From: Candidatus Omnitrophica bacterium UBA6215
GTDB lineage: Bacteria; Omnitrophota; Gorgyraeia; Pluralincolimonadales; Pluralincolimonadaceae
Assembly (NCBI GenBank): GCA_002421665.1
Contig: DISH01000003.1
Location: 39,291-103,290, forward strand
Direction: 5' to 3'
DNA length: 64,000 bases
Both the position numbers and the translations under genes were made by a program. Every line of letters starts with the position of its first letter. Positions within the stretch are counted from its first letter, which is position 1. Below the pieces are notes generated by a model. The model worked only from the letters and a program-made list of their open reading frames with translations. It did not search any database and was not told the DNA's origin. This document shows, one piece after another, positions 1 through 64,000 of this stretch.

Positions 1-1492
1 GCAAAAGAAGGGCCATAAGTTCCTTTCGGATACCGATACCGAGGTGCTGCCGCATCTTATAGAAGAATATTATGACGGGAACCTAGAAGAGGCGGTAAGG
101 AAAGCCCTTAAGGATGCGCAGGGTTCGTATGCTATAGCCGTAATTCACAGGTCGGAGCCGGGGAAACTTGTCGGCGCAAGGAACGGCAGCCCTCTTATCG
201 TCGGACTGGGCGAAGGGGAAAATTTCCTGGCATCAGATTGTCCTGCGATAATGGACAGGACCAGAAAGGTCATATTTGTCGACGATAAAGAGGTCATAAC
301 CCTGACCGACCGGACAGTATCCATTACCGACCTTGACGGCAGGAAAGCGCATAAAAAGGCCACTAAAATAGACTGGGATATATCGCAGGCGGAAAAAGGC
401 GGGTTTGCCCATTTTATGCTTAAAGAGATATATGAACAGCCTAAGGTCATACACAAGATGCTTTCAGCCCGTACGGATATTGCCAAATGCAAGGTAAGGC
501 TCGACGGGATAGGACTTACCTTGAAAGAGATCAGGGAATTCGACAATATAATGATATCGGCCTGCGGCACGGCGTATCATGCCGGGCTTGTGGGTGAATA
601 CCTCATAGAAAAATTTGCCGGCATACCGGTTGAAGTCGACGTATCCAGCGAGCTCAGGTACCGCGATCCGGTCTACTCACGCAAGACGCTGTTTATCGCG
701 GTCAGCCAATCGGGCGAGACGGCCGATACGCTTGCAGCTCTCAGGGAAGCCAGGAAGAAAGGCGTAAAGGCGGTATCTATATGCAACGTAGTGGGTTCTA
801 CCATAGTAAGGGAATCCGACGGAGTGATATATACGCATGCCGGTCCGGAGATAGGCGTTGCTTCCACGAAGGCGTACACGGCACAGGTTGCCATATTCAT
901 ACTGTTGGCCCTTTATATTGGCGCAGCAAGGGGGCGCATAGGCAGGAAGCAATTGAAGAAGATACTTGCCGAATTTGAGCAAGTACCGGGACATATGGAC
1001 GATATCCTTGACGGAGCCTCTGCAATAAAAAAATGCGCCGAGAAGTATTATATGCTCCCGTGTTTTATGTATATCGGCCGCGGGGTAAACTATCCGAACG
1101 CCTTCGAAGGCGCGCTGAAGCTGAAGGAGATCTCTTATATACACGCCGAAGGATACGGCGCCGGCGAAATGAAACACGGCCCGATTGCCCTGATAGAGAA
1201 GAACATGGCAGTGGTTGCGATAACCCCGCAATCGCATACTTATGACAAGATGATATCGAATATCCAGGAGATACGGGCAAGGGACGGAAAGGTCATTGCC
1301 ATAGCTACCGAGGGGGATGTTTCGGTAAGGAAGCACGTGACAGACGTCCTGTATATACCAAAGACCGAAGAAGCGCTCTCTCCGCTTTTGACAGTCCTGC
1401 CGCTGCAGCTTTTGGCGTATTATATAGCCGTATATAGAGGCAGGGATGTCGACCAGCCGAGGAATCTCGCTAAATCGGTAACGGTCGAATAA
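1..1492 (+). CDS. glmS: Glutamine--fructose-6-phosphate aminotransferase, 5'-truncated at the window edge (C-terminal part of the glutaminase domain plus both SIS domains).
   Basis: The in-frame translation runs from position 2. It contains the SETDTEV-like motif, two SIS-domain blocks and the characteristic C-terminal ...VTVE end. The listed start at 44 is an internal Met. Confidence 0.9.
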   Translation, partial: QKKGHKFLSDTDTEVLPHLIEEYYDGNLEEAVRKALKDAQGSYAIAVIHRSEPGKLVGARNGSPLIVGLGEGENFLASDCPAIMDRTRKVIFVDDKEVITLTDRTVSITDLDGRKAHKKATKIDWDISQAEKGGFAHFMLKEIYEQPKVIHKMLSARTDIAKCKVRLDGIGLTLKEIREFDNIMISACGTAYHAGLVGEYLIEKFAGIPVEVDVSSELRYRDPVYSRKTLFIAVSQSGETADTLAALREARKKGVKAVSICNVVGSTIVRESDGVIYTHAGPEIGVASTKAYTAQVAIFILLALYIGAARGRIGRKQLKKILAEFEQVPGHMDDILDGASAIKKCAEKYYMLPCFMYIGRGVNYPNAFEGALKLKEISYIHAEGYGAGEMKHGPIALIEKNMAVVAITPQSHTYDKMISNIQEIRARDGKVIAIATEGDVSVRKHVTDVLYIPKTEEALSPLLTVLPLQLLAYYIAVYRGRDVDQPRNLAKSVTVE

Positions 1493-1497
1493 GACAA

Positions 1498-2190
1498 ATG
1501 CCAAACGGCATACTCAATGTAGTAGCTACGCCGATAGGAAACCTCAAAGACATAACTCTTCGCGCAATAGACACGCTTAAAGAAGCTGACCTCATTGCGG
1601 CGGAGGATACCCGCCATACAAAAATACTGACAAGCCATTACGGGATAACCACTCCCCTGACAAGCTATTTCCAGCATAACCAGGTGGCCAAGGGCGAATA
1701 CCTGATAGGCCTGCTTAAAGAGGGGAAGAACATAGCGCTGGTTTCCGACGCGGGGACCCCCGGGATATCCGATCCCGGAGCCCATATAATCAGATTGGCC
1801 GTCAAGAACGGCATTAAGGTTGTAGGGGTGCCGGGTCCAAGCGCGGCAGTACTCGGGCTTGTCGTTTCCGGGTTCCCTACCGACAGGTTTGTTTTTGAGG
1901 GATTCCTTCCTAACAAATCAGCGGCCCGCAGGAAAAGGCTAATGGCGCTGAAGGATGAAGAGAGGACGGTCATACTTTATGAATCCCCCTACCGTATTTT
2001 AAAGGCTTTATATGATATACTTGACATATTGGGCGATATAAAGATATCCGTCCTGCGCGAACTTACCAAAAAATTCGAGGAAGTACTGCGGGGAAAAGCA
2101 AGCGAAGCGGTTGCGCATTTAGAGAAGAACACGCCTAAAGGAGAGTTCATTATAGTATTCAACCTGAAGGAAGGCGGTGAGAATGGCTAA
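1498..2190 (+). CDS. rsmI: 16S rRNA (cytidine1402-2'-O)-methyltransferase, tetrapyrrole-methylase fold.
   Basis: The N-terminus 'LNVVATPIGNLKDITLRAIDTLKEADLIAAEDTRHT' is the RsmI signature. Length is 230 aa. Confidence 0.8.
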   Translation: MPNGILNVVATPIGNLKDITLRAIDTLKEADLIAAEDTRHTKILTSHYGITTPLTSYFQHNQVAKGEYLIGLLKEGKNIALVSDAGTPGISDPGAHIIRLAVKNGIKVVGVPGPSAAVLGLVVSGFPTDRFVFEGFLPNKSAARRKRLMALKDEERTVILYESPYRILKALYDILDILGDIKISVLRELTKKFEEVLRGKASEAVAHLEKNTPKGEFIIVFNLKEGGENG

Positions 2191-2977
2191 GATACACCCT
2201 ACCGCGCTGGTAAGCAAAGGGGCCGAGCTTGGAGATGTTGAAATAGGCCCTTACGCCGTTATCGAGGACGGGGTTATCATAAGAAGCGGCACCTGTGTGC
2301 TTGCCCACGCCTATATAGCCGAAGGCACGACGATCGGGAAGGATTGCGAGATACATATGGGCGCCGTAGTGGGCCATGCGCCGCAGCACCTCAAGTACAA
2401 GGGAGCGAAGACATTCCTTAACATCGGCGACAGAAATATACTTAGGGAATATTGCAGCGTTCATCGCGGTTTCGAGGAAGGTTCTTCAACCCTGATAGGC
2501 GACGATAACCTTTTTATGGGTTTCTCCCATATCGCGCATGATTGCCGCATAGGGAACAGTACGGTTGTATGCAACGGCGCCCTTGTGGCCGGCCACGTCA
2601 CGGTAGACGACAAGGCTTTTATATCCGGGAATGTCACCATACACCAGTTCGTCAGGATAGGTTCCCTTGCGATGATCGGCGGGTTAGCCCGCGTTAATAA
2701 GGATGTCGTGCCGTATACCCTTATAGAAGGGGATTCCGAGGTATGTTCGCTGAACACGGTAGGAATACGGCGTTCCGGGGTAAGCAACGAGGCTGCCGTC
2801 CAGATAAAACAGGTATACAAGCTCCTTTACCGTTCAGGCCTTAATGTCACCCATGCCCTCGAAGAGATATCGAAGTCTGCCTTTTCTTCCGTAGAGGCAA
2901 GGAACATGGTCGATTTCGTAAAAAACTCTGAACGTGGGATATGCAAGCACAGGAAGATAGCCGCTAACGAGGACTAA
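2177..2977 (+). CDS. lpxA: Acyl-ACP--UDP-N-acetylglucosamine O-acyltransferase.
   Basis: Left-handed beta-helix hexapeptide repeats. The N-terminus 'IHPTALVSKGAELGDVEIGPYAVI' and the 266-aa length match LpxA. No other lpx genes are adjacent. Confidence 0.85.
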   Translation: MRMAKIHPTALVSKGAELGDVEIGPYAVIEDGVIIRSGTCVLAHAYIAEGTTIGKDCEIHMGAVVGHAPQHLKYKGAKTFLNIGDRNILREYCSVHRGFEEGSSTLIGDDNLFMGFSHIAHDCRIGNSTVVCNGALVAGHVTVDDKAFISGNVTIHQFVRIGSLAMIGGLARVNKDVVPYTLIEGDSEVCSLNTVGIRRSGVSNEAAVQIKQVYKLLYRSGLNVTHALEEISKSAFSSVEARNMVDFVKNSERGICKHRKIAANED

Positions 2978-2982
2978 CCGCC

Positions 2983-5088
2983 ATGGTCGAGCACCGTTCG
3001 GGTATTGAGCGCAGGCGATACATAAGGCTGAATACGGTATTTCCCGTCGAGCTCGAGGTCATCAGCCTCGACGACAAAGAAATATACTGCGAGTTCCAGC
3101 AGGCCTTTACCCGTGATGTAAGCGAGGGAGGCATGTGCCTTGAGGTGAACAACCTCAAGGACGAACTTGCCGAAAAGCTTAACAAAAAATCCGCAAAACT
3201 TCGCCTCCAGATAAATATGCCGTTTTCTGTCAGGCCGATAGATGCCATCGCGGAAGCGGCCTGGATAAAGAAGATCAGGGAACACCGTCCCAACAAATAT
3301 TTTATAGGCGTTTATTATGAGAAGATATCGGAGAAGGAAAGGAAGAGCATAGTAAACCACGCGCGTTTCCTTATGCTCAGGCCGTTCTTTGTCGCGGCGG
3401 CGATATTGCTGCTTGCGGTCGCGGTGGCGGTTACCAGGGTCGAGCTGCTGAAAAAGGAAGCTCTCCGGAAAGAGACAGAAAGAAAGCTTGCTCTTATTGA
3501 ATCCGAAAGGGTAAAGCTTGCCCAGGCGATGGAAGAGTTACGCCTCAATCGTACCGAGCTCGAAGCCAAGATAAGCTCATTTGAGCAGGAAAGGTCGGAC
3601 CTGGAAAAGAAGCTCGAGGCGGCAAAGACCGAGGCGCTCGCGAAACCCGAGGAGATAGCCCGGCTTGAAGAAGCCTTGGCGAAAGCGTCTGAGAGAACGG
3701 ACGAGCTTAATGCCGAGCTCGCCAAGGTTGTCGATTCCAAGAAGAACCTCGAGAGCCAGCTAAGGGTCCTCGAGGAGATAAAAGCTTCCAAGCCGGTAAA
3801 AGTTGTCCTTGCTGCCGGAGGGGTCGTGGTGGGAAAGGTCGTTCTGGAGACCTCGGATTCTGTCAGGGTAGAGGTCCCGACGGGGGTAATAACCCTTAAG
3901 AGGGACCTTATATCCTCCATGTCTACCCCGAGCGAAGAAGAGATAGCGGAATTGGCCAGGGAAAGGCTCAAACTTGAGCTCAGGGCCAAGGAAGTGGAAA
4001 AGAAGAGAGAGTTGGAGCGTAAGGCGGCCGAAGAAAGGGAGAAGACCGAAAAGGTAATATCAAAGAAGACCCCCGGAGAGCCCGAGCAATTGATATCCAG
4101 GACGATCCCGGAGAGGGGCGTAGCGATAAAGGATAACAGGATATATGCCGACGGTTCGTTATTCTTTATAAAAGGGATAGCTTACGGCGTAAGCGCGCCC
4201 GGCCTGCCGCCCGGGGTTGACGGCTGTTTCTCTAAGATCCCTTTGTCGGTTTTCGAAAACGACTTCAGGATGATGAAAGCCGCCGGGATCAATACAATAA
4301 GGACTTACGAACCGTTCCCGGACGCCTTGCTGGACCTTGCCGAGAAGTATGACCTCAAGATAATAGAACAGGTAGTCTATCCGTCCGCCTACACCGATTA
4401 CTCCTCCGATATCGAGCTTAAAGCGATGAAGAGGATGGCTACGGAGGCCGTAAGGAAACACAGGAACAGGAAGTGCATACTTATGTGGTCGATCTGGAAC
4501 GATGCCCCCTTCTGTTATGATGAGCCCGGCAACCCCGTTCCCCGTTACGGTTTCGAGAAAGTGAATAATTTCATGAGAGAGATATACCTTGCCGTTAAAT
4601 CGGTGGATAAGAGCCGTCCGGTCACGGCTGCCAACATCCTGAAGGTAAAAGGGTATGACCTGGGGTTCGATTTCCTGGATGTCATAGGCTGTAACGCTTA
4701 TATAGGCGGGCACGGGTTCAATTGGCGCGGCAGGGATGAAGCGGTGAGGGCCGTGAAGGAGATGAAGGAGATCTCAAAGAAGTATAAGAAGCCGATAATC
4801 ATAACCGAGACCGGATACAGTACTTTCGTAAAGAAAGATTCACAGGATAAGGCCCTGAAGACGCAGATCGAAAGCGCGGAAGACGACCTTGCCGGGATAG
4901 TCATCTTCGAATGGACAGACGAATGGTGGAAAGGCGGGAACCCGTCTGTCCAGGACAAGCACATAGAGGAGTACTGGGGCATCCTTACCTGGGACAGGAA
5001 GCCAAAACCGGGTTTCGAGATCGTTTCAAAGCTATTCAACTCTATACCCACCGATTCTCTGGGTTATAGGCCTTCCATAAAAAATTAA
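2983..5088 (+). CDS. PilZ-domain (c-di-GMP receptor) / transmembrane / long coiled-coil / C-terminal TIM-barrel glycoside-hydrolase-like fusion protein.
   Basis: PilZ motifs 'RRRYIR' (RxxxR) and 'DVSEGG' (DxSxxG) lie near the N-terminus. A hydrophobic helix 'FFVAAAILLLAVAVAV' follows. About 200 aa rich in E/K/L/A then form a coiled coil. The C-terminal domain carries 'WSIWND' and 'IIITETGYS' motifs typical of clan GH-A hydrolases. Confidence 0.6.
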   Translation: MVEHRSGIERRRYIRLNTVFPVELEVISLDDKEIYCEFQQAFTRDVSEGGMCLEVNNLKDELAEKLNKKSAKLRLQINMPFSVRPIDAIAEAAWIKKIREHRPNKYFIGVYYEKISEKERKSIVNHARFLMLRPFFVAAAILLLAVAVAVTRVELLKKEALRKETERKLALIESERVKLAQAMEELRLNRTELEAKISSFEQERSDLEKKLEAAKTEALAKPEEIARLEEALAKASERTDELNAELAKVVDSKKNLESQLRVLEEIKASKPVKVVLAAGGVVVGKVVLETSDSVRVEVPTGVITLKRDLISSMSTPSEEEIAELARERLKLELRAKEVEKKRELERKAAEEREKTEKVISKKTPGEPEQLISRTIPERGVAIKDNRIYADGSLFFIKGIAYGVSAPGLPPGVDGCFSKIPLSVFENDFRMMKAAGINTIRTYEPFPDALLDLAEKYDLKIIEQVVYPSAYTDYSSDIELKAMKRMATEAVRKHRNRKCILMWSIWNDAPFCYDEPGNPVPRYGFEKVNNFMREIYLAVKSVDKSRPVTAANILKVKGYDLGFDFLDVIGCNAYIGGHGFNWRGRDEAVRAVKEMKEISKKYKKPIIITETGYSTFVKKDSQDKALKTQIESAEDDLAGIVIFEWTDEWWKGGNPSVQDKHIEEYWGILTWDRKPKPGFEIVSKLFNSIPTDSLGYRPSIKN

Positions 5089-5097
5089 AAACGGGTC

Positions 5098-5126
5098 TTG
5101 ACAAACAGGCGATCGCGTGATATCCT
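5098..5126 (+). promoter_or_regulatory. Putative sigma70 promoter of the pyr operon (TTGACA, 17-nt spacer, TATCCT).
   Basis: A -35 consensus hexamer sits at 5098-5103 and a -10-like hexamer at 5121-5126, upstream of the pyrR leader. Confidence 0.3.
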
Positions 5127-5139
5127 TAACATTTAGCAG

Positions 5140-5174
5140 CCTTTTAATCTGGCCCAGCGAGGCCGGAAAAGGAG
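5140..5174 (+). promoter_or_regulatory. Putative PyrR-binding loop (anti-antiterminator) in the pyr leader RNA.
   Basis: 'UUUUAAUCUGGCCCAGCGAGGCCGGAAAAGG' resembles the Bacillus PyrR binding-loop consensus (AAUCCAGAGAGGCU...AAGG). It sits upstream of a leader terminator. Confidence 0.4.
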
Positions 5175-5214
5175 ATGAAGATGTGCCATAACCATATAAA
5201 AGACTATCATACCG

Positions 5215-5253
5215 CCTGTAATCGGCAAAACGCCGGCTACAGGCTTTTTTATT
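5215..5253 (+). terminator. Leader attenuator (intrinsic terminator) upstream of pyrR.
   Basis: Hairpin cctgtaatcggc / gccggctacagg with 2 mismatches and a 5-nt loop, followed by CTTTTTTATT. It lies 20 nt before the pyrR RBS (GGAGGG) and ATG. Confidence 0.5.
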
Positions 5254-5272
5254 GCCTTGGAGGGTCCGGTTT

Positions 5273-5821
5273 ATGAAGATAAAGGAAAAAGCCAAGGTCT
5301 TGGATGCCGAGCAGATAGACAAGTCACTTGTGCGAATAGCGCATGAGATACTCGAGAATAACAAAGACGTTGAGGACCTGGCGATAGTAGGCATAAGGAC
5401 AAGGGGTGCCATCCTTGCCCAGAGGCTGGCCGCCAAGATAGGTTCTATCAAGGGCAGTCTAGTGCCGGTAGGGGCGCTCGACATAACGCTTTACAGAGAC
5501 GATCTTACTACAGTCGCAGAGCAGCCGGTGGTCCATAAGACCGAGATAGATTTCGACATACACGAGAGCGTAATAGTCCTTGTCGATGACGTGCTGTATA
5601 CGGGCAGGACGATACGCTGCGCCCTGGACGCGCTTATAGATTTCGGAAGGCCGAAGAGCATACAGCTTGCCGTCCTGGTAGACAGAGGCCATAGGGAACT
5701 GCCGATACGCGCAGATTATGCGGGCAAGAACATACCGACCTCACAGAAAGAGACGGTCCAGGTCAAGATAAAAGAGTCCGACGGCGTCGATGAAGTTGTC
5801 GTCGCGGAAAAGGAGGATTAA
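5273..5821 (+). CDS. pyrR: Bifunctional pyrimidine operon regulatory protein / uracil phosphoribosyltransferase.
   Basis: '[31 protein letters not shown]...' and the PRPP-binding motif '[12 protein letters not shown]' identify it. Length 182 aa. Confidence 0.9.
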
Positions 5822-5822
5822 G

Positions 5823-6761
5823 GTGGCCGTGGCCTGGAAGAGAAAAGACCTGCTGGATTTAGAAAGCCTTTCGGCGGAAGAGATAGAGCTTATACTTGAG
5901 ACAACGGGTTCTTTTAAGGAGATATCCCAGAGACCCATAAAGAAGGTCCCGACCCTGCGCGGCCAGACGGTGGTCCTATTCTTCTTCGAGCCCTCGACAA
6001 GGACCCGCACTTCTTTCGAACTGGCCGCTAAACGCATGAGTGCGGACATAGTCAATATTCAGACCAGCGCCTCGAGCCTGACAAAGGGCGAGACCCTGAA
6101 AGACACTGCCAGGAACATCGAGGCGATGAAGGTGAACATAATAATAATGCGCCACTCGTGTTCCGGCGCCCCGCACATGCTGGCCGGCTCCGTGTCTCCG
6201 TCTATAATCAATGCCGGCGACGGATCGCATGAGCACCCAACGCAGGGCCTGCTCGATATCTTCACGATCAAAGAGCATAAAAAGAAAATTGAAGGGCTGA
6301 ACGTCTCGATAATAGGGGATATAGCCCATTCGAGGGTGGCCAGGTCGAATATATGGGGGCTTACGAAACTTGGCGCAAAAGTGACCGTATGCGGTCCGGC
6401 GACGCTTATGCCTCCGGAAGTAGAGAAATTAGGAGTTAAGGTCACCTATGATATAAAAGAGGCCATAGAAGGGGCAGATGTCATAAATATGCTCAGGATA
6501 CAGTTGGAACGTCAGGGCCAGAACCTCTTTCCGTCCATAAGGGACTACTCTATGGCTTTCGGGTTGGACGCAGGGAAGATGAAAATGGCAAAGAAGGACG
6601 TACTTATAATGCATCCCGGGCCCGTTAACAGGGGGGTTGAGATAACCCCTGAGGTTGCAGACGGACCGTATTCTGTCATACTCGAGCAGGTCACCAACGG
6701 TATTGCCGTCAGGATGGCCGTACTGTACCTGTTATCTGGCGTCAAAGAGAGGGTTGAATAA
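5823..6761 (+). CDS. pyrB: Aspartate carbamoyltransferase catalytic subunit.
   Basis: The 'FFEPSTRTRTSFELAAKRM' carbamoyl-phosphate-binding motif and 'HPTQGLLD' are present. A GTG start lies 5 nt after an AAGGAGG RBS and directly abuts the pyrR stop. Confidence 0.9.
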   Translation: MAVAWKRKDLLDLESLSAEEIELILETTGSFKEISQRPIKKVPTLRGQTVVLFFFEPSTRTRTSFELAAKRMSADIVNIQTSASSLTKGETLKDTARNIEAMKVNIIIMRHSCSGAPHMLAGSVSPSIINAGDGSHEHPTQGLLDIFTIKEHKKKIEGLNVSIIGDIAHSRVARSNIWGLTKLGAKVTVCGPATLMPPEVEKLGVKVTYDIKEAIEGADVINMLRIQLERQGQNLFPSIRDYSMAFGLDAGKMKMAKKDVLIMHPGPVNRGVEITPEVADGPYSVILEQVTNGIAVRMAVLYLLSGVKERVE

Positions 6762-6762
6762 A

Positions 6763-8052
6763 ATGGACGTTATCCTCAAGAACGGACGCGTGGTGGACCC
6801 GGCCAACAGCATGGATACCGAAGCCGACATCCTGGTCAAAGCAGGTAAAATTGCGCAGGTAGGGAAAGGCTTGAAGGTCCAGGATGCCAGACAGGTGGAT
6901 TGCAAGGGAAAGGTCGTCTTGCCGGGCCTCATCGATTCTCATACCCATTTCAGGCAGCCCGGAAGGGAGGATGAGGAAGATTTTGTCACCGGTTCGAGAG
7001 CGGCCCTGAAAGGCGGATTTACCTCCGTATTGTGCATGGCGAACACGAATCCGGTGGTGGATAATAAAGGTGTGGTTGAGTATATATGTTCCGAAGCCGC
7101 AAAAGCCGGCCTGATCAATATATACACGGTTGCGGCCGTTACGAAGGGCCTAGAAGGAAAAGAGCTCACCGAGACAGCCCAGATCTCTGCGGCAGGCGCT
7201 AAGGCCCTCTCAGACGACGGCAAGCCGGTAATTAACCCGGAGATACTCCGGCGCGCGATGGAATACGCAAAGATGTTCAACTTGCCGGTTATATCCCATT
7301 GTGAAGACCCTTTCCTTTCAAGGAACGGGGTAATGAACGAGGGGCTCCTGTCCACGAGGATGGGGCTTAAAGGTATCCCGCGCGCTGCCGAGACGGTCAT
7401 GGTGGCCAGGGACATAGAGATAGCGCGGCTCTCTGGAGCCAGGCTGCATATAGCCCACGTGTCTACTAAAGAGAGCGTAGAGGCGGTAAGGCAGGCCAAG
7501 AAGAGGAAGATAGCGGTCACATGTGAAACATGTCCGCATTATTTTGTCCTGACCGAAGAGGCTGTTTCGGAGTATAATACGAATGCGAAGGTAAATCCTC
7601 CGCTGAGGACACAGGAGGACGTAGAGGCGATAAAGAAGGGCCTTTCCGACGGGACGATAGACATAATATCCACCGACCATGCCCCGCATTCCGCGGAAGA
7701 GAAGGATGTGGAGTTCGATTTTGCCGCTACAGGGATGATAGGCCTTGAGTTTGCGGCCTCTCTGTCGTACATGGAGCTGGTCAAGAAGAACGTCCTCGAC
7801 TGGAAAGGATTCGCCGAGAAATTATCGATAAATCCGTCAAGGCTTCTAAGCCTGAAGAATAAAGGATCCCTTTCAGAGGGTGCAGATGCCGATATAACGG
7901 TATTCGACCCCTCCGGCACAAGGAAAGTGGAGATCTCAAGTATTGAATCCAAGTCGAAGAACACCCCGTTGCTCGGCAGGGAGCTTGCCGGCACCGCGGC
8001 GATCGTTATCGTAGGCGGTAAGATAAAATACGAAAACGGGAAATTTTGCTAA
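6763..8052 (+). CDS. pyrC: Dihydroorotase (type I, amidohydrolase superfamily).
   Basis: 'LPGLIDSHTHFRQPG' and 'DHAPH' metal-binding motifs are present. The start is 1 nt after the pyrB stop. Length is about 429 aa. Confidence 0.85.
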   Translation: MDVILKNGRVVDPANSMDTEADILVKAGKIAQVGKGLKVQDARQVDCKGKVVLPGLIDSHTHFRQPGREDEEDFVTGSRAALKGGFTSVLCMANTNPVVDNKGVVEYICSEAAKAGLINIYTVAAVTKGLEGKELTETAQISAAGAKALSDDGKPVINPEILRRAMEYAKMFNLPVISHCEDPFLSRNGVMNEGLLSTRMGLKGIPRAAETVMVARDIEIARLSGARLHIAHVSTKESVEAVRQAKKRKIAVTCETCPHYFVLTEEAVSEYNTNAKVNPPLRTQEDVEAIKKGLSDGTIDIISTDHAPHSAEEKDVEFDFAATGMIGLEFAASLSYMELVKKNVLDWKGFAEKLSINPSRLLSLKNKGSLSEGADADITVFDPSGTRKVEISSIESKSKNTPLLGRELAGTAAIVIVGGKIKYENGKFC

Positions 8053-8065
8053 AAAGGAGGACTCA

Positions 8066-8380
8066 ATGGGTCTAAGGCTGATCAGGATCTCGGCATCTGT
8101 GGTCATCATGTCGGTCATATTGGGTTGCGCCGCGCCTTCGATAGGTCTTGCCGGGAAGGAAAAGCTCGAAGCCAAGGATTGGCTTGCTGCAGGGGATCTG
8201 GCCTTCAGGAACAATGACTGGGATAATGCCCAGTATTTTTATGAGCTTGTACTGAAGAAATACCCCGAATCTTATTACGGGAAAAAGGCTAAGGAGAACC
8301 TCGGTTATGTGGATTACCACAGGAGTCCCGCAGGGAAAGCCGTGGATGCAGGCAAGAATGCCCTTTCCCCTTTATTATAG
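8066..8380 (+). CDS. Small putative lipoprotein with TPR-like helices, inserted within the pyr operon.
   Basis: Signal peptide with lipobox 'VILGC'. The region 'AFRNNDWDNAQYFYELVLKKYPES' is TPR-like. It is preceded by an AAAGGAGG RBS. Confidence 0.4.
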   Translation: MGLRLIRISASVVIMSVILGCAAPSIGLAGKEKLEAKDWLAAGDLAFRNNDWDNAQYFYELVLKKYPESYYGKKAKENLGYVDYHRSPAGKAVDAGKNALSPLL

Positions 8381-8398
8381 GACAGACGGCGGCTGGAA

Positions 8399-9628
8399 GT
8401 GGAATTTATAGCTGACCTCCACATACACTCTAAGTATAGCCGCGCCACATCGGGATCTATGAATCCCGATGAACTGGCGCGTTGGGCAAAGATCAAAGGT
8501 ATATCGGTCGTTGGCACTGGGGATTTTACCCATCCTCTCTGGCTTTCCGAACTTTCCGAAAAGCTCAAGCAGGGGACCGGGGGGCTGTATGAATACGGCG
8601 GGGCCCGTTTTATGCTGACCGCAGAAGTCTTCAATAATTTCCATTCTGCGGGAAGGTCCAAGAGGATTCATAACATAGTTTTCGCTCCGGATATCCCGGC
8701 GGCGGAGAAACTCAATACCGTGTTGTCCGGATACGGGGACCTGGTCTCGGATGGGCGGCCTATACTTAACATGACGGCCGAGGACCTGGTCAAGGCATGT
8801 CTCGATGCCTGCCCTGATTGTATGGTTGTCCCGGCGCATATCTGGACGCCGCATTTTTCGGCTTTTGGTTCGGTATCGGGGTTCAACAGCATAGAAGAAT
8901 GTTTCGGCAGCCAGGCGCGCAATATACATTGCCTGGAGACCGGCCTTTCTTCGGACCCTGCTATGAATTGGAGGATAAGTGCGCTCGACAGGTACTCGCT
9001 TATTTCCAACTCTGATTCGCATTCTCCGCAAAAGATCGGACGGGAGGCGAACGTCTTCGATTGCGAGATGTCCTATACCGGCATAACGTCCGCGTTGAAA
9101 GAGAAGGACGGCAAAAGGTTCAAGTATACGGTCGAGTTCTTTCCCGAAGAGGGGAAATACCATTACGACGGCCACAGGGCTTGCAATGCCCGGCTGTCGC
9201 CCAAGGAAGCCATAAAGCGGCGTAACCTGTGTCCGGTTTGCGGTAAGAAGATCACGATAGGGGTAATGCACAGGATAGAGGACCTCGCCGACAGGCCGGA
9301 AGGTTTTGTGCCGGAGGGCTCGATACCTTTTAAGAGGGCCGTTCCGCTCAGCCAGATAATAGCGAATGCCAACGGGACTGGAGAGCAGACGCTCGGCGTT
9401 GAAAGGGAATACATGTCCCTTGTGACCAAGTGCCAGGGGGAATTCAATATATTGCTCGGAATGGATGAAGCGGAATTAAGGTCGCAACTCCCGGAGCGGA
9501 TAGCCGAGGGGGTAATGAAAGTAAGGAAGGGAGAGTTAGAGATACTTGCCGGATACGACGGGGAATACGGCAAGATTAACATCTTCGGCGGAAAGAAATC
9601 CGGCGAAGAACAGATGACACTGTTTTAG
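8399..9628 (+). CDS. PHP-domain metal-dependent phosphoesterase with a Cys zinc-ribbon, endonuclease Q-like (TIGR00375-type).
   Basis: The N-terminus 'ADLHIHSKYSRATSG' is a PHP histidine motif. A central 'CPVCGKK' zinc ribbon is present. The roughly 400-aa size matches EndoQ-family proteins. The start is a GTG. Confidence 0.5.
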   Translation: MEFIADLHIHSKYSRATSGSMNPDELARWAKIKGISVVGTGDFTHPLWLSELSEKLKQGTGGLYEYGGARFMLTAEVFNNFHSAGRSKRIHNIVFAPDIPAAEKLNTVLSGYGDLVSDGRPILNMTAEDLVKACLDACPDCMVVPAHIWTPHFSAFGSVSGFNSIEECFGSQARNIHCLETGLSSDPAMNWRISALDRYSLISNSDSHSPQKIGREANVFDCEMSYTGITSALKEKDGKRFKYTVEFFPEEGKYHYDGHRACNARLSPKEAIKRRNLCPVCGKKITIGVMHRIEDLADRPEGFVPEGSIPFKRAVPLSQIIANANGTGEQTLGVEREYMSLVTKCQGEFNILLGMDEAELRSQLPERIAEGVMKVRKGELEILAGYDGEYGKINIFGGKKSGEEQMTLF

Positions 9629-9635
9629 GAGGACA

Positions 9636-10733
9636 ATGAAAGCTTACTTGGTCCTGGAAGACGGAAGCGTCTATAAAGGGCAGTCGTTCGGGGCCCGCGG
9701 GGAGGCCTTTGGAGAACTGGTCTTTAATACTTCTATTACCGGCTACCAGGAGATACTTACCGACCCTTCATACAAGGGCCAGATAATAACCATGACATAT
9801 CCCTTAATAGGCAACTATGGCGTTAACGACGAGGATGCAGAGTCCGGCAGGCCGTGGGCCGAGGGTTTTGTCGTCAAGGAACTAAGCAGCATAGCGTCGA
9901 ACTACCGCAAGAAAGGGACGCTCGATGAATATATGCGTAGATACGGTGTCGTTGGCATCCAAGGCGTGGATACCAGGGCCATAACCAGGAAGATCAGGAC
10001 GCAAGGTGCCATGAAATGTGTTATATCGACCGAGGATGACGACGAGAGATCCTTGTTGGAGAAAGTAAAAGCCTCCCCGGGCCTTATAGGCAGGGATCTT
10101 GTCAGGGAGGTGACATGCGCCAAGCCTTTCGATTGGACGACAGGCCTTAAAGGGGATCCGAAGTATATCGTGGCAGCGGTCGACTGCGGAATGAAACTGA
10201 ACATTCTCAGGAACCTTAGCAGGATAGGATGCAAAGTAAAGGTCTTCCCTTCTTCCGCAACGGCCGAAGAAATAATGGGTATAAAGCCTGACGGACTTTT
10301 CCTCTCTAACGGGCCGGGTGACCCGGAAAGCGTCCCCTGCCACATAAAGGCCGTTAAGTCCCTCAGGGACAAACTCCCGATATTCGGCATATGCCTTGGC
10401 CACCAGATACTCGGCCTGGCTTTTGGCGGTAAGACCTATAAGTTGAAATTCGGCCATCATGGCGGCAACCATCCCGTGATGGACATTAAGACGCGGAAAG
10501 TGGACATTACTTCGCAAAACCACGGTTTCGCGGTCGACATAGATTCCATCCCGGACAAAGACATGGTCCTTACGCACGTCAATTTATATGACAAGACCGT
10601 AGAAGGCATGGAACACAGGGGACTTCCGGTCTTCTCGGTACAGTACCATCCGGAAGCGTGCCCCGGGCCTCACGATGCGCAATACCTGTTCGACAGGTTC
10701 GCTAAACTTATGCAGGAAAGGAAGAATGTCTAA
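9636..10733 (+). CDS. carA: Carbamoyl-phosphate synthase small (glutaminase) subunit.
   Basis: Class-I glutamine amidotransferase motif 'GICLGHQ'. The N-terminus '[20 protein letters not shown]' is present, preceded by an AGGAGG RBS. Confidence 0.9.
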
Positions 10734-13700
10734 GAGAACAGATATACGCAAGATACTTATCATAGGTTCCGGCCCTATAGTCATAGGCCAGGCCTGCGAG
10801 TTCGATTATTCGGGCACACAGGCCTGCAAGGCGCTGCGGGAAGAAGGGTTTGAAGTGGTACTTGTAAATTCGAACCCGGCCACCATAATGACGGACCCCG
10901 ATACCGCGGATGTGACATATATAGAGCCGATAACCCCAGAGATAATAGCCAAGATAATAGAGAAGGAAAGGCCTGATGCCCTGCTTCCCACCTTAGGAGG
11001 CCAGACAGGGCTTAATTGTGCCATCCAGCTGCATGAAATGGGCGTGCTGAAGAAATTCGGCGTAGAGATGATAGGTGCTAAGGAAGAGGCGATAAAGAAA
11101 GCCGAGGACAGGAAACTGTTCAAGGAAGCGATGACAAAAATAGGCTTGGACCTGCCCAGGAGCGGTCTGGCGTATGATATGGCCCAGGCAAGGAAGATAG
11201 CTAAAGAAATAGGTTTTCCACTCGTCATAAGGCCTTCTTTTACGCTTGGAGGTACCGGCGGCGGCACGGCCAGGAACGAACAGGAATTCGAGCAGATAGC
11301 CCAGAGGGGCCTAAATTACAGTATGATAAGCGAGATCCTTATAGAAGAGTCGCTTATCGGATGGAAAGAATATGAGCTTGAGGTCATGCGCGACCTCAAA
11401 GACAATGTCGTCATAATCTGTTCGATAGAGAACCTGGACCCGATGGGTATCCATACGGGCGATTCCATAACCGTGGCCCCGGCGCAGACCCTGACGGATG
11501 CCGAATACCAGGTCATGAGAGATTCGGCGATAAAGGTTATTCGCGAGATAGGGGTCGAGACGGGAGGTTCCAATATCCAGTTTGCCGTTCACCCTGATAC
11601 CGGCAGGCAGATAATAATAGAGATGAACCCGCGAGTATCCAGGTCCTCTGCGCTGGCGTCAAAAGCCACGGGATTTCCCATCGCAAAGATCGCCGCCAAA
11701 CTTGCCGTAGGCTACACTCTCGATGAGATACCCAATGATATAACCAAAGAGACGCCGGCGTCGTTCGAGCCGACCATAGATTATTGCGTTGTCAAGATAC
11801 CGCGTTGGGCGTTCGAGAAATTCCCAAAGGCGGACCCTACGCTCAGCATCCAGATGAAATCAGTGGGCGAGACGATGGCTATAGGCCGCACGTTCAAGGA
11901 GGCCTTACAGAAAGGTATACGCTCCCTGGAGATAGGCAGGTTCGGATTGGGGGCCGACCCGAAAGATGAATATGAGGCAAGATCGAAAGACGCAGGGCTC
12001 GAGGAAGAAATAACGCAGAAGCTGATCAAGCCCAATCAGGACAGGCTGTTCTATGTAAGATATGCCATAAAGAATGGCTTCTCTATAGATAAGATATTCG
12101 AACTTACCGGTATAGACAGGTGGTTCCTCCAGAACATAAAAGAGATAATCGAGACAGAGGACGAGATCAGGAAATCCGGATTTACCCCGGCGATGATGCT
12201 AAAGGCCAAACAATACGGATTCTCGGACAAGCAGATAGCCTGCTTGCGCGGTTCCACCGAAGCGGAGATAAGGAGCTGCAGAAAAAAAGAAGGGATCTCG
12301 GCGGTATATAAGCTTGTCGATACGTGTGCGGCCGAGTTCGAAGCGTACACCCCGTATTTCTATTCGACCTACGAGCAAGAGGACGAGATAAGGCTTTCCG
12401 GAAAGAAGAAGATAATGATACTCGGGGGTGGTCCCAACAGGATAGGCCAGGGGATCGAGTTTGACTACTGCTGTGTCCACGCCTCGTTCGCGCTCAAGGA
12501 GATAGGTTACGAGACGATAATGGTCAATTCCAACCCGGAGACGGTCTCGACGGATTACGACACCTCGGACAAGCTCTATTTTGAGCCTCTTACCATAGAA
12601 GACGTCCTGAATATTGCGGACAAGGAAAATCCGGATGGTGTTATAGTGCAGTTCGGAGGGCAGACCCCCCTTAACCTTTCCGTAGCCCTGAAGAAGGCAG
12701 GCCTCAAGATAATAGGCACCACACCCGAGGCTATCGATATTGCCGAGGACAGGGAAAAATTCAAGGTACTCGTCGAGAAACTCAAGCTCAGGCAGCCGGT
12801 CAACGGCACGGCGTTTACGGTTGAAGCGGCCAAGGAAGCCGCCGGAAAGATAGGATACCCGGTGCTTGTAAGGCCGTCGTATGTCCTGGGCGGGCGGGCG
12901 ATGGAGATAGTATACGACGACGATTCGCTTGAATATTACATGACCCATGCGGTAAAAGCCTCCCCGGAATTTCCGGTGTTGATAGACAAGTTCCTCGATG
13001 ATGCCATAGAGGTGGACGTTGATATGATAGGGGACGGTGAGACTTTCGTTATCGGGGGGATCATGGAGCATATAGAAGAAGCCGGGGTGCATTCCGGGGA
13101 CGCGGCTATGGTCCTGCCCCCGCATACGCTTACGGAGAAGATCATAGATGAGATCAGGCAGGCTACGCATGCTCTGGCGAAAGAGCTTAATGTTGTCGGG
13201 CTGATGAACGTGCAATATGCGGTAAAGGACGGGAAAGTTTACATACTTGAGGTAAATCCGAGGGCGTCGAGGACTATACCGTTCGTCAGCAAGGCCATAG
13301 GCGTGCCGCTTGCAAAACTTGCCGCAAAAGTTATGTCCGGGGTGAAGCTTAAGGACCTCGGTTTCACGAAAGAGATAAAACCTTCGCAGATATCCGTAAA
13401 GGAATCGGTATTCCCGTTCGTGAAGTTCCCGGGCATAGACATAATACTCGGGCCCGAGATGAGGTCTACCGGCGAGGTTATGGGTATAGATGTGGACTTC
13501 GAGAGGGCTTTTGTCAAATCGCAGATGGCCGCCAATAGCGCTCTTCCTACGAAAGGCAAGGCATTTGTCAGCGTACAGGACAGGCATAAGGCAAAAATAA
13601 GCCCGATAGTAAAGAAATTGAATGGCTCCGGCTTCGAGATAATAGCGACCAAAGGGACCGCCGCGGAGCTTAAGAGCAGCGGTATTGAGGCGAAGGCGAT

Positions 13701-13971
13701 CCACAGGATAAGCGAGGGGAGCCCTAACATCCTCGACCACATGAAAAAAGGCGATATAGCGCTGATAATAAATACCCCTTCCGGAAAGAAGCCCAGGGAG
13801 GATGAGATAAAGATAAGGTCGCTTGCCGTTGCCCTTGGGATACCGTGTGTCACGACGATCCCGGGTGCGGACGCGGCCGTTAAGGGAATAGCCGCCCTCC
13901 AAAAGCACGGACCGGAGGTCAGGTCGCTCAAGGAGTGGCATAAGGAAGCGGCCCGCAAGGCGAGGAGTTAG
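10726..13971 (+). CDS. carB: Carbamoyl-phosphate synthase large subunit.
   Basis: Duplicated ATP-grasp halves ([22 protein letters not shown]... and [22 protein letters not shown]...) plus a C-terminal MGS-like domain. It overlaps the carA end by 8 nt. Confidence 0.95.
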
Positions 13972-13972
13972 T

Positions 13973-14746
13973 ATGCAGCATAAGAAAGGCAGGATAATAT
14001 CCAATAAAGAGGTCAAGCCGGGATATTACCTTATGGCTGTACATTGTCCGTCCGTGGCGAAAACGGCTAAGCCCGGCCAGTTCTTGACGATTAGATGCTC
14101 AGGGTCCACCGAACCCCTGCTCAGGAGGCCTTTCGGGTTCCACAGGATAAGTGCCTTAGGCTTCGAGATTCTTTATGAAGTGGTCGGGAAAGGGACTAAG
14201 GCGCTTTCCCGAATGAAGCCGTCCGATACGGTCGATATTCTCGGGCCGCTTGGTAACGGTTTCAGCATACCCGCCGGAAAGAGGGATTTCGTCATAATAG
14301 CAGGCGGCATAGGCGTTGCTCCGCTTACAGCGCTCGCAGAAGAGCTGGCAAGGGACAAGAAAAAGAACGTCTCGGTGATAATAGGCTCCCGGAGCAAGAG
14401 AACCTTATTGTGCAGGGAGCATTTCGAGGGGCTCGGCCTGAAGACAATGATAGCCACGGATGACGGCAGCTGCGGCAAAAAATGTTTTGCCACGGACGTC
14501 CTGGATGAATTCCTTGCCATTAAAAGGGCGTTCGCGCCAACCCTTTATGCCTGCGGACCGGAGCCCATGATAAGGGCCGTGGGCCGCGTGGCGAAGAAAC
14601 GCGGCTTGAAAGCCTACGCGTCTTTTGAGGAGAACATAGCCTGCGGGGTAGGCGCTTGCCTGGGATGCGCATTGAGGACAAAGAACGGTTATAAGCTGGT
14701 ATGTAAAGACGGTCCCGTATTTGACCTGAAAGAGATAATATGCTAA
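13973..14746 (+). CDS. pyrK: Dihydroorotate dehydrogenase electron-transfer subunit (FAD/NAD-binding, 2Fe-2S).
   Basis: Ferredoxin-reductase fold with a C-terminal Cys cluster 'CGVGACLGCAL'. It lies immediately upstream of pyrD, as in class 1B DHODH. Confidence 0.85.
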   Translation: MQHKKGRIISNKEVKPGYYLMAVHCPSVAKTAKPGQFLTIRCSGSTEPLLRRPFGFHRISALGFEILYEVVGKGTKALSRMKPSDTVDILGPLGNGFSIPAGKRDFVIIAGGIGVAPLTALAEELARDKKKNVSVIIGSRSKRTLLCREHFEGLGLKTMIATDDGSCGKKCFATDVLDEFLAIKRAFAPTLYACGPEPMIRAVGRVAKKRGLKAYASFEENIACGVGACLGCALRTKNGYKLVCKDGPVFDLKEIIC

Positions 14747-15654
14747 AACCCGACATGAAAGTCAGGATAGGCGGACTTGAGCTTCGCAATCCGGTGATGG
14801 CGGCTTCCGGGACATTCGGCTCGGGGGAGGAATACAAGGATATCACTGACCTTGACAGGATAGGCGCCATAGTCACTAAATCGGTGACCCTGAAACCCAG
14901 GGAGGGGAACCCCCCTCCGAGGCTTGTGGAGACCCCTTCGGGGGTGCTTAACGCGATCGGCATACAGAATGACGGGATAGATGCATTCATTAAAGACAAG
15001 CTGCCTTTTCTCGGGAAGATCAAGGCGGCTGTAGTGGTTTCCATAGCCGGGCACAGCCTTGAAGATTATTCGACGGTGGCATCCAGGCTGGACAGGGAAA
15101 AAAAGGTAGATGCCATAGAAGTGAATATCTCATGTCCTAACGTAAAGGGCGGGATGGAGTTCTCAAGGGATCCCGGCTTGGCTTCAGGCGTGACAAGGGA
15201 GGTCAAAAGGGCCACTCGGAAACCCGTAATAATAAAATTGTCGCCAAACGTCGGAGATATAGCGTCCATAGCATCCGCGGTAGAGGAATCCGGAGCGGAT
15301 GCCGTATCGCTGGTCAACACTTTTGCCGGCATGGCCGTAGACATTGAATCATGTATGCCTGTCCTCGGCAACATCACCGGAGGATTGAGCGGACCCGCCA
15401 TAAGACCGATAGCGCTTCGGATGGTATGGGAGACCGCAAAGAAGGTAAGGATCCCGGTAATAGGCATGGGAGGGATAATGGGCCCTGAAGATGCGCTTGA
15501 GTTCATGATAGCCGGTGCTTCGGCGGTCCAGGTAGGTACGGCGAATTTTGTCGATCCGGGCATTGCCGTCGGGATAGTCGACGGTATAGAGAAATACATG
15601 CGCAGGAAGAAGGTCAAGAGGATAAAGGAAATAACGGGATGCCTGAAAATATGA
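14740..15654 (+). CDS. pyrD: Dihydroorotate dehydrogenase 1B catalytic subunit.
   Basis: 'NPVMAASGTFGSG' and the 'NISCPN' active-site Cys motif are present. It overlaps pyrK by 7 nt. Confidence 0.9.
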   Translation: MLKPDMKVRIGGLELRNPVMAASGTFGSGEEYKDITDLDRIGAIVTKSVTLKPREGNPPPRLVETPSGVLNAIGIQNDGIDAFIKDKLPFLGKIKAAVVVSIAGHSLEDYSTVASRLDREKKVDAIEVNISCPNVKGGMEFSRDPGLASGVTREVKRATRKPVIIKLSPNVGDIASIASAVEESGADAVSLVNTFAGMAVDIESCMPVLGNITGGLSGPAIRPIALRMVWETAKKVRIPVIGMGGIMGPEDALEFMIAGASAVQVGTANFVDPGIAVGIVDGIEKYMRRKKVKRIKEITGCLKI

Positions 15655-16349
15655 AGACCGCCGATAAGCTCATAATTGCGCTTGATACGGAGACGCTTAA
15701 AGAGGCCGAATGCCTTGTAAAGGCCTTATTGCCTTCAGTCCGGACTTTCAAGATAGGCATGGGGCTATTTACGATGTATGGGCCGGATGCCGTCAGGATG
15801 GTATGCGATAACGGCGGAAGAGTATTCCTGGACCTTAAGTTCCTTGATATACCTAACACCGTCGCGCATGCCGTCAAGTCAGCCTGCGGGCTTGGCGTAT
15901 TTATGCTGAATATCCACGCGCTTGGAGGGCAGGATATGGCCTCGCGCGCCGTTGAAGCGGCGGCTGCCTCCGGAAAGAAACCGCTCCTTCTCGGGGTCAC
16001 GATACTTACAAGTATGGATGAAGCTTCGGTTAAGCAGGTCGGGATCTGCGGGGCCCTGGAGGATGAGGTCGTGTCGCTGGCGAAACTCTCCAGGCAGGCC
16101 GGGCTTGATGGAGTTGTCGCTTCGCCTAAAGAGATACATATCATCAGGGAGAACCTCGGAAGGGATTTTGTCATAGTGACCCCGGGCATCAGGCCGTCCG
16201 GTTCAGGCAAGGACGACCAAAAAAGGACAATGACACCCGGCGAAGCTGTCAGGGCAGGCGCGGACTATATCGTCGTGGGAAGGCCGGTAACAGGGTCCGG
16301 AGATCCGTCCGCAGCCGCAGCCGGCATGATCAAGGAGATGGAAAATTGA
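15639..16349 (+). CDS. pyrF: Orotidine-5'-phosphate decarboxylase.
   Basis: The 'LIIALDT' N-terminal motif and 'DLKFLDIPNTV' are present. Length is about 236 aa. Confidence 0.85.
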   Translation: MPENMKTADKLIIALDTETLKEAECLVKALLPSVRTFKIGMGLFTMYGPDAVRMVCDNGGRVFLDLKFLDIPNTVAHAVKSACGLGVFMLNIHALGGQDMASRAVEAAAASGKKPLLLGVTILTSMDEASVKQVGICGALEDEVVSLAKLSRQAGLDGVVASPKEIHIIRENLGRDFVIVTPGIRPSGSGKDDQKRTMTPGEAVRAGADYIVVGRPVTGSGDPSAAAAGMIKEMEN

Positions 16350-16915
16350 ACGGAAGATCCGTCATAAGGATATTCAGGGACAACAACGCTTTGCATAAGG
16401 GGCATTTCAAACTGTCGAGTGGCCTGCACAGCGAATATTACCTGCAATGCGCGCTTGTTCTTGCAGATACAAGATTGTCTGCGAAGTTATGCCGGGAATT
16501 GGCCGGTAAATTCAGAAGCAAGAAAGCTACCGTGGTAATAGGTCCGGCCATAGGCGGCATAACCGCGGCTTATGAAGTAGCTCGGTCTCTTGGGATAAAA
16601 GGTATATTCGCGGAGAGGGAAGAAGGGAAGATGGCCCTCAGGAGGGGTTTCGGCCTCAGCCCCGAAGACAAGGTAATAGTGGTGGAAGATGTCACTACCA
16701 CCGGAGGCTCTGCCCGTGAAGTCGTCAAACTTGCCGAGAGCTATGGGGCCAAAGTGGTCGGAATCGGGGCCATAATAGACAGGTCGGGCGGAAAGGCCAG
16801 GTTCAAGGCGCCGTTTAAGTCGCTCGCAAAACTTTCAATAAAAACATACCATCCTGATAGATGCCCTCTATGCAAGAAGGGCACGCCCATAATAAAACCA
16901 GGCAGCAGGAAATAA
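16346..16915 (+). CDS. pyrE: Orotate phosphoribosyltransferase.
   Basis: 'GHFKLSSGLHSEYYLQCA' and the PRPP-binding motif 'VIVVEDVTTTGGS' are present. Confidence 0.85.
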   Translation: MNGRSVIRIFRDNNALHKGHFKLSSGLHSEYYLQCALVLADTRLSAKLCRELAGKFRSKKATVVIGPAIGGITAAYEVARSLGIKGIFAEREEGKMALRRGFGLSPEDKVIVVEDVTTTGGSAREVVKLAESYGAKVVGIGAIIDRSGGKARFKAPFKSLAKLSIKTYHPDRCPLCKKGTPIIKPGSRK

Positions 16916-16917
16916 TC

Positions 16918-18153
16918 CTACAGCTCCAGCAACTTCTTTTTCGGGAAAGCCATCCTGAGCAAAGGAGGCGTAACGAGCGTCGTTGCCATTACCATTATTA
17001 CCATGGCCGAGAAGATATCTTTTTGTATTATGGAATGTCCAAGCCCATAGCCGGCAACTATCAGCCCGACCTCTCCCCTGGATATCATCCCGACACCTAC
17101 CCTGAATGATTCCTGTGTGTTGAATCCGGTGGCCCTGGCTCCCGCCATGCATCCGACAACCTTGGTTATGATCGCTATCAGGATGATCCCTATCACGAAC
17201 GGGATGTCCCCGCCCAATTCACGGGCGTTCGCGCGCAACCCTATATCCACAAGGAAGACCGGAACGAACAGGGGATAGGCAAAGATCTTAGCCGAATGCT
17301 CGATCTTCTCGAAATGCTTTGACCTTGTCAGCATGACTCCGCACAGGTAAGAGCCGGTTATTGCAGCCACTCTGCCGAAATATTCCGCGCCCCAGGCGTA
17401 GAGGAAGCATATAACTATGGTCATCGCGAACAGGGCATGTGAAGATGTAAGTTTTACCGCGTAATCAAGAACCCTGTCGAAGAACTTTGCCCCTATTAGT
17501 ATGGCTACGATGAAGAAAGCCGCTATTTGGAGTATAAGCAGCGCTATGGGCCATATGCTGTCCAGCGGGGCACCCGTCATGTCAGGCGGGTTTGTTGAGA
17601 AAGCGGCTACCAGCGAGAGGACTATTATCCCCATTATATCATCGATGACAGCGGCCCCTAATATGGCGGAAGCTTCCCTTGTCTTGACCGCGCCGATCTC
17701 CAGGAGCGTTTGGGCAGTTATCGATACGGACGTAGCGGTGAGTATGGTACCTATAAATATTGATTCAGGCACCGGAAAGCCCATATATACCGAAAACATA
17801 GTTCCGATCCCCATAGGAAGCACGACACCTCCTACGGCTGCCCAGAAAGCGTTCTTTCCGACCGCGAGTATGCCTTTAAGGTCGGTTTCAAGCCCGGCTA
17901 TGAACATCAGGAGAATGACGCCTATTTCAGCGATATCATGGATGACTTCCGCTATAGGCGCTGTAGCCTCCATGCCATGCGGCTGGAATATCGGCCACCC
18001 CATGAGGTTAAGCAAGCTTGGGCCGAGCAGCAGGCCTATGAGTATTTCCCCGAATACGGGAGGCTGTTTTATGGCAGCGCTCAAGCTGCCTACTAATTTT
18101 GCCGCCGCTACTATTACGCTTAACGCTAAAATCAGCTGCAGGATATGGTTCAT
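16918..18153 (-). CDS. Cation:proton antiporter (CPA2 / NapA-Kef-type Na+/H+ antiporter), 11-12 TM.
   Basis: Polytopic membrane protein. The N-terminus 'LILALSVIVAAAKLVGSLSAAIKQPPVFGEILIGLLLGPS' is typical of CPA2. The start overlaps the atpC stop (ATGA). Confidence 0.75.
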   Translation of the reverse strand: MNHILQLILALSVIVAAAKLVGSLSAAIKQPPVFGEILIGLLLGPSLLNLMGWPIFQPHGMEATAPIAEVIHDIAEIGVILLMFIAGLETDLKGILAVGKNAFWAAVGGVVLPMGIGTMFSVYMGFPVPESIFIGTILTATSVSITAQTLLEIGAVKTREASAILGAAVIDDIMGIIVLSLVAAFSTNPPDMTGAPLDSIWPIALLILQIAAFFIVAILIGAKFFDRVLDYAVKLTSSHALFAMTIVICFLYAWGAEYFGRVAAITGSYLCGVMLTRSKHFEKIEHSAKIFAYPLFVPVFLVDIGLRANARELGGDIPFVIGIILIAIITKVVGCMAGARATGFNTQESFRVGVGMISRGEVGLIVAGYGLGHSIIQKDIFSAMVIMVMATTLVTPPLLRMAFPKKKLLEL

Positions 18154-18422
18154 CTCGCCTCCACCGCGTCATCGACAAGCATACTTACCTCGTTCCTTAA
18201 AACCTCAAGGATCCCAATGCCTTTGTTTTCGAAAACGGTTGTCAGGGACCCGTTCCCCTTTATGATTATTTTACCAGGGCCCAAATTGGCTATCAACGGC
18301 GCATGGTCAACGAGGATGCCAAAGTACCCGGACTTTCCCGGGGCAATGAGGGAGGTGGTCTCCCCGCTGAAGAGGGTCCGTTCCGGAGTAGATATGCTTA
18401 TTTTGAGCATTTTACCGGGCAT
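18150..18422 (-). CDS. atpC: F1 ATP synthase epsilon subunit (short form, 90 aa).
   Basis: 'FSGETTSLIAPGKSGYFGILVDHAPLIANLGPGKIII' matches the epsilon beta-sandwich domain. It is the last gene of the atp operon. Confidence 0.7.
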   Translation of the reverse strand: MPGKMLKISISTPERTLFSGETTSLIAPGKSGYFGILVDHAPLIANLGPGKIIIKGNGSLTTVFENKGIGILEVLRNEVSMLVDDAVEAR

Positions 18423-18423
18423 G

Positions 18424-20741
<2,318 letters not shown>

Positions 20742-20760
20742 CCTATTCCGGAGTTTAAGA

Positions 20761-22269
20761 CTACTGCGTGAACTGCCTCTTGAATTCCAGCACCGCTTTA
20801 TCGAGTTTTTCCGATACGGAGGCGTCCATCTCTTTCTTCGTGGCTATCTCGTGCTCTATATCGGGATATTTTTCCTCTATGAATTTGTAAAACCCTTCCT
20901 CGAAATCCCCTATGCGGTCGGTAGGCATATCATCAAGATAGCCTTTGGTCCCGGCGTATATTATCATCACCTGTTTCGATAAGGAGAGGGGGTTGAATTG
21001 CCCCTGTTTGAGTATTTCCGTCATCTTCTCCCCTCGGGTAAGCTGCGCCTGGGTGACTTTATCCAGCTCGGACCCGAATTGTGCAAATGCTGCGAGTTCC
21101 CTGAATTGGGCCAGGTCGAGCCTGAGTTTCCCTGCCACGCTCTTCATGGCCCTTGTCTGTGCCTTGCCGCCTACACGCGATACCGAGAGGCCCACATTTA
21201 TGGCCGGCCTTATGCCGCCGTAGAAAAGGTCCGTTTCAAGGTATATCTGCCCGTCGGTGATCGATATGACATTGGTAGGTATGTAGCTTGTGATGTCCCC
21301 CGCCTGCGTCTCGATGAATGGGAGTGCCGTAAGGGACCCGCCGCCGAGAGCGTCGGATAATTTGGCCGCACGCTCAAGGAGCCTGGAATGCAGATAGAAT
21401 ATGTCCCCTGGGTAAGCTTCGCGCCCGGGGGGACGCCTTAACAGCAGAGACAGCTGCCTGTATGCCTGCGCATGTTTCGAAAGGTCGTCGTATACGACCA
21501 GGGCATGTTTGCCGTTATACATGAACTCCTCGCCGATGGCGCAACCGGCATAAGGGGCGAGGTACTGCAAGGGGGCAGGAGATTCGGCCGGGGCGCTGAC
21601 TATAGTGGTGTATTCCATTGCCCCGTATTTTGCCAATGTCTCGGTAACGGAGACGATGGTGGAAAGTTTCTGCCCTATTGCTACGTATATGCAAAAAACA
21701 TCCTTGTCTTTTTGGTTGATTATGGTATCTATGGCGATCGCGGTCTTGCCGGTCTGCCTGTCGCCGATGACCAGCTCCCTTTGGCCGCGGCCTATCGGTA
21801 TCATGGAATCTATGGCCTTGATCCCCGTCTGGAGGGGTTCCTTTACCGGCTGCCTTTGTATTACGTTAGGCGAATGGCTCTCTATGGTCCTGAATTTATC
21901 GGTAACGATAGGACCTTTTTCGTCAATAGGGTTTCCCAGGGCGTCAACGACCCTGCCGACCAGGGCTTTTCCGACAGGTATCTGGGCTATCTTCCCGGTC
22001 CTCTTGACGATGTCGCCGTCCTTTATATTCTCGTCCGAACCGAAGATGACGATGCCCACGCTTTCTTCCTCGAGGTTGAGGACAAGGCCCATTATCCCGC
22101 CGGGAAGCTCTACGAGCTCTCCGGCCATTACATCATCCAGGCCGTAGACGCGTGCTATGCCGTCGCCCACCTGCAAGATGGTTCCCACGGACTCCATCTT
22201 CATCTTGGACTTGAATTTTTCCAGTTCGCTCTTTATTACTGAAGTGACTTCTTCCGGTCTGAGTGCCAT
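20761..22269 (-). CDS. atpA: F1 ATP synthase alpha subunit.
   Basis: Walker A 'GDRQTGKT'. Length 502 aa. It lies between atpH and atpG. Confidence 0.95.
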
Positions 22270-22270
22270 G

Positions 22271-22819
22271 TCAATCCACCTTTATTTCCATCAGATGCTC
22301 CCTCAATTCAGATATCTTTCTCTTGATCGATCCGTCAATGACCACGTGTCCTACTATAGCCTGTATGCCTCCGATCAGGCTCGGGTCCACGGCGGTCTCG
22401 ACCTCAAGCTTCTTTCCCGATTTCTCTTCCAGCCTGTTTTTTATGCTGTTCAGTAATTCAGGGGAGAGGGGCCTGGCGCTCCTGATAACGGCCCTCTCGA
22501 TGCCCATTTCCGCGTAGTATAATTCCCTTGCTTCCTGCGCTATATCGGCGGCCTCTTCGCTGCGGCGTTTTTCGACGACGAGTTTTATGAACTCGCGCGT
22601 CTCCTCGGAGAAGAAACCCCTGAAGGCTTTTTCTATGAAATCGGCCTTTTGGGGATATCCTATCTCCGGGTTATTTAGGAACTTGAGCAGATCGGGGTTC
22701 TCATCCAGAATGCTCCCGAGAGAGATAAGCTCCTCAAGGCCGCTCTTGGAGCCTATGGTGTCCTTGGCGAAAGCCAGGAACCCTTCGGCATACCTCTTGG
22801 CAACCCTGCGGTCGCTCAT
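22271..22819 (-). CDS. atpH: F1 ATP synthase delta (OSCP) subunit.
   Basis: The '[11 protein letters not shown]' OSCP N-terminal motif is present. Position and size fit. Confidence 0.8.
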
Positions 22820-23313
22820 TTCACTTTTCCAAGCTCTTCGAGGAAGTCGGAGGCAAGCCTGCGGTCCTTATCGTCCGTTATCTTCTCCCTGAGAAGTTTT
22901 TCCGTAGTTCCCAACGTCAGGTCGATGACCTTCTGTTTCAGTTCCTGTTTAGCCTTCGAGATCTCAAGTTCTATGTTCTCCTGGGCCTTGTCAAGGATAG
23001 CCCGCGCTTCCTGGCGAGCCCCTTCGCGTATCTCCTGGGAGACCTTCTTACCTTCGGCTATCGCTTCCTGTATCTTAACGCGGGCCTCAGCCTCGATGCT
23101 TGAAAGCTTGTTCTCGTAGTCCGCTTTCAGCTTGGCTACCTCGGACTGGGCATCGTCGATCTTCTTGAATTCGGACGCGATACGCTCACGCCTGTCGTCA
23201 AGCATCTTCAGGAGCTTTTTCCAGGCAAATATCCGCAGGAAGGTAAGCAATATAAGGAAGCTTACTATCTGCGCAACGATCTCGCTTGTGCTTAAAGACT
23301 TAAGCAGTTCCAT
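22816..23313 (-). CDS. atpF: Fo ATP synthase subunit b.
   Basis: A single N-terminal TM helix followed by a long charged helix. It overlaps atpH by 4 nt. Confidence 0.8.
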   Translation of the reverse strand: MELLKSLSTSEIVAQIVSFLILLTFLRIFAWKKLLKMLDDRRERIASEFKKIDDAQSEVAKLKADYENKLSSIEAEARVKIQEAIAEGKKVSQEIREGARQEARAILDKAQENIELEISKAKQELKQKVIDLTLGTTEKLLREKITDDKDRRLASDFLEELGKVK

Positions 23314-23319
23314 CGCCCG

Positions 23320-23553
23320 TTATTGTATCTTTCCCAAAAGCGAGAAGGAGAGGACGAGGGCGTAGATCGTGAGGGCCTCTATGAGGGCGCATCCCGCGAT
23401 CATGTTGATTAGTATCTTCATCGAGGCCTCAGGCTGCCTGGCGGTCGCCTCCATGGCTGCCGCGACGGCCTTTCCAAGGGCGATGGCGGAACCGAAAGCC
23501 GCTATGGCGAGCCCTATCGGTACCGATATCGAAAGCATTGCTTGGTAGTTCAT
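23320..23553 (-). CDS. atpE: Fo ATP synthase subunit c.
   Basis: 77-aa helical hairpin with the conserved 'ARQPE' loop and a carboxylate in helix 2. Confidence 0.85.
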   Translation of the reverse strand: MNYQAMLSISVPIGLAIAAFGSAIALGKAVAAAMEATARQPEASMKILINMIAGCALIEALTIYALVLSFSLLGKIQ

Positions 23554-23582
23554 TTTATACCTCCTTTCAAGGTATTATGTTG

Positions 23583-24335
23583 TTATTCTTCGTGGTGCGG
23601 TAATACCAAAGCGAAGTACACCGTGCTCAACAGGCTGAATACGACGGCCTGCATTACGCTGCTCAAGATCGTGAGGAACATGTTAAAGAGGAATAACGGC
23701 ACTCCTCCCAAGCCGAATTGCGCGGTAACGGCCAGGAGCATATCTTCCGCCCATACGTTGCTGCGCAGACGAAGCGCCAGGCTCAACGGTTTTACGAGTT
23801 CGGATATTATATGTATAAAGAAGAGCAGGACGGGTATAAATACCGTAAAGGCTATTATCCCCCTCGGGTTGCCCATCAGGTGGTCGACATAGCCGAAGAA
23901 CCCGTTCTCTTTTACGGCGGTATACTGGACATATATGAATACGCAGACGGCAAGGGAAGCCGTGGTAGAGAGGCTTGACGTCGCGGATTTGAAGAAAGGT
24001 ATCAGCCCGGACAGGTTCATCAGCAGGATATATATAAAAAGCGTCCCGACGAAAGGCGTGAACCTCTTACCTTTCGGGCCGAGTATGCCGCAGACAAAAT
24101 CATCCAGCCCCTCGACGACTATTTCCATGAAAAGCTGCAGCCTTCCGGGGATCATCGAGCTCTTGCGAGAGGCAAAGTAGGCGACAAGCGAAAGGAATAC
24201 CACTATCACAAGAGAGAATATGATGTTCTCGTATAGCAGGATATAGTGCCCGAACGGGGTACCGTGGAGTTTTTCCGCTAGCAATCCCGCCAGGTTAGGC
24301 AATTCAGGTTGTGAACTATGCGCTTCCGTCATCAT
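23583..24335 (-). CDS. atpB: Fo ATP synthase subunit a.
   Basis: 5-6 TM protein with a conserved Arg in the penultimate helix ('LALRLRSN'). Confidence 0.85.
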   Translation of the reverse strand: MMTEAHSSQPELPNLAGLLAEKLHGTPFGHYILLYENIIFSLVIVVFLSLVAYFASRKSSMIPGRLQLFMEIVVEGLDDFVCGILGPKGKRFTPFVGTLFIYILLMNLSGLIPFFKSATSSLSTTASLAVCVFIYVQYTAVKENGFFGYVDHLMGNPRGIIAFTVFIPVLLFFIHIISELVKPLSLALRLRSNVWAEDMLLAVTAQFGLGGVPLFLFNMFLTILSSVMQAVVFSLLSTVYFALVLPHHEE

Positions 24336-24594
24336 GACCCTTGATTTTTTTTGACCCGTTTCCGGTCTTGTCTATGATCTTAAGGATCTTGATTATCTCT
24401 TTTATGCCGGTAAAAAAGCCTAATCCCATAAAAACAAGAGAAAGATAAGGAGCGAATCCGATCTTTTTCTCGAGATAATCGCCTAAGAAGTAACCCGCCA
24501 GTGGGCCCGCGGCCAGAACTACGGGGACAAAGGAGATAAGCCCCCAAATCTTAGTCAGCCTGTAGAATTCCGTCTTCTTATTTACGGTAGGCAT
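24316..24594 (-). CDS. Small membrane protein, AtpZ/AtpI-like (ATP synthase protein I family), first gene of the atp operon.
   Basis: 92 aa with 2 TM helices, overlapping the atpB start. This is the typical position of atpI/atpZ. Confidence 0.45.
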   Translation of the reverse strand: MPTVNKKTEFYRLTKIWGLISFVPVVLAAGPLAGYFLGDYLEKKIGFAPYLSLVFMGLGFFTGIKEIIKILKIIDKTGNGSKKIKGHDDGSA

Positions 24595-24634
24595 ATTATA
24601 TCAAACCTCCCGGTGTAATTCAAATAAAACAGGT

Positions 24635-25768
24635 TTACTTGACCGATTCCAGGATAAGCCTTTCGTTCGCTACGTCAAGCTTGATGTTGAAATTATTCAT
24701 GAAGGACATGCCCAAAAGCCCGTCTATTCCGGTCCCGGGAGGGTTGTCGCTTACAGCGGCAGGCACGTCATATACCGTTGAGTTCCCGATCCTCACGCTC
24801 TTTATGATTATTACCTTGCTTTTTATTACGCTCCCGTCCGCAAGCGTGAATTTTACGTCTTCTATCGTCTCGTTCGGATTTGTCTCGATCCTTTCCGCGA
24901 CCTCTTTTGATATAAGCACCGTAGAGGCCCCCGTATCTACGGCCAGGGTGCACGTTGTCCCGCCGTTCAATACGGCTTTTACCGTCATGCCATAAGCTGT
25001 CTTCGTAAGAGGCACTGTATCCCTGTTAAGCCCTTTCTCTATATCCGATATGGTTTTATCCGTTATCTTGGCATAGAGGGCCTCATCCTGGGTCAGGCCC
25101 CTTCCGCTCAATTCCTCAAGCTTCTTTTCGAAAAAGATGCGGAAGTCGCCTACGCCGTTGCCGTAATTCGTCACGGCTTTCCAGTAAGCGCGTTCGCGTT
25201 CAGGCAATTCTAAGTTGGTCGAGTCGATCTCATCTACAAGCGATTCGATCTCGGTATGCAGCATGTTCATTTGAGAGACATACTTGTTGTATCGTTTGAC
25301 GTCGCTTGCGGGGTCCATGTCCTTTATCTTCCTGTTCAACCCGTCGAAATCGGCCCGCAGGCTGCTGTATTTCTTGCGTTTCTCGCCGAAGGATTCCTTC
25401 ATTTTTTCGAGGGAAGTTTTTATGGAGTCCGTTTGCCTGCGTTCCTCGATCAATTTCCTTAATCGTTTTGACGTCTCCTCAAAAGCTTCGGGCACGAGAG
25501 CGCCCCTTTCTATCGCTTTTTTTCTGAAGCCGCTTTCCAGAGCGGCGTTCTCTTTTTCCGAGGCTCTTTCTACGGATTCCACCTGGGTCTTGGCTATCTT
25601 CATAGTGCCGGTCCCGATAAGGAGGGTTATAGATGAAGCATCCTCGTTCTTTATTATTCCCTTGAGGGCACCGCTATTCTTCAGTTTCACGGTATCGGGC
25701 ATCGCTGCCGCGGGATACAAAGCAGCAAGGCATAAGATCACGTGGATAAGGACAATCCTGGTATTCAT
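24635..25768 (-). CDS. Secreted coiled-coil protein with a C-terminal retropepsin-like (clan AA) aspartic protease domain.
   Basis: N-terminal signal peptide. About 200 aa of E/K-rich coiled coil follow. The C-terminal domain carries the 'LAVDTGAS' D-T-G-A active-site motif and a 'GIDGLLGMSF' flap-like region. Confidence 0.6.
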   Translation of the reverse strand: MNTRIVLIHVILCLAALYPAAAMPDTVKLKNSGALKGIIKNEDASSITLLIGTGTMKIAKTQVESVERASEKENAALESGFRKKAIERGALVPEAFEETSKRLRKLIEERRQTDSIKTSLEKMKESFGEKRKKYSSLRADFDGLNRKIKDMDPASDVKRYNKYVSQMNMLHTEIESLVDEIDSTNLELPERERAYWKAVTNYGNGVGDFRIFFEKKLEELSGRGLTQDEALYAKITDKTISDIEKGLNRDTVPLTKTAYGMTVKAVLNGGTTCTLAVDTGASTVLISKEVAERIETNPNETIEDVKFTLADGSVIKSKVIIIKSVRIGNSTVYDVPAAVSDNPPGTGIDGLLGMSFMNNFNIKLDVANERLILESVK

Positions 25769-25781
25769 ATAACCCTTTGGT

Positions 25782-27203
25782 TTAAAGCAGCGAATTCCCG
25801 ATCCAGTTGATAAAAGGCACGGGGAACAGGCCGATCACCAGTATTCCTATTAAAGCGATGATTATCGCCAGCTTTGCCGGGAACGGTTTAGGTTCCTTGA
25901 CGGAAGTGCGGGGATCGTTGAGATACATGAACTTGATCACCTTGACATAATAAAATACCGCCAGGACGCTGTTTATCACGCCCGCTATGGCAAGCATGTA
26001 ATATTTTGACTGGATCGCGGCTGCAAAAACCATGAATTTCCCGAAGAATCCGGCCAGGGGAGGTATGCCGGCCAGGGAAAGGAGGAAGACCGTAAGGCAA
26101 AAGGCCAGGGCCGGTTCGCGCCTGGAAAGCCCAGAATACTCCTCTATACAATCGCTTTTAATGGAATTAAACACGAGTATGACGCATCCGAAAGCGCCTA
26201 TGTTCATCAAGACGTAAGCGATTATATAGTACATTACGGCCTGTATGCCAAGCGATGTTCCGACCACGAACCCTATAAGGATGTAACCTGCTTGCGCTAT
26301 GGATGAGTAACCCAGCATGCGCTTTATATCTTCCTGGTTTATGGCAAGGATATTGCCGGCGGTCATCGTTATAATGGAGACGGCCTGCACTATATCCACC
26401 CAGTCGGGGAACATCGGGAAGAAGTTCTTCAGGAATATCCTGATAAGAATGGCGAACCCTATCGCCTTTGGCCCGGCCGACAGGAACGCGGTTATCGGGG
26501 TGGGCGCGCCCTGGTAGGTGTCGGGTACCCACATATGGAACGGTATAAGGGCGCATTTAAAGCTCAGTCCGGCGAATATAAGTATCAACGAGACCGAAGC
26601 TGCCAAGCCGTTCACGCCCGAAGAGAGAAGAGCAGATGATATGGCGGAGAGGTCCGTTGTCCCGAAAAGGCCGTATATGAATGATATGCCGTAAAGCATA
26701 ACTCCTGTTGACAGGGTCCCGAAAAGGAAATACTTGAGCGCGGCTTCGCTCGACGACCTGTTATGTTTCAAGAAGGCGGTCAGTATATAGGATATAAGCG
26801 ATATAGCTTCGAGGGAGATGTATATCATTATCAGGTTGTCCGATGCCGCCGCAAGCATCATCGCTACCGCCGCCGACATTAGAAGGAAATAATATTCCCC
26901 GGCGCTTTCGTCGTCCAGCGGCTTGTAGCCGATAGATATCAGGATGACCAGACCCATGACCAGCAGCGTTATCTCCTTGAAGAATTCGGAAAAACTGTCG
27001 TTTATGAGCATGTTTGAAAAGAGCGGTCCTGTTGCCTGGAAGCTGTGCGGCATATTGCATATGGACAGGATGATCGCCGCAAGGCATAAGGCGCCCAGGA
27101 CAGCTTTATTCCTGATGAAAAGGCCTGCTATCAGCACCGCGATGGCGGCGCCGGCCAGTATAAGTTCCGGGAGGAAATACCCGATACTAGCGGATACGCT
27201 CAA
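25782..27203 (-). CDS. nuoN: NADH-quinone oxidoreductase subunit N.
   Basis: 14-TM antiporter-like subunit, last gene of the nuo cluster. Its start overlaps the nuoM stop. Confidence 0.85.
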   Translation of the reverse strand: MSVSASIGYFLPELILAGAAIAVLIAGLFIRNKAVLGALCLAAIILSICNMPHSFQATGPLFSNMLINDSFSEFFKEITLLVMGLVILISIGYKPLDDESAGEYYFLLMSAAVAMMLAAASDNLIMIYISLEAISLISYILTAFLKHNRSSSEAALKYFLFGTLSTGVMLYGISFIYGLFGTTDLSAISSALLSSGVNGLAASVSLILIFAGLSFKCALIPFHMWVPDTYQGAPTPITAFLSAGPKAIGFAILIRIFLKNFFPMFPDWVDIVQAVSIITMTAGNILAINQEDIKRMLGYSSIAQAGYILIGFVVGTSLGIQAVMYYIIAYVLMNIGAFGCVILVFNSIKSDCIEEYSGLSRREPALAFCLTVFLLSLAGIPPLAGFFGKFMVFAAAIQSKYYMLAIAGVINSVLAVFYYVKVIKFMYLNDPRTSVKEPKPFPAKLAIIIALIGILVIGLFPVPFINWIGNSLL

Positions 27204-28684
27204 AGCAGCAGCCCTCCTATGTCCTGTATGAGCTTGGCGATAGCGGCCGACTGATAATTCAGTATCATCAACGGGTATACTCCTATCGCTATTACGACAG
27301 CCATCAGCGGTACCAGCGTGAAGAGTTCGCGTTTATTGATATCGGATATGCCCGTCCAGGCATTGTTCAGCGGGCCCAGAAGGACGCGCTGTATCATATA
27401 AAGGAAGTATCCGGCAGTTATAACTATACCCAGGACCGATATGGCGGTTATCAGCCTGAACGAGATGAAGCCTCCCATAAGGGACATGAATTCACTTACA
27501 AAGCCGCTTAATCCGGGAAGGCCGAGAGATGCGAGCGTGAATACCGTCAGGACCCCGGCATAGACCGGCATTTTGGCCCCCAGGCCGCCGAACTTATCGA
27601 TGTCCCTGGTGTGGGCGCGGTCATATAATACGCCTACGAGAAGGAACAGGCCTCCGGTTATGATCCCGTGGTTGAACATCTGCAGCAACGCCCCGTTAAA
27701 ACCGGTTATCGTCATGCTGGCAAGGCCGAGCATGACGAATCCCATATGGCTCACCGAAGAATATGCGACCATCTTCTTGAAGTCTGTCTGGGCCATCGCC
27801 ACGAAAGCCCCGTATACTATATTGATAAGCCCGAGGATGGCAAAAGGGAGGGCAAAATATATAGCGGCATCCTTGAGTATGGGATAACTTATCCTGAAGA
27901 ACCCGTATCCTCCCATTTTAAGGAGCACTCCGGCGAGCAATACGCTTATAGGAGTGGGAGCCTCGACATGAGCGTCAGGCAACCACGTGTGGAAGGGAAA
28001 GACAGGGACTTTTATGGCGAAACCAAGGTAGAACCCGGCAAATACGATTATCTGGAAACCTTTGGCAAAAACGCCGCAGTTGCCGGAGGCCAGCTCCAGC
28101 ATATTGAAAGTATGGGGCTGTGAAGCGAAGTAAAGCGCCAGTATGGAAAGCAACATGAAGACGGAACCGGCCAGCGTATATATGAAGAACTTAATGGCGG
28201 CATATTCTTTCCTTGGCCCGCCCCAGATCCCTATAAGGAAATACATCGGCACCAGGACCACCTCCCAAAAGACGTAGAAGAGGAACAAGTCGAGCGCCAG
28301 GAATGTCCCGAGCATTCCGGTATTGAGGAGAAGGTACAGGAAATAGTATTCCTTCTGACGCTCCTTAATGCCATATGAGCCCACGCAGGCCAGAAAGCCG
28401 AGAAGCGCGGTAAGAAATATCAGCCCTATGCTTATCCCGTCCACACCCAGATGGTAATTTATGTTTACCTGCGGGATCCAGGACAGATTCTCGGAAAACT
28501 GCATCGCGCTGCTGTTATAATCAAAACCCGTAAGCATGAGTATCGACAGCACCAGGACAATGCCGGTAGCGGCCGTGGCGATACCTTTTATCAGCCCTGT
28601 CCTGTTTTTAGGGACCAGCAGGATGATGATCCCCGCGAGCAGCGGCATGAACGTTATTGCGGTCAACAATGGGAAAGGCATCAA
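27200..28684 (-). CDS. nuoM: NADH-quinone oxidoreductase subunit M.
   Basis: Mrp-antiporter-like fold. The conserved 'HTWLPDAH' motif is present. Confidence 0.85.
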   Translation of the reverse strand: MMPFPLLTAITFMPLLAGIIILLVPKNRTGLIKGIATAATGIVLVLSILMLTGFDYNSSAMQFSENLSWIPQVNINYHLGVDGISIGLIFLTALLGFLACVGSYGIKERQKEYYFLYLLLNTGMLGTFLALDLFLFYVFWEVVLVPMYFLIGIWGGPRKEYAAIKFFIYTLAGSVFMLLSILALYFASQPHTFNMLELASGNCGVFAKGFQIIVFAGFYLGFAIKVPVFPFHTWLPDAHVEAPTPISVLLAGVLLKMGGYGFFRISYPILKDAAIYFALPFAILGLINIVYGAFVAMAQTDFKKMVAYSSVSHMGFVMLGLASMTITGFNGALLQMFNHGIITGGLFLLVGVLYDRAHTRDIDKFGGLGAKMPVYAGVLTVFTLASLGLPGLSGFVSEFMSLMGGFISFRLITAISVLGIVITAGYFLYMIQRVLLGPLNNAWTGISDINKRELFTLVPLMAVVIAIGVYPLMILNYQSAAIAKLIQDIGGLLL

Positions 28685-30540
28685 TAACCTCCTATCAATT
28701 TGATTAATATCATTATCGCAAGGCCCAGGAAAGCTATCAGGATGTAATTCTGTATGAACCCGGTCTGCAGCCTGCGAAATACGGCCGAACAGAGCCAGGT
28801 GATATTAGCGACCATGTTCACGGCGCCGTCAACTATGTATTTGTCGAACCACGATTGTATCCTGCCGGCTATCATGGACAGGTATGCCGTCAGGTTCACC
28901 GCCCCGTCGACAAAGCGCAGGTCGAATGAGGCGGCAAATTTTGCAAGGCTCATGCACGGTCTGATCAGGGCCGCTTCATATATCTCGTCTATGTAGTATT
29001 TATTCAGTATTATCTTGTAAAGGAACGAGAACTTCGAGCGCACGGACGCGGGAAGCACCTTGTTCCCTAATATATAGAATACGTACGCCGTCCCTATTCC
29101 TCCGATCACTATGAACATCGATACCCCGAGCATGAAGTATTCCACTTTTACCGGTTTGAAGAATCCCGCGAAAACAGAAAAGACCGCCAGCACCGCAAGC
29201 GGGATAGTCATGACCGCGGGCGATTCATGCGCATGGAGCTCTGAGCGGGGTTTCCCGAAAAGGACGACGAATATAAGGCGGAACATATAAAAGGCCGTCA
29301 ATAAGCTTGTTATCACGGCTATGGCAAACAGGAACGGATGGCCTTCCCTGAGTATCTCGGAGAGCATCTCATCCTTTGACCAGAAACCGGAAAGGGGAGG
29401 TACCCCGGCTATAGCGAGGCTGCCTATTATGAAGGTCCAGCCGGTCACTTTCATCTTTCCCAGCAGGCCTCCCATCTTGAAAATATCCTGTGTATGCACG
29501 GCATGTATGACGCTGCCGGCGCAAAGGAAGAGGAGGGCCTTGAAGAACGCGTGGGTCATGAGATGGAAAGTCCCCCCCTCGTATCCGCCGACACCTAGGG
29601 CCAGCATCATGAGCCCGAGCTGGCTGATCGTGGAATACGCCAAAATGCGTTTTATGTCATTATTTACGGTGGCTATTGTGGCTGCCATCAAAGCGGTGAT
29701 CGCGCCTATATACGCAACCCATATCAACGCGCCATGGTGGGCTATGAAAAGCCCGTATGTCCTGGCGACCAGGTACACACCCGCGGCAACCATCGTAGCG
29801 GCATGTATCAAGGCCGATACAGGTGTGGGGCCCTCCATGGCATCTGGAAGCCATACGTGCAGCGGGAATTGGGCCGATTTTCCGACTGCGCCGCAGAATA
29901 TCAGCAGGGCTATTACGGTCAAGAGGGCGTCGTTTATCCCAAGGTGCCCGAGATCGCGGAAATACAAGGTCTTCGCGCTGAAGAACAACAGAAGTATCCC
30001 GATGAGCAGGCCGGTATCGCCTATCCTTGTGGTTATGAAGGCTTTCATGCCCGCTTTTGCCGCCGCCGGCCGTTCGAACCAGAACGAGATGAGCAGGTAT
30101 GAACAGAGCCCTACGCCTTCCCAGAATATGTAAAGCATTACGAAATTGTCCGACAGCAACAGGCCGAGCATGGAACCCATGAACAGCGAAAGGTAAGCGA
30201 AGAAGCGGGAGAAACGTTTGTCGTCGTGCATATATCCTACGGAATACACCTGGATCAAGGTCCCGACTATGGTCACTACCATTAGCATCATGCACGAAAG
30301 TCCGTCCACGGTTACGCCGAAATCGAGCGGAATGCCCCCGAACGAAAGCCACCTGCCCACGGCGTACGAACCTCCGCCCTTGAGGAAGCCGGCGTAGGTA
30401 ACAGCCGCTATCGCAAGGGAGATCGTCGAGGCCGTTATCGATATTACGGCGCTTGCCTTTTTCAGCCTTCTGCCGAAAAGGATGTTTATCGCGAACGCGA
30501 TGAACGGGAATAGGGGAATAAGATGAGCGTATTTTACCAT
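28681..30540 (-). CDS. nuoL: NADH-quinone oxidoreductase subunit L.
   Basis: 619 aa with 'HVWLPDAMEGPTPVSALIHAATMV' and a long C-terminal amphipathic extension. Confidence 0.9.
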   Translation of the reverse strand: MVKYAHLIPLFPFIAFAINILFGRRLKKASAVISITASTISLAIAAVTYAGFLKGGGSYAVGRWLSFGGIPLDFGVTVDGLSCMMLMVVTIVGTLIQVYSVGYMHDDKRFSRFFAYLSLFMGSMLGLLLSDNFVMLYIFWEGVGLCSYLLISFWFERPAAAKAGMKAFITTRIGDTGLLIGILLLFFSAKTLYFRDLGHLGINDALLTVIALLIFCGAVGKSAQFPLHVWLPDAMEGPTPVSALIHAATMVAAGVYLVARTYGLFIAHHGALIWVAYIGAITALMAATIATVNNDIKRILAYSTISQLGLMMLALGVGGYEGGTFHLMTHAFFKALLFLCAGSVIHAVHTQDIFKMGGLLGKMKVTGWTFIIGSLAIAGVPPLSGFWSKDEMLSEILREGHPFLFAIAVITSLLTAFYMFRLIFVVLFGKPRSELHAHESPAVMTIPLAVLAVFSVFAGFFKPVKVEYFMLGVSMFIVIGGIGTAYVFYILGNKVLPASVRSKFSFLYKIILNKYYIDEIYEAALIRPCMSLAKFAASFDLRFVDGAVNLTAYLSMIAGRIQSWFDKYIVDGAVNMVANITWLCSAVFRRLQTGFIQNYILIAFLGLAIMILIKLIGGY

Positions 30541-30845
30541 TTCATCAAGTTTATCTTGTCCGTAAATATCGTTTTCATGTTCCTGTATACCGCGATGACG
30601 AGTACAAGCCCTACTACGGCGGAGGCAGCTGCTATTGCGATCACGAACAACGCGAAGATCTGGCCGAGGCCGTCAGGGCTGCCCAGGAACCTGTTGAAGG
30701 TTATCAGGTTAATATTGGCCGCATTGAGGACCAACTCTATCGACATAAGTATGCCTATGGCTGTCCTGCGCGTCAGCGCGCCGTAAAGTCCCAATGCGAA
30801 AAGCACCGCGCCCAATATGAGGAAATGGCTTTGGGGTATCATCAT
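30534..30845 (-). CDS. nuoK: NADH-quinone oxidoreductase subunit K.
   Basis: 103 aa, 3 TM, conserved Glu residues. Position between nuoJ and nuoL. Confidence 0.85.
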   Translation of the reverse strand: MMIPQSHFLILGAVLFALGLYGALTRRTAIGILMSIELVLNAANINLITFNRFLGSPDGLGQIFALFVIAIAAASAVVGLVLVIAVYRNMKTIFTDKINLMKW

Positions 30846-31396
30846 TTACCGGCCTTTCCTATGACTATGGCCCCTACGAGGGCCGCAAGCAATATAAGCG
30901 ATATAGCTTCGAACGGAAGGGCGTATACCGACATCAACGCTTTGCCGAGCTCTCCGATGCCCAGGCGCAACGTATCGTCTGCCGCGGCTTTTTTCCAGGG
31001 AGACCCGATTATTATGGATACGAATAGCGAAAGGATAGCCGCTGATACGGCCAGGGAGGCCAAGACCTGTTTATTGGTCTGCCTTATGGAGCGGTCACCG
31101 ATCTTTGCGGTCAGCATTATGGCGAAAAGGAACAGGGTAACTATTGCCCCTACATATATAAGTACCTGTACAGCGGCCAGGAATTCGGCGTTCAGGAACA
31201 GGTATATGCCGGCGATGCAAAAAAGCGTCATGGCCAGGGAGATTGCGCAATGGAATATGTTTCGCAGCGTTACCACGCCAAGGCCGAAGATGCACGCCAG
31301 GACTGCGAGCGAATAAAAACACGCCCGGATCGCGAACTCCTGGCGGAGCCCGTAATTATTCAGTATATCACTTAACGTCTGGATTAGCCCATTCAT
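30842..31396 (-). CDS. nuoJ: NADH-quinone oxidoreductase subunit J.
   Basis: 184 aa, 5 TM. Position between nuoI and nuoK. Confidence 0.8.
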   Translation of the reverse strand: MNGLIQTLSDILNNYGLRQEFAIRACFYSLAVLACIFGLGVVTLRNIFHCAISLAMTLFCIAGIYLFLNAEFLAAVQVLIYVGAIVTLFLFAIMLTAKIGDRSIRQTNKQVLASLAVSAAILSLFVSIIIGSPWKKAAADDTLRLGIGELGKALMSVYALPFEAISLILLAALVGAIVIGKAGK

Positions 31397-31814
31397 CGTA
31401 TTTATCCTTGTCGAGCAGGTCTATATGCAGCTTCCCGTGTTCGTATACGGCTATCTCGTATATTTTGTTCATGTAAATGGCTTGCGTGGGACAAACCTGT
31501 TCGCACAGGCCGCAGAAACAGCAAAGTTCCATATTGTATTTAAAATGCCCGAACTCCTTTTTCTTATCCGCGCCTTCGCCGGCCTTTACCGAAAGGTCCA
31601 GGCAGGCGGTCGGGCATATCTTTACGCACTGCCCGCATTTTATGCATTTCTCGGGATAGAGGTCTACCAGGCCCCTGTACCTTTGCGTCATCTCCAATTT
31701 CTGCGTCGGGTATTGTAGCGTTACCGGTTTGACAAAGACGTTCTTCAGCGTCACGAACAGCCCTTTAGCCAGGTTCCATATGCCCGATATTATGCAGGTA
31801 AAGTATTTTATCAT
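31368..31814 (-). CDS. nuoI: NADH-quinone oxidoreductase subunit I (2x[4Fe-4S] ferredoxin-like).
   Basis: Two CxxCxxCxxxCP motifs ('CIKCGQCVKICP', 'CCFCGLCEQVCP'). The start is chosen at 'MIKYF', which gives an ATGA overlap with the nuoH stop. The longer listed ORF extension overlaps nuoH and is probably not translated. Confidence 0.8.
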   Translation of the reverse strand: MIKYFTCIISGIWNLAKGLFVTLKNVFVKPVTLQYPTQKLEMTQRYRGLVDLYPEKCIKCGQCVKICPTACLDLSVKAGEGADKKKEFGHFKYNMELCCFCGLCEQVCPTQAIYMNKIYEIAVYEHGKLHIDLLDKDKYDEWANPDVK

Positions 31815-32788
31815 TTCATCAATATCCATCCCGCGACGATAAGGTTCGCGAACGAGACCGGGGTCAGCACTTTCCAGGCGAAACCCATCAGCTGGTCTAC
31901 CCGCACCCTCGGCAGGGTCCATCTTATCCACATCATGAAGGTCACCAGGCCGTAGGTTTTTATGAGGAACCAGATGACCGGCGGCAGGAACGGCCCGCTC
32001 CATCCGCCGAGGAAAAGGGTGGCTGCCAGCGCCGATATCACGAACATGTTCGTGTATTCCCCGAGGAAGAACATGGCAAATTTCATTCCCGAGTATTCGG
32101 TATGGAAACCCGCGACCAGCTCGGACTCCGCTTCCGGTATGTCAAAAGGCGTCCTGTTGACTTCTGCGGTCCCGGCTATGATGAATATCGCGAATGCTAT
32201 GGCCATATTGGGCTGGAAGACGAACCAGAGCCCTTTTTGCGCCTCTACTATCTTTTGCATGGAGAGCGAGCCGGCGAACATGACAGCCGTTACCATTGCC
32301 AGGACGAGGGGGATCTCATAGCTTACGATCTGCGCGGCAGACCTCATACCTCCAAGCAGCGAATATTTGTTATTGGAGCCCCATCCGGCCATGAATATGC
32401 CGAGCACGCATATGGATGTAAGGGCCATAATATAAAGGATACCGATATTCAGGTCGCGTGCAATGAGCTCGATGCCGAATATATTCCCGAAAGGTATGCA
32501 GACGAAGACCATCACGACCGGGACTACCGCGAAGAACGGCGCCAGCCACCAGGAGAGCCTGTCTACCCCTGAAGGAGTTATGTTCTCCTTAAGGAGGAGT
32601 TTTATGACATCGGCCACGGACTGCAGCGCACCGTGCCAGCCGACCCTCATCGGTCCGTAGCGCGTCTGTATGTGCGCCGACACCTTGCGTTCCCACCATA
32701 TGAGGAACATCGCCGATACCGCGATGAAGCCCAGCACGACCGCCCCGACTATCAGCATTATTATGAGCGTAAGGACGGGGATGATCAT
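31811..32788 (-). CDS. nuoH: NADH-quinone oxidoreductase subunit H.
   Basis: 325 aa, 8 TM, with the conserved 'RYGPMRVGW'-type N-region. Confidence 0.9.
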   Translation of the reverse strand: MIIPVLTLIIMLIVGAVVLGFIAVSAMFLIWWERKVSAHIQTRYGPMRVGWHGALQSVADVIKLLLKENITPSGVDRLSWWLAPFFAVVPVVMVFVCIPFGNIFGIELIARDLNIGILYIMALTSICVLGIFMAGWGSNNKYSLLGGMRSAAQIVSYEIPLVLAMVTAVMFAGSLSMQKIVEAQKGLWFVFQPNMAIAFAIFIIAGTAEVNRTPFDIPEAESELVAGFHTEYSGMKFAMFFLGEYTNMFVISALAATLFLGGWSGPFLPPVIWFLIKTYGLVTFMMWIRWTLPRVRVDQLMGFAWKVLTPVSFANLIVAGWILMK

Positions 32789-33909
32789 CTGTCGATCTCT
32801 CCCATGACCACATCAAGGCTTCCGAGCACGCAAACGGCATCTGCTATCTTTAGGCCCCTGATCAGATCGGGTAATACGGCTATGTTAGAGAAGGAGGGGG
32901 AGCGTATCTTCATCCTGAAGGGTATCGGGGATCCGTCGCTTACAATGTAGAAGCCGAGCTCGCCTCGCGGATTCTCGCTCCTCATATAGGTTTCTCCGGG
33001 TTCGGGCCTGAATATGCGTCCGGCCTTGACCGTCGGATCCCCTTCGGGCAGGCCCAGGACCGCCTGTTCGGCGATACGCAAGCTCTGGCGCATCTCATCC
33101 ATCCTCACCTTGTACCTGTCCCAGGCATCGCCGTTGTTGCCTACGGGTATATCGAACGTGAACTTGTCGTAACAGAGGTAGGGTTCATCTTTCCGGAGGT
33201 CCCATTTTACGCCTGAGGCGCGCAGGTTAGGTCCCGTGACCCCGTAATTTACGGCTTTTGATGCAGTAAGGACGCCTACGCCTCTTGTCCTCGCGGTGAA
33301 TATCGGGTTTGAATTGAAAAGGGCTTCGAGGTCGTCGAATTTCGGACGCAGGTATTTTATTATCCCTTTTATCTTTCCGTCCGCGCCGTTAGGCAGGTCT
33401 CGCGATACACCGCCTACCCTCATATAGTTATAGGTCAGCCTTTGCCCGCAGACATCATCGAAAAGCTCAACGATCTTTTCGCGTTCGCGCATACCGTAGA
33501 ATAAAGGGGTCGCGAAAGCCCCAAGGTCTTGCACGAAAGTCGTTATGCCGAAGAGATGGCTGGCTATCCTGCCCAACTCAGCCATTATGACCCTTATATA
33601 TTTAGCCCTGTCGCTTACTTCTATGCCCATGAGTTTTTCAACGGCCAGGACATAGGCAAGGTTATTATTCATAGATGCCAGGTAATCGAGCCTGTCTGTG
33701 AAAGGTATGAACTGGGTATATGTGCGGTTCTCGGCTATCTTCTCCATGCTGCGGTGAAGGTATCCGATATGGACGATGCCGTCAACGACGGTCTCGCCGC
33801 TCAGCTTAAGCTCGAGCCGGAGCACGCCGTGGGTAGAAGGATGCTGCGGGCCCATGTTGACCCAGAACTCCTCCGTGCCTATGTCTTCCTTAAGGGATGT
33901 ATCGTCCAT
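32785..33909 (-). CDS. nuoD: NADH-quinone oxidoreductase subunit D (49 kDa).
   Basis: 'MGPQHPSTHGVLRL' and the C-terminal 'LGSLDVVMGEIDR' are present. Confidence 0.9.
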   Translation of the reverse strand: MDDTSLKEDIGTEEFWVNMGPQHPSTHGVLRLELKLSGETVVDGIVHIGYLHRSMEKIAENRTYTQFIPFTDRLDYLASMNNNLAYVLAVEKLMGIEVSDRAKYIRVIMAELGRIASHLFGITTFVQDLGAFATPLFYGMREREKIVELFDDVCGQRLTYNYMRVGGVSRDLPNGADGKIKGIIKYLRPKFDDLEALFNSNPIFTARTRGVGVLTASKAVNYGVTGPNLRASGVKWDLRKDEPYLCYDKFTFDIPVGNNGDAWDRYKVRMDEMRQSLRIAEQAVLGLPEGDPTVKAGRIFRPEPGETYMRSENPRGELGFYIVSDGSPIPFRMKIRSPSFSNIAVLPDLIRGLKIADAVCVLGSLDVVMGEIDR

Positions 33910-34289
33910 TCTTCGGGATTAAGGATCCTTTTGAGATTAGGGTGATTCAGGAATTTTACGCCAAATAGGTCATATACCTCGCGCTCAAGCCAGTCAGCCG
34001 ATCTCCAAAACCTCTCCACGCTCTCAACGGTGAGGTCGTCGGGCAAGAGCTGTGTCTTCAATACGATACCCGCGCGTTTCTTCATCGAATAAAAATGGTA
34101 AACAAGCGTTACATTATCCTTATTGTCGACGGCCGTAAGATTATGCAGGCTGTCAAATCCTTGACCGGTCAGGCAGCGGGCCGCTTCAAGGATGCCTTCC
34201 CTGGGGACTACTATGGCCCTGGTTTTTTCTTCCAGGGATGTGTCCGGTATTTTCAATTTTATCAGGCCGAACGCCTCACCGTTTGACAC
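33879..34289 (-). CDS. nuoC: NADH-quinone oxidoreductase subunit C (30 kDa), short form.
   Basis: The '[28 protein letters not shown]' motif of the 30-kDa subunit is present. It is a separate gene from nuoD. Confidence 0.8.
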
Positions 34290-34791
34290 GTTTTTCTTTC
34301 CTTATTTTTTCCTGCAATTTCATTATGCCGAATAAAAGGTTCTCCGGTCTCGGCGGGCAGCCGGGTATCAGTACGTCTACCGGTATCCCCAGCGCTTCGG
34401 TGCCTTTCACGACGGAATATGTGTCACGGCAGAATATACCGCCGGATACGGCGCAATTCCCCATCGCGATAACGTATTTAGGCTCAGGCATCTGCGCGTA
34501 GAGGCGCTTCATGCAGTCGCCCATCTTGACGCATATCGTCCCGGCTACTATCATAACGTCGCATTGCCTGGGGCTGGCACGGAATACACCGGCCCCGAAA
34601 CGGTCGATATCGAACCTTGAAGCCCCGGTCCCTATCATCTCTATGGCACAACAGGCCAGGCCGAAGGTAAGCGGCCAGAGGGAAGATGCCTTGCTCCATT
34701 TCAGCACGCTTTCGCTTGTGGTAAGCGCGAGGTTGCCGCCGGGGAACTTTTCTATGAGGCCGGAAGCGGGTATCCGTTCGATCACTGCCAT
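34276..34791 (-). CDS. nuoB: NADH-quinone oxidoreductase subunit B (20 kDa, N2 cluster).
   Basis: 'CCAIEM', 'GTCPP'-like and 'GCPPRPE' Cys motifs are present. Confidence 0.9.
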
Positions 34792-35138
34792 TCGAGGGCC
34801 CCTTTCTTCCAGGCGTAGACAAGACCTGCTATGAGCACGCCTATGAAGACGACCATCTCAACGAAGGCGACGAACCCGAGCTCTCGGAATATGACCGCCC
34901 AAGGGATGAGAAAGAGTATTTCAACGTCGAAGACAACGAAAATAAGTGCGATAAGGTAGTACCGGACGTTGAACTGTATCCATGATCCGCCCTTTATGAC
35001 CTCGCCGCATTCATAGCAGGAGTTCTTTTCAGGGCTTGGCGCGCGCGGGCGCAGGAACCATGAGACTGCAAGGGCCCCGGCAACGAAAATGATGCCGAAG
35101 ACCAGGAAGAGGCCAACATATCCGTAATCTGCGATCAT
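34782..35138 (-). CDS. nuoA: NADH-quinone oxidoreductase subunit A.
   Basis: 118 aa, 3 TM. First gene of the nuo cluster. Confidence 0.85.
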
Positions 35139-35251
35139 AATTAATGCGGCTCCAATGGATTGAAATGCCGGTCATTTTAATGGCTGGTTTTTTCAATTAT
35201 ACAAAAAATCCTGCCTTTATGTCAAAGGTATTAATAGCATAAGAATAATGC

Positions 35252-35279
35252 TTGACATCGCATCCTGCTGTGATACAAT
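35252..35279 (+). promoter_or_regulatory. Putative sigma70 promoter P1 of cspA (TTGACA, 16-nt spacer, TGaTACAAT extended -10).
   Basis: A perfect -35 at 35252-35257 and a TACAAT -10 with an upstream TG lie about 125 nt upstream of the cspA ATG. Confidence 0.45.
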
Positions 35280-35314
35280 TTAATCCGTAGCAACTAAAAG
35301 AGTAGCGATTGTTT

Positions 35315-35354
35315 ACCGCAACGGTTGATGATCACTGGCCTTTGCGGTTTTTTT
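35315..35354 (+). terminator. Terminator-like hairpin plus U-tract inside the cspA 5' leader. This is a possible attenuator or thermosensor element.
   Basis: ACCGCAA / TTGCGGT 7-bp stem with a 19-nt loop, followed by TTTTTTT. It is located between promoter P1 and the cspA RBS. Confidence 0.35.
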
Positions 35355-35404
35355 GTGCTCTCTGATCGTTTGCTATAATCCACAAGGAAAGGAGGCACAA
35401 ATTA

Positions 35405-35605
35405 ATGGCCAGAGGCAAGGTGAAATGGTTCAGCGACCAGAAAGGTTACGGATTCATTACCCCTGAGAACGGCAAGGACGTTTTCGTCCATCACAGCGCC
35501 ATCAAGGGTGAAGGTTATAAATCTTTGACCGAGGGACAGGAAGTCGAGTTCGATATCGAGAAGGGTCCCAAGGGTGAACAGGCGACCAACGTGGTTAAGC
35601 TCTAA
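35405..35605 (+). CDS. cspA: Cold-shock protein, CspA family.
   Basis: 66 aa with RNP1 'KGYGFI' and RNP2 'VFVHHS' motifs. It is preceded by an AAGGAGG RBS. Confidence 0.9.
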
Positions 35606-35626
35606 TTAAAAATAAACCGTCATGAC

Positions 35627-35659
35627 GGCCCGGTCCGAAAAGACCGGGCCTTGTTTTTT
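35627..35659 (+). terminator. Rho-independent terminator downstream of cspA.
   Basis: GGCCCGGTC-cgaaaa-GACCGGGCC perfect 9-bp GC-rich stem, followed by TTGTTTTTT. Confidence 0.7.
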
Positions 35660-35686
35660 ATACGGCAAAAGTGTAAAATACGGGCC

Positions 35687-36211
35687 ATGGCAAAATTCAA
35701 GGTAAAGAAGAAGACGCTTGTTTATGACGGCAGGATAGTCAGGCTCGTTGTCAGCGACGGCATCATTAGAGGAAGGCCCGCCCGCTGGGAAGTAGTCCAC
35801 CATATCGGTTCTGTCGGCATAGTCCCTTTTCTTCCCGGGGACAGGGTTGTCCTTGTCGAACAATTCCGCTATGCCGCAGGGGAGAGGCTGCTTGAGATAC
35901 CCGCCGGTACCCTCCATAAAGGCGAAGCGCCGCTTGCAGCCGCCAGGAGGGAGATACAGGAGGAGACAGGCTACGCCGCCGGAAAATTCGAGAAACTTAA
36001 CATATTCTATCCTTCTCCCGGGGTGACCGACGAATTCGTCGTGATATACAAAGCTACCGGCCTCAAGCCGTCCAGACTTCCGGCTGATTTCGATGAGGAT
36101 ATAAAAGTCAGGGTGGTAAAAATATCGGATGCCCTGAAATACGTCAGGCAGGGGAAGATAAAGGATGCCAAGACGATAATCGCGCTGTTGCTTACCTCCG
36201 GCAAGGCATGA
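35687..36211 (+). CDS. NUDIX hydrolase (ADP-ribose pyrophosphatase-like).
   Basis: Nudix box 'GTLHKGEAPLAAARREIQEETGY' (Gx5Ex7REUxEExGU). The start is chosen at 'MAKFK' after the cspA terminator. Confidence 0.8.
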   Translation: MAKFKVKKKTLVYDGRIVRLVVSDGIIRGRPARWEVVHHIGSVGIVPFLPGDRVVLVEQFRYAAGERLLEIPAGTLHKGEAPLAAARREIQEETGYAAGKFEKLNIFYPSPGVTDEFVVIYKATGLKPSRLPADFDEDIKVRVVKISDALKYVRQGKIKDAKTIIALLLTSGKA

Positions 36212-36585
36212 AGAAACAGCTTGATGTTATAGATATACTTGAAAGCGTGACCGATAAAGACCCACGCTATAAGGTCGACGCCTATTTGTTCGTCCTCAAC
36301 GGCTTGAACCACACGGTCTCCAGGCTCGAGAAGCCCCGCCATGTGAACGGCCAGGAACTTTCCGAAGGGCTGCGTATCTATGCGATAGACCAATACGGCC
36401 CGCTTGCCTTAACGGTCCTTGAGAGCTGGGGCCTGGAGAAGACATCGGACTTCGGCAATATAGTCTTTAACCTTATCGGCGTGAAGTTGCTGTCAAAGAC
36501 CGATAATGATTCGATAGATGATTTCAGCGATGTCTTCGATTTTAAGAAGGCCCTCGCCAGGACGGTGGATTATAAGCTTGAGTAA
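36208..36585 (+). CDS. Hypothetical protein (125 aa, acidic C-terminus).
   Basis: ORF with good codon usage, translationally coupled to the Nudix gene. No motif recognised. Confidence 0.4.
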   Translation: MKKQLDVIDILESVTDKDPRYKVDAYLFVLNGLNHTVSRLEKPRHVNGQELSEGLRIYAIDQYGPLALTVLESWGLEKTSDFGNIVFNLIGVKLLSKTDNDSIDDFSDVFDFKKALARTVDYKLE

Positions 36586-36618
36586 CAAAAAGTACGTGAA
36601 AAAAATTTAAGATTTTAC

Positions 36619-36650
36619 TTGACAACATAACAGTTATTATATATACTGTT
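36619..36650 (+). promoter_or_regulatory. Putative sigma70 promoter of marR (TTGACA, 17-nt spacer, TATACT) overlapped by an inverted repeat AACAGT-N10-ACTGTT. The repeat is a candidate MarR operator.
   Basis: Consensus -35 at 36619-36624 and -10 at 36642-36647. A perfect 6-bp inverted repeat lies at 36629-36634 / 36645-36650, inside an AT-rich intergenic region. Confidence 0.4.
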
Positions 36651-36682
36651 AATATATTAACAATAATAATAGGAGAAGACCC

Positions 36683-37138
36683 ATGGCGACAGATATCGAT
36701 AGACTTAATAATGACACAGTTATTAAGATCCTGCGGATCTCGGAAGCATTGGTAAAGACCGCGGATAGGTTTTTCAGTAAATACGGGGTTACTACGACCC
36801 AATATGATGTCCTAGTTATAGTTAATTATTCTGAAAGCAGAATAACTCAGAGCGAGCTTGGAGAGCGCCGTGTAGTTTCGCGCTCAAACATAACCGGGAT
36901 AGTCGACAGACTTGAGAAATTAGGTCTTATAAAAAGAGAATCCGATACGGGCGACCGGAGAATAAAACATCTTGTTGTTACAAAAAAAGGAAAAGATATT
37001 ATTGAAAAAGTCGAAGAAAAATATTTCGATAACCTAAAGCAGATCCTTTGGTTTCTTGATGAAAAGGATAAAGCCGGGATCTTAGAAATAATTGGAAAAA
37101 TAGAAAAGAGCTTGAGGAGAGCCGAAGATATATTATAG
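36683..37138 (+). CDS. MarR-family transcriptional regulator.
   Basis: 151 aa with a winged helix: 'TTTQYDVLVIVNYSESRITQSELGERRVVSRSNITGIVDRLEKLGLIKRESDTGDRRIKHLVVTKKG'. Confidence 0.8.
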   Translation: MATDIDRLNNDTVIKILRISEALVKTADRFFSKYGVTTTQYDVLVIVNYSESRITQSELGERRVVSRSNITGIVDRLEKLGLIKRESDTGDRRIKHLVVTKKGKDIIEKVEEKYFDNLKQILWFLDEKDKAGILEIIGKIEKSLRRAEDIL

Positions 37139-37199
37139 CATTTTTGGAGTTATAAAATATTCGCCGTTAATTTGGCTTATATCAATTTGGTAAAGAAAA

Positions 37200-37946
37200 A
37201 TGAAAAATTCTATTATTCAAAAGAGACTATTTGCAAGCGACGGTATCGAGATAGCCGTTGAACATTTCAAGGATGGGCATGATTCGGTTGTTGTTATCTG
37301 TCCCGGTTTTTTCAACAGCAAGAAGAATTCGGTAATACGCAGGGCGATAGATATTGTCGGGGACTCGCACGATGTTATAATATTCGATTTCCGCGGTCAC
37401 GGAGAGAGCGGTGGCAAATTTACCTGGACGGCGAAGGAACCGCTGGATCTCAAGGCTGTCCTTGATTACGCGGCCGGTTGCGGTTACAAGAAAATCGGAC
37501 TTATGGGATTTTCCCTTGGTGCCGCGGTTTCCGTAATCGTAGCTCCGGAAAGGCCGGAAATAAAGAGCATGGTCCTGATAAGCGCCCCTTACAGTTTTTG
37601 GGACATCAATTTTAACTTCTGGCAGCCGGAGATGTTCTCAGACCTTAAGGCAAATATGGAATGCAGTTGGGAAGGCAAAGGAGCAAAGATGGACCATGTT
37701 TTCATGGAAAAGAACAAGCCCATAGATAGAATTTCGGCGATAAAGGGCGCCGCGATACTTCTTATACACGGCGCGAAAGACTGGGTGATCAAGGATTATC
37801 ATTCGAAAAAGCTCTTCAATTCCGCTGCCGTATATGAGAAGAGACTGGAGATCTTTAACGACGGGCTCCACGCCGAGAGACTTATCGAGCAATACCCCGA
37901 TAGGATGAAGGACCTTGTTTCCGGCTGGTTCAGGGATACCCTATAA
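37200..37946 (+). CDS. Alpha/beta-fold hydrolase (dienelactone hydrolase / S9-like).
   Basis: GxSxG nucleophile elbow 'GFSLGAAV'. The 'HGAKD' region suggests a catalytic His/Asp. Confidence 0.7.
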   Translation: MKNSIIQKRLFASDGIEIAVEHFKDGHDSVVVICPGFFNSKKNSVIRRAIDIVGDSHDVIIFDFRGHGESGGKFTWTAKEPLDLKAVLDYAAGCGYKKIGLMGFSLGAAVSVIVAPERPEIKSMVLISAPYSFWDINFNFWQPEMFSDLKANMECSWEGKGAKMDHVFMEKNKPIDRISAIKGAAILLIHGAKDWVIKDYHSKKLFNSAAVYEKRLEIFNDGLHAERLIEQYPDRMKDLVSGWFRDTL

Positions 37947-37960
37947 TAAGGAGAACGGTT

Positions 37961-38698
37961 ATGAAATGGTTATTTATGTCATTGACACAATTGGCCGCGT
38001 CAGTAACTATGTACCTGATAGGTACTGTGTTCTTCGGGGTAGCCCTTATCCCGGGGGTAGCTATCTTTTTCAGCGCGCTGGAACATTCCCAGGGCCTTCC
38101 CGTTTTAGCCAGGTATGCCGTGCTCGGCCTTTCGCTCGCGGGAGGTTATTTCCTCTTCGGACTTACGCTCATATTCCTGGTAGGCATGGTTCGCATGGTG
38201 CTTCGCATACGCCTGAAGGAGGGCAATCACCCGATCTTCTCGGCGGAAGCCTTCAAGTGGGCATTTGTAAGCGCCCTATACCTGCTGGTCAATTTTACGT
38301 TCATAGATTTTATCCTGCTTACGCCGTTCTCTAACATATTTTTCAGGATGCTTGGCGTAAAACTCGGCAAGAACGTCCAGATCAATTCCAAGTTCATCTT
38401 CGACGCTACACTGCTCGAGATCGGGGACAATACGGTCGTAGGCGGCGGCGCAATAATCATCGGCCATATTGTAGAGCGCGGCACCTTGAAACTCAGGAAG
38501 GTCAGGATAGGCAAGAACGTTACCATAGGCTCGCATTCAACCGTGATGCCGGGCTGCGAAATAGGCGATAACGCCATAATAGGCGCGAGCGCCGTATTGC
38601 GCAAGGGAACCAAAGTTGAACCCAGGGACATCTATTATGGTATACCGGCCGAATCGGTAAAGAACAGACATAAAGGAGAAAGAGATGCCCAGGCCTGA
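37961..38698 (+). CDS. Membrane-anchored hexapeptide-repeat (left-handed beta-helix) acyltransferase.
   Basis: About 4 N-terminal TM helices followed by LbH repeats ('IGDNTVVGGGAIIIGH...IGKNVTIGSHSTVMPGCEIGDNAIIGASAVL'). Confidence 0.6.
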   Translation: MKWLFMSLTQLAASVTMYLIGTVFFGVALIPGVAIFFSALEHSQGLPVLARYAVLGLSLAGGYFLFGLTLIFLVGMVRMVLRIRLKEGNHPIFSAEAFKWAFVSALYLLVNFTFIDFILLTPFSNIFFRMLGVKLGKNVQINSKFIFDATLLEIGDNTVVGGGAIIIGHIVERGTLKLRKVRIGKNVTIGSHSTVMPGCEIGDNAIIGASAVLRKGTKVEPRDIYYGIPAESVKNRHKGERDAQA

Positions 38699-41312
38699 TT
38701 TCGATAATTTTTCCATACATGAGCTGATGGAATCCATAAACAAACGGTGGTTCTCTAAAACCGCTTTGCAGATAAAGACGAGAGAAGGCTGGAACAGGCT
38801 TTCCTATGTTCCGCTGGGAGAACGGGCGGTTGATATATCTTCGAGTCTTCTTAAGCTTGGAATGGAAAAGGGAGACCGCGCCGCGGTCCTGTCGGAATCA
38901 AGGCCGGAATGGGGTGCCGCGCTTTTTGGAATAATATCCTGCGGCGGTATCGTTGTACCTATGGATGTCAAACTCAGCGAGAAGGAGATGGCTTTCATCC
39001 TCAAGGACAGCGGGGCCAGGTTCATCTTTGTCTCGGAGAAGTATCTTCCCGTGGTCGACAGTATAAAAGCAGCCCTCCCGGAACTAAGGCATATTTTTGC
39101 CATTGATGATACCGACAGGCAGGACCTTATAAAGACTAAAGAACTCAAGATGAGACCGGGTGAAAAGAAATACCTCCCCCTTACCATGGATGACACCGCC
39201 GTCATAGTTTATACTTCCGGTACTACGGGAGTGGCGAAGGGTGTCGAGATAACTTATAAGAACCTGATATTCCAGGCCCGCGAGCTCAACAGGCTTGTCC
39301 GTTATAACGAGTCCGACAATTTCCTTTCAATGCTTCCGCTTAACCATATGCTTGAGTTGACCGGAGGGTTCCTGTCACCGCTATATGTTGGTGCTACCGT
39401 GACGTATTGCGACAGCCTTAAACCGTCGAATATCATGGCCATGATGGCCGAGACGCGTACGACAGCCATGATAACGGTCCCTCTCATACTTAAAATGTTC
39501 CACGACGGCATAATGAAGAAGGCGCAGTCCCGGCCGTTCGTTAGCAGGAAGGCGTTCTTTACCTGCCTGCATCTGTGCAGGTTCCTGCTCAGGTTCAGGG
39601 TAAAGGCCGGCAGGTTATTCTTCGGCCGAATACACAGGCAATTCGGCGGCCGGTTGAGATGTTTTGTTTCGGGAGGCGCCCCCCTTGATACCACCGTAGA
39701 GATGGATTTTAACGCCATGGGTTTTACCATATTGCAGGGTTACGGCCTTACCGAGACCTCGCCTGTCATCGCAGTGAACACTTTTGAGGAATTGAAGTAC
39801 GGCTCTGTAGGCAAGCCCCTGCCGGGAGTCGAGGTTAAGCTCATAAGGCCTGATGGCACCTCGGGGGACGAAGGCGAGATAGTCACGCGCGGCGATCATG
39901 TCATGAAGGGGTATTTCAGGAACCCCGAGAAAACCGCCGAAGTAATCAAGGACGGATGGCTCTATACCGGGGATATCGGTAAATTTGATAAAGACGGTTT
40001 TCTTTACATAACCGGTCGCATCAGGAACCTTATTGTCCTTGGCGGCGGAAAGAAAGTCTTTCCCGAGGAGATAGAGGAAGTGATGTCGGAGAGCCCTTAT
40101 ATTAAGGAAATATGCGTCCTCGGCAGGAAAGCGCAATCCGGGCTTAAGGCCGGCACCGAGGAAGTATTTGCCGTGATCGTCCCGAACCTAGAGATGTTCA
40201 AGGCGGGCGCAAAAGGCGACGAAGAAGCAGCAAGAAAAAAGATAAGCGAAGAGATCCTGCGGCTTGGCTGCAACCTCGCCGAATACAAGAAGATAGCAGG
40301 TTTTATGCTCTATTTCGATGAGCTGCCTAAGACCTCGACAAGGAAGGTCAAGAGGGCGGAGGTGGGGAAGATGCTGGAAGAGACCGGCGATAACCCTAAT
40401 CCCGTTAGCGCTATCGAGGCCCAATTAGGGAAAAGGATGGATATCTCCGGCAATCTTTCCTCGCCCCTGTCCGATATAGGTATAGATTCCATGGAAAAAG
40501 TCGAGATAGTTTGTGCGTTAGAGAGAGAGTATAATTGCACTATACCGGAGGAAGAATGGCAAAAGGCAATTTCGTTAAGTGACCTTATCCGGCTGGCTTT
40601 TGCAAACAAGGGTTTAAAAGGCAGAAATACCGGTGATGGCAATCCTGCGGCAGAAGCAAGGACAGTACGTATCCGGTCGAGGATTTTTCTGCCGAGCAGG
40701 CTACTTTTTGCATTGATCCTCAAAATATTTTTTAGGACCTACCTTAAGGTCAGGGTTAAGGGAAAGGAAAATTTGCCTGCAAAGGGTCCGTTTATACTAG
40801 CGGCCAACCATTCGAGCCATCTTGACCAGCCTCTTTTATTCAACTTGTTTTCGATGGCAAGAATCAAGGACGTGTATTCTCCCGCGGCGGCGGATTATTT
40901 TTATCGCAATATAATCGTGCGCATGTTTGTTGCTATATCATTGAACGCTTTCCCGTTCGAAAGAGAAGGTAATTTTACGAAGGGCTTGAAGATCTGCAAA
41001 GAATTGATTAATATGGACAAATCGTTAATACTATTTCCCGAAGGAACGAGATCCCTTGACGGTAAAATCGGTAATTTTAGGCCGGGAGTAGGCTTGCTTT
41101 CGATCGAATCCGGCGTTCCAGTTATTCCAGTTTATATTAAAGGCGCCCACCAGGCCCTTAGCAAGGGGCGCTTATTTATTAAGCCGGGAACCGTTGAAAT
41201 GATTATTGGTTCTCCCGTTAGTCCTGAGGGGATAGAAGATAACTATAATGGCTATAGGGTATTTGCCGGGACGCTAAAAACGAAGGTAGAAGAATTAAGC
41301 CGGGAGCATTAA
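38685..41312 (+). CDS. Tri-domain fatty acyl-AMP ligase / acyl carrier protein / lysophospholipid (PlsC-type) acyltransferase fusion. It is ElbD-like but lacks a reductase domain.
   Basis: AMP-binding motif 'YTSGTTGVAKGV'. ACP phosphopantetheine site 'LSDIGIDSMEKVEIV'. LPLAT motifs 'AANHSSHLD' (HX4D) and 'FPEGTRS'. Confidence 0.75.
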   Translation: MPRPDFDNFSIHELMESINKRWFSKTALQIKTREGWNRLSYVPLGERAVDISSSLLKLGMEKGDRAAVLSESRPEWGAALFGIISCGGIVVPMDVKLSEKEMAFILKDSGARFIFVSEKYLPVVDSIKAALPELRHIFAIDDTDRQDLIKTKELKMRPGEKKYLPLTMDDTAVIVYTSGTTGVAKGVEITYKNLIFQARELNRLVRYNESDNFLSMLPLNHMLELTGGFLSPLYVGATVTYCDSLKPSNIMAMMAETRTTAMITVPLILKMFHDGIMKKAQSRPFVSRKAFFTCLHLCRFLLRFRVKAGRLFFGRIHRQFGGRLRCFVSGGAPLDTTVEMDFNAMGFTILQGYGLTETSPVIAVNTFEELKYGSVGKPLPGVEVKLIRPDGTSGDEGEIVTRGDHVMKGYFRNPEKTAEVIKDGWLYTGDIGKFDKDGFLYITGRIRNLIVLGGGKKVFPEEIEEVMSESPYIKEICVLGRKAQSGLKAGTEEVFAVIVPNLEMFKAGAKGDEEAARKKISEEILRLGCNLAEYKKIAGFMLYFDELPKTSTRKVKRAEVGKMLEETGDNPNPVSAIEAQLGKRMDISGNLSSPLSDIGIDSMEKVEIVCALEREYNCTIPEEEWQKAISLSDLIRLAFANKGLKGRNTGDGNPAAEARTVRIRSRIFLPSRLLFALILKIFFRTYLKVRVKGKENLPAKGPFILAANHSSHLDQPLLFNLFSMARIKDVYSPAAADYFYRNIIVRMFVAISLNAFPFEREGNFTKGLKICKELINMDKSLILFPEGTRSLDGKIGNFRPGVGLLSIESGVPVIPVYIKGAHQALSKGRLFIKPGTVEMIIGSPVSPEGIEDNYNGYRVFAGTLKTKVEELSREH

Positions 41313-41328
41313 AAAGAGGAAAAATAAA

Positions 41329-41946
41329 ATGCCGCTTCCTTCAGTTTATGATTTTAAACCGCGCTTTCAAAGATTATTGCATCCGGTCTCGGATTGGCTG
41401 GCAAAAAAGCGCGTAACCGCAAATATGGTTACATATTCCGCCTTATTTGGTTCAATGTTAGTTGGAGCAGGAATAGCGATATTCGGGCCGCGTTCAATCC
41501 GCGTCCTTTTGGTACTGCCTGTTTGGTTATTGATCAGGATGGCTTTGAACGCGATTGACGGGATGATGGCACGCGAATATAAGATGGTCTCGAATTTCGG
41601 GTTTGTATTAAATGAAGCAGGGGACGTATTATCCGATGTCTTTTTGTATCTTCCGCTTGCTTTCTTGGCCAAAGATGCATTATTACCCGTTTATGTTTTT
41701 TGTATCGGAGCAATATTGACTGAATTCTGCGGGATTATTCCGAAGACGCTCGGTTTTGGCAGGCGCTACGACGGGCCGATGGGAAAGAGCGACAGGGCTT
41801 TTTGGATAGGCTTACTTTCTATCGTCGCATCGGTATACCCCATGACAATAATATGGTGGAAATATGTATTTATTGTTATGGCATTGATGGAGATAGTTAC
41901 ATGCATAAAGAGAATAAATAACGGGTTGAAGGAGGAGAGCAGATGA
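41329..41946 (+). CDS. CDP-alcohol phosphatidyltransferase family protein.
   Basis: Signature 'DGMMAREYKMVSNFGFVLNEAGDVLSD' (D-G-x2-A-R-x8-G-x3-D-x3-D). Multi-TM. Confidence 0.7.
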   Translation: MPLPSVYDFKPRFQRLLHPVSDWLAKKRVTANMVTYSALFGSMLVGAGIAIFGPRSIRVLLVLPVWLLIRMALNAIDGMMAREYKMVSNFGFVLNEAGDVLSDVFLYLPLAFLAKDALLPVYVFCIGAILTEFCGIIPKTLGFGRRYDGPMGKSDRAFWIGLLSIVASVYPMTIIWWKYVFIVMALMEIVTCIKRINNGLKEESR

Positions 41947-42893
41947 TCGACTGGATCGCCGGAGTCTCACCCACAGGAAAAGGCATATTACTTGTCTTGG
42001 CTTTTCTTGCGTTAATAAGCTTTTTGGTATGGATCCTTGCCATGTCAAAAAGAGACAGCAATGAACTGGTTGCCAGGACAAGATCGTGGTGGGTTATGGC
42101 GGCGATTTTTATGATAGCAGTTGTTTCCGGGAACAGGCACTTTTCCGTAATGTTCTTCTGCTTTTTAAGTTTGTGGGCTACAAAAGAATATCTTTCGGTT
42201 GTAGATATCCCAATCTGGCACAGACCGGTCTTGATCTGGAGCTATGTTATAATAGTGATGCAGTATTATTGGATCGCTATTGATTGGTATGGCATGTTTC
42301 TGGTATTCATTCCCATATTCGGGTTCCTGTTTATTTCAACAAGGGTAATGTTGACCAACGAGCCGGATTATTTTCTGGGTTCATCGGCAAAGATATTATG
42401 GGGTCTTCTCGCTTTTGGACTTGGGCTTAGTCACCTTGGCTACCTTATTAATATACCCGGTTACCATGGTTTGCGAATTGACGGAAGGTCTTTACTGCTT
42501 TTTCTTGTCGTGACGACGGAATTTAACGATGTTGCCCAATATTTTTGGGGCAAACTTTTCGGAAAGCATAAGATCCTCCCGGTTATCAGTCCGAAAAAGA
42601 CCTGGGAAGGGTTTATCGGCGGGGTCGTTACCGCCATAGCTGTTTGCTTTCTTTTTAAGTTTTTGACCCCCTTTAAAGCAGTTTATGAGATAGTTTTTGT
42701 GTCCTTAGCCATTTCGATCAGCGGGTTTTTTGGGGATGTCGTGATGTCGGCTGTAAAGAGAGATATGAGCGTGAAGGATTTTGGAACCGCAATACCAGGG
42801 CACGGGGGTATTTTAGACCGGCTGGATTCAATATCCTTTACAGCCCCGATATTCTTCCATATTATACGTTATTGGTATTGGCCGTCTTGCTGA
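41943..42893 (+). CDS. CTP-dependent lipid cytidylyltransferase of the CdsA/CarS family (phosphatidate cytidylyltransferase-like).
   Basis: 'SPKKTWEGFIGGV' matches the CdsA signature (SPxKTxEG). Multi-TM. It overlaps the preceding gene by 4 nt. Confidence 0.7.
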   Translation: MIDWIAGVSPTGKGILLVLAFLALISFLVWILAMSKRDSNELVARTRSWWVMAAIFMIAVVSGNRHFSVMFFCFLSLWATKEYLSVVDIPIWHRPVLIWSYVIIVMQYYWIAIDWYGMFLVFIPIFGFLFISTRVMLTNEPDYFLGSSAKILWGLLAFGLGLSHLGYLINIPGYHGLRIDGRSLLLFLVVTTEFNDVAQYFWGKLFGKHKILPVISPKKTWEGFIGGVVTAIAVCFLFKFLTPFKAVYEIVFVSLAISISGFFGDVVMSAVKRDMSVKDFGTAIPGHGGILDRLDSISFTAPIFFHIIRYWYWPSC

Positions 42894-42913
42894 GACGGCC
42901 GCGGAGAAAGAAG

Positions 42914-44395
42914 ATGATTAAAGATGAGTTTTTGTTGTCTAGTGTAGGGGACAGGGAGGCCGCATGCGCGGTCGCGCGGAAGTCGGCGATAAATATCCCG
43001 GCTTATAGGGAGTATCTAAGGAGAAATCAGTTTTCCGGCAAGATATCGCGTTCAAATTTTGAAGAGCTCCCCCTTACGGATAAAGAAAATTACCTTATGA
43101 AAGCCCCGTATTTTTCATTATTGCCGCCGGAGAATTTGGATGATGTACACTTTGTGTTTAAAAGCTCGGGTTCGTCAGGTAAGTCTTTCTATTGGCCTCA
43201 ACTAAAGCAGCAATACAAATTATTTGACCTGCTGTTTGAAGATACCCTTAGCAAGAATTTTTCAATCCGCAAGAAAAGGACCGCGATAATCGTCGGGTTA
43301 TCATTGGGGAGCTGGATCGGCGGCGACCTTATTTCGTGGGCCGCGAAGAACGTTGCGTTGCGTTCGAATTACTCCCTTACTGTCTTCAGTCCCGGGAACC
43401 AGCATGAAGAGATACTCGAGATAATTAACGGAATAAACAGGAAGGTTGACCAGATAATACTTTTTGTATGTCCTTCTACGATTGGACATCTTGCCTTGCT
43501 TGCGGAAGAGAAAAATTTTTCTGGCATATTTAACAAGTTGCGATTTCTGGTTATTGGAGAGCCATTCAGCGAAAATTTTAGATTACGTCTTCGGGCAAAG
43601 TGCAAAGTAAAGCCTCCGGAAGTTGTCCTGACGTCCGTATACGGGTCTGCCGATACGGGGATAATAGGGATCGAATCAAATGCTGTCGCATTCTTCAGGG
43701 AGCTTCTATCGAGATACGGGCAATTGCGCAGGTATTACGGTTTTGAGAATTCTTTGCCTAATTTTTTCAACCTCTCCGTAAAAGAGGCTTATATTGAAAT
43801 GGTAAAAGGAGAGCTGGTTTTTACGGCTTGGCAAGGGTTACCGCTTATGCGGTATAATCTGCACGATAACGGCAGCCTCATCGATTGGAACACCGTAAAA
43901 ACGGCGTTAAAAGACATTAATCTCGACGGAGAGTCCGAGAAATTAAAGAACCATATAATCAAGGATAGATCAAATCCTATTGTTATCGCCGTAGGCGGAC
44001 GAAGCGACGGCACTATATATTTATGCGGTACCAACATTTCAGAATCAATGCTTAGCAATGCCATAAACGACAAATCGTTGCAAAAGACCGTAACGGGGCA
44101 TTTTTATGTAAGCGTCTTGGAACGTAATGGCAGGCAGCAGTTGAAATGGGAAATAGAGCTTAAGCCCGGGATTCGTCCTGATAAAAAGACCGAAAGCGTT
44201 ATCTATGCTAAGCTGATTGAATTGCTGGGAAAGCTCCAGCCGGAGTTTATGGCCGATTACAATAGCATATATTCAAAATGGGACGATAACGAATCTGCGA
44301 GGATATTCCAATTTAAATTTTATCCTTGGCCGCAGTTATCAAGAAGACCTGATTCAGCGAAACACAGGATTATTGCATTGACAGAGGATAAATAA
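42914..44395 (+). CDS. PaaK-like / GH3-like adenylate-forming enzyme (phenylacetate-CoA ligase / F390 synthetase family), divergent.
   Basis: 'PLTDKENYL' and the P-loop-like 'FKSSGSSGKSFYW' are present. Start chosen at 'MIKDEF', after the CdsA-like stop. Confidence 0.6.
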   Translation: MIKDEFLLSSVGDREAACAVARKSAINIPAYREYLRRNQFSGKISRSNFEELPLTDKENYLMKAPYFSLLPPENLDDVHFVFKSSGSSGKSFYWPQLKQQYKLFDLLFEDTLSKNFSIRKKRTAIIVGLSLGSWIGGDLISWAAKNVALRSNYSLTVFSPGNQHEEILEIINGINRKVDQIILFVCPSTIGHLALLAEEKNFSGIFNKLRFLVIGEPFSENFRLRLRAKCKVKPPEVVLTSVYGSADTGIIGIESNAVAFFRELLSRYGQLRRYYGFENSLPNFFNLSVKEAYIEMVKGELVFTAWQGLPLMRYNLHDNGSLIDWNTVKTALKDINLDGESEKLKNHIIKDRSNPIVIAVGGRSDGTIYLCGTNISESMLSNAINDKSLQKTVTGHFYVSVLERNGRQQLKWEIELKPGIRPDKKTESVIYAKLIELLGKLQPEFMADYNSIYSKWDDNESARIFQFKFYPWPQLSRRPDSAKHRIIALTEDK

Positions 44396-44396
44396 T

Positions 44397-44993
44397 ATGA
44401 AAAGCAAAGGAATCGGGATATTTGAAAGGGTTTTTTCGTCGCGAGTTTCCTTAATCATATCGTTTTTATGGGGCTTCGCGGAGGCGACCTTATTTTTTAT
44501 TATTCCCGATGTTTTTTTAGGAGCGGTAGCTTTATTTTCGCCAATGTGTGGAATATTGTGCTGTATTATGAGTATCCTGGGGGCTATGCTTGGCGGAGGC
44601 CTTATGTATCTTTTATCTTGCAGGATCCCTCAAACTATGCTTGCCTTGCTAACAAAAGTTCCGGGAATTACAGATTCTATGATAACGCAGGTGGGTATCA
44701 ATTACAAGATGTATGGCCTTAAGTCCATTTTTTTGGCCCCGTGGGCCGGAGTTCCTTACAAGATTTACGCCGTTCAAGCCGGTATTCATGGTATAGACCG
44801 TACGGCTTTTATTTTGGCCACTATTCCGGCCCGTTTAGAGCGGTTTATTTTGGTTATTGTGGTCATGATGTTTCTGGGTTATCGATTTAGAAGGTCTGTT
44901 TTGCGCAGGCCCGGATATTGGATGACCGCGTACGCTGTTTTCTGGATAGCGTGCTACGTGGCATATGCAATTTATTTAAATGGCAGGACTTAA
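44397..44993 (+). CDS. Hypothetical integral membrane protein (5-6 TM) embedded in the lipid cluster.
   Basis: Hydrophobic helices throughout. It starts 1 nt after the preceding stop. Confidence 0.4.
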   Translation: MKSKGIGIFERVFSSRVSLIISFLWGFAEATLFFIIPDVFLGAVALFSPMCGILCCIMSILGAMLGGGLMYLLSCRIPQTMLALLTKVPGITDSMITQVGINYKMYGLKSIFLAPWAGVPYKIYAVQAGIHGIDRTAFILATIPARLERFILVIVVMMFLGYRFRRSVLRRPGYWMTAYAVFWIACYVAYAIYLNGRT

Positions 44994-45010
44994 TTGAATA
45001 TTGGAAATCA

Positions 45011-46324
45011 ATGCGTTCACTAAACTTTTCTGAATCGGTTATGTTAGGCTTACGCTTTTATCCTGCAATACGCAGCATAAGCCGTATGCCATTTGCTTCC
45101 AGGGATTCCATCGAAGGATATCAGCTGTCCAGGATTAAAAAACTTGTTACATTTGCTTACGATAATGTGCCATTTTACAGGAAGAAATATGATGAAGCGG
45201 GTATCCGTCCCGGAGACATAAGGACATTTCATGATTTTAAACGCTTACCGACGGTGACAAAAAAGGATATTATAGAAAATTATCCGCATAACATACTTGC
45301 TTCCGGTACCGATCTAAACCGTTGCATAATATCCAGGAGTTCAGGTTCTTCCGGAGCCATTGTAAATGTTGTCTATGGAACAGGGGCCCTTATCGAATAC
45401 ATATTGGCAGGTTTTAGGATTTATTCTATGGTGATGGATTACAAGCCTTGGCATAAACAGGTTTATATCTATACTTCTCCGTACCCGGTTAACGGGGTAT
45501 TTGGCGCTTATCGTTTATATTTTATACCGACAGTCAACAAGGTTAATGATACGATAGCTGAGCTAAGGAGGATCAGGCCGGATCTTTTGGTTTGTTATCC
45601 GTCCCACTTGCGTCAATTGAGCCACAGCATTTCTCGCGAAGACCTAAAGTTGATAAAACCTCTTGCTATATCAGTGAATTCTGAAATGTCAACTCAGGGG
45701 GAAAGGGATGAACTCGCCGGTTTTTTTGGGTGCGGGGTTTATGATGAATATTCAACCGAGGAATTGACGAGGGTTGCTTCGCAGTGTAAGGCTAAAAATT
45801 ATCATATATTTGAGGATATTAATTATATTGAAATATTGAATGATCGGGGGGCGGATGCAAAAGATGGGGAAGTCGGAGAGATAGTAGGGACAAATCTGCA
45901 TAATTTTACCATGCCCTTTATAAGATACAAGCAGTCCGATATGGCATCCGTATCTTCTGGGGCCTGTTCATGCGGAAGAAACTTTAAGTTATTAAACGGG
46001 TTAAAGGGCAGAAAAAACGATGAATTTATTCTGCCCGGAGGAAAAACCCTTTCTTCCGGGTTTCTGCTGGATGCTTCTTATAATTTGATCCTTGAATTTG
46101 AGAATGCAATAAAAGATTATTGTATTATTCAAGAATCGAGGAATGATATAGTAATGGAGATTATCGCAGGGGATAGCTATTCGGAAGAAAAAAGGGTGCG
46201 GATGGAAGACGCTCTCAGTAAGATAATAGGCGAAGGAGTCGCCGTTAAGGTTGCAAGGGTAGAAGAGCTTTACAAGACAAAATCAGGCAAGCAAAATCCA
46301 ATAATTTCTAAAGTCTCCAGATAA
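45011..46324 (+). CDS. PaaK-like adenylate-forming enzyme (phenylacetate-CoA ligase / CapK / F390 synthetase family).
   Basis: 'FHDFKRLPTVTKKDIIENYP' and 'SRSSGSSGAIVNV' are PaaK-family N-domain motifs. Start chosen at 'MRSLNF'. Confidence 0.7.
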   Translation: MRSLNFSESVMLGLRFYPAIRSISRMPFASRDSIEGYQLSRIKKLVTFAYDNVPFYRKKYDEAGIRPGDIRTFHDFKRLPTVTKKDIIENYPHNILASGTDLNRCIISRSSGSSGAIVNVVYGTGALIEYILAGFRIYSMVMDYKPWHKQVYIYTSPYPVNGVFGAYRLYFIPTVNKVNDTIAELRRIRPDLLVCYPSHLRQLSHSISREDLKLIKPLAISVNSEMSTQGERDELAGFFGCGVYDEYSTEELTRVASQCKAKNYHIFEDINYIEILNDRGADAKDGEVGEIVGTNLHNFTMPFIRYKQSDMASVSSGACSCGRNFKLLNGLKGRKNDEFILPGGKTLSSGFLLDASYNLILEFENAIKDYCIIQESRNDIVMEIIAGDSYSEEKRVRMEDALSKIIGEGVAVKVARVEELYKTKSGKQNPIISKVSR

Positions 46325-46357
46325 CGATATATCCGAATTAGCAGAAAGAAATCGTTC

Positions 46358-49300
46358 ATGAAAACTTGCGGTATCTGCGTCGGGGCATCCAACCTGACGT
46401 CGGTGGAGTTGCACAAGGACAAGGAAGGCCTGCGTGTCGGCAGGGTTATTAGTTTGCCGCACGAGGGAAATATATTCGGCTCGCTGGAACAGGCCGTGCG
46501 CAGGGCGCAGGAGGATGGCTACGGGAGTATCGCCGTGACCGGGCGCAAGGTAGGCGCCTCAATCTCGCTGCCGAGATTATCGGAACCGGAAGCGGTAGAG
46601 GAGGCCCTCAAGTTCCTGAACGCCGGTAACAGGAAAAGATACGATGCGGTAGTGAGCGTCGGCGCGGAACTTTTCATAGCTTATCTGCTGGACAGGGAGG
46701 GCAATATCTCCGGGGTCAGGACGCTTAACAAATGCGCGTCCGGGACCGGGGAATTCTTCATGCAGCAGCTCAGGAGGATGAATATATCCCTGGACGATGT
46801 CGTCAAGCTCGCCTCGTCAGAAAAATCATACAGGCTTTCGAGCAGGTGCTCGGTCTTTTGTAAAAGCGACTGTACCCACGCCCTTAACAAGGGCCAGGAT
46901 ATAAGCGAGATTCTTTCCGGTCTCTGCGAAATGATGTCCAGAAAGGTCATGGAACTTCTGGTCAACCTCCCAAAAGAGAATGTCATGCTCATAGGAGGGG
47001 TTGCCCTTAACCCCCGTGTGGTTAATTTTCTCAGGAAGGACATCCGTTCCGTACATGTCCCTAAAGAAGCCGCTTATTTCGAGGCGCTTGGCGCAGCATT
47101 GTGGGCGATGGAACATAATACCGATACGACGAACACGAAACTGCTGCAGGACAAACGCCATCCGTCGAGATTCTCGAACCTGCCTCCGCTTAAGTCCGCT
47201 CTCCCGCTGGTTGATTTCAAGGGCGCGTGGGAAAAGAAGGAATTTTCCGAAGGAGACGTATGCATAATCGGATTGGATGTGGGGTCAACGACGACGAAAG
47301 CCGTCTTGATGAGGGAGCGCGACGATGCCGTTATCGATTCTATATATCTCAGGACCAACGGCAACCCAGTTGAGGCTTCCAGGAATTGTTACAGGGCCCT
47401 GCAGAAAAATCTTAAGAAGGACGTAAAGATAACAGGCATAGGAGTCACCGGTTCAGGCAGGCATATAGCTGCCCTGCACGCCATGACGGACGGCGTGATA
47501 AATGAGATCATCGCCCACGCGCGCGCCGCGGCGTATTTCGACCCCGAGGTTGATACGATATTCGAGATAGGCGGCCAGGACGCGAAATATACGCATATAG
47601 AGAATATGGTAGCCTGCGATTACGCGATGAACGAGGCTTGTTCGGCCGGTACGGGCTCATTCCTTGAGGAGTCATGCAAAGAGACCCTCGGGGTGGAATT
47701 AAAAGACATTGAACCTCAGGCGATGAAAGGCGAGAACCCGCCCAACTTCAATGACCAGTGCGCCGCTTTTATAAGCAGCGATATCAAGACCGCCTCATAC
47801 GAGGGGCTCAAGAAAGAGGATATCGTCGCCGGGCTCGTATATTCCATCTGCATGAACTACAGTAACCGCGTAAAAGGAAACAGGCTTGTAGGCGACAAAG
47901 TGTTGATGCAAGGCGGGGTCTGCTACAACAAGGCGGTTCCCTTTGCTATGGCTTCTCTCTTGGGGAAAAAGATAGTGGTTCCTCCGGAGCCCGGCCTCAT
48001 GGGGGCCTTCGGCGTAGCGCTTGAGGTCAAGGACAAGATAAAGAACGGCCTGCTCAAAAGAGGCGAATACCGGCTTGCCGATCTTATAGGGAGAGAAGTT
48101 AAATACTGTGACAGCTTCAGGTGTAAGGGCGGCGCCGAGAAATGCGATCGGGGGTGCAGTATCCTGCGCATAGAGATAGAGGGTAAGATATATCTTTTCG
48201 GAGGTTCATGCAACAGGTATTACAATATCAACCATTCGGTAGCGGTAGAGGACGGCTTGCTAAATCTTGTCAAAGTGCGCCAAGAACAGCTTTTTAACGT
48301 GGGAGGGGCGCCGGTACCGCGTCCGGGCGCCAAGAGCGTAGGTATCAGCAAATCGTTCCTGTCGCATACTTTCTTCCCGCTGTACCACGATTTCTTCTCG
48401 GCCCTTGGGATGAAGGTCGTGGTTTCCGATACCGTTACGGATTACGGCATTCAGCACAAAAGGGCGGCTTTTTGTTACCCGGCCGAAATAGCCCACGGAA
48501 TGTTCCACAACCTCATCGAGAAAGAGCTTGATTATATATTCCTGCCCCAGGTGCTTGAGATAAAATCCAAGAGGGCGCCGCAGTCAAGGAAAGAACAGCA
48601 GTCCACGTGCGTCATCCTGCAAAGCGAGCCGTATTACCTGCGCGATACGTTCAAGAAAGCGAATAAAGGAAAGCTACTGATACCGGTGGTTGATTTTTCA
48701 AATGGTATACGGAAGGCTCAGGATACTTTTGTCGAGATGGCCGTAAAAATGAGTTTCAACGGCGGGGACGCGGCAACGGCTTACAAGGCCGCGTGCAGGA
48801 AACAGGAGGATTTTACCTCCAGGATGAAACAATACGGCAGGGGATGTCTCGAAGAACTCAGAAAGGACCCGTCAAGGACAGCGGTAGTCCTCCTGGGCAG
48901 GCCGTATAACAGTTTCGCGGCCGAAGCGAACATGGCGATACCGGACAAGTTTTCTTCCCGCGGGGTTACCATAATACCGTTTGACTGCCTTCCTTATGAA
49001 GGCGAATCCGATGACAGGAACATGTATTGGGCGAGCGGCCAGATGATACTTAAGGCCGCGAGGTTCGTAAAGAAGCACCCGCAGCTATACGCCGTTTTCG
49101 TTACTAATTTCAGTTGCGGCCCGGATTCCTTTATCGTGGGACAGGTAAGGGATATGATGGACGAAAAACCAATGCTTATCCTCGAGATAGACAGCCATAC
49201 CGCGGATGCCGGGGTCAATACCAGGATAGAAGCGTTCCTCGATATTGTGGAAAGGTCGAGGCGGGTGGCAGGCATCCCGCAAAAAGCCGCGACGCATTTC

Positions 49301-50644
49301 ATTCCGGCGCGCTGCATAAGCCACAAGAAGAGGTTATGGATAATCTCCTCCGAAGGGGAACGGCTTAAGATAAACGATAAGAAGGTCAAATTATTGATAC
49401 CTCCTATGGGCAAGATGGGCCCGGAAGCGCTCGCGGCGGTCTTTAAGACCGCGGGGATAAACGCGGTGCCGCTCGAGCCGTCGGACGGTGTATCCCTTAA
49501 GCACGGCAGGTCGAATACGACCTGTAAGGAATGCCTGCCGCTCATACTCAGCACGGGGAGCCTTATGAAGTACCTTGAGCGGGACAAGAGCGGGGACGTC
49601 CTTGTGTATTTCATGCCTTCTACCGGAGGCAATTGCAGGTTCGGACAGTATAGCGTATTCTTCAATAATCTAATCAGGAAGAAGCGCATCAGGAACCTCG
49701 CCGTATATTCAATGGATACCCAGAACAGCTACCTGGGCATGGGGAACGCTTTTAATATACTGGTCCTGAAGACCGCGCTTATATACGACGCGATGTATGA
49801 CATAAAGAACGCCTTGAAAGCGCTGGCGAAGGACCGTCAGGAGGCCCTTGGAATATTCGAGGAAGAATGGCATTCCATACTCGCGTGCATAGCCGGCGGG
49901 GGCAAAGGGCTTTACCGGGTGCTCGGCAAGTCCATGGACAGGCTCAGGAATGTGCCTTTAAAGAGGGCGTTCGCCGAGGCGAATAAGGTAGCCATAATGG
50001 GCGAGATATACGTCAGGCGCGATGATTATTGCTGCAATCCGCTTATCGACAGGCTCGCCCAGAAAGAGATAGTGGCCAAGACCGCGCCTATGCTCGAATG
50101 GTTCTATTATGTCGACTACCTCGTCAAGAACAACCTTGTCGAGGCGGATCTGGGAGTATCGGGCAGGGTCGAGTTCTTCATAAAGACGTTTTTGCAGAGC
50201 AGTTATGAGAGGAAGATAAAGGGCATATTGGAGCGTTCCGGGCTTTATGAGAACGAAGAGATAAACATCAGAAAGATCATGGATACCGGAAAAAAGTTTT
50301 TTGACGAGCAGCTTACCGGCGAGTCGATAGTAGTCGTGGGTTCTGCGATGAACGAGATAGCCGAGCATGTCTCAGGGGTTATAAACGTGGGCCCGTTCGC
50401 GTGCCTACCTACCAGGATAATAGAATCCATACTAAACGGTAATATGAATATGGCTTCCAAGAGGAGGTTGTCCGGGAAGGATCTTGAGCACCTTAAGGGG
50501 ACGGAGGACCTTCCTTTTCTTTCGGTCGAGATTGACGGGGCGCCCTTCCCGCCGCTGATCGAGGCCAAGATAGAGGCCTTTTGCCTGCAGAGCAAGCGCC
50601 TTCATGCCAAAATGTCTTATCTTAATTTACGCCATAAAAAATAA
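46358..50644 (+). CDS. 1428-aa fusion of two tandem BadF/BadG/BcrA/HgdC-type activase ATPase domains with a 2-hydroxyacyl-CoA dehydratase (HgdAB/DUF2229)-like C-terminal region. It is a candidate fused plasmalogen-synthase-like (PlsA/PlsR family) enzyme.
   Basis: Two actin-fold activase signatures ('CGICVGASNLTS' and 'CIIGLDVGSTTTKAVL...IFEIGGQDAKY'). A Cys cluster 'CDSFRCKGGAEKCDRGC' is present. The long C-terminal region has HAD-component-like blocks ('LEIDSHTADAGVNTRIEAF'). Confidence 0.7.
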   Translation: MKTCGICVGASNLTSVELHKDKEGLRVGRVISLPHEGNIFGSLEQAVRRAQEDGYGSIAVTGRKVGASISLPRLSEPEAVEEALKFLNAGNRKRYDAVVSVGAELFIAYLLDREGNISGVRTLNKCASGTGEFFMQQLRRMNISLDDVVKLASSEKSYRLSSRCSVFCKSDCTHALNKGQDISEILSGLCEMMSRKVMELLVNLPKENVMLIGGVALNPRVVNFLRKDIRSVHVPKEAAYFEALGAALWAMEHNTDTTNTKLLQDKRHPSRFSNLPPLKSALPLVDFKGAWEKKEFSEGDVCIIGLDVGSTTTKAVLMRERDDAVIDSIYLRTNGNPVEASRNCYRALQKNLKKDVKITGIGVTGSGRHIAALHAMTDGVINEIIAHARAAAYFDPEVDTIFEIGGQDAKYTHIENMVACDYAMNEACSAGTGSFLEESCKETLGVELKDIEPQAMKGENPPNFNDQCAAFISSDIKTASYEGLKKEDIVAGLVYSICMNYSNRVKGNRLVGDKVLMQGGVCYNKAVPFAMASLLGKKIVVPPEPGLMGAFGVALEVKDKIKNGLLKRGEYRLADLIGREVKYCDSFRCKGGAEKCDRGCSILRIEIEGKIYLFGGSCNRYYNINHSVAVEDGLLNLVKVRQEQLFNVGGAPVPRPGAKSVGISKSFLSHTFFPLYHDFFSALGMKVVVSDTVTDYGIQHKRAAFCYPAEIAHGMFHNLIEKELDYIFLPQVLEIKSKRAPQSRKEQQSTCVILQSEPYYLRDTFKKANKGKLLIPVVDFSNGIRKAQDTFVEMAVKMSFNGGDAATAYKAACRKQEDFTSRMKQYGRGCLEELRKDPSRTAVVLLGRPYNSFAAEANMAIPDKFSSRGVTIIPFDCLPYEGESDDRNMYWASGQMILKAARFVKKHPQLYAVFVTNFSCGPDSFIVGQVRDMMDEKPMLILEIDSHTADAGVNTRIEAFLDIVERSRRVAGIPQKAATHFIPARCISHKKRLWIISSEGERLKINDKKVKLLIPPMGKMGPEALAAVFKTAGINAVPLEPSDGVSLKHGRSNTTCKECLPLILSTGSLMKYLERDKSGDVLVYFMPSTGGNCRFGQYSVFFNNLIRKKRIRNLAVYSMDTQNSYLGMGNAFNILVLKTALIYDAMYDIKNALKALAKDRQEALGIFEEEWHSILACIAGGGKGLYRVLGKSMDRLRNVPLKRAFAEANKVAIMGEIYVRRDDYCCNPLIDRLAQKEIVAKTAPMLEWFYYVDYLVKNNLVEADLGVSGRVEFFIKTFLQSSYERKIKGILERSGLYENEEINIRKIMDTGKKFFDEQLTGESIVVVGSAMNEIAEHVSGVINVGPFACLPTRIIESILNGNMNMASKRRLSGKDLEHLKGTEDLPFLSVEIDGAPFPPLIEAKIEAFCLQSKRLHAKMSYLNLRHKK

Positions 50645-51387
50645 AGTTCTTCAAACCCGCAGTCGTTCATTTTCCGTCCGCGTTTCCTTACGGCACGTTC
50701 GACGTTCCCGAAACGTTTGGCGAATTTCTTAGTAGCGTTATGCAGGGCCCCTTCCGCGTCTATGCCTCCGAAACGGGAGAGTATCGCCACGGCGAAGAGC
50801 AGGTCGCCTATCTCTTCGGCCAGCCGGTGTTTATCCCTTTGTTTTAATTCCGTTTTTACTTCCTCGAGTTCTTCGTGGACCTTGTCCACCACGAAAGTGA
50901 TATCCGGCCAGTCGAACCCCTCATGCGCGGCGCGCTTCGATATCTTTTGGGCCTTTATCAATGCAGGGAGGGTTTTCGGGACGCCGTCGAGTATGCTCTT
51001 GCGGTCCCTGTAATTCTTTTCGGTAATTTTTCTCGATTGCCAGTGTTTATAGGCGTCATCCGGGTTTTTGGCCCTGTGCCTGCCGAAGACATGGGGGTGG
51101 CGGTTGAGCATTTTTGCCGCGGATGCTTTCAGGACGTCGTCTATGTCGAATGCCCCGCGTTCCTTGGCTATCTGCGCCTGGAATATGACCTGGAAAAGGA
51201 AATCCCCGAGTTCATCTTTCAATTTTTCCGTATTTTTGGAATCGATGGCGTCACAGAGTTCATACGCTTCCTCGATTATGTGTTTCTTCAATGATGCGTG
51301 CGTTTGAGCCCTGTCCCACGGGCATCCGTTTTTCGCTCGCAGGCGCGCCATGATCTTTACCAGTTCATAAAAAGGTTTTTTGCTCAT
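50617..51387 (-). CDS. mazG: Nucleoside triphosphate pyrophosphohydrolase MazG.
   Basis: Tandem MazG EExxE motifs ('EEAYELCDAID', 'EELEEVKTEL'). The N-terminus 'LVKIMARLRAKNGCPWDRAQTH' is present. Confidence 0.85.
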   Translation of the reverse strand: MSKKPFYELVKIMARLRAKNGCPWDRAQTHASLKKHIIEEAYELCDAIDSKNTEKLKDELGDFLFQVIFQAQIAKERGAFDIDDVLKASAAKMLNRHPHVFGRHRAKNPDDAYKHWQSRKITEKNYRDRKSILDGVPKTLPALIKAQKISKRAAHEGFDWPDITFVVDKVHEELEEVKTELKQRDKHRLAEEIGDLLFAVAILSRFGGIDAEGALHNATKKFAKRFGNVERAVRKRGRKMNDCGFEELYFLWRKLR

Positions 51388-51426
51388 ATGGACATGTCTT
51401 TTGGGTTAAGGTATACTGATTATAAC

Positions 51427-52599
51427 ATGAAATCCCAGATACTCAAAATCCTGATAATGTTAGCTATGTTTGCCGCGGTTTCCCGTGCTTGCGCTCTTAC
51501 GGTCAGGGAAGACCCGGTGGCTGCGGCGGCTTATAACCAGGCGGGGGTAGAGGCCTATAATAAAGGCGCTTATAAGTCCGCAATATCGTATTTCGAGCAG
51601 GCCCTCAGGCTCAGCAGGGGCAACTCTACCGCCGAGAAGAACCTCGCCGAAGCTTATTCCAAGCAGGCCGAATACGAGTACGAAAAAAGGGCTTTTGCCC
51701 CTGCGGCCGAATACGCGCAATTGGCCCTGAGCCTCAACTGCAATGATACCGCAGCCCTTTATATCCTCGGCGACATCAGATACAACTCGGGGAACCTTGA
51801 GGGCGCCAGGGACCTTTGGACAAAACTGATCGAAATACAGCCCGATTTCGCCTGTGCAGACGACCTCAGGAAGAGGATGGACAAGGCGGAGACCGAGATC
51901 CGGATCGAAAAAGAATACCGTTCTCTGGGGATGGACCAATTCGATATAAGGTATGCCAAGGAGGGAGCCAGGACGGGTTACAATGTCCGTTATTACCTGC
52001 AGGAAGCATACCGCATATTGGGACAGGAATTCGGCCTGATGCCGGATTACAGGATAACCGTTATCCTATATAATAAGGAAGATTTTGAGGCGGTCCGCGA
52101 TTGGAAGGTCAATGCCGGGGGTGTTTATGACGGAAAGATACGCCTGCCTTTCGTGGGCTCCGGTTTCTCGAAGGAAGAATTGCGTGGCATAATCTGGCAT
52201 GAGTATACGCACCTGCTGGTCACCGATATCTCGCGGGGCAAGGCGCCCGACTGGCTTCAGGAAGGCCTGGCGTATTATGAGGGGTACAAATATGCCGGTA
52301 AGGACCTTAGGATACTAAAGAATGCCGTCAAGAACGATATACTTATACCGTTCGGGAAGCTGGATTCAGTGCTGTCATCCTCTTCCGATGAAGTTCAGTA
52401 CATGCTTGCCGCCCAGGAGTCTTATTCGATGGCAAAATACCTGATGAAAAGATATAATAAGCACACCATAAGGGAGCTGTTGCTCCTGCTTGGGACCGGT
52501 ATGGCATTCGAACAGGCGGCAGAGAAGAGGCTTTACGTGACACAAAAAGAACTCGAAAGGCGCTGGCTTAAAGAGCTGAAGGCTGGAGAACTTTACTGA
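51427..52599 (+). CDS. Secreted TPR-repeat protein with a C-terminal HExxH zinc-metallopeptidase-like domain.
   Basis: Signal peptide 'MKSQILKILIMLAMFAAVSRA'. TPR-like repeats follow. 'IIWHEYTHLL' is an HExxH motif, with a downstream 'LQEGLAYYEG'. Confidence 0.55.
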   Translation: MKSQILKILIMLAMFAAVSRACALTVREDPVAAAAYNQAGVEAYNKGAYKSAISYFEQALRLSRGNSTAEKNLAEAYSKQAEYEYEKRAFAPAAEYAQLALSLNCNDTAALYILGDIRYNSGNLEGARDLWTKLIEIQPDFACADDLRKRMDKAETEIRIEKEYRSLGMDQFDIRYAKEGARTGYNVRYYLQEAYRILGQEFGLMPDYRITVILYNKEDFEAVRDWKVNAGGVYDGKIRLPFVGSGFSKEELRGIIWHEYTHLLVTDISRGKAPDWLQEGLAYYEGYKYAGKDLRILKNAVKNDILIPFGKLDSVLSSSSDEVQYMLAAQESYSMAKYLMKRYNKHTIRELLLLLGTGMAFEQAAEKRLYVTQKELERRWLKELKAGELY

Positions 52600-52600
52600 T

Positions 52601-53497
52601 ATGGACGTGGAAAAGAAATACAGGTCGGGGTTTGTCGCGATAGTCGGAAGGCCTAATGTGGGCAAGTCCACGGTCCTCAACAGGCTGGTCGGGGAAAAGG
52701 TCGCGATAGTTACCGAGAAACCTGAGACGACGCGCGACAGGATACAGGGGATATTGACCACGGGAGAGGCCCAGGTCATATTCGTGGATACCCCCGGCAT
52801 ACACAAGCCCAAGAACCTGCTCGGTAAACGCATAACCAAGGTTGCCAAGGATTGCCTGTTGGATGTCGATCTCGTGATAGCCATTATAGACGTGACCCGC
52901 GGCATTACGGATGAGGACAAGCTCATCTTTGGCCTCATAAAGGACTCCGGGAAGCCGTCCATACTCCTTATAAACAAAGTGGACCTTCGCAGCAAATCGC
53001 TTGCCCTCCCGTTGATAGAAGAGGCCGCCGGCCTTCACGGTTTCAAGGAGATAATACCTGTCTCGGCCGTAAACGGCGATAACATGGACGTGCTGCTGCG
53101 CAAGACGATAGAATACCTGCCTGAAGGCAGGAAATATTTTCCGGACGGGCAATTTACCGATAAGACGGAGCGTTTCCTGGCGGGCGAGACCGTAAGGGAG
53201 AAAGCGCTTGAATTGACCCATGAAGAAGTTCCTCATTCCCTGGCTGTCCTTATCGAAGAGTTCGCCGAAAGGCCGAAGAAAGTGACCTATATACGGGCCA
53301 CGATATATGTCGAGAGGCATTCCCAGAAGAAGATAATCGTAGGACATAAAGGGCAGACCCTGAAAAAGATCGGGGAAGCGGCGCGTAAGGACCTCCAAAG
53401 ATTATTAGATCGGCATGTCTACCTTGAATTATGGGTCAAGGTCCATGAGAACTGGCGCAAGGACCCGCAGGCCCTCAAGATGCTGGGTTACGCTTAA
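52601..53497 (+). CDS. era: GTPase Era.
   Basis: G1 'GRPNVGKST', G3 'DTPG' and the C-terminal KH domain are present. Length 298 aa. Confidence 0.9.
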   Translation: MDVEKKYRSGFVAIVGRPNVGKSTVLNRLVGEKVAIVTEKPETTRDRIQGILTTGEAQVIFVDTPGIHKPKNLLGKRITKVAKDCLLDVDLVIAIIDVTRGITDEDKLIFGLIKDSGKPSILLINKVDLRSKSLALPLIEEAAGLHGFKEIIPVSAVNGDNMDVLLRKTIEYLPEGRKYFPDGQFTDKTERFLAGETVREKALELTHEEVPHSLAVLIEEFAERPKKVTYIRATIYVERHSQKKIIVGHKGQTLKKIGEAARKDLQRLLDRHVYLELWVKVHENWRKDPQALKMLGYA

Positions 53498-53506
53498 AAG
53501 GCGAAA

Positions 53507-55189
53507 ATGTACCGATACAAAATACCGGCGGTATTGTTCATACTTATCGTCATAACCTTTGTTTCCTTATACCCCTGCCTTTGTAACGGGTTCACGCTTT
53601 GGGATGACAACCGCTTCATTGCCGAGAACAAGCTGGTCCGCGACATCTCTCCCCGGAATATCAAGACCATGTTCACTTCCGCTGTCTGCGAGAACTATGC
53701 CCCGCTTGCCATGCTTTCATACGCCGTTGAATACCGTATCGCTGGCACGGATGATCCGTTTATCTACCACGCCGATAACTTGATCCTGCACTTGGCGAAT
53801 TGCCTGCTCGTCTTCTGGTTCATATACCTTATCAGCGGGAGCGCCGCGGTCTCTTTCATTACCGCGTTGTTTTTCGGCATCCACCCGATGCATGTCGAGT
53901 CGGTAGCATGGATATCAGAGAGGAGGGATGTCCTGTATTCGTTCTTCTTCCTGCTGTCGCTGATATTTTATGTTCGTTACCTGAAGGGTGCGAGGAAAAC
54001 GGCCGATTACGCTGCTTCGCTCGGGATGTTCGTATTATCCATGCTCTCGAAGACGATGGCCGTTACGATGCCGGCGCTGCTGTTTTTAACGGATTATTTT
54101 TTGCGCAGGAAATTCGACAGGAAAGCCGTATTCGATAAGGCGCCTTTTATTGCCGCGGCACTATTGTTAGGCATTTTCGGCTATTTTGCTCAGCAGGGTT
54201 CCGGCAGGGTATTACACGTCGACCACGGGCTGTTTAACAATGCGGCATTCGCTGTTTACGGTCTTGTTTTTTACCTGAAAAAACTTGTTTTTCCGGTCGG
54301 GTTGTCGGCCTTTTATCCCTATCCTGCGGATGTCCAGTCCGCGGTCAGGTGGATACTCTTATATTCGTTGCCGGTATTTGCGGCGGTGTGCGCCGCCGTA
54401 GCCGTATCGCTTAGGTATACAAGGAAAGCGGCCTTCGGCTTTCTCTTCTTTATCGCGGTTCTATTGCCGGTAATAAAGATTATCCCTCTCGGACGGGCGG
54501 TTGCCGCCGACAGGTATGTCTATATCGCTTATATAGGGTTGTTTTACATTATAGCGGAAGCGGTCTGCCGAACTTGCCGCTCGAAAAATACAGCGGCAAA
54601 GGCGGTTGCTATCATATTGACCGCAGCGTTTGCCTGCACGCTGTGCGCTCTTTCATCGCAGAGATGCCGCGTATGGAAGGACAACATCTCGCTTTGGACT
54701 GATGCCATAAAAAATTACCCGAGTGTTGAGGCATATATCGGCCGCGGGGTCGCTTACTCGAATGCCGGGAAAGTGCGGGAGGCTATTGAAGAATACAACA
54801 AGGCGGAAGAGATGGATCCCCGGTTCGCGGATATATTTACTAACAGGGGTAATGCATACCTGGCTGCCGGTCAGCAGGAAAAGGCTGCCTCGGATTATTC
54901 AAGGGCCATAGAACTGGACCCCGGCGCATATAAGCCTTATTATAACCGGGGCGTCGTATATATAAAGACGGGGCAGTTTGATAAAGCGATTGCGGACTTT
55001 ACCGAAGCGATAAAACTTAACCCTGATTGCGCCCAAGCATACGGGAACCGCGGCGCGTGTCTTGGTAATACGGGCAGGGAAGAAGAGGCGTTGCGTGATT
55101 TCAGGACTGCCCTCAAGATAGACCCGGAGTATCTTTCCGCCGGAGATAACATGGAACGCCTGCTTAAAAATCGCACCTGCGGGCCTTGA
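53507..55189 (+). CDS. Polytopic membrane protein with C-terminal TPR repeats (PMT/TMTC-like putative glycosyltransferase architecture).
   Basis: About 10 N-terminal TM helices. At least 4 C-terminal TPR units follow ('AYIGRGVAYSNAGKVREAIEEYNKAEEMDP...'). Confidence 0.55.
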   Translation: MYRYKIPAVLFILIVITFVSLYPCLCNGFTLWDDNRFIAENKLVRDISPRNIKTMFTSAVCENYAPLAMLSYAVEYRIAGTDDPFIYHADNLILHLANCLLVFWFIYLISGSAAVSFITALFFGIHPMHVESVAWISERRDVLYSFFFLLSLIFYVRYLKGARKTADYAASLGMFVLSMLSKTMAVTMPALLFLTDYFLRRKFDRKAVFDKAPFIAAALLLGIFGYFAQQGSGRVLHVDHGLFNNAAFAVYGLVFYLKKLVFPVGLSAFYPYPADVQSAVRWILLYSLPVFAAVCAAVAVSLRYTRKAAFGFLFFIAVLLPVIKIIPLGRAVAADRYVYIAYIGLFYIIAEAVCRTCRSKNTAAKAVAIILTAAFACTLCALSSQRCRVWKDNISLWTDAIKNYPSVEAYIGRGVAYSNAGKVREAIEEYNKAEEMDPRFADIFTNRGNAYLAAGQQEKAASDYSRAIELDPGAYKPYYNRGVVYIKTGQFDKAIADFTEAIKLNPDCAQAYGNRGACLGNTGREEEALRDFRTALKIDPEYLSAGDNMERLLKNRTCGP

Positions 55190-55284
55190 AATTCCGTCGA
55201 TATATGGCATACTTTAATTGACCGAAAGGGGCAGTCCGGCCGGCGGTCGGACTTGACGCTGGGTCCGAAAATCCCAAAGCGGGC

Positions 55285-55385
55285 CCACCCCCATCAGGGC
55301 CGAAAGGGCGTGACGCAAAACCCCGGGCCTAAACCGAGGCCATTCCAGGTGGCACGGCAGGGCGGCGAGGTTACCGAAACCGGAG
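55285..55385 (+). ncRNA. Candidate cyclic-di-GMP-I (GEMM) riboswitch aptamer.
   Basis: GC-rich non-coding leader with GEMM-like blocks: 'CAGGGCC-GAAA-GGGCGUGACGCAAAACC' (P2 with GNRA loop), 'CCGGGCCUAAACC', and '...GGCGGCGAGGUUACCGA'. These match the Vc2-type consensus (GACGCAAAGCC / GGCCUAAACC / GGGGUUACCGA). Confidence 0.55.
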
Positions 55386-55461
55386 AAAAGGTCAAAGGCG
55401 TAGGTTGCCTCCCTTTGTCGGTCGATGCAGGATTTCCGGTTGCAGTAGAAGCAGGAGGTTC

Positions 55462-55500
55462 AAAATGGCAAGCGCCATTGCGCTTGCCATTTTGTTTTCC
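55462..55500 (+). terminator. Intrinsic terminator, the likely riboswitch expression platform, 20 nt upstream of the patatin gene start.
   Basis: Perfect 14-bp hairpin AAAATGGCAAGCGC-catt-GCGCTTGCCATTTT, followed by GTTTTCC. Confidence 0.65.
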
Positions 55501-55519
55501 AGCCTATATAATAAAAGAG

Positions 55520-57574
55520 ATGAGCCCTGCCAATATTAATAATTTAGATAAAGCTGCGGTCATAAAGAAAATACCGCTGTTCGCCGACCTGCCGCAGGCC
55601 GCGCAAAAACTCATTGAGGAGCGCTGCTACCTGGTTGAGTACAGGAGAGACCACCTTCTCTACCGCGAGGGTACCCCCGCGGATTCTTTTTATTGCATGG
55701 TATCGGGCCGGGCAAAGGTGTTTGTCAATACCCCATCGGGAGAGGAGAGGGCCCTTATATATCTGCATAGGGGTGATTATGTCGGGATAGTCTCCCTGCT
55801 TACCAACGAACCCCATTCGGCCTCCGTAAGGATAATGAACGATTCGCTGGTCCTGCGCATTGACAAGAAAAATTTTGATCTATTGCTAAGCGACATTCCG
55901 CAGCTTGCCGTCAGACTCAGCGAATCGCTTTCCAGGCGTCTGAAGAAGAAAGAATCCAAGACTAAGGCGGTCTTCGAATCGACGATAATATCGGTTTACG
56001 GCATGGCTAAGAAAGCCGGCAGGACTATGTATTCTGCGAACCTGGCCATCGCCCTGGCCTACGAAACGCGCAAGAAGGTCATTTTGATAGACATGAGCCC
56101 CTCCGGAGAAGAATGCGCTTCCACGCTTCATATGGACGGGAAACCGCAGTGTATCGTCCTTGGTTCCGGCATCCTCAGCTACGATGATGTAAGGTCCAAA
56201 GTCGTAAAGTATGAGCCGGGAGGGATACACCTATTGAGCCTTTCCTGCGCTTCGTCGGCGGACATAGAGCCGTCCGAAGTGATCTCCCTGCTTAGCTCGA
56301 TAGCGTCCGAATTCAATTACATAGTCGTTGATATGCCGTCGGAGATGGATAAACCCGTTTATGCCGTGCTTATCCAATCCGACCTTATACACGTGGTGAC
56401 GGATTCCGGCGAGCATAACCTGAAGGCGACAGGGAGGATCATCGACGAATTGAAAAAGACGGTCAAGGATCCGGATAAGGTCATAAGGGCCGTAATAAAC
56501 GAATTCGTGATGACCAAGAGTTTCGAAGAGGAGGTAAAGCTGTTGGGCCATAAGGCATATGCGACCTTGCCGGACCTCGGTTTCCTTGCCGGGATGATGG
56601 CGGCAGGCCTGCCTCCGGTGCTTGCAGTGCCCGAATGCCTCTATTCGAGGGCGGTCAGGAGGATCGCCAGGGAGATAGGAAGGATACTCGTCGGCCTTTC
56701 GCTTGGTTCAGGGGCGGCGCTCGGGCTTGTCCATATCGGCGTCATCAAGGTGCTGGAAGAGGAGAAGATCCCGGTAGATTTCGTGGCAGGCAGTTCCATA
56801 GGGGCGGTCATCGGGGCGTTCTGGACTTCAGGGATGGACGCTTTAGAGATAGAAAAGGTCGCTTTGAGTTTCAAGAAAAAGAAGACGCTGTTTTCACTGG
56901 CCGATTTTTCCCTCATGCCGCTGCACGGCTTCCTGAACGGCAACGGCATCAAGCGGTTATTCAGGGAATACCTGGGCAACAAGACCTTCCATGATACGCG
57001 CATACCGTTCAAGATAGTCGCCAACACCCTGCGTTCGCGGGAGAACATCGTAATTGACCAGGGCAGCCTTGTCGACGCCTTGCGCGCGACCTGCTCGATC
57101 CCTGCGCTAATTAAACCTGTAAGGTACGGCGACGATTTCTTTATCGACGGAGGGACGCTGGACCCGGTCCCGATAGATGTCCTGGTGAAGGGCGGCGCAA
57201 GCAAGATAATAGCCGTCAACTGCCTCCCGAGCCAGGAAGAGATGCGCAAGATATTCGCCGAGTTCGAGGATAGGCGTCTCAGGGAAGAGGCCAGGCTCGC
57301 TAAGGGCTCCGTCTTCGCGCGGATAAAATATAATTTCAATAACTGGGCCCGCCGGACCTTTGCACCCAACGTTTTCGACGTCATGATGAACACCTCGCTG
57401 GCCATGCAGTATGTCCTGGCTGAGGCGTCGTCCCGTAACGCGGATTGCGTTATCCATCCGATACTGTCGAACGCGGTCTGGTTCGAGCTCTACAAAGCCG
57501 AAGAGCTCATAAAACGGGGAGAGGAAGAGACGCGGAAGATGCTTCCCCAGATAAAAGCCCTGATAGAAGAATAA
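55520..57574 (+). CDS. Cyclic-nucleotide-binding domain / degenerate MinD-ParA-like domain / patatin-like phospholipase fusion protein.
   Basis: N-terminal CAP-family cNMP-binding domain. The middle domain aligns to the MinD/CpaE P-loop region but has a deviant Walker A ('GMAKKAGRT'). The C-terminal patatin domain has a GxSxG 'GSSIGA' motif and a 'FFIDGG' DGG motif. Confidence 0.7.
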   Translation: MSPANINNLDKAAVIKKIPLFADLPQAAQKLIEERCYLVEYRRDHLLYREGTPADSFYCMVSGRAKVFVNTPSGEERALIYLHRGDYVGIVSLLTNEPHSASVRIMNDSLVLRIDKKNFDLLLSDIPQLAVRLSESLSRRLKKKESKTKAVFESTIISVYGMAKKAGRTMYSANLAIALAYETRKKVILIDMSPSGEECASTLHMDGKPQCIVLGSGILSYDDVRSKVVKYEPGGIHLLSLSCASSADIEPSEVISLLSSIASEFNYIVVDMPSEMDKPVYAVLIQSDLIHVVTDSGEHNLKATGRIIDELKKTVKDPDKVIRAVINEFVMTKSFEEEVKLLGHKAYATLPDLGFLAGMMAAGLPPVLAVPECLYSRAVRRIAREIGRILVGLSLGSGAALGLVHIGVIKVLEEEKIPVDFVAGSSIGAVIGAFWTSGMDALEIEKVALSFKKKKTLFSLADFSLMPLHGFLNGNGIKRLFREYLGNKTFHDTRIPFKIVANTLRSRENIVIDQGSLVDALRATCSIPALIKPVRYGDDFFIDGGTLDPVPIDVLVKGGASKIIAVNCLPSQEEMRKIFAEFEDRRLREEARLAKGSVFARIKYNFNNWARRTFAPNVFDVMMNTSLAMQYVLAEASSRNADCVIHPILSNAVWFELYKAEELIKRGEEETRKMLPQIKALIEE

Positions 57575-57580
57575 GCGTAT

Positions 57581-57610
57581 TTGACAGCCCTCCGGCATGG
57601 GGGCTATAAT
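57581..57610 (+). promoter_or_regulatory. Consensus sigma70 promoter (TTGACA, 18-nt spacer, TATAAT) for the fixC-like gene.
   Basis: Perfect -35 at 57581-57586 and perfect -10 at 57605-57610. The AGGAGA RBS is at 57622. Confidence 0.5.
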
Positions 57611-57633
57611 CAATGTAAACAGGAGACCACATA

Positions 57634-58944
57634 ATGGCAAGCGGTGAGAAATTCGATTGTATAGTCGTAGGAGCGGGCCCTGCCGGGACGACATGCGCTT
57701 ATACCCTCGCGAAAGCGGGATTGAGCGTAGTGCTTCTCGAGCGCGGGGAGAAGCCCGGGTCCAAGAACGTAATGGGAGGGATACTTTATTCCACGATACT
57801 TAATAAGGTGATACCCAACTTTTGGGAAGAGGCGCCCGTCGAGAGGAGGATAGTGCAGAAGAAGTTCTCGGTGCTTTCCGACGACTCCGAGCTCCAGCTT
57901 GCCATGAGGTTCGAGGATTTCAACAAGCCCCCCTATAACAATACTTTTTCGGTCCTGCGCGGGAAATTCGACGCATGGTATGCCTCGAAAGCCGAGGAAG
58001 CCGGGGTCATGATACTCAACGAGGCGGTTGTCGATAAGGTTATAGTCGAGAACGGCAAGGCTGTCGGCGTGAAGACCCGCCTTGAGGACGGGGACCTTTT
58101 CGCGGACACGATAGTGATAGCCGAAGGCGTCACTTCCCTGCTGGCGCAGGGCCTGGGGCTCAGGGAAAAACATATACCCGAGCACATGGTCACCTGCTGC
58201 AAGGAAGTCATCGAACTGCCGAAGGAGACGATAGAGCAAAGGTTCAACCTTGATGGCGATGAGGGCGCTTCGCTGGAGTATTTCGGGGGTTCTGTTAAGG
58301 GCCTCGTAGGATCAGCATTCATATATACTAACAAGGATACCGTATCTATAGGCGTCGGAGTATCCACGAACGATCTAAAGAACAACAAGCTTACCCCGAA
58401 TGACATAATAGAATCTTTCAAGGAGCACCCGTCGATAAAGCGCTATATAAAGGGAGGGAAGCTTCTTGAGTATTCCGCGCACATGATACCGGAATTCGGC
58501 TATGACCACCTCCCTAAATTGACCATGGACGGGCTTATCATAGCCGGCGACGCAGCAGGTTTCGTTAACATGAATCCCCTGTATCATGAAGGGTCTAACC
58601 TCGCGATGGCCTCGGGCCTTGCCGCGGCCGAAACGATAATAGAAGCAAGGAAGAACAATGATTTCTCGGAGAAAGGCCTTGCCGGATACCGCAAGCGCCT
58701 CGAAAGCTCTTTCGTCCTTAAGGACCTGAAGAGATATAAAGGTATCTCTAACTTCGCGTTGAAACATCCCGAATTTTTCAAGGAATACCCGGAACTGATC
58801 ATAGAGCTGGCGCAGGATTTCTTCACCGTTTCAGAGACGCCCAAAGGCCAGTCCAGGATGAACGTCATAAAGAAGGGCCTGAAGAGGGTCAACCTGCTCA
58901 AGCTCGCAATAGGGATGAATCGCGCGCGCAAAGTGATGTTCTAA
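57634..58944 (+). CDS. fixC: FixC-type FAD-dependent oxidoreductase (electron-transfer flavoprotein:quinone oxidoreductase family).
   Basis: 'EKFDCIVVGAGPAGTTCAYTLAKAGLSVVLLERGEKPGSKNVMGGILY' is nearly co-linear with rhizobial FixC. Length 436 aa. Confidence 0.8.
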   Translation: MASGEKFDCIVVGAGPAGTTCAYTLAKAGLSVVLLERGEKPGSKNVMGGILYSTILNKVIPNFWEEAPVERRIVQKKFSVLSDDSELQLAMRFEDFNKPPYNNTFSVLRGKFDAWYASKAEEAGVMILNEAVVDKVIVENGKAVGVKTRLEDGDLFADTIVIAEGVTSLLAQGLGLREKHIPEHMVTCCKEVIELPKETIEQRFNLDGDEGASLEYFGGSVKGLVGSAFIYTNKDTVSIGVGVSTNDLKNNKLTPNDIIESFKEHPSIKRYIKGGKLLEYSAHMIPEFGYDHLPKLTMDGLIIAGDAAGFVNMNPLYHEGSNLAMASGLAAAETIIEARKNNDFSEKGLAGYRKRLESSFVLKDLKRYKGISNFALKHPEFFKEYPELIIELAQDFFTVSETPKGQSRMNVIKKGLKRVNLLKLAIGMNRARKVMF

Positions 58945-58954
58945 GAGAGTCTCG

Positions 58955-60751
58955 ATGCGTGAAGACACTATTCCTTTGATGTTTTTCGCGAGGGCGGACA
59001 GGTATGGCAGCAGGTGCGCCCTCCGGTATAAACGCGATGGCAGATACCGCGATATAACCTGGTCGGAATTCGAGGACAAGGTAAAAGACCTCGCTTTCGG
59101 GCTTATCGCCTTGGGACTTAAACCCGGCGAAAAAGTCGCCATCCTTTCCGAGAACAGGCCGGAGTGGGCTTTCTCCGACCTGGCCGTCCTTTCATCAGGC
59201 TGTGTCGATGTCCCCATATACCCTACCGATGTCCCGAACCAGATGGCGCATATAATCTCGGATTCGGATTCAGCCATGGCTATAGTTTCGACCGCCGAAC
59301 AACTCGAAAAAGTGCTCTCCGTAAAAAAGGACATCCCTTCGCTCAGGAAAATAATAATGATGGACCCTCCGGAGAGATTGCCGGGCGCAGATATGATCTC
59401 TTTGAAAGAGGTCATGAAGACCGGGGCGGCGAAAGCTTCCGAAGTCCGCGTGGAATTCGAATCACGCCTCAGGTCGGCCGGCAAGGACGACCTGGCCTCT
59501 ATAATATATACCTCGGGCACAACAGGCCCGGCAAAAGGCGTCTGCCTTACGCACGGAAATTTCCTTTCCAACTGCAGGGTGTCGGTAGACGTTCTTCCTT
59601 TTGACGAGAAAGACGTCTGCCTTTCTTTCCTGCCGCTATCGCATGTGTTCGAAAGGATGGCCAGCTATTATTTTACGCTGCTCATCGGCGGGACGATCGC
59701 TTATGCCGGGAGCATGGAGTCGGTGGCCTCGGACCTTAAAGAGATCAGGCCCACTTACATGTGTGCTCCTCCGAGGTTCTACGAGAAACTTTACGCGGGA
59801 ATAATGGAAAAGGCCTCCGTGAAAAAACCGGGCGAAAGAAAAGCCCTCGAAAAGGCGTTCGCGACGGCCAAAAAATACTCCGACGCTATTTTCAATAAGC
59901 TGGATATAAGCCCGGGCCTTTGGCTCGAGTACAATATCGCCAGGATATGCGTATTCTCCAAGATAAAGGAGGCGGTCGGCGGAAAGATCAAATTCTTCAT
60001 CTCAGGCGGCGCTCCGCTCTCAAGGGAGCTTGCCGAGTTTTTCTTTTCGGTCGGGATATTTATATTCGAGGGCTACGGCCTTACCGAGACATCCCCGGTA
60101 GTGACGGTTAATACTTTCAAGGCCCTCAGGTTCGGCTCCGTAGGAAAACCCCTCAAGGACGTGGAGGTAAGGATGTCCTCCGACGGAGAAATATTGGTAA
60201 AAGGCCCTACGGTAATGAAGAGGTACTATAATAACGAAAAGGCCACAGCCGAGGCAATAGACGGCGAGGGCTGGTTCCATACCGGGGACGTGGGGCATTT
60301 CGACGATGACGGGTTCCTTTATATAACCGACCGCAAGAAAGACATAATAATAACCGCCGGCGGGAAGAATATAGCGCCGCTCAATATAGAGAACCTCATA
60401 AAAAGCGATTCGTACATACAGGAGATAGTGATCCATGGGGACAGGAGGCCTTACCTGACAGCGATAGTAGTCCCGGATTTTAACGCGTTGAAAGGGCTCG
60501 CGATAAGACTTGGGATACCTTACCTTAAGCCGGAGGAACTGGCAGCCCATCCGCGTGTCGAGGAGTTCATAAAGGGCAGGATAGAAGAAAAACAGAAGGC
60601 CCTGCCCGGTTATGAGAGGATAAAGAGATTCAGGCTGCTGGACAGGCCCTTGAAGATAGAGGAGGGCGAGATGACCCCGTCCCTCAAGGTAAAGCGCAAG
60701 GTTGTCGCGGAGAAATATAAGGAAGTTTTTGACGAGTTGTACAGGAGCTGA
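58955..60751 (+). CDS. Long-chain fatty acid--CoA ligase (AMP-binding, FadD-like).
   Basis: 'YTSGTTGPAKGV', 'GYGLTETS' and 'TGDVGHFDDDGFLYITDRKKD' are present. Confidence 0.8.
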   Translation: MREDTIPLMFFARADRYGSRCALRYKRDGRYRDITWSEFEDKVKDLAFGLIALGLKPGEKVAILSENRPEWAFSDLAVLSSGCVDVPIYPTDVPNQMAHIISDSDSAMAIVSTAEQLEKVLSVKKDIPSLRKIIMMDPPERLPGADMISLKEVMKTGAAKASEVRVEFESRLRSAGKDDLASIIYTSGTTGPAKGVCLTHGNFLSNCRVSVDVLPFDEKDVCLSFLPLSHVFERMASYYFTLLIGGTIAYAGSMESVASDLKEIRPTYMCAPPRFYEKLYAGIMEKASVKKPGERKALEKAFATAKKYSDAIFNKLDISPGLWLEYNIARICVFSKIKEAVGGKIKFFISGGAPLSRELAEFFFSVGIFIFEGYGLTETSPVVTVNTFKALRFGSVGKPLKDVEVRMSSDGEILVKGPTVMKRYYNNEKATAEAIDGEGWFHTGDVGHFDDDGFLYITDRKKDIIITAGGKNIAPLNIENLIKSDSYIQEIVIHGDRRPYLTAIVVPDFNALKGLAIRLGIPYLKPEELAAHPRVEEFIKGRIEEKQKALPGYERIKRFRLLDRPLKIEEGEMTPSLKVKRKVVAEKYKEVFDELYRS

Positions 60752-60760
60752 GGGCAGGAT

Positions 60761-61600
60761 TTGAGATTCGAAGGGTCTTTCAAGAACAAAGACGCCCAGA
60801 ACATAGCATATAAGGCGTTCATCCCCGCGGACCCGAAGGCAGTGCTTGTCATGGCGCATGGGCTCGGGGAGAATTTCCTTAAGTATGCGTATTTCGGCGA
60901 ACGGCTTTACGGCGCCGGTATTGCTGCTTTCCTTTATGACCAGCGGGGCCACGGGAGATCCCAGGGCAGGCGCGTATTTGCGGCCGATTTCGACGACCTC
61001 GTCTCGGACCTCAGGCAGATGATCGAGATAGCCAAGGTCGAGACGCTGCTCGAAGATGTATTTGTAGCGGGCCTGAGCATGGGCGGCCTGCTGGCGCTCG
61101 ATTATTCGATAAAATACGGCGATACGATAACGGGCGTGATCTGCAGCGCTCCCGCCGTTAAGCTTAAAAACCCTCCCGGAGGGATAGAGTACGGGGCCGC
61201 ACGGTTTATCGCGGCCTTGTTCCCCTGGCTGACGACCCCAAACAGGATACCTTATGAATGGCTTACGCATGACGCTGCGCTTATAGAAGAGACAAAAGCG
61301 GACAAGAATTCCCAGCGCGTCATATCATTCGGCTTGTTTTTGCAGATGACAAAGGCCATGAGGTTCGTCTTCGATAACGCAGGCGGGATAAAAGTCCCGC
61401 TGCTTTTCCTGCAGGGCAGCGACGACAAGGTGGTCGAAGCCGACGGCGTAAGGGAACTTTTCGAGAAAATACCGTCCATAGACAAGGAACTGAAGGTCTA
61501 TGACGGGCTTTATCATGAGCTTCTTAGGGAAACGAGCAGGGAAGAGATAGCCGGTTACATCATTGATTGGATACAAAAAAGGACAGGGGAGAGGAAATAA
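60761..61600 (+). CDS. Alpha/beta hydrolase, lysophospholipase / monoacylglycerol lipase-like.
   Basis: 'HGLGE' oxyanion region and GxSxG 'GLSMGG'. Length 279 aa with a TTG start. Confidence 0.65.
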   Translation: MRFEGSFKNKDAQNIAYKAFIPADPKAVLVMAHGLGENFLKYAYFGERLYGAGIAAFLYDQRGHGRSQGRRVFAADFDDLVSDLRQMIEIAKVETLLEDVFVAGLSMGGLLALDYSIKYGDTITGVICSAPAVKLKNPPGGIEYGAARFIAALFPWLTTPNRIPYEWLTHDAALIEETKADKNSQRVISFGLFLQMTKAMRFVFDNAGGIKVPLLFLQGSDDKVVEADGVRELFEKIPSIDKELKVYDGLYHELLRETSREEIAGYIIDWIQKRTGERK

Positions 61601-61602
61601 GG

Positions 61603-62124
61603 ATGCTCAAGAAGATCAAGGTAATCGCGGCCATAGCGGTTGTTGTCATCCTTGCGGCGGCGCTTTACAAGCCGTTAAGGATATTTTCGTTCCGGTTAAT
61701 GGAGCCGAAGTTCATAGTGCCGGTAGCGACCACTGAAGCGAAGATACGAAGCGATTGTTACGGCGACGGTACCTTCGGCGCCAAGCGCCGTGGAGGACGC
61801 CTCCACCTGGGTGTGGACCTGACCGCTCCCGTCGGGACCCCTGTTTACGCTGCGAAATCCGGCAACGCCGTTTCTAAACACAACCGCGGTATGGGGAATT
61901 TCGTGGTGATCAACCACATAGACGGTTCAAGGACCGTATACGGGCATCTCTCAAAAAGTTTTGTGGACCCTCGCGGGGAAAAGGTGAAGAGGGGCGACAT
62001 AATAGGGGAAGTCGGAAAGACCGGCAACGCCTGGAATCCCTGCATGGTCTCGCACCTACATTTCGAGATATGGATAGACGAACAACCGGTCGATCCTATG
62101 GCCGGGTATATGCAGGTAAAATGA
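61603..62124 (+). CDS. M23 family metallopeptidase (LytM-like) with an N-terminal membrane anchor.
   Basis: 'HLGVDL', 'GHLS' and 'HLHFEI' motifs (HxxxD / HxH) are present. An N-terminal TM/signal helix is present. Confidence 0.8.
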   Translation: MLKKIKVIAAIAVVVILAAALYKPLRIFSFRLMEPKFIVPVATTEAKIRSDCYGDGTFGAKRRGGRLHLGVDLTAPVGTPVYAAKSGNAVSKHNRGMGNFVVINHIDGSRTVYGHLSKSFVDPRGEKVKRGDIIGEVGKTGNAWNPCMVSHLHFEIWIDEQPVDPMAGYMQVK

Positions 62125-62912
62125 TGAAGAAGGTCCTCGCGGCCCTATGCGCGGCAGCCGTTTCATCCTGCGTTTTTGCGCAGCAGGCCGATGATTATGC
62201 CCGGCGGCGCGGCATGATGGTGGATTCGCAGGTGATATCGCGCGGGATAAAGGACGCGAGGATAACCGGCGCTATAGATGCCGTAGAAAGGCATAAGTTC
62301 GTTCCCGAAGGGATGAGGGAATATGCTTATGATGATATATCCCTCCCTGTCGGCGAGGACGAGGCTATACCTCCGGCGTATTTTGTCGCGTTGGTCGCCA
62401 GGATGGCGGACTTAAAAGCCCGGGATAAGGTCCTTATAATCGGGGTCGAAGGCGGTTACCAGGCGGCCGTATTCTCCATGCTCGCGGGCCGGGTATATTG
62501 TGTGGAATCATCGGAAAAACTTGCGCAGCAGGCGGAAGACAGGTTGGAGTCCATGGGCTGCCGGAACGTTCATATAAAGTCCGGGCAGGTAACGGCCGGT
62601 TGGCTGGAACGCGCCCCTTTCGAAGTCATAGTCATAACCAACCAGATGGATTACGCGCCCCGCCCGGTTATAGAACAATTAATGATGAACGGCAAACTCA
62701 TCATGCCGCTCAGGGAATATGCAGGGAAGAAGCTTATAGTATTGACCAAGGTCCCGGATAAGGACGGAAAGGGATACCGGCTGTCCGGGACATTCGTGGG
62801 CCCGTTTGCGGGAGAAAATCCCGTCGATTTTAACAAGAAGGTCGATGTGCGCCCCGAGGGAAAAAAATGGATTTCCGGGAAAGACGGCAAGTGGATGAAG
62901 AAGAATAAATGA
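62121..62912 (+). CDS. pcm: Protein-L-isoaspartate O-methyltransferase with an N-terminal signal peptide and a Lys-rich C-terminal extension.
   Basis: PIMT motifs 'AYDDISLPVGEDEAIPPAYFVALVARMADL' and the SAM-binding 'VLIIGVEGGYQAAVFS'. Signal peptide 'MKKVLAALCAAAVSSCVFAQQ'. ATGA overlap with the preceding gene. Confidence 0.85.
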   Translation: MMKKVLAALCAAAVSSCVFAQQADDYARRRGMMVDSQVISRGIKDARITGAIDAVERHKFVPEGMREYAYDDISLPVGEDEAIPPAYFVALVARMADLKARDKVLIIGVEGGYQAAVFSMLAGRVYCVESSEKLAQQAEDRLESMGCRNVHIKSGQVTAGWLERAPFEVIVITNQMDYAPRPVIEQLMMNGKLIMPLREYAGKKLIVLTKVPDKDGKGYRLSGTFVGPFAGENPVDFNKKVDVRPEGKKWISGKDGKWMKKNK

Positions 62913-64000
62913 AAAAACTGCTGGTTGTTTTTATGTTGGCCGCCTCATCATCTGCCTTTGCGCAGTCCGGAGCGATGGACCCGTCGGCTTTCTATGATTA
63001 TGCCAAGAGCGCTCCCGTCTGTAGCCTCGAGATAAAAGAAAGCACCCGGGAATACACGCATTTTTCTTTCAGCTACCCGTCATGCTTCCCGACGTGCTAT
63101 CCGGATAACGCGGTCTACATGGATTTCTACGAGCCAAAAGGGGAAGGCAAATATCCCGCGGTAATATTCCTCAGCCATATAGCCGGGGGCATACCGGAGA
63201 TAGAGGGAGAGTTCTGCCGGGACCTTGCCTCGAGCGGGATAGGCGTCCTTCTGGTCCAGACGGCTTACCAGAAGAATTACAGCTTCGGCAGGAAGTGGCT
63301 TGCCGAGAACCTGAAGAAGAACGGCGAGGACGCGATAGTCCAGCTCTTCAGGCAGATAGTGATCGAGGCCCGCCGCGGCATAGACTGGATCGAGACGCGC
63401 CCGAGGGTAGACAGGGAAAAGATAGGCGCTATGGGCATAAGCCTCGGGGGTATCGCGGTACCGGTACTTGCGGGCGTGGATGAGCGCGTGAAGTCCATGG
63501 TCATACTGCTCGGCGGCGGCGGAATGGGAGATATAATCTGGAACGGTTTCGCGACCAAGCTCTTTAAGGAGCGGCTCGAGGAGGAAGGTATAACTTCGGC
63601 GCAAGAACTCGAGAAAAAGGTCTGGATGATAGACCCGGTCAATTTCGCGGATAAACTCAAAGGCCGGTCCGTCATGATGATAAACGCGCACTTCGACACG
63701 AGCATACCCCACGCCAATACCATAGAACTCTGGAAGGCCCTCGGGAAGCCGCAGCTTATATGGATCCCTACGGGGCATTTCGTTTCTTTCTTCGAGATGG
63801 GTTACGTGAAGATGAAGACCTTCCAATTCTTCTATGCCGAATTCATAGACAGGGACAAGGCAAAGGACATAGGCCTGGCCTATTATCCGGACGTCCCTAT
63901 AGAGTCTTTCAGGATATATACCCGCGCGATGCTTCCGCGCAAGATCGCTTTTAATATGGACGGCGATTTCGGCGGAGGGCACAAGGACGGTACGATGGGT
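62909..64000 (+). CDS. Secreted alpha/beta hydrolase (dienelactone hydrolase / esterase-like), 3'-truncated at the window edge.
   Basis: Plus-strand ORF with signal peptide 'MKKLLVVFMLAASSSAFAQ', GxSxG 'GISLGG' and a 'PTGHF' His region. It runs off the window end. This call is preferred over the antisense 63080-63982 ORF. Confidence 0.6.
   Translation, partial: MKKLLVVFMLAASSSAFAQSGAMDPSAFYDYAKSAPVCSLEIKESTREYTHFSFSYPSCFPTCYPDNAVYMDFYEPKGEGKYPAVIFLSHIAGGIPEIEGEFCRDLASSGIGVLLVQTAYQKNYSFGRKWLAENLKKNGEDAIVQLFRQIVIEARRGIDWIETRPRVDREKIGAMGISLGGIAVPVLAGVDERVKSMVILLGGGGMGDIIWNGFATKLFKERLEEEGITSAQELEKKVWMIDPVNFADKLKGRSVMMINAHFDTSIPHANTIELWKALGKPQLIWIPTGHFVSFFEMGYVKMKTFQFFYAEFIDRDKAKDIGLAYYPDVPIESFRIYTRAMLPRKIAFNMDGDFGGGHKDGTMG

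Follow-up and report, generated by a model that had tools for sequence, protein, structure and literature searches.

Near the start of the window, by which we mean the whole 64,000-nucleotide stretch of Omnitrophota DNA analysed here, lies a gene whose product joins a PilZ domain to a glycosidase-type barrel (the target; Table 1). Its reading frame begins with ATG, 5 nt past the lpxA stop, and has the sequence GAGGA 9 nt upstream. The three preceding genes were named glmS, rsmI and lpxA from their translations and from Pfam tags on a syntenic locus (L003). Because the gaps are so short and the + strand has no terminator-like site at the junctions from glmS to the target, the target is probably co-transcribed with these genes. 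Since this operon includes lpxA, the cell should have an outer membrane and therefore be diderm. The order glmS-rsmI-lpxA-target-pyrR-pyrB is kept in 11 species-level loci and represents one of three synteny types around the target family; in the others the gene stands with tilS and ftsH or among catabolic glycoside hydrolase (GH) family genes. A sigma-70-like match is placed 3' of the target stop and upstream of pyrR. The target's neighbours in the window are housekeeping genes, and the remaining 59 kb, when surveyed, yielded no GGDEF, EAL or HD-GYP domain, no glycan synthase and no further PilZ domain or barrel; both observations count against the mechanism proposed below.

Table 1. Features of the target and its surroundings. 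Positions are those of the window; residues are numbered on the target protein.
Feature	Position	Strand	Remarks
Upstream genes glmS (44-1492), rsmI (1498-2190), lpxA (2177-2977)	44..2977	+	Gaps of at most 5 nt
Whole open reading frame, 701 aa	2983..5088	+	PilZ - TM - coiled coil - beta-domain - charged helix - (beta/alpha)8 glycosidase
PilZ domain, aa 9-126	3007..3360	+	Pfam PF07238; predicted cytoplasmic c-di-GMP receptor
RxxxR motif, R11-R-Y-I-R15	3013..3027	+	R11 and R15 invariant in 43/43 module-bearing proteins
[D/N]xSxxG motif, D45-V-S47-E-G-G50	3115..3132	+	D/N45 in 43/43; G50 in 43/43; S47 in 32/43
Single transmembrane helix, aa ~130-153	3370..3441	+	Kyte-Doolittle 19-residue mean 2.5
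Periplasmic heptad coiled coil, aa 155-268	3445..3786	+	Constant register about 164-262
Small five-strand beta-domain, aa 272-315 (44 aa)	3796..3927	+	AF2 strands 272-314
Charged E/R/K-rich helix, aa 318-356 (39 aa)	3934..4050	+	AF2 helix 318-356
(beta/alpha)8 glycosidase barrel, aa 379-690	4117..5052	+	GH157/GH2-related 'N-D' clade
N506-D507, acid/base position, end of strand 4, Asp for Glu	4498..4503	+	Opposite N-E in alignments with LaGH157 and human GUS
E609, nucleophile position, end of strand 7	4807..4809	+	Counterpart of E540 in human GUS and of the LaGH157 E224A residue
Sigma-70-like promoter match	5098..5126	+	TTGACA-17-TATCCT, 10/12 matches, extended -10 TG; consensus match only

A fusion of this kind might arise from a chimeric assembly, or from two genes mis-called as one. 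We found no support for such an artefact and regard its probability as negligible: the reading frame is uninterrupted, and the same architecture is shared by more than 40 distinct proteins, with identities down to 37%, and by 16 species-level genomes that independent studies assembled. Public data also contain a protein identical to the target, from an Omnitrophota MAG (P0001).

The original prediction of a PilZ domain with RxxxR and DxSxGG motifs holds. Residues 9-126 matched PF07238 with 25.8 bits (E 1.4e-5) against a curated cut-off of 22.5, homologues scored up to 37.7 bits, and both motifs are present. When modelled alone, the domain adopted a PilZ fold (pLDDT 83, pTM 0.73), in which the six-stranded beta-barrel is followed by the C-terminal alpha-helix. 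The best structural matches of this model were c-di-GMP-binding PilZ domains: Foldseek listed MotI (5vx6, E 4e-5), the BcsA PilZ domain, YcgR (5y6g), MrkH, PA4608, PlzA and PP4397 at the top, with TM-scores of 0.5-0.65. Searched against the PDB, the sequence profile gave only a weak match to YpfA/MotI (E 0.03), and the identity of the domain was settled by the fold comparison. The domain is probably able to bind c-di-GMP; what counts against this reading is that S47 of the second motif is replaced, by G or N, in about a quarter of the module-bearing proteins.

Directly after the PilZ domain comes a single strongly hydrophobic segment, the one membrane helix that had been expected, and it is hydrophobic in all aligned homologues. 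In the AF2 model the helix runs unbroken from residue 117 to 216. The following stalk has 70% hydrophobic residues at its a/d positions, compared with 50% in shuffled sequences (z 4.7), and holds the same heptad frame over 14 consecutive windows; a distant clade carries stalk insertions of 7 and 4 residues. A helical hairpin of the membrane-fusion-protein type is disfavoured by a heptad frame that continues uninterrupted across the kink at 217-221. This favours one long coiled coil, which is probably dimeric. The region had first been described as about 200 aa of coiled coil. Roughly 100 residues of it are indeed a heptad coiled coil, whereas the remainder consists of the beta-domain and of the charged helix, where the heptad signal is absent (z 1.0). 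This second helix is probably a single-alpha-helix spacer. The beta-domain motif recurs behind the signal peptide of secreted paralogues, and in one of these (P0052) it gave a weak match to NF047433.

The positive-inside rule gives no orientation, both flanks of the membrane segment being highly charged. Since PilZ is a cytoplasmic receptor domain and signal peptides are present on the barrel's non-fused, secreted paralogues, we conclude with high confidence that the architecture is as drawn in Table 1 and that, as originally proposed, PilZ faces the cytoplasm and the enzyme lies outside the inner membrane.

The barrel is the best-conserved part of the protein (0.73 versus 0.51 for the stalk). 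The suggestion that the C-terminal 330 or so residues form a clan GH-A-like domain was borne out by significant matches to glycoside hydrolases. The Pfam model of the GH2 TIM barrel (PF02836) matched residues 420-660 with 50.2 bits (E 2.7e-13, cut-off 21). A single-sequence phmmer search of the PDB retrieved LaGH157 (9fz9, E 1.5e-12) and human GUS (E 3.5e-12), and Foldseek placed the barrel at E ~1e-15 to both GH2 GUS and GH157, with GH2 beta-glucuronidases as the top matches. In the eight-stranded AF2 model, D507 directly follows strand 499-506 and E609 lies within strand 605-610. The two carboxylates of the modelled barrel thus stand where strands 4 and 7 end, as in clan GH-A (the 4/7 superfamily), that on strand 4 being Asp rather than Glu.

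Placement of the barrel in a family is less simple. Like LaGH157, its best single-sequence match in the PDB, and BcellWH2_01931, the target has a stand-alone GH2-type barrel without the N-terminal domains of GH2, and its nucleophile aligns with that of GH157. The name LaGH157 was taken from Foldseek entry titles; literature searches with the PDB codes 9FZ9, 9G5G and 9G4N and with 'LaGH157' found no paper. The two proteins also share a C-terminal signature, D[EG]WWK[GA]G...EE[WYH]xG, which reads DEWWKGG...EEYWG in the target and DGWWKGG...EEWFG in LaGH157 and is defined here rather than in a published family description. However, identity in the structural alignment is only about 21%, GH157 has N-E where the target has W-N-D-A-P-F, and the enzymes of GH157 lack PilZ and are secreted or located at the surface. 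In relation to GH2, the target matches the TIM-barrel model and lacks the sugar-binding and immunoglobulin-like domains, for which Pfam gave no match; its barrel is preceded instead by PilZ, the membrane helix, the coiled coil and the beta-domain. We considered, and rejected, assignment to GH157. The clade profile scored 67.5 and 65.1 bits with GUS and 63.5 bits with LaGH157, and the acid/base residue differs; for contrast, a true GH157 at one related locus (L002) scores E 5e-64. On these profiles the barrels appear to form a distinct clade, about equally far from GH2 beta-glucuronidases and GH157 endo-beta-1,3-glucanases.

The target clade departs from the Asn-Glu acid/base pair of GH2 and GH157, having Asp throughout, and keeps the nucleophile Glu. 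D507 occurs in all 41 barrel-bearing fusion proteins and in each of the aligned secreted paralogues with at least 36% identity, E609 is invariant in our alignment (A1), and R440, N506, D507, Y573, E609 and W644 are conserved among the barrels. Given an Asp that does not vary in the clade or among its secreted paralogues, and retention of the nucleophile Glu, the barrel is predicted to be an active glycosidase rather than a binding module, a call that we consider likely.

The N-D pair had initially been read as a possible mark of a binding or lyase-like variant. The barrel would then be a pseudo-enzyme, its hydrolytic activity abolished by the Glu-to-Asp exchange. Acid/base Glu-to-Asp mutants of retaining clan GH-A enzymes are generally known to be strongly impaired in most cases, and N-E is retained by more distant relatives as well as by two neighbouring paralogues in L002. 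In contrast, D507, like the nucleophile and the rest of the clan GH-A catalytic constellation, stays invariant from 100% to 36% identity, secreted paralogues included, and we know of no polysaccharide lyases among (beta/alpha)8 GH-A barrels. A domain-swapped positional orthologue moreover carries a GH16 head with an intact catalytic motif (ExDxxE), and the GH2 enzyme CsxA, an exo-beta-D-glucosaminidase, is active with an Asp acid/base (PMC6566704), the only such exception known in GH2. We therefore consider the pseudo-enzyme reading very unlikely. The parallel with CsxA is partial, since CsxA has S-D rather than N-D and acts on chitosan. In an active target barrel, the Asp could point to a different substrate, such as the amino sugar of CsxA, or to transglycosylation.

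With the profile scores almost equal for GH2 beta-glucuronidases and GH157, inference of the substrate relies mainly on genomic context and on the domain swap. At locus L004, in the slot glmS-rsmI-lpxA-X, stands a protein 65% identical to the target over residues 3-384, with a laminarinase-type GH16 head in which the motif EIDIME is intact. In a clade with 37-39% identity to the target, the gene adjoins the true GH157 of L002, of which L023 has a 70%-identical copy. Further genes of L002 encode a GH161 beta-1,3-glucan phosphorylase (E 1e-222) and sugar ABC permeases, and one is GlgC-like. GH157 is a family of endo-beta-1,3-glucanases (PMC10229575) and GH161 one of beta-1,3-glucan phosphorylases (PMC6484121), and LaGH157, the best solved sequence relative, was crystallised with laminari-oligosaccharides. 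Given the GH157 relative, the GH16 swap in the positional orthologue and the distant clade in a GH157/GH161 cluster, beta-1,3-glucan or its oligosaccharides are the predicted substrate, a prediction that we hold to be about evenly poised.

The swap in L004 is not the only one. The same PilZ-TM-coiled-coil module also bears GH26, GH42-like, PF10091/DUF3131 and GH76-like heads, which fill dozens of clusters whose every named member belongs to Omnitrophota. Its commonest head, the C-terminal domain of P0045, gave only faint hints of GH15, GH76 and an alpha-alpha-toroid and has no sequence relative in the PDB. The module thus carries at least six glycosidase-type heads besides the target barrel, at least seven kinds in all, which strengthens the originally suggested link between c-di-GMP and extracytoplasmic polysaccharide processing. 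A GAF plus HD-GYP-type gene lies directly upstream of one module-bearing gene and about 7 kb upstream of another. Minimal PilZ-TM proteins without any periplasmic part occur in this phylum and in the same neighbourhood (tilS-ftsH-folP), which suggests an independent role or partner for the PilZ-TM unit.

In the mechanism that we propose, the target would sit in the inner membrane of a diderm Omnitrophota bacterium as a type-II (N-in) protein, and its canonical PilZ domain would bind c-di-GMP in the cytoplasm. The C-terminal helix of PilZ would pass unbroken into the membrane helix and on into a periplasmic coiled coil of about 100 residues, beyond which the beta-domain and the charged spacer helix would carry a retaining glycosidase with Asp507 as acid/base and Glu609 as nucleophile. 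Occupancy by c-di-GMP would alter the packing of the membrane-crossing helix, and with it how the periplasmic head is posed, how far it reaches or how it oligomerises, so that cleavage or remodelling of periplasmic glucan would track the c-di-GMP level of the cell. The heads borne by this stalk are unrelated in fold, which makes control through position or oligomeric state a likelier mechanism than allostery at the active site. The explanation taken whole, an N-in PilZ-stalk-glycosidase under inside-out control, falls a little short of an even chance. Control by c-di-GMP from the inside is plausible and is put forward more tentatively still, the direction and mechanism of coupling being the least secure step.

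A signal could travel either way along the rigid unbroken helix that links PilZ, across the membrane, to the coiled coil. The protein might thus be a sensor working outside-in, in which engagement of a glycan by the head would alter, via the coiled coil, how tightly PilZ binds c-di-GMP or a target in the cytoplasm, for instance the motility or pilus machinery. Varied heads would then feed varied glycan specificities into one output, and many small PilZ proteins of Omnitrophota are found near carbohydrate transporters and glycosyl hydrolases. However, PilZ is generally known as a receptor or adaptor domain rather than one that generates signals, and a pure sensor would not need the complete catalytic sets that both the barrel and the GH16 variant keep. 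We judge this reversed flow of information to be unlikely.

Our literature search found no paper describing a PilZ-TM-coiled-coil glycosidase module. It is possible, although doubtful, that Omnitrophota possess an undescribed modular class of c-di-GMP effectors, a chassis with swappable GH heads through which the messenger would switch periplasmic glycan depolymerisation from the inside out; such a class may possibly be linked to the lifestyle, host-dependent or predatory, that has been proposed for the phylum.

Among known proteins, Alg44, the alginate co-polymerase of Pseudomonas aeruginosa, resembles the target in having an N-terminal cytoplasmic canonical PilZ domain, a single membrane helix and a periplasmic helical region, in that order. 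Cytoplasmic binding of c-di-GMP to Alg44 controls a polysaccharide process of the envelope, and the C-terminal helix of its PilZ domain dimerises. Unlike the target, Alg44 has a periplasmic domain of the HlyD/membrane-fusion type, no catalytic head, and a glycosyltransferase partner, Alg8, in the alginate operon. The likeness raises the prospect that PilZ merely docks the target, in a c-di-GMP-dependent manner, on an inner-membrane partner such as a glucan synthase and secretion complex or an uptake system, while the enzyme itself is unregulated. The stalk would then position a constitutively active glycosidase on the path of the polymer, as BcsZ, PslG and AlgL are positioned on self-made exopolysaccharides. 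Besides the order of domains in Alg44, such a scaffold would suit the minimal PilZ-TM proteins, according to which this unit can act alone, the interchange of heads with unrelated folds, and a GT2 gene 0.7 kb downstream of a GH26 variant in L042. In contrast, no synthase or secretion gene is conserved beside the target in any of the three synteny types, neither Pfam nor NCBIfam detected an HlyD-family domain in it, and the context in L002 and L023 consists of catabolic, not biosynthetic, enzyme families. We regard the scaffold as rather improbable.

Inside-out control finds a precedent in the LapD/LapG system of Pseudomonas fluorescens, in which a cytoplasmic c-di-GMP receptor signals across the inner membrane to control periplasmic hydrolysis. 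LapD senses the messenger with a degenerate EAL domain, relays the signal through HAMP and sequesters a separate protease with its periplasmic domain; the target would instead sense with PilZ and relay through a coiled coil, and its putative hydrolase is fused to the receptor in one chain.

PslG, BcsZ, PelA and AlgL are periplasmic or inner-membrane-anchored glycan-cleaving enzymes of polysaccharide pathways controlled by c-di-GMP, and PslG, which itself belongs to clan GH-A, has a membrane anchor at its N-terminus. To our knowledge, none of the four bears a c-di-GMP receptor in the same polypeptide, and all are encoded within biosynthetic operons.

The known polysaccharide outputs of c-di-GMP concern synthesis, through BcsA, Alg44 and PelD, and LapD adds the proteolysis of an adhesin. 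If our explanation is true, breakdown or remodelling of polysaccharide would join them as a direct post-translational target of the messenger. One module with at least seven glycosidase-type heads would amount to a natural 'domain-swap experiment' on how a signal crosses via a coiled coil, and would offer a concrete in vitro handle on signalling in an uncultured phylum. A sizeable clade beside GH157 and GH2 with Asp in place of the acid/base Glu matters for CAZy classification and for enzyme mechanism. Fusion of PilZ in cis to a carbohydrate-active catalytic domain is shared with BcsA, whose PilZ domain is among the best structural matches of ours. In BcsA, however, PilZ and the glycosyltransferase are both cytoplasmic and PilZ gates the active site directly, whereas in the target the two are predicted to be separated by the membrane and the stalk.

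The protein encoded at 2983-5088 of the window (Table) combines a PilZ domain at residues 9-126 (Pfam; 25.8 bits against a curated cut-off of 22.5), a single strongly hydrophobic segment at residues ~130-153 and a GH2-type TIM barrel at residues 420-660 (Pfam; 50.2 bits against a cut-off of 21), and the architecture of the original prediction thus proved correct. An identical public protein from a Candidatus Omnitrophota MAG is annotated simply as 'glycoside hydrolase family 2 TIM barrel-domain containing protein'.

Table. Positions of the target gene, other genes of the window and related loci
Feature	Position	Strand	Remarks
Target ORF	window 2983-5088	+	701 aa; uninterrupted; ATG start; GAGGA Shine-Dalgarno-like sequence
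Retropepsin-like aspartyl protease domain protein	window 24635-25768	-	377 aa; PF13650/PF13975
Three consecutive ORFs	window 42872-46324	+	507/198/468 aa; no Pfam match at E <= 1e-5
BcrAD/BadFG-type activase fusion	window 46358-50644		1428 aa
Cyclic-nucleotide-binding, AAA_31 and patatin-like phospholipase domain protein	window 55253-57574	+	773 aa
GAF-HD gene	L001:1879-3012		
Cluster of beta-1,3-glucan enzyme-family genes	L002:2384-18876		
P0039 gene	L004:6444-8309		
P0140 gene	L005:10001-10471		minimal PilZ-TM protein
GAF + HD-GYP-type gene (region)	L041:3835-9978		PF13487/PF01966
Platform gene	L041:10001-11977		P0045-like
Platform gene	L042:10001-12160		

Both c-di-GMP-binding motifs are canonical in the target (R11-R-Y-I-R15 and D45-V-S47-E-G-G50). 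R11, R15, D/N45 and G50 are invariant in all 43 proteins carrying the same N-terminal module, while at position 47 Ser is found in 32 of them and Gly or Asn in the other 11. The PilZ sequence profile gave a weak PDB match (MotI/YpfA, E 0.03). The PilZ fold itself, on which the original prediction had staked its case, was present in a monomeric AlphaFold2 model of residues 1-128 (pLDDT 83, pTM 0.73), whose best structural matches were MotI and the PilZ domains of BcsA, YcgR, MrkH, PA4608, PlzA and PP4397, several of these structures having been solved with c-di-GMP bound. The domain is a putative c-di-GMP binder.

In a full-length monomeric model (pLDDT 75.6), one unbroken helix (117-216) is predicted to run from the C-terminal helix of PilZ across the membrane segment, followed by a helix at 222-268, a five-strand beta-domain at 272-314, a helix at 318-356 and the barrel. 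The best heptad frame is identical over 14 consecutive windows (residues ~164-262), passing through the predicted kink at 217-221; a/d positions there are 70% hydrophobic versus 50% in shuffled sequences (z 4.7), and in the clade that has diverged furthest, the insertions in this stretch measure exactly 7 and 4 residues. These features fit one long coiled coil, ~150 Å if fully extended. With no heptad periodicity (z 1.0), the E/R/K-rich helix 318-356 resembles a single-alpha-helix spacer. Hence, of the roughly 200 residues of coiled coil initially proposed, the heptad portion at ~164-262 stands, but the region comprises three elements, among them the beta-domain and the non-heptad helix.

The charges flanking the membrane helix are uninformative on topology. 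PilZ, however, is a cytoplasmic receptor domain, the target N-terminus carries no signal peptide, and close barrel paralogues without PilZ do start with signal peptides, from which we infer an N-in/C-out orientation. With lpxA directly upstream implying an outer membrane, the head should be periplasmic.

The target starts 5 nt past the stop codon of the preceding gene, and gaps between glmS, rsmI and lpxA on its 5' side are likewise at most 5 nt. A scan of the window revealed no plus-strand terminator-like site at the junctions of these four genes, and a promoter-like site directly follows the target stop codon, which together suggest that the target is co-transcribed with glmS, rsmI and lpxA. 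The remaining window is of housekeeping character (pyr operon, ATP synthase, complex I, lipid metabolism) and contains no GGDEF, EAL, HD-GYP or glycan synthase gene and no further copy of PilZ or barrel. It also includes a gene for a retropepsin-like protein between the ATP synthase and complex I clusters, the 773-aa multidomain protein, which could be a cNMP-regulated phospholipase, and the three ORFs without Pfam match, which are flanked by a CDP-diglyceride synthase-like gene and the activase fusion.

In one-genome-per-species GTDB data the full-length fusion occurred in 16 loci, all of them in MAGs or bins of Omnitrophota whose labels are generic and assigned automatically, the closest being 96% identical to the target. 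Three types of synteny were found: glmS-rsmI-lpxA-target-pyrR-pyrB in 11 loci (at least 64% identity), tilS-target-ftsH-folP in a 45% identity clade (L001, L021, L022), and a carbohydrate cluster in a 37-39% identity clade. The contigs of L007, L012, L021, L024 and L029 have the gene in a typical Omnitrophota version, with its synteny, under the TPA label 'uncultured Planctomycetia bacterium'; automated binning probably assigned the wrong taxon here.

In a search with the single sequence, the relative of known structure that scored best was 9fz9 (E 1.5e-12), followed by human beta-glucuronidase (GUS; E 3.5e-12). Foldseek entries 9fz9, 9g5g and 9g4n are titled 'Glycoside Hydrolase Family 157 from Labilibaculum antarcticum' (LaGH157), and the target shares with this enzyme a C-terminal signature (DEWWKGG...EEYWG versus DGWWKGG...EEWFG). 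With a profile of the target's own clade, GH2 beta-glucuronidases reached 67.5 and 65.1 bits, much the same as LaGH157 at 63.5 bits. For comparison, a true GH157 from a related locus scores E 5e-64. The target lacks the sugar-binding and Ig-like domains that GH2 members have at the N-terminus (Pfam). We therefore treat the barrel as a putative separate clan GH-A clade adjoining GH157 and GH2 and belonging to neither. More distant relatives of the barrel (25-29% identity) form tandem pairs in Verrucomicrobiota/Chthoniobacterales MAGs (L032, L033, L035, L036); the cultured Oligoflexus tunisiensis Shr3 (L037) has one copy and could be a tractable source of a related enzyme.

Eight strands make up the modelled barrel. 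N506-D507 stands at the end of strand 4 (499-506) and E609 within strand 7 (605-610), a predicted 4/7 arrangement. In each of three independent alignments, N506-D507 matches the N-E acid/base position of LaGH157 and GUS, and E609 coincides with their nucleophile. Asp occupies position 507 in all 41 barrel-bearing fusion proteins and in every paralogue at least 36% identical, many with a signal peptide only, always within W-N-D-[AMVG]-P-F; relatives at ~24% identity, LaGH157 and GUS read N-E. Conservation extends to R440, Y573, E609, W644, D646, W648 and E662-E663, and within the fusion it is highest in the barrel. The GH2 exo-beta-D-glucosaminidase CsxA is a documented case of an Asp acid/base (PMC6566704). 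This combination favours an active retaining enzyme over the binding or lyase-like variant that the N-D reading had originally suggested, and makes a pseudo-enzyme less likely, as the Asp is invariant alongside the other catalytic residues and CsxA is active with it. The enzyme may have an altered specificity or act in transglycosylation.

Three independent lines point to beta-1,3-glucan as the substrate. The first is the relationship to GH157, whose members are endo-beta-1,3-glucanases (PMC10229575); the LaGH157 structures were crystallised with laminaribiose and laminaritriose. The second is a domain swap that occurred naturally. Across residues 3-384, P0039 and P0044, the latter truncated, share 65% identity with the target (E 1e-153); both end in a GH16 domain (PF00722, E 5e-23) with an intact EIDIME catalytic motif. 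The P0039 gene occupies the same glmS-rsmI-lpxA-X slot as the target, and P0039 is thus a positional orthologue in which a laminarinase-type GH16 head replaces the barrel. The replacement looks recent, because the N-terminal part of P0039 is nearly identical to that of the barrel-carrying P0015. The third line is genome context: the neighbours of the fusion gene in L002 and L023, which represent the 37-39% identity clade, are a true GH157, a GH157/GH72-like gene (both N-E) and a GH42-like gene. L002 adds a GH161 phosphorylase (E 1e-222), a GlgC-like nucleotidyltransferase, two ABC sugar permeases and an MFS transporter; GH161 enzymes are beta-1,3-glucan phosphorylases occurring in carbohydrate-degradation clusters (PMC6484121). 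Within this Omnitrophota cluster of beta-1,3-glucan enzyme families, of which L023 shows the GH157, GH157-like, fusion and GH42-like genes, the PilZ fusion reads N-D. The L002 cluster also includes a TPR protein and a repeat protein that, judged from sequence, seems beta-propeller-like.

When 1.84 billion cluster representatives were searched with a profile, ~5 clusters of full-length fusions were obtained, together with ~50 representatives of 450-950 aa (within P0185-P0296) matching the PilZ-TM-coiled-coil part only. A PilZ score was obtained in 44 of 50 examined, and a simple hydropathy scan placed a single TM helix at ~115-147 in 44 of 50. The largest head group (41 proteins, P0045-like) gave faint matches to GH76 and alpha-alpha-toroids; other heads were PF10091 'Glycoamylase' or DUF3131 (E 6e-69), GH26 (E 1e-12) and GH42-like. 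All members with a source name came from Omnitrophota. Directly upstream of the L041 platform gene lies a GAF + HD-GYP-type gene, three small stand-alone PilZ genes lie within 7 kb, and in L001 a similar GAF-HD gene precedes the fusion gene by ~7 kb; the GAF-HD genes are candidate c-di-GMP phosphodiesterases. Omnitrophota giant genes have small pilZ, carbohydrate transporter and glycosyl hydrolase genes downstream and GGDEF domains inside (preprint).

The functional model drawn from sequence, predicted structure and context builds on the canonical PilZ, the unbroken PilZ-TM-coiled-coil helix with its register kept, the conserved catalytic head and the interchangeability of heads. Binding of c-di-GMP would reposition PilZ on its C-terminal helix, and the movement would be passed through a pair of TM and coiled-coil helices to the periplasmic side. 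Since heads of unrelated fold (TIM barrel, GH16 jelly roll, probable alpha/alpha toroids) sit on one stalk, a signal that acts on the pose, reach or oligomeric state of the head seems more probable than dedicated allostery directed at its active site. An outside-in sensor is less likely. The chief competing model is an Alg44-like scaffold, with PilZ serving to dock the protein onto a partner and with a constitutively active head; it gains from the existence of minimal ~156-aa proteins with a related PilZ and a C-terminal TM helix alone, namely P0140, which adjoins tilS-ftsH-folP-cdaA, the neighbourhood of the fusion in L001, L021 and L022, and about 30 others.

As fusion partners of PilZ, a comparative survey of domain architectures names HlyD, cellulose synthase, REC, GGDEF, EAL, HD-GYP, MCP and CheC, and no hydrolase. 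We found no description of a PilZ-glycoside hydrolase fusion in the literature on PilZ with glycoside hydrolases or on Omnitrophota, our coverage of which was incomplete. The individual parts are known; the literature searched describes neither their combination nor the platform nor the N-D clade. The nearest architectural analogue is Alg44, which likewise joins PilZ, a TM helix and a periplasmic helical domain, although its HlyD-type periplasmic part and synthase partner are both absent from the target. Inside-out c-di-GMP signalling is exemplified by LapD, the nearest mechanistic analogue, whose receptor differs from that of the target and whose protease is a separate protein.

Follow-up and report, generated by a model that had tools for sequence, protein, structure and literature searches.

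The window analysed here, a stretch of 64,000 nucleotides from an uncultured Omnitrophota bacterium (Candidatus Omnitrophica bacterium UBA6215; GenBank assembly GCA_002421665.1, contig DISH01000003.1), carries an operon of ten tightly packed genes at 36683-50644, with intergenic gaps of -14 to +61 bp. The ten genes and the promoter-like site described below lie on the + strand. Such a co-directional cluster had been described in a first-pass annotation, which placed ten genes downstream of the MarR regulator; we count nine there. A single promoter-like site, TTGACA-17-TATACT (36619-36647; 11 of 12 matches), precedes all ten genes and starts where the first-pass annotation began the cluster. 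No terminator-like site was found in the intergenic gaps of the operon. This layout supports transcription of the ten genes as a single unit with a lipid theme. Two palindromes, AACAGT-N10-ACTGTT and TGTTAATATATTAACA, overlie the promoter-like site (36619..36662) and are putative MarR operators. At its 3' end, the last gene shares 28 bp with a convergent MazG gene. Further patatin and lysophospholipase-like genes are located 5-10 kb downstream of the operon.

The left part of the locus is composed of the MarR gene, a hydrolase gene, a membrane acyltransferase gene and the ligase domain of an 875-aa fusion protein. The MarR-family regulator (36683-37138; Pfam MarR_2, 59.5 bits) has a low GC content of 38%, and its gene comes first at the locus in most Omnitrophota relatives. 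The alpha/beta hydrolase (37200-37946), which matches Hydrolase_4 and Abhydrolase_1 of Pfam and has a GFSLG nucleophile elbow, could be a lipase, a lysophospholipase or a thioesterase. The hexapeptide-repeat acyltransferase (37961-38698; Hexapep, 51 bits) is membrane-anchored, with about 130 hydrophobic N-terminal residues. Its best NCBIfam match, below cut-off at 98 bits, is TIGR02353, the membrane C-terminal domain of Pls/PosA-type synthetases.

The 875-aa fusion protein (38685-41312) matches AMP-binding (267 bits), PP-binding (25.6 bits) and Acyltransferase (84.7 bits). Its FadD-like adenylation domain (38685-40363) is the last segment of the left arm and is followed in frame by an ACP and an LPLAT/PlsC-type acyltransferase (40364-41312), which have the phosphopantetheine-site motif GIDSM and the motifs NHSSHLD and FPEGTR, respectively. 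The first-pass annotation called this protein ElbD-like. The ligase, ACP and acyltransferase were indeed found, but the protein was rejected as ElbD itself because the fatty-acyl reductase (FAR) domain of ElbD is absent; consequently, it has no means of forming the aldehyde or alcohol believed to come from ElbD.

Two membrane proteins predicted to handle CDP-activated intermediates are encoded next. The CDP-alcohol phosphatidyltransferase-like protein (41329-41946) scores 21 bits against CDP-OH_P_transf (cut-off 22). The first-pass domain assignments were all confirmed, this one at a marginal score and that of one PaaK-like ligase by structure. Its motif reads N-x2-D-G-x2-A-R-x8-G-x3-N-E-x2-D-x3-D, with the first and third of the four signature aspartates replaced by Asn, and this variant is kept in 15 plus 2 homologues. 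The nearest group is that of the AIPS/PIPS/DIPPS models (40-91 bits, cut-offs 170-180), and among curated models archaetidylinositol-phosphate synthase (NF040950, 74.8 bits versus a cut-off of 180) comes closest. No linked inositol-phosphate synthase was found at the locus. With scores below both the Pfam and the NCBIfam cut-off and two signature aspartates missing, the protein can be assigned an activity and an acceptor only tentatively. The adjoining CdsA paralogue (41943-42893; CTP_transf_1, 215 bits), of the CTP:phosphatidate cytidylyltransferase type, has an intact signature, SxVKRx4KDxGx2IPGHGGxLDRxD.

A pair of PaaK-family adenylate-forming ligases follows, whose starts were placed by gene callers at 42914 and 45011 and not at the longest-ORF starts. 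Ligase A (42914-44395) has no match in Pfam or PDB by sequence. Its AlphaFold model (pLDDT 87) matches PaaK1 in Foldseek with an E-value of 7e-22, and the ANL motifs are conserved. Its family is divergent and rare, with 621 representatives at E<=1e-30 among 1.84 billion, and the structural neighbours of ligase A include NatL2, AjiA1 and ClxA. Ligase B (45011-46324), of the CapK_C type, matches PDB entries 4r1l and 2y27 (E ~1e-30) and scores 126 bits, below cut-off, against TIGR02155; PF27533 (CapK_C) is given in the precomputed annotation. Between them lies the polytopic membrane protein of 198 aa (44397-44993) that the first-pass annotation had noted, now identified through homologues as VTT/DedA-like. 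The protein itself has no Pfam match, its orthologue in locus L040 matches PF09335 weakly, and the homologue in L058 reaches 32.4 bits against VTT_dom (cut-off 33.9). Going by this weak assignment, it may act as a lipid scramblase or flippase.

The operon is closed, 33 bp after ligase B, by a gene for a single polypeptide of 1428 aa (46358-50644), which contains BcrAD_BadFG twice (210 bits), DUF2229 (163 bits) and a weak HGD-D fragment (21 bits). Two activase domains and DUF2229 are the defining architecture of the PlsA/Ger glycerol ester reductases (PMC13159169), so the earlier placement of this protein in the PlsA/PlsR family agrees with its architecture, which points to an ether-lipid reductase of the PlsA/Ger type. 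The plasmalogen (vinyl ether) product considered possible in the first pass is not specifically supported: a saturated alkyl ether, the form made by the characterised Ger enzymes, would fit as well. The gene has a genome-like GC content, and its product shares 85% identity with homologues from Omnitrophota and about 50% across phyla, where it occurs in thousands of genomes.

Comparison with other genomes revealed that the locus is a mosaic, in which the fatty-acid-activating front and the ether-lipid reductase are constant while the phospholipid genes in between vary as an exchangeable block. The contig L046 is identical to the window at 99.2% (left arm, to position 40363) and 99.7% of nucleotides in the two arms, but its middle is a different, 7.9-kb cassette with B12-radical-SAM, GNAT-like and GH3 genes. 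The junction alignment places the recombination breakpoint directly after the PKTSTRKVKR codons of the ligase domain. The corresponding cassette of the window (40364-46342) comprises the ACP-acyltransferase, the CDP-alcohol transferase, the CdsA paralogue, the two PaaK-family ligases and the VTT/DedA-like protein. It has a GC content of 43% and a GC3 of 0.39-0.49, versus 0.56-0.66 in the arms. This six-kilobase middle is therefore a swappable, compositionally foreign cassette that is exchanged even between near-identical strains. Other Omnitrophota have further lipid cassettes at the same position, variously with DAG-kinase-like, FAR, PssA-like, BtaA-like DUF3419, LGT-like and PEMT-like genes and MFS-LPLAT fusions.

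All ten genes keep their order in Omnitrophota relatives whose ligase A is 81% and 61% identical, and 14 of the 27 Omnitrophota loci with enough sequence have a Ger gene at a distance of 2.7-7.9 kb downstream of the ligase orthologue. The association expected in the first pass therefore holds to this extent, but not as a single conserved unit, because the middle swaps and the cassette core occurs without Ger in many phyla. In L042, and in L044 despite a different downstream flank, the ligase-ACP-acyltransferase, CDP-alcohol transferase and CdsA genes directly adjoin Ger. Both Ger and the cassette are absent from L047. In L043 and L046, Ger accompanies cassettes without phospholipid genes; bulk membrane lipid is a possible substrate for it. 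The set of CDP-alcohol transferase, CdsA, ligase A, VTT protein and ligase B, together with a standalone LPLAT acyltransferase that is present in every cross-phylum copy, is found again in nine or more other phyla, and the CdsA paralogue of the window clusters with this module, not with other Omnitrophota cassettes. No Ger gene was found within 10 kb of the module in at least 12 cross-phylum loci, which indicates that the PaaK cassette is not dependent on Ger. Ligase A occurs without the rest of the module in 13 loci. We found no description of the transferase-CdsA-PaaK-VTT-PaaK set in the literature.

Taken together, the interpretation that we consider most likely, with modest confidence, is that this three-part, MarR-controlled operon serves to make or remodel a specialised ether phospholipid. 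In the front end, the FadD-like domain would activate a free fatty acid, and the hydrolase and the hexapeptide acyltransferase may deacylate and re-acylate a lipid. In the cassette, the ACP fused to the ligase would carry the acyl group, the fused PlsC-type acyltransferase would transfer it onto a lyso-glycerophosphate, and the dedicated CdsA paralogue would yield a CDP-activated lipid. The inositol-phosphate-synthase-like transferase with the Asn/Asn motif may then attach a head group of the polyol-phosphate type. The two PaaK-family ligases could use acyl-adenylates to decorate the head group or to supply extra acyl groups, perhaps without CoA like their relatives NatL2 and AjiA1, and the VTT/DedA-like protein could move the product across the membrane. 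Finally, in the absence of oxygen, the PlsA/Ger-family enzyme would turn the sn-1 ester into an ether by reduction. The earlier idea of a dedicated specialised-lipid system is supported; its claim that every step is supplied is not, since the operon has no glycerol-3-phosphate acyltransferase gene and no gene for head-group synthesis, which counts against our reading, as does the lack of two of the four signature aspartates in the transferase.

It is possible, though we think it unlikely, that the genes are neighbours and not partners: Ger would be a housekeeping enzyme acting on bulk phospholipid, the interval between ligase and Ger a recombination hot spot for unrelated accessory cassettes, and the product of the PaaK cassette not an ether lipid. 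The genome-like GC of Ger and its cross-phylum identity of about 50% in thousands of genomes are in line with this, as are its persistence whichever cassette is present and its distance from the PaaK module everywhere outside Omnitrophota. However, only 33 bp without a terminator-like site separate ligase B from Ger, Ger still adjoins a lipid cassette in L044 though the downstream flank differs, L047 lacks Ger as well as the cassette, and a lipid theme is common to all cassettes.

Less probable again is salvage resembling that of Aas/LplT, in which free fatty acids or lysolipids, possibly of prey or host, would be taken up, re-acylated and re-headed into the cell's own phospholipids and no novel lipid made from scratch. 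A predatory or parasitic way of life is predicted for Omnitrophota (PMC10066038). Aas likewise contains a ligase, an ACP and an LPLAT domain, although the match to its model PRK08633 (240 bits, cut-off 1221) is far below cut-off; an MFS-LPLAT fusion lies just upstream in relatives (L063), and the hydrolase in the operon and the downstream patatin and lysophospholipase-like genes would suit such a role. Nevertheless, the domain order is opposite to that of Aas with the ACP in cis, the dedicated CdsA, the two PaaK ligases and the strain-level diversity of cassettes are left unexplained, and Omnitrophota genomes are reported to be biosynthetically near-complete. Salvage also overlaps with, and does not exclude, the building of a specialised ether phospholipid. 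Very improbable, in our view, is a product other than a membrane lipid, such as a soluble phosphodiester (e.g. a solute of the di-inositol-phosphate type) or a PaaK-built small-molecule conjugate. The proximity of the transferase to the AIPS/PIPS/DIPPS group, the natural-product enzymes NatL2, AjiA1 and ClxA among the structural neighbours, and the GH3 and B12-radical-SAM genes of alternative cassettes would suit it, but the CdsA partner is an integral membrane protein that carries the complete phosphatidate cytidylyltransferase signature and is not a soluble cytidylyltransferase, and the LPLAT acyltransferase is always in the module.

Several known systems resemble parts of this locus. NatL2, AjiA1 and ClxA reportedly form esters or amides straight from the adenylate, independently of CoA. 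These and other PaaK-family ligases share the PaaK fold and ANL motifs with the cassette ligases at 14-16% sequence identity, but the cassette ligases differ in being paired around a VTT-like membrane protein within a phospholipid module. The CdsA plus PIPS/AIPS pathway likewise combines an enzyme for CDP activation with a small CDP-alcohol transferase from the AIPS/PIPS group; in the cassette, the transferase has Asn at the first and third Asp positions of the signature. Like Aas/LplT of Escherichia coli, the locus couples a fatty-acid-activating ligase to an LPLAT acyltransferase, and its relatives have an MFS-LPLAT fusion upstream; the fusion protein differs from Aas in its reversed domain order and its ACP fused in cis.

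ElbD of the elb ether-lipid cluster of Myxococcus xanthus also has a ligase, an ACP and an AGPAT-type acyltransferase on one polypeptide. FAR-less ElbD-like proteins are known, though uncharacterised (PMC9131029), and elb-like clusters of sponge symbionts have CDP-alcohol transferase and DAG kinase neighbours (bioRxiv 10.64898/2026.06.23.733905); no ElbD-like protein paired with Ger has been described in the literature. The architecture of about 1430 aa shared by PlsA/PlsR of Clostridium perfringens, the single-gene PlsA of Enterococcus, and Ger of Thermotoga maritima and Desulfatibacillum alkenivorans matches that of the 1428-aa protein, the likeness being one of architecture (PMC13159169, PMC12838417). 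In published descriptions, those enzymes are encoded by standalone genes or by a two-gene operon, whereas here the gene closes a lipid-building operon. By analogy only, the conserved arms, the compositionally distinct middle and the strain-level allelic cassettes recall O-antigen and capsule loci, which carry glycosyltransferases where the present cassette carries membrane-lipid enzymes.

The gene cluster at 36683-50644 (+ strand) of the window has a three-part structure: a fixed left arm composed of the MarR regulator, hydrolase, hexapeptide acyltransferase and ligase domain; an exchangeable middle (40364-46342) that runs from the ACP to PaaK-B, the second of two PaaK-type enzymes; and a fixed right arm, the gene of a PlsA/Ger-family glycerol ester reductase candidate (Ger-like; 46358-50644). 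The decisive comparison is that with L046, a contig from another sample, which is 99.2% identical to the window at 33977-40363 and 99.7% identical at 46343-47934. Between these arms, the 5,979 bp of the window give way in L046 to 7.9 kb (6388-14321) with genes for three B12-binding radical-SAM proteins, a GNAT-like protein, a GH3-family adenylating enzyme (ligase) and two further proteins of 140 and 239 aa. The left junction lies directly after the PKTSTRKVKR codons at the end of the adenylation domain and the right junction lies within the ribosome-binding region of the Ger gene. More distant Omnitrophota (~75% nucleotide identity) drop out of the alignment at the same two junctions. In the window, GC content drops from ~50-52% to 43% between 40.3 and 46.3 kb, and GC3 is 0.39-0.49 in the cassette region versus 0.56-0.66 in the flanking genes. 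L046 as an assembly chimera was ruled out, because its cassette type recurs in the 75%-identical locus L049 and the window's arrangement, with its exact proteins, is found on 19 metagenomic contigs from three sources (the longest ~163 kb). A search for a mobile-element origin found no tRNA genes and no Rfam families, and no repeats were seen at the cassette junctions, where the breakpoints lie within coding or ribosome-binding sequence.

The ten genes are co-directional and closely packed (intergenic gaps of -14 to +61 bp), as the first-pass annotation had described, except that nine rather than ten of them follow the MarR gene. A strong promoter-like site, TTGACA-17-TATACT, is located 5' of the MarR gene at 36619-36647 and is overlapped by two palindromes, AACAGT-N10-ACTGTT and TGTTAATATATTAACA; terminator-like sites were sought across the operon and none was found within the intergenic gaps. 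The regulator has a MarR winged-helix domain (Pfam, 59.5 bits). Chromosomal housekeeping genes flank the cluster (nuo operon, ATP synthase, pyrimidine synthesis, LpxA, MazG and Era). At their 3' ends, the Ger-like gene and the convergently oriented MazG gene share 28 bp (50617-50644), an arrangement kept in loci L039, L040, L042 and L043. Several Omnitrophota relatives also have, between the NUDIX gene and MarR, the 125-aa ORF of 36208-36585 (60-83% identity), which has no family match. At 55253-61600, 5-10 kb downstream, there is a second lipid-related gene group encoding a cNMP-binding/ParA-like/patatin phospholipase fusion, a FixC/ETF-QO-like flavoprotein, an acyl-CoA ligase and a Hydrolase_4 lysophospholipase-like protein, and its order is kept in L042 and L043.

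With the ligase protein, 80 metagenomic loci were found and annotated by tblastn and Pfam. Of the 27 loci with enough sequence, 14 have a Ger gene at a distance of 2.7-7.9 kb on the downstream side of the ligase orthologue. The neighbourhood survey of relatives proposed by the first-pass annotation supports the linkage of the two arms, but the middle is exchanged among Omnitrophota. L042 has an ACP-acyltransferase and a different CDP-alcohol transferase/CdsA pair, 29-30% identical to that of the window, directly adjoining Ger; in L044, L055, L056 and L092 the downstream flank differs, and a DAG-kinase-like fusion and a methyltransferase accompany the L042-type set. The middle consists of LGT-like, PEMT-like and radical-SAM genes in L043 and L054, a fatty-acyl reductase and a canonical PssA-like transferase in L048, HMG-CoA-reductase-like and DUF3419 (BtaA-like) proteins in L063, and CdsA with VTT in L058, while L047 has neither cassette nor Ger. 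Nearly all genes in the alternative middles are those of lipid enzymes. In several more distant Omnitrophota loci, including L063, an MFS transporter-LPLAT fusion (LplT-plus-acyltransferase-like; L063:4542-6392) is encoded directly upstream of the hydrolase gene.

The window's middle has a wider distribution. A scan of genome contigs with PaaK-A (42914-44395) gave 32 loci in Planctomycetota, Verrucomicrobiota, Kiritimatiellota, Lentisphaerota, Acidobacteriota, Elusimicrobiota, Margulisbacteria, Bdellovibrionota, Chlamydiota and Cyanobacteria. About a dozen of them have the full set of CDP-alcohol transferase, CdsA paralogue, standalone ~200-aa LPLAT, PaaK-A, 198-aa membrane protein and PaaK-B, and 13 have PaaK-A alone. 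Genes for Ger, MarR, the hydrolase and the hexapeptide enzyme were found within 10 kb in none of the 32, so that the idea of the whole cluster as one conserved pathway must be rejected. All-against-all clustering of neighbouring ORFs brought up, in addition to the six genes, only a PssA-like 170-aa gene in some loci, and no further conserved partner such as an inositol-phosphate synthase. The PssA-like gene, placed between those of VTT and PaaK-B (L040:12079-12591, L028:1724-2278, L008:7179-7880; no copy in the window), encodes a PssA/archaetidylserine-synthase-like membrane protein of 170-184 aa whose CDP-alcohol motif is degenerate, the second Asp being lost and the third being Glu. In an Acidobacteriota MAG (L017:7034-11407), PaaK-B is flanked by two PaaK-A paralogues, with no CdsA, transferase or acyltransferase gene nearby. 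The window CdsA is 36-45% identical to most cross-phylum copies versus 26-33% to the other Omnitrophota cassette types examined, and a neighbour-joining tree places it among the cross-phylum copies. The window ACP-acyltransferase, at 54-55% identity to its L040 and L042 counterparts, belongs to the Omnitrophota type. The affinity of CdsA, together with the shift in base composition, points to import of the five-gene set (the module except for the LPLAT) into an Omnitrophota operon. No description of the PaaK/CdsA/CDP-alcohol transferase module was found in the literature searched for these terms combined, and none of a Ger-terminated cassette locus was met in the literature on related systems, where no search was aimed at such a locus.

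HMM searches (Pfam, NCBIfam) confirmed the domains named by the first-pass annotation, with CDP-OH_P_transf a weak match (Pfam, 21 bits vs the gathering cut-off of 22). The curated models nearest to this CDP-alcohol phosphatidyltransferase-like protein are archaetidylinositol-phosphate and phosphatidylinositol-phosphate synthases, but the scores are 40-91 bits against NCBIfam cut-offs of 170-180, so these are its nearest families only. Instead of the canonical D-x2-D-G-x2-A-R-x8-G-x3-D-x3-D motif, the window protein has N-x2-D-G-x2-A-R-x8-G-x3-N-E-x2-D-x3-D, in which Asn replaces the first and third signature Asp. Since the Asn/Asn variant is kept in all 17 homologues examined (15 from the module and two from other Omnitrophota cassette types), it is a variant subfamily rather than a product of decay; the motif Arg is lost in a Verrucomicrobiota/Kiritimatiellota subgroup of the module transferases. 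Our best guess for the head-group acceptor is a polyol phosphate. On L002, a JGI contig of the same organism, a length difference of ~10 bp breaks the transferase gene (12645-13272) into ORFs of 145 and 34 aa, and nuoH is split as well, which reflects either an assembly error or a disrupted allele. The CdsA-like protein matches CTP_transf_1 over its full length (Pfam, 215 bits) and has the C-terminal K-R...K-D...H-G-G-x-D-R-x-D signature of CdsA (PROSITE pattern) intact. It does not reach the E. coli-type CdsA equivalog (94 vs 385 bits) and thus is a paralogue.

Two PaaK-type enzymes flank a membrane protein, as had been proposed. PaaK-B (45011-46324) matches PaaK crystal structures by sequence (E 1e-30). 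PaaK-A had no match in Pfam or among PDB sequences, so structure prediction was needed; its AlphaFold model (pLDDT 87) matched PaaK1 in Foldseek (E 7e-22). The ANL motifs (P-loop SSGSSG, YGxxDTG/E, GRxD and C-terminal Lys), which are invariant within the PaaK-A family, and the fold are those of PaaK ligases. Neither enzyme reaches the phenylacetate-CoA ligase equivalog cut-off, and therefore a phenylacetate substrate is not implied. The structural neighbours of the PaaK-A model include NatL2, AjiA1 and ClxA, which make ester or amide bonds without CoA. With 87 database clusters, and 621 representatives at E<=1e-30 in a set of 1.84 billion, PaaK-A forms a small family. The intervening 198-aa protein (44397-44993) appears to be VTT/DedA-like: the window copy has no PF09335 VTT match in Pfam, its L040 orthologue has a weak one and the L058 homologue scores 32.4 bits against a cut-off of 33.9.

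The 1428-aa protein has PF01869 BcrAD_BadFG in two stretches (210 bits) followed by DUF2229 (PF09989, 163 bits). This is the 'BBD' architecture that serves as the criterion for PlsA/Ger glycerol ester reductases (PMC13159169), and its earlier placement in the family of PlsA/PlsR is supported at the level of architecture. The C-terminal region, reported to be variable for HGD-D/extra DUF2229 in PlsA/Ger (PMC13159169), has one weak HGD-D fragment (21.1 bits vs cut-off 28.4). Its identity is 85% to Candidatus Omnitrophota MAG proteins and ~50% to many homologues across phyla. Characterised Ger enzymes give 1-O-alkyl products, and only anaerobically (PMC13159169); a plasmalogen product, as suggested in the first-pass annotation, is not established. 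The published rule was too loose for an alkyl versus alkenyl call from the domain pattern.

Taken together, the ligase would activate a fatty acid that the ACP carries, the LPLAT would acylate a lyso-glycerophosphate, the CdsA paralogue would form the CDP-lipid and the Asn/Asn transferase would add the head group. The PaaK pair may act through adenylates to modify the head group or add acyl groups, the VTT-like protein may translocate the lipid, and Ger would reduce the sn-1 ester. The hydrolase (Pfam/NCBIfam; GFSLG motif intact) may generate lyso-acceptors or edit the ACP. The hexapeptide enzyme, whose repeats follow a hydrophobic N-terminus (Pfam/NCBIfam), best matches the membrane C-terminal domain of Pls/PosA synthetases (98 bits), which hints at carrier-bound acyl donors. 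The first-pass interpretation is partly supported, in that a Ger-linked system dedicated to a specialised lipid is plausible; that the cluster supplies every step of the pathway is not established. Alternatively, the position of Ger next to a recombination hot spot may be incidental, the enzyme acting on bulk lipid, and the front end may serve for salvage in the manner of Aas/LplT; the published Omnitrophota genome survey, which does not discuss lipids, gives no support for fatty-acid auxotrophy as a cause of such salvage (PMC10066038). A non-lipid product of the cassette is the least likely alternative, because the CdsA signature is that of an integral-membrane enzyme and an LPLAT is always present.

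It is possible, though rather doubtful, that the locus is a strain-variable lipid-cassette site, equivalent for membrane lipids to what an O-antigen locus is for surface polymers, and that the window cassette (Asn/Asn transferase, CdsA paralogue, LPLAT, two PaaK and VTT) encodes an undescribed pathway, spread across phyla, to a new class of head-group-acylated phospholipid. If so, ultra-small and probably host-associated Omnitrophota could change which ether lipid they display. That the cassette is swapped cleanly between strains whose flanks are 99% identical suggests diversifying selection on the structure of membrane lipids, in a phylum considered predatory or parasitic. The more interesting outcome lies in how the cassette locus is built and in the uncharacterised module shared across phyla, a rare set of six phospholipid genes whose catalytic motif is unusual and which is present in Planctomycetota, Verrucomicrobiota, Acidobacteriota and other phyla.

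Bacterial ether lipids, which bear on the "lipid divide" and branched-GDGT climate proxies, are now traced in metagenomes by the single markers Ger, ElbD and Mss. The 875-aa fusion (Pfam: AMP-binding 267 bits, PP-binding 25.6 bits, Acyltransferase 84.7 bits), with NHSSHLD, FPEGTR and the ACP motif GIDSM intact, shares the ligase, ACP and AGPAT-type acyltransferase domains with ElbD. However, ElbD has a reductase domain, whereas no fatty-acyl reductase (FAR/NAD_binding_4) domain was found in the fusion by Pfam or NCBIfam, its 875 residues being fully taken by other domains, and an ElbD-like function is not established; a separate FAR gene was seen only in the L048 cassette. Identity with Aas was rejected (PRK08633, 239.7 bits vs cut-off 1221), the domain order of the fusion being the reverse of acyltransferase-then-ligase. 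Reductase-less ElbD-like proteins have been mentioned as uncharacterised (PMC9131029), and sponge symbionts have elb-like clusters with CDP-alcohol transferase and DAG-kinase neighbours (bioRxiv 10.64898/2026.06.23.733905). ElbD homologues were scored in 93 of 267 Black Sea Omnitrophota MAGs (PMC11868695). Proteins like the fusion would be counted as ElbD by homology screens, and because this one is reductase-less and lies in a Ger operon, marker counts may misassign pathways. Known Ger/PlsA genes have been described as standalone genes or in a two-gene operon, whereas the Ger-like gene of the window is embedded in an operon of ten.

Follow-up and report, generated by a model that had tools for sequence, protein, structure and literature searches.

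The DNA that was analysed (hereafter the window, 64 kb in total), from a Candidatus Omnitrophota bacterium, carries a cluster of tightly packed genes, all in one direction, including an ORF that encodes an adenylating ligase, a carrier protein and an acyltransferase in a single chain. The features of the cluster are the following:

36619-36647, + strand: promoter-like site TTGACA-17-TATACT, the best such site, upstream of the MarR gene (consensus match only)
36683-37138, + strand: MarR-family regulator, opening gene of the co-directional cluster (Pfam MarR_2, E 3.6e-16)
37200-37946, + strand: alpha/beta-hydrolase of lipase, lysophospholipase or thioesterase type, a conserved partner (Pfam Hydrolase_4 and Abhydrolase_1)
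37961-38698, + strand: membrane-anchored hexapeptide-repeat (LbH) acyltransferase (Pfam Hexapep)
38685-41312, + strand: tri-domain ORF (875 aa; ligase, carrier protein, acyltransferase)
38685-40379, + strand: ACSL/FACL-type adenylating ligase, residues 1-565 (Pfam; motifs A3, A5, A7, A8 and A10)
39510-39650, + strand: 47-residue helical insertion, residues 276-322, which breaks every match to ordinary acyl-CoA ligases
40380-40619, + strand: short linker and carrier domain, residues 566-645 (Pfam PP-binding; Ser602 codon at 40488-40490)
40620-41309, + strand: PlsC/AGPAT-type acyltransferase, residues 646-875 (HX4D at 40809-40826; FPFER; FPEGTR at 41034-41051; VIPVYIKG)
41329-41946, + strand: divergent CDP-alcohol phosphatidyltransferase-like integral membrane protein (NCBIfam, Pfam)
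41943-42893, + strand: CdsA, phosphatidate cytidylyltransferase (Pfam CTP_transf_1, E 1.7e-63)
42914-44395, + strand: 493-aa distant PaaK-like adenylate-forming enzyme (NCBIfam PaaK, E 6e-5; start from public gene calls)
44397-44993, + strand: 198-aa integral membrane protein without family match (Pfam, NCBIfam)
45011-46324, + strand: 437-aa PaaK/CapK/F390-synthetase-like adenylate-forming ligase (NCBIfam; CapK_C in public gene calls)
46358-50644, + strand: 1428-aa PlsA/Ger-architecture protein, last gene of the cluster (Pfam, two BcrAD_BadFG ATPase domains and DUF2229)

The promoter-like site is probably the start of the operon, judging from its consensus match, and the position of the MarR gene is conserved in relatives. 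The LbH acyltransferase showed about three N-terminal membrane segments by hydropathy, and its gene overlaps the start of the tri-domain ORF by 14 nt. It matched the NCBIfam models for the Pls/PosA terminal domain (E 3.6e-28) and heptaprenylglyceryl-phosphate O-acetyltransferase (E 3e-17), and by co-occurrence it accompanies the ligase more constantly than any other partner in Omnitrophota. The product of 45011-46324 matched the NCBIfam DVU_1553 family (E 3e-40) and PaaK (E 1e-37).

The limits of the tri-domain ORF were exactly those initially annotated, with an ATG start, 875 codons and no internal stops, and the three domains and motifs attributed to it were all recovered by Pfam, in structure alignments and across 30 aligned tri-domain homologues with 44-85% identity to the window protein. 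Pfam matches were AMP-binding (residues 23-411, E 2.2e-79), AMP-binding_C (462-554), PP-binding (589-636; 25.6 bits against a cut-off of 20.8, E 1.5e-5) and Acyltransferase PF01553 (688-819, E 6.2e-24). Ligase motifs were A3 YTSGTTGVAKG (176-186), A5 YGLTE (353-357), A7 TGD (428-430) and the A10 lysine K554 within PKTSTRKVKR; the carrier motif IGIDSME (598-604) includes the phosphopantetheine serine, Ser602; and the acyltransferase contains ANHSSHLD (707-714, H709-x4-D714), FPFER (756-760), FPEGTRS (784-790) and VIPVYIKG (813-820). Both the phosphopantetheinylation serine context and the HX4D dyad were present on alignment: D601, S602, H709, D714, F784, P785, E786, G787 and R789 were invariant among the 30 homologues, as were the ligase core residues. 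All three parts are under purifying selection: against the 85%-identical genome L003, dN/dS was 0.083 in the ligase, 0.094 in the carrier core and 0.128 in the acyltransferase.

The junction between ligase and carrier lies at the edge of a strain-variable region with these limits:

40363-40364, no strand: left cassette breakpoint, directly behind codon 560 (…KVKRAEV), where the ligase domain ends
40364-46342, + strand: cassette A, the carrier-acyltransferase half of the ORF and five downstream genes
46342-46343, no strand: right cassette breakpoint, 15 nt before the ATG that starts the PlsA/Ger-like gene

Compared with L001, the window was 99.35% identical up to 40363 and unrelated beyond, and identity returned at 99.6% from 46343 on. 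Sister strains with flanks about 99% identical have a radical-SAM/GH3 cassette in place of cassette A, and a more distant relative, with a ligase about 78% identical, has nothing at this position. The GC content of cassette A was 0.43, against 0.50-0.52 in the flanks. On account of the sharp breakpoints, the different GC content of ligase (0.51) and carrier-acyltransferase half (0.45), and their different synonymous divergence (0.41 against 1.04-1.17), the tri-domain protein of this lineage is a mosaic. Its ligase is part of a conserved core with the MarR, hydrolase and membrane LbH transferase genes, and an accessory lipid cassette begins with the carrier-acyltransferase half, which is fused in frame to the ligase.

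A junction on a strain-level breakpoint could also be expected if the fused frame were an assembly chimera or a frameshift artefact uniting two separate genes, and a public scaffold of 1.46 kb (L089) does have ligase and carrier-acyltransferase as two ORFs. However, the carrier frame of L089 is open upstream and encodes helix I, so that it is L089 that looks frameshifted. The identical 875-aa protein is encoded, with its neighbouring genes in unchanged order, by 19 contigs of ENA, JGI and Logan assemblies (at least three independent sources) and therefore is not an assembly artefact; additionally, the fusion and its short linker recur in L003, and in dozens of other lineages fusions of about 900 aa are the normal state. 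An artefact is thus extremely improbable.

The ligase had initially been annotated as a fatty acyl-AMP ligase (FAAL), a label that was not maintained. Its best solved relatives are acyl-CoA synthetases (FadD13, 166 bits, against 92 bits for the FAAL 3PBK). In FAALs the specific insertion sits after motif A5. The A5-A8 stretch of the window ligase is colinear with FadD13 and leaves no room for it; the only insertion is that at residues 276-322, which splits PDB and NCBIfam matches in two at about 275/323, has helices at 285-302 and 309-319 in the AlphaFold model, and is common to ElbD-architecture proteins, being colinear with P0130. Moreover, a sister strain has a 97.7% identical ligase as a stand-alone enzyme of 569 aa, without fused carrier. 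By sequence, the domain is thus assigned to the acyl-CoA-synthetase type, and on the evidence of the sister strain it may normally use CoA.

E. coli AcpP aligned to the carrier domain (E 1.4e-6), with Ser602 on Ser36. The carrier lacks about 23-27 residues (linker and start of helix I) found in most homologues; a similar gap was observed in the nearest full-length relative, P0001, for which there is no precomputed PP-binding match, and in the more distant homologue P0043. The AlphaFold model is also least certain in the carrier, with pLDDT of about 30 at 568-601 and 60-69 for helices II-IV. With helix I truncated, the Pfam score weak and the pLDDT low, the carrier might be vestigial, in which case the ligase would make acyl-CoA, the acyltransferase would use it, and the fusion would merely hold both enzymes together; the type of the ligase and its stand-alone counterpart, whose cassette has no recognised carrier gene, agree with this. 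Nevertheless, the attachment site has an invariant Asp-Ser, the carrier core maintains its low dN/dS at a synonymous divergence of about 1, helices II-IV are present in the model, and the carrier is kept in all tri-domain and ElbD-architecture relatives examined, so that we consider a vestigial carrier quite unlikely and a functional in-line carrier the better reading.

The acyltransferase domain aligned with Thermotoga maritima PlsC (5KYM; E 2e-20), the HX4D and FPEGTRS motifs of both falling at the same positions. In the AlphaFold model it opens with two helices (654-667 and 669-685), amphipathic rather than membrane-spanning according to hydropathy. PlsC sits on the membrane by such an amphipathic helix pair.

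Downstream, the initial annotation placed a HAD-like protein that would supply any ether or vinyl-ether chemistry. The next gene encodes instead the CDP-alcohol phosphatidyltransferase-like protein, which matched the archaetidylinositol-phosphate synthase model of NCBIfam at E 8e-21, below cut-off, and Pfam at 21 bits against a cut-off of 22; CdsA follows, and no HAD protein was detected in the operon with Pfam and NCBIfam. Two of the four signature Asp positions of the CDP-alcohol-transferase-like protein are Asn, which makes the head-group step uncertain. The candidate for ester-to-ether reduction, by domain architecture, is the product of 46358-50644, which also matched the acyl-CoA dehydratase activase model TIGR00241 (E 2e-71); two BcrAD_BadFG domains with DUF2229 (‘BBD’) constitute the conserved core architecture of Ger/PlsA (PMC13159169). 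A comparable context was found in L005, a 47%-identical Omnitrophota homologue followed by CDP-alcohol-transferase-like, CdsA, DAG-kinase-like and PlsA-like genes, and in the TA06 genome L020, where CDP-alcohol-transferase-like and CdsA genes adjoin the tri-domain gene.

Our preferred reading, to which we give a probability of roughly 0.55, is that the window protein belongs to the ElbD family, without its reductase, and brings free long-chain fatty acid into membrane lipid on one polypeptide. The enzyme would be soluble or peripherally membrane-bound. Its ACSL-type ligase would make the acyl-AMP, from which the acyl group would move to the phosphopantetheine arm on Ser602; the PlsC-type domain would then acylate an acceptor of glycerol-phosphate type (glycerol-3-phosphate or 1-acyl-glycerol-3-phosphate), with H709/D714 as the predicted catalytic pair and R760 and R789 probably binding the acceptor phosphate. 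The resulting phosphatidate would pass to the co-transcribed CdsA and CDP-alcohol-transferase-like protein, and the PlsA/Ger-like protein may reduce the sn-1 ester to an ether or vinyl ether. Elsewhere in the window lie genes for a patatin phospholipase, a lysophospholipase-like hydrolase and a second ligase of ACSL type, in keeping with the use of free or scavenged fatty acids.

The patatin phospholipase and lysophospholipase-like hydrolase close by, together with the alpha/beta-hydrolase of the operon, would also suit repair in the manner of Aas, in which lysophospholipids released by phospholipases (e.g., 2-acyl-lyso-PE or lyso-PG) are re-acylated with exogenous fatty acid, and phosphatidate is not made for new synthesis. 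The chemistry is that of E. coli Aas, whose models the window protein partly matches, and in L005, L007 and L010 (Omnitrophota/Planctomycetales) the genes for hydrolase, LbH transferase and ligase are directly preceded by an acyltransferase gene, that of L005 being an MFS transporter-acyltransferase fusion of the LplT kind. However, the window operon has no LplT-like transporter, the adjoining CdsA and CDP-alcohol-transferase-like proteins act on phosphatidate and not on finished phospholipids, and the different domain order and in-line carrier indicate that the protein is not an Aas orthologue. We regard repair as a possible, rather unlikely role.

Concerning the ElbD family, a search of 1.84 billion representatives with the carrier-acyltransferase half gave, among its best matches, proteins of 1390-1517 aa, and NAD_binding_4, Sterile, AMP-binding, PP-binding and Acyltransferase were present in all four of those checked with Pfam. 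Residues 24-873 of the window protein were colinear with 572-1437 of one ElbD-architecture protein, P0130 (33% identity, E 2e-159), the comparison being made against proteins of this architecture and not the M. xanthus ElbD sequence itself; and no FAR-type reductase is encoded anywhere in the 64-kb window. The description of the protein as ElbD minus its reductase is thus supported, and from the initial annotation the domains, motifs and reversed Aas order also stand, but not the FAAL label or the HAD-like neighbour.

M. xanthus ElbD has been shown in vitro to act as ligase and carrier, in favour of the preferred reading, but acyltransferase activity of the isolated protein was undetectable, which speaks against it; ElbD is required for alkyl ether lipids in Myxococcus (PMC9131029). 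ElbD homologues serve as ether-lipid markers in metagenomes, with matches in 93 of 267 Omnitrophota MAGs (PMC11868695). From this kinship, the window protein could be a dedicated ether-lipid enzyme, GNPAT-like on dihydroxyacetone phosphate, with the ether formed by exchange with fatty alcohol of the alkyl-DHAP-synthase type. This is very unlikely, as neither a reductase domain nor a separate FAR for the aldehyde or alcohol is present in the window, the operon has no HAD (ElbB), epimerase-family (ElbA/ElbE) or AGPS-like gene according to Pfam and NCBIfam, and it has instead the gene of Ger/PlsA architecture, a type acting on finished ester lipids (PMC13159169).

Compared with known systems, the expected logic is shared with FAALs (FadD32, E. 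coli 3PBK), which transfer acyl-AMP to a phosphopantetheine arm instead of free CoA, but the window ligase is nearer to acyl-CoA synthetases and has no A5-A8 insertion. The C-terminal domain has all the catalytic blocks of PlsC/AGPAT (5KYM) and, in the model, its N-terminal helix pair, but is fused behind ligase and carrier. E. coli Aas, often coupled or fused to LplT, also joins an adenylating ligase to a PlsC-type acyltransferase and takes free fatty acid to phospholipid without CoA, as proposed for the window protein; however, the domain order is reversed, the ligase matching profile positions 895-1049 of 1147, at the C-terminus, of the NCBIfam Aas model PRK08633, the score is far under the cut-off of Aas models (240 against 1221 bits), and Aas borrows the free ACP of the cell whereas the window protein has a built-in carrier. 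With the group of ElbD (M. xanthus MXAN_1528) and four-domain proteins of ElbD architecture (FAR, ligase, ACP, AGPAT-like acyltransferase), judging from the latter, it shares homologous, colinear ligase, carrier and acyltransferase, including the DS, HX4D and PEGTR motifs and the ligase insertion; unlike them, it has neither the N-terminal NAD_binding_4/Sterile reductase nor a split reductase in the window, its neighbours include none of the ElbA, ElbB, ElbC or ElbE type, and its gene shares an operon with CdsA and the PlsA/Ger-like gene. ElbD-like homologues without the FAR domain were noted in other phyla by Lorenzen et al. 2014, as cited in PMC9131029, and going by that citation the architecture is not a new observation. 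Such reductase-less proteins (AMP-binding, PP-binding and Acyltransferase, 795-1027 aa) were found in Omnitrophota, Acidobacteriota, Bacteroidota including Prevotella, Dependentiae, TA06 and Verrucomicrobiota, and the window protein is a new member of this group, differing from most of them in a linker and helix I about 23-27 residues shorter, as in P0001, and in having, in this lineage, its carrier-acyltransferase half on a strain-variable cassette.

The open reading frame at 38685-41312 (+) comprises 875 codons, starts with ATG and is uninterrupted. Pfam analysis placed an AMP-binding domain at residues 23-411 (E 2.2e-79), AMP-binding_C at 462-554, PP-binding at 589-636 (25.6 bits, slightly over the cut-off of 20.8 bits) and a PlsC-type Acyltransferase domain (PF01553) at 688-819 (E 6.2e-24), all in one chain. 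The carrier serine, Ser602, lies within IGIDSM, and the acyltransferase part contains ANHSSHLD (H709-x4-D714) and LFPEGTRS (residues 783-790; FPEGTR at 784-789), with the additional blocks FPFER (756-760) and VIPVYIKG. Among 30 aligned tri-domain homologues, 44-85% identical to the window protein, residues D601, S602, H709, D714, F784, P785, E786, G787 and R789 were invariant, as were the ligase core residues A3, A5, A7, A8 and K554 of A10. With DS, HX4D and FPEGTR conserved, the protein is a reductase-less tri-domain enzyme; the initial annotation of ligase, carrier and acyltransferase domains, including the serine context and the HX4D pair on which it depended, was confirmed, far beyond what chance would give. 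The identical protein was found in the same gene order on 19 public contigs (ENA, JGI and Logan assemblies), and an assembly chimera or other assembly artefact was excluded because these 19 contigs with the exact protein are independent.

In comparisons with solved structures, the carrier part aligned Ser602 on Ser36 of Escherichia coli AcpP (E 1.4e-6), and the C-terminal part matched PlsC of Thermotoga maritima (5KYM; E 2e-20) with both catalytic blocks, H709-D714 and 784-789, in register and invariant in the alignment, as in the PlsC/LPLAT superfamily. Acyl and peptidyl carrier proteins are four-helix bundles in which the Ser opens helix II within a (D/G)xDS(L/M) motif. The serine motif and helices II-IV of the carrier are present and conserved; helix I is shortened and was modelled at a pLDDT of ~30, and compared with most homologues 23-27 residues are missing from linker and helix I taken together. 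The AlphaFold model of the protein had a mean pLDDT of 79, with ~30 over residues 568-601 and 60-69 over carrier helices II-IV. Against L003, an 85% identical genome, dN/dS was 0.083 for the ligase, 0.094 for the carrier core and 0.128 for the acyltransferase, indicating purifying selection on all three parts, which makes it unlikely that the shortened carrier is a dead remnant, even though the AlphaFold model is poor precisely there.

On a scaffold of 1.46 kb (L089:2-1460), ligase and carrier-acyltransferase are encoded by separate ORFs 36 nt apart. Its 294-aa carrier-acyltransferase protein (P0121) was considered as a natural split form and rejected, because the carrier frame continues without a stop further upstream, where a full helix I is encoded (NEDEIADRLKQMLCEE…); a frameshift that disrupted a fused gene is the probable explanation.

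The closest NCBIfam and PDB relatives of the ligase are acyl-CoA synthetases (PRK06187, FadD13 with 166 bits, MenE and 4-coumarate ligases). The matches to these relatives are all split in two at approximately residues 275 and 323, which places a helical insertion of 47 residues (276-322) in the ligase. The true fatty acyl-AMP ligase (FAAL) 3PBK reached only 92 bits. The FAAL-type insertion is located after A5; residues 324-483 are colinear with FadD13 286-448, and the A5-A8 stretch leaves no space for such an insertion. The FAAL label proposed at first was discarded, being unsupported at family level by similarity ranking and colinearity, and the ligase is, as judged from its sequence relationships, of the CoA-synthetase type, a result that goes beyond the initial annotation.

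The gene belongs to a tight co-directional cluster (36683-50644) with the following members.

Genes of the co-directional cluster around the tri-domain ORF
36683-37138, MarR regulator
37200-37946, alpha/beta-hydrolase
37961-38698, membrane-anchored hexapeptide (LbH) acyltransferase, Pls/PosA terminal-domain-like, overlapping the next gene by 14 nt
38685-41312 (+), tri-domain ORF
41329-41946, CDP-alcohol-phosphatidyltransferase-like membrane protein
41943-42893, CdsA
42914-44395, distant PaaK-like protein
44397-44993, membrane protein, no family match
45011-46324, PaaK/CapK-like ligase
46358-50644, 1428-aa protein with two BcrAD_BadFG domains and DUF2229 (Pfam)

Ether or vinyl-ether chemistry had been attributed to a downstream HAD-like protein. 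A HAD identity was rejected for the product of 41329-41946 because Pfam and NCBIfam gave nothing but CDP-alcohol-transferase-type matches, which score under the curated cut-offs, and no HAD protein was detected with these databases among the operon genes. The canonical motif of CDP-alcohol phosphatidyltransferases is DxxDGxxARx8Gx3Dx3D; here the signature is N74-xx-D77-G78-xxA-R82-x8-G91-x3-N95-x3-D99-x3-D103, with Asn for the first and third Asp (N74, N95) and an extra D103, and the N74/N95 pattern is kept in two homologues, 77% and 36% identical. For ether or vinyl-ether formation, the candidate is the Ger/PlsA-like gene at 46358-50644, whose two BcrAD_BadFG activase domains and DUF2229 constitute the 'BBD' core conserved in the glycerol ester reductase Ger and in PlsA (PMC13159169; bioRxiv 10.64898/2026.06.23.733905), a putative assignment made on domain architecture and published descriptions.

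The LbH transferase has about three N-terminal membrane segments and resembles the C-terminal domain of the Pls/PosA synthetase and heptaprenylglyceryl-phosphate O-acetyltransferase. It accompanies the ligase, fused or stand-alone, in nearly all Omnitrophota loci seen and may be its primary partner; gene co-occurrence figures cover about a dozen loci and are not a census.

On the sister-strain contigs L001 and L002 the ligase is a stand-alone protein of 569 aa, 97.7% identical to residues 1-560 of the tri-domain protein. Their DNA is 99.35% identical to the window over 30809-40363 and 99.6% over 46343-48013, and the stretch between is unrelated. Both breakpoints are sharp, the left one directly after codon 560 (…KVKRAEV) and the right one 15 nt ahead of the start codon of the PlsA-like gene. 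The L001/L002 interval encodes three B12-binding radical-SAM enzymes, three proteins without confident family match (one with a weak GNAT match) and a GH3 ligase whose similarity to OlsH, a lyso-ornithine-lipid synthetase, is weak (E 4.6e-12, under the cut-off). This alternative cassette (L001:9556-17489; contig L087:4865-13745) includes three to four B12-radical-SAM enzymes and the GH3 ligase, and a similar radical-SAM/GH3 cassette occurs in a relative ~79% identical in the ligase. In a relative ~78% identical, the ligase is followed directly by a MazG gene and the rest of the right flank of the window, and the cassette site is therefore empty.

The GC content of both cassettes is ~0.43-0.44 versus 0.50-0.52 in the flanks, and within the tri-domain gene it is 0.51 in the ligase part and 0.45 in the carrier-acyltransferase part. 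L003 shares the fused layout; synonymous divergence from it is 0.41 for the ligase and 1.04-1.17 for the carrier and acyltransferase parts. From the sharp breakpoints, the GC difference and the unequal synonymous divergence, the gene is a mosaic: an accessory lipid cassette contributed its first gene, fused in frame to a core ligase. A strain-variable lipid cassette (40364-46342, with five downstream genes) thus begins with the carrier-acyltransferase half, a point not recognized in the initial annotation. The in-frame join is accompanied by the shortening of linker and helix I, and no repeats or att-like sites were found at the cassette ends. The cassette of the window also encodes two PaaK/CapK/F390-synthetase-like adenylate-forming enzymes (42914-44395 and 45011-46324) and the family-less membrane protein (44397-44993); a GH3 adenylating ligase is found in the alternative cassette where this one has the PaaK/CapK-like enzymes.

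The best-supported reading of these data is a five-step route from fatty acid to phospholipid. A free long-chain fatty acid would be adenylated by the ligase, the acyl group would be loaded onto phosphopantetheine at Ser602, and the PlsC-type domain, kept at the membrane by two N-terminal amphipathic helices (654-667 and 669-685), would pass it to glycerol-3-phosphate or lysophosphatidate. The head group would be built by CdsA and the CDP-alcohol-transferase-like protein, and the sn-1 ester would perhaps be reduced by the Ger/PlsA-like enzyme. Support comes from the recurrence of the CDP-alcohol-transferase-like and CdsA partners in a distant Omnitrophota locus (L005), together with a PlsA-like gene, and in a TA06 locus (L020), again with the tri-domain gene. 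The main rival is an Aas-like re-acylation of lysophospholipids, favoured by what lies upstream in three related loci, an LplT-like MFS-acyltransferase gene in L005 and acyltransferase genes in L007 and L010. Hand-over of the acyl group to the built-in carrier is the natural functional reading of the fusion; ranking second among the rivals is a vestigial carrier in an enzyme acting through acyl-CoA, as its stand-alone twin must. That 97.7% identical copy argues that CoA may be usable by the ligase, and the carrier core is under purifying selection.

The context of the five-step route also includes a patatin phospholipase, a second ACSL ligase and a lysophospholipase-like hydrolase in the right flank. 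These belong to a second lipid-related gene group (55253-61600), syntenic in a relative (P0011 contig), among whose members are the patatin phospholipase, which is cyclic-nucleotide-binding, an ETF-QO-like flavoprotein, the 598-aa ACSL-type ligase, which shares 33.5% identity with the ligase of the tri-domain protein, and the Hydrolase_4 lysophospholipase-like enzyme. In other lineages (L005:6626-8488 and 14382-16145; L006:12636-14390) the tri-domain gene adjoins an LplT-like MFS-acyltransferase fusion and a kinase-like protein of 584-587 aa, with a deoxynucleoside-kinase-like part and a diacylglycerol-kinase catalytic domain. Regions 5790-14746 and 18424-34800 of the window are ordinary housekeeping context. 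A pyrimidine biosynthesis cluster encodes an aspartate/ornithine carbamoyltransferase-family protein, a dihydroorotase-like amidohydrolase, the small and large chains of carbamoyl-phosphate synthase and a DHOD B Fe-S subunit; a V/A-type ATPase subunit and an NADH dehydrogenase (complex I) operon are on the minus strand.

A wider reading, to which a probability of roughly one in three is given, is that the 3' end of the conserved ligase gene in this Omnitrophota lineage would be a socket for alternative lipid-building cassettes, with three states: empty; B12-radical-SAM enzymes plus a GH3 ligase of weak similarity to OlsH; and, in this window, the in-frame carrier-acyltransferase with CdsA and genes for the head group. 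If so, strains that live together and share ~99% identity in the flanks would use one activated fatty acid for membrane lipids that differ between them, and through the in-frame join the acyl-CoA synthetase would become an enzyme able to form phosphatidate on its own, in need of neither CoA nor free ACP. As a corollary, reductase-less 'ElbD hits' in metagenomes of anaerobes would mark ester-lipid assembly feeding Ger/PlsA, and not the ElbD-type ether pathway. The cassette polymorphism is a natural between-strain comparison and could link genes to lipids in enrichment cultures. If fatty acid is indeed converted to phosphatidate with neither CoA nor ACP, this would matter for fatty-acid salvage by uncultured and host-associated bacteria; the family is also present in Dependentiae, Prevotella and Acidobacteriota.

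The carrier-acyltransferase half (310 aa) was searched against 1.84 billion representative proteins, giving 179 matches at E ≤ 1e-30. Three kinds were found: proteins of ~800-900 aa with the matching region C-terminal, like the tri-domain family; a few short carrier-acyltransferase proteins; and proteins of 1390-1517 aa. NAD_binding_4, Sterile, AMP-binding, PP-binding and Acyltransferase were present in all four long proteins checked (P0130, P0137, P0146 and P0149). Among the tri-domain homologues listed, the reductase-less architecture occurs in Omnitrophota (at least dozens of clusters), a 'Deltaproteobacteria' MAG, Wallbacteria, a Nitrosomonas MAG, Acidobacteriota (Pyrinomonadaceae), Bacteroidota including Prevotella, Dependentiae/TM6, TA06 and Verrucomicrobiota, under public labels of just 'AMP-binding protein' or 'long-chain acyl-CoA synthetase'. 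The homologue P0126 (1115 aa) has ligase, carrier and two acyltransferase stretches. P0130, of ElbD architecture, has a degenerate ligase motif A3 (TSGPYGNPRV) and the sequence PKTPALATDR at the A10 lysine, which hints that the ligase may be altered in some four-domain relatives.

The architecture is widespread and already noted as 'ElbD-like without FAR': as cited in PMC9131029, Lorenzen et al. (2014) reported ElbD-like homologues in other phyla, almost all without FAR, and ElbD homologues occur in 93 of 267 Omnitrophota MAGs (PMC11868695). No characterised member was found in the literature, which yielded no biochemical work on ElbD homologues lacking the reductase, none on a fusion of AMP-binding, PP-binding and PlsC domains, and nothing usable on Omnitrophota lipids. 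ElbD homologues serve as markers of ether-lipid potential in metagenomes, Omnitrophota included (PMC11868695). At this locus the Omnitrophota form is without reductase and shares its operon with CdsA and a Ger/PlsA-type gene, which suggests that it assembles an ester phospholipid from free fatty acid and that any ether is made later by Ger/PlsA; if so, reductase-less ElbD hits should not be counted as the ElbD-type pathway. A Ger/PlsA-type gene and an ElbD homologue, here one that lacks the reductase, are generally regarded as belonging to alternative ether pathways; this operon couples the two, a pairing likewise absent from the earlier description.

ElbD, a myxobacterial multidomain enzyme needed for alkyl ether lipids, consists of an N-terminal FAR-like domain, ACS, ACP and an AGPAT-like acyltransferase (PMC9131029). 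Compared through ElbD-architecture proteins and published descriptions, residues 24-873 are colinear with 572-1437 of P0130, a four-domain relative of 1443 aa (33% identity, E 2e-159, the 276-322 insertion included). The ACS-type ligase, ACP and AGPAT-like acyltransferase are homologous and in the same order, whereas the N-terminal reductase of the four-domain relatives is absent. The protein has no Pfam match to a FAR-type reductase (NAD_binding_4 and Sterile), and tblastn with three FAR regions detected none in the 64-kb window (best E 0.018), so that the window is without a reductase domain and without a split reductase gene; a separate reductase gene, as in the split elbD of Acidobacteria and Poribacteria, was rejected within these 64 kb. 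'ElbD minus its reductase', as first proposed, is a fair description, though not a new one, and an ElbD-type or GNPAT-type ether pathway is unlikely, with no reductase in the 64 kb and no AGPS in the operon. The elb operon encodes the HAD-like ElbB, ElbC and the NAD-dependent epimerase-family ElbA/ElbE, whereas the neighbours here are MarR, the hydrolase, the LbH transferase, the CDP-alcohol-transferase-like protein, CdsA, the PaaK-like ligases and the PlsA-like protein. Aas has an N-terminal acyltransferase followed by a C-terminal acyl-ACP synthetase and no carrier of its own, whereas the tri-domain protein combines a built-in carrier with the reversed order anticipated in the initial annotation, and scored 239.7 bits against the Aas model PRK08633 (cut-off 1221).
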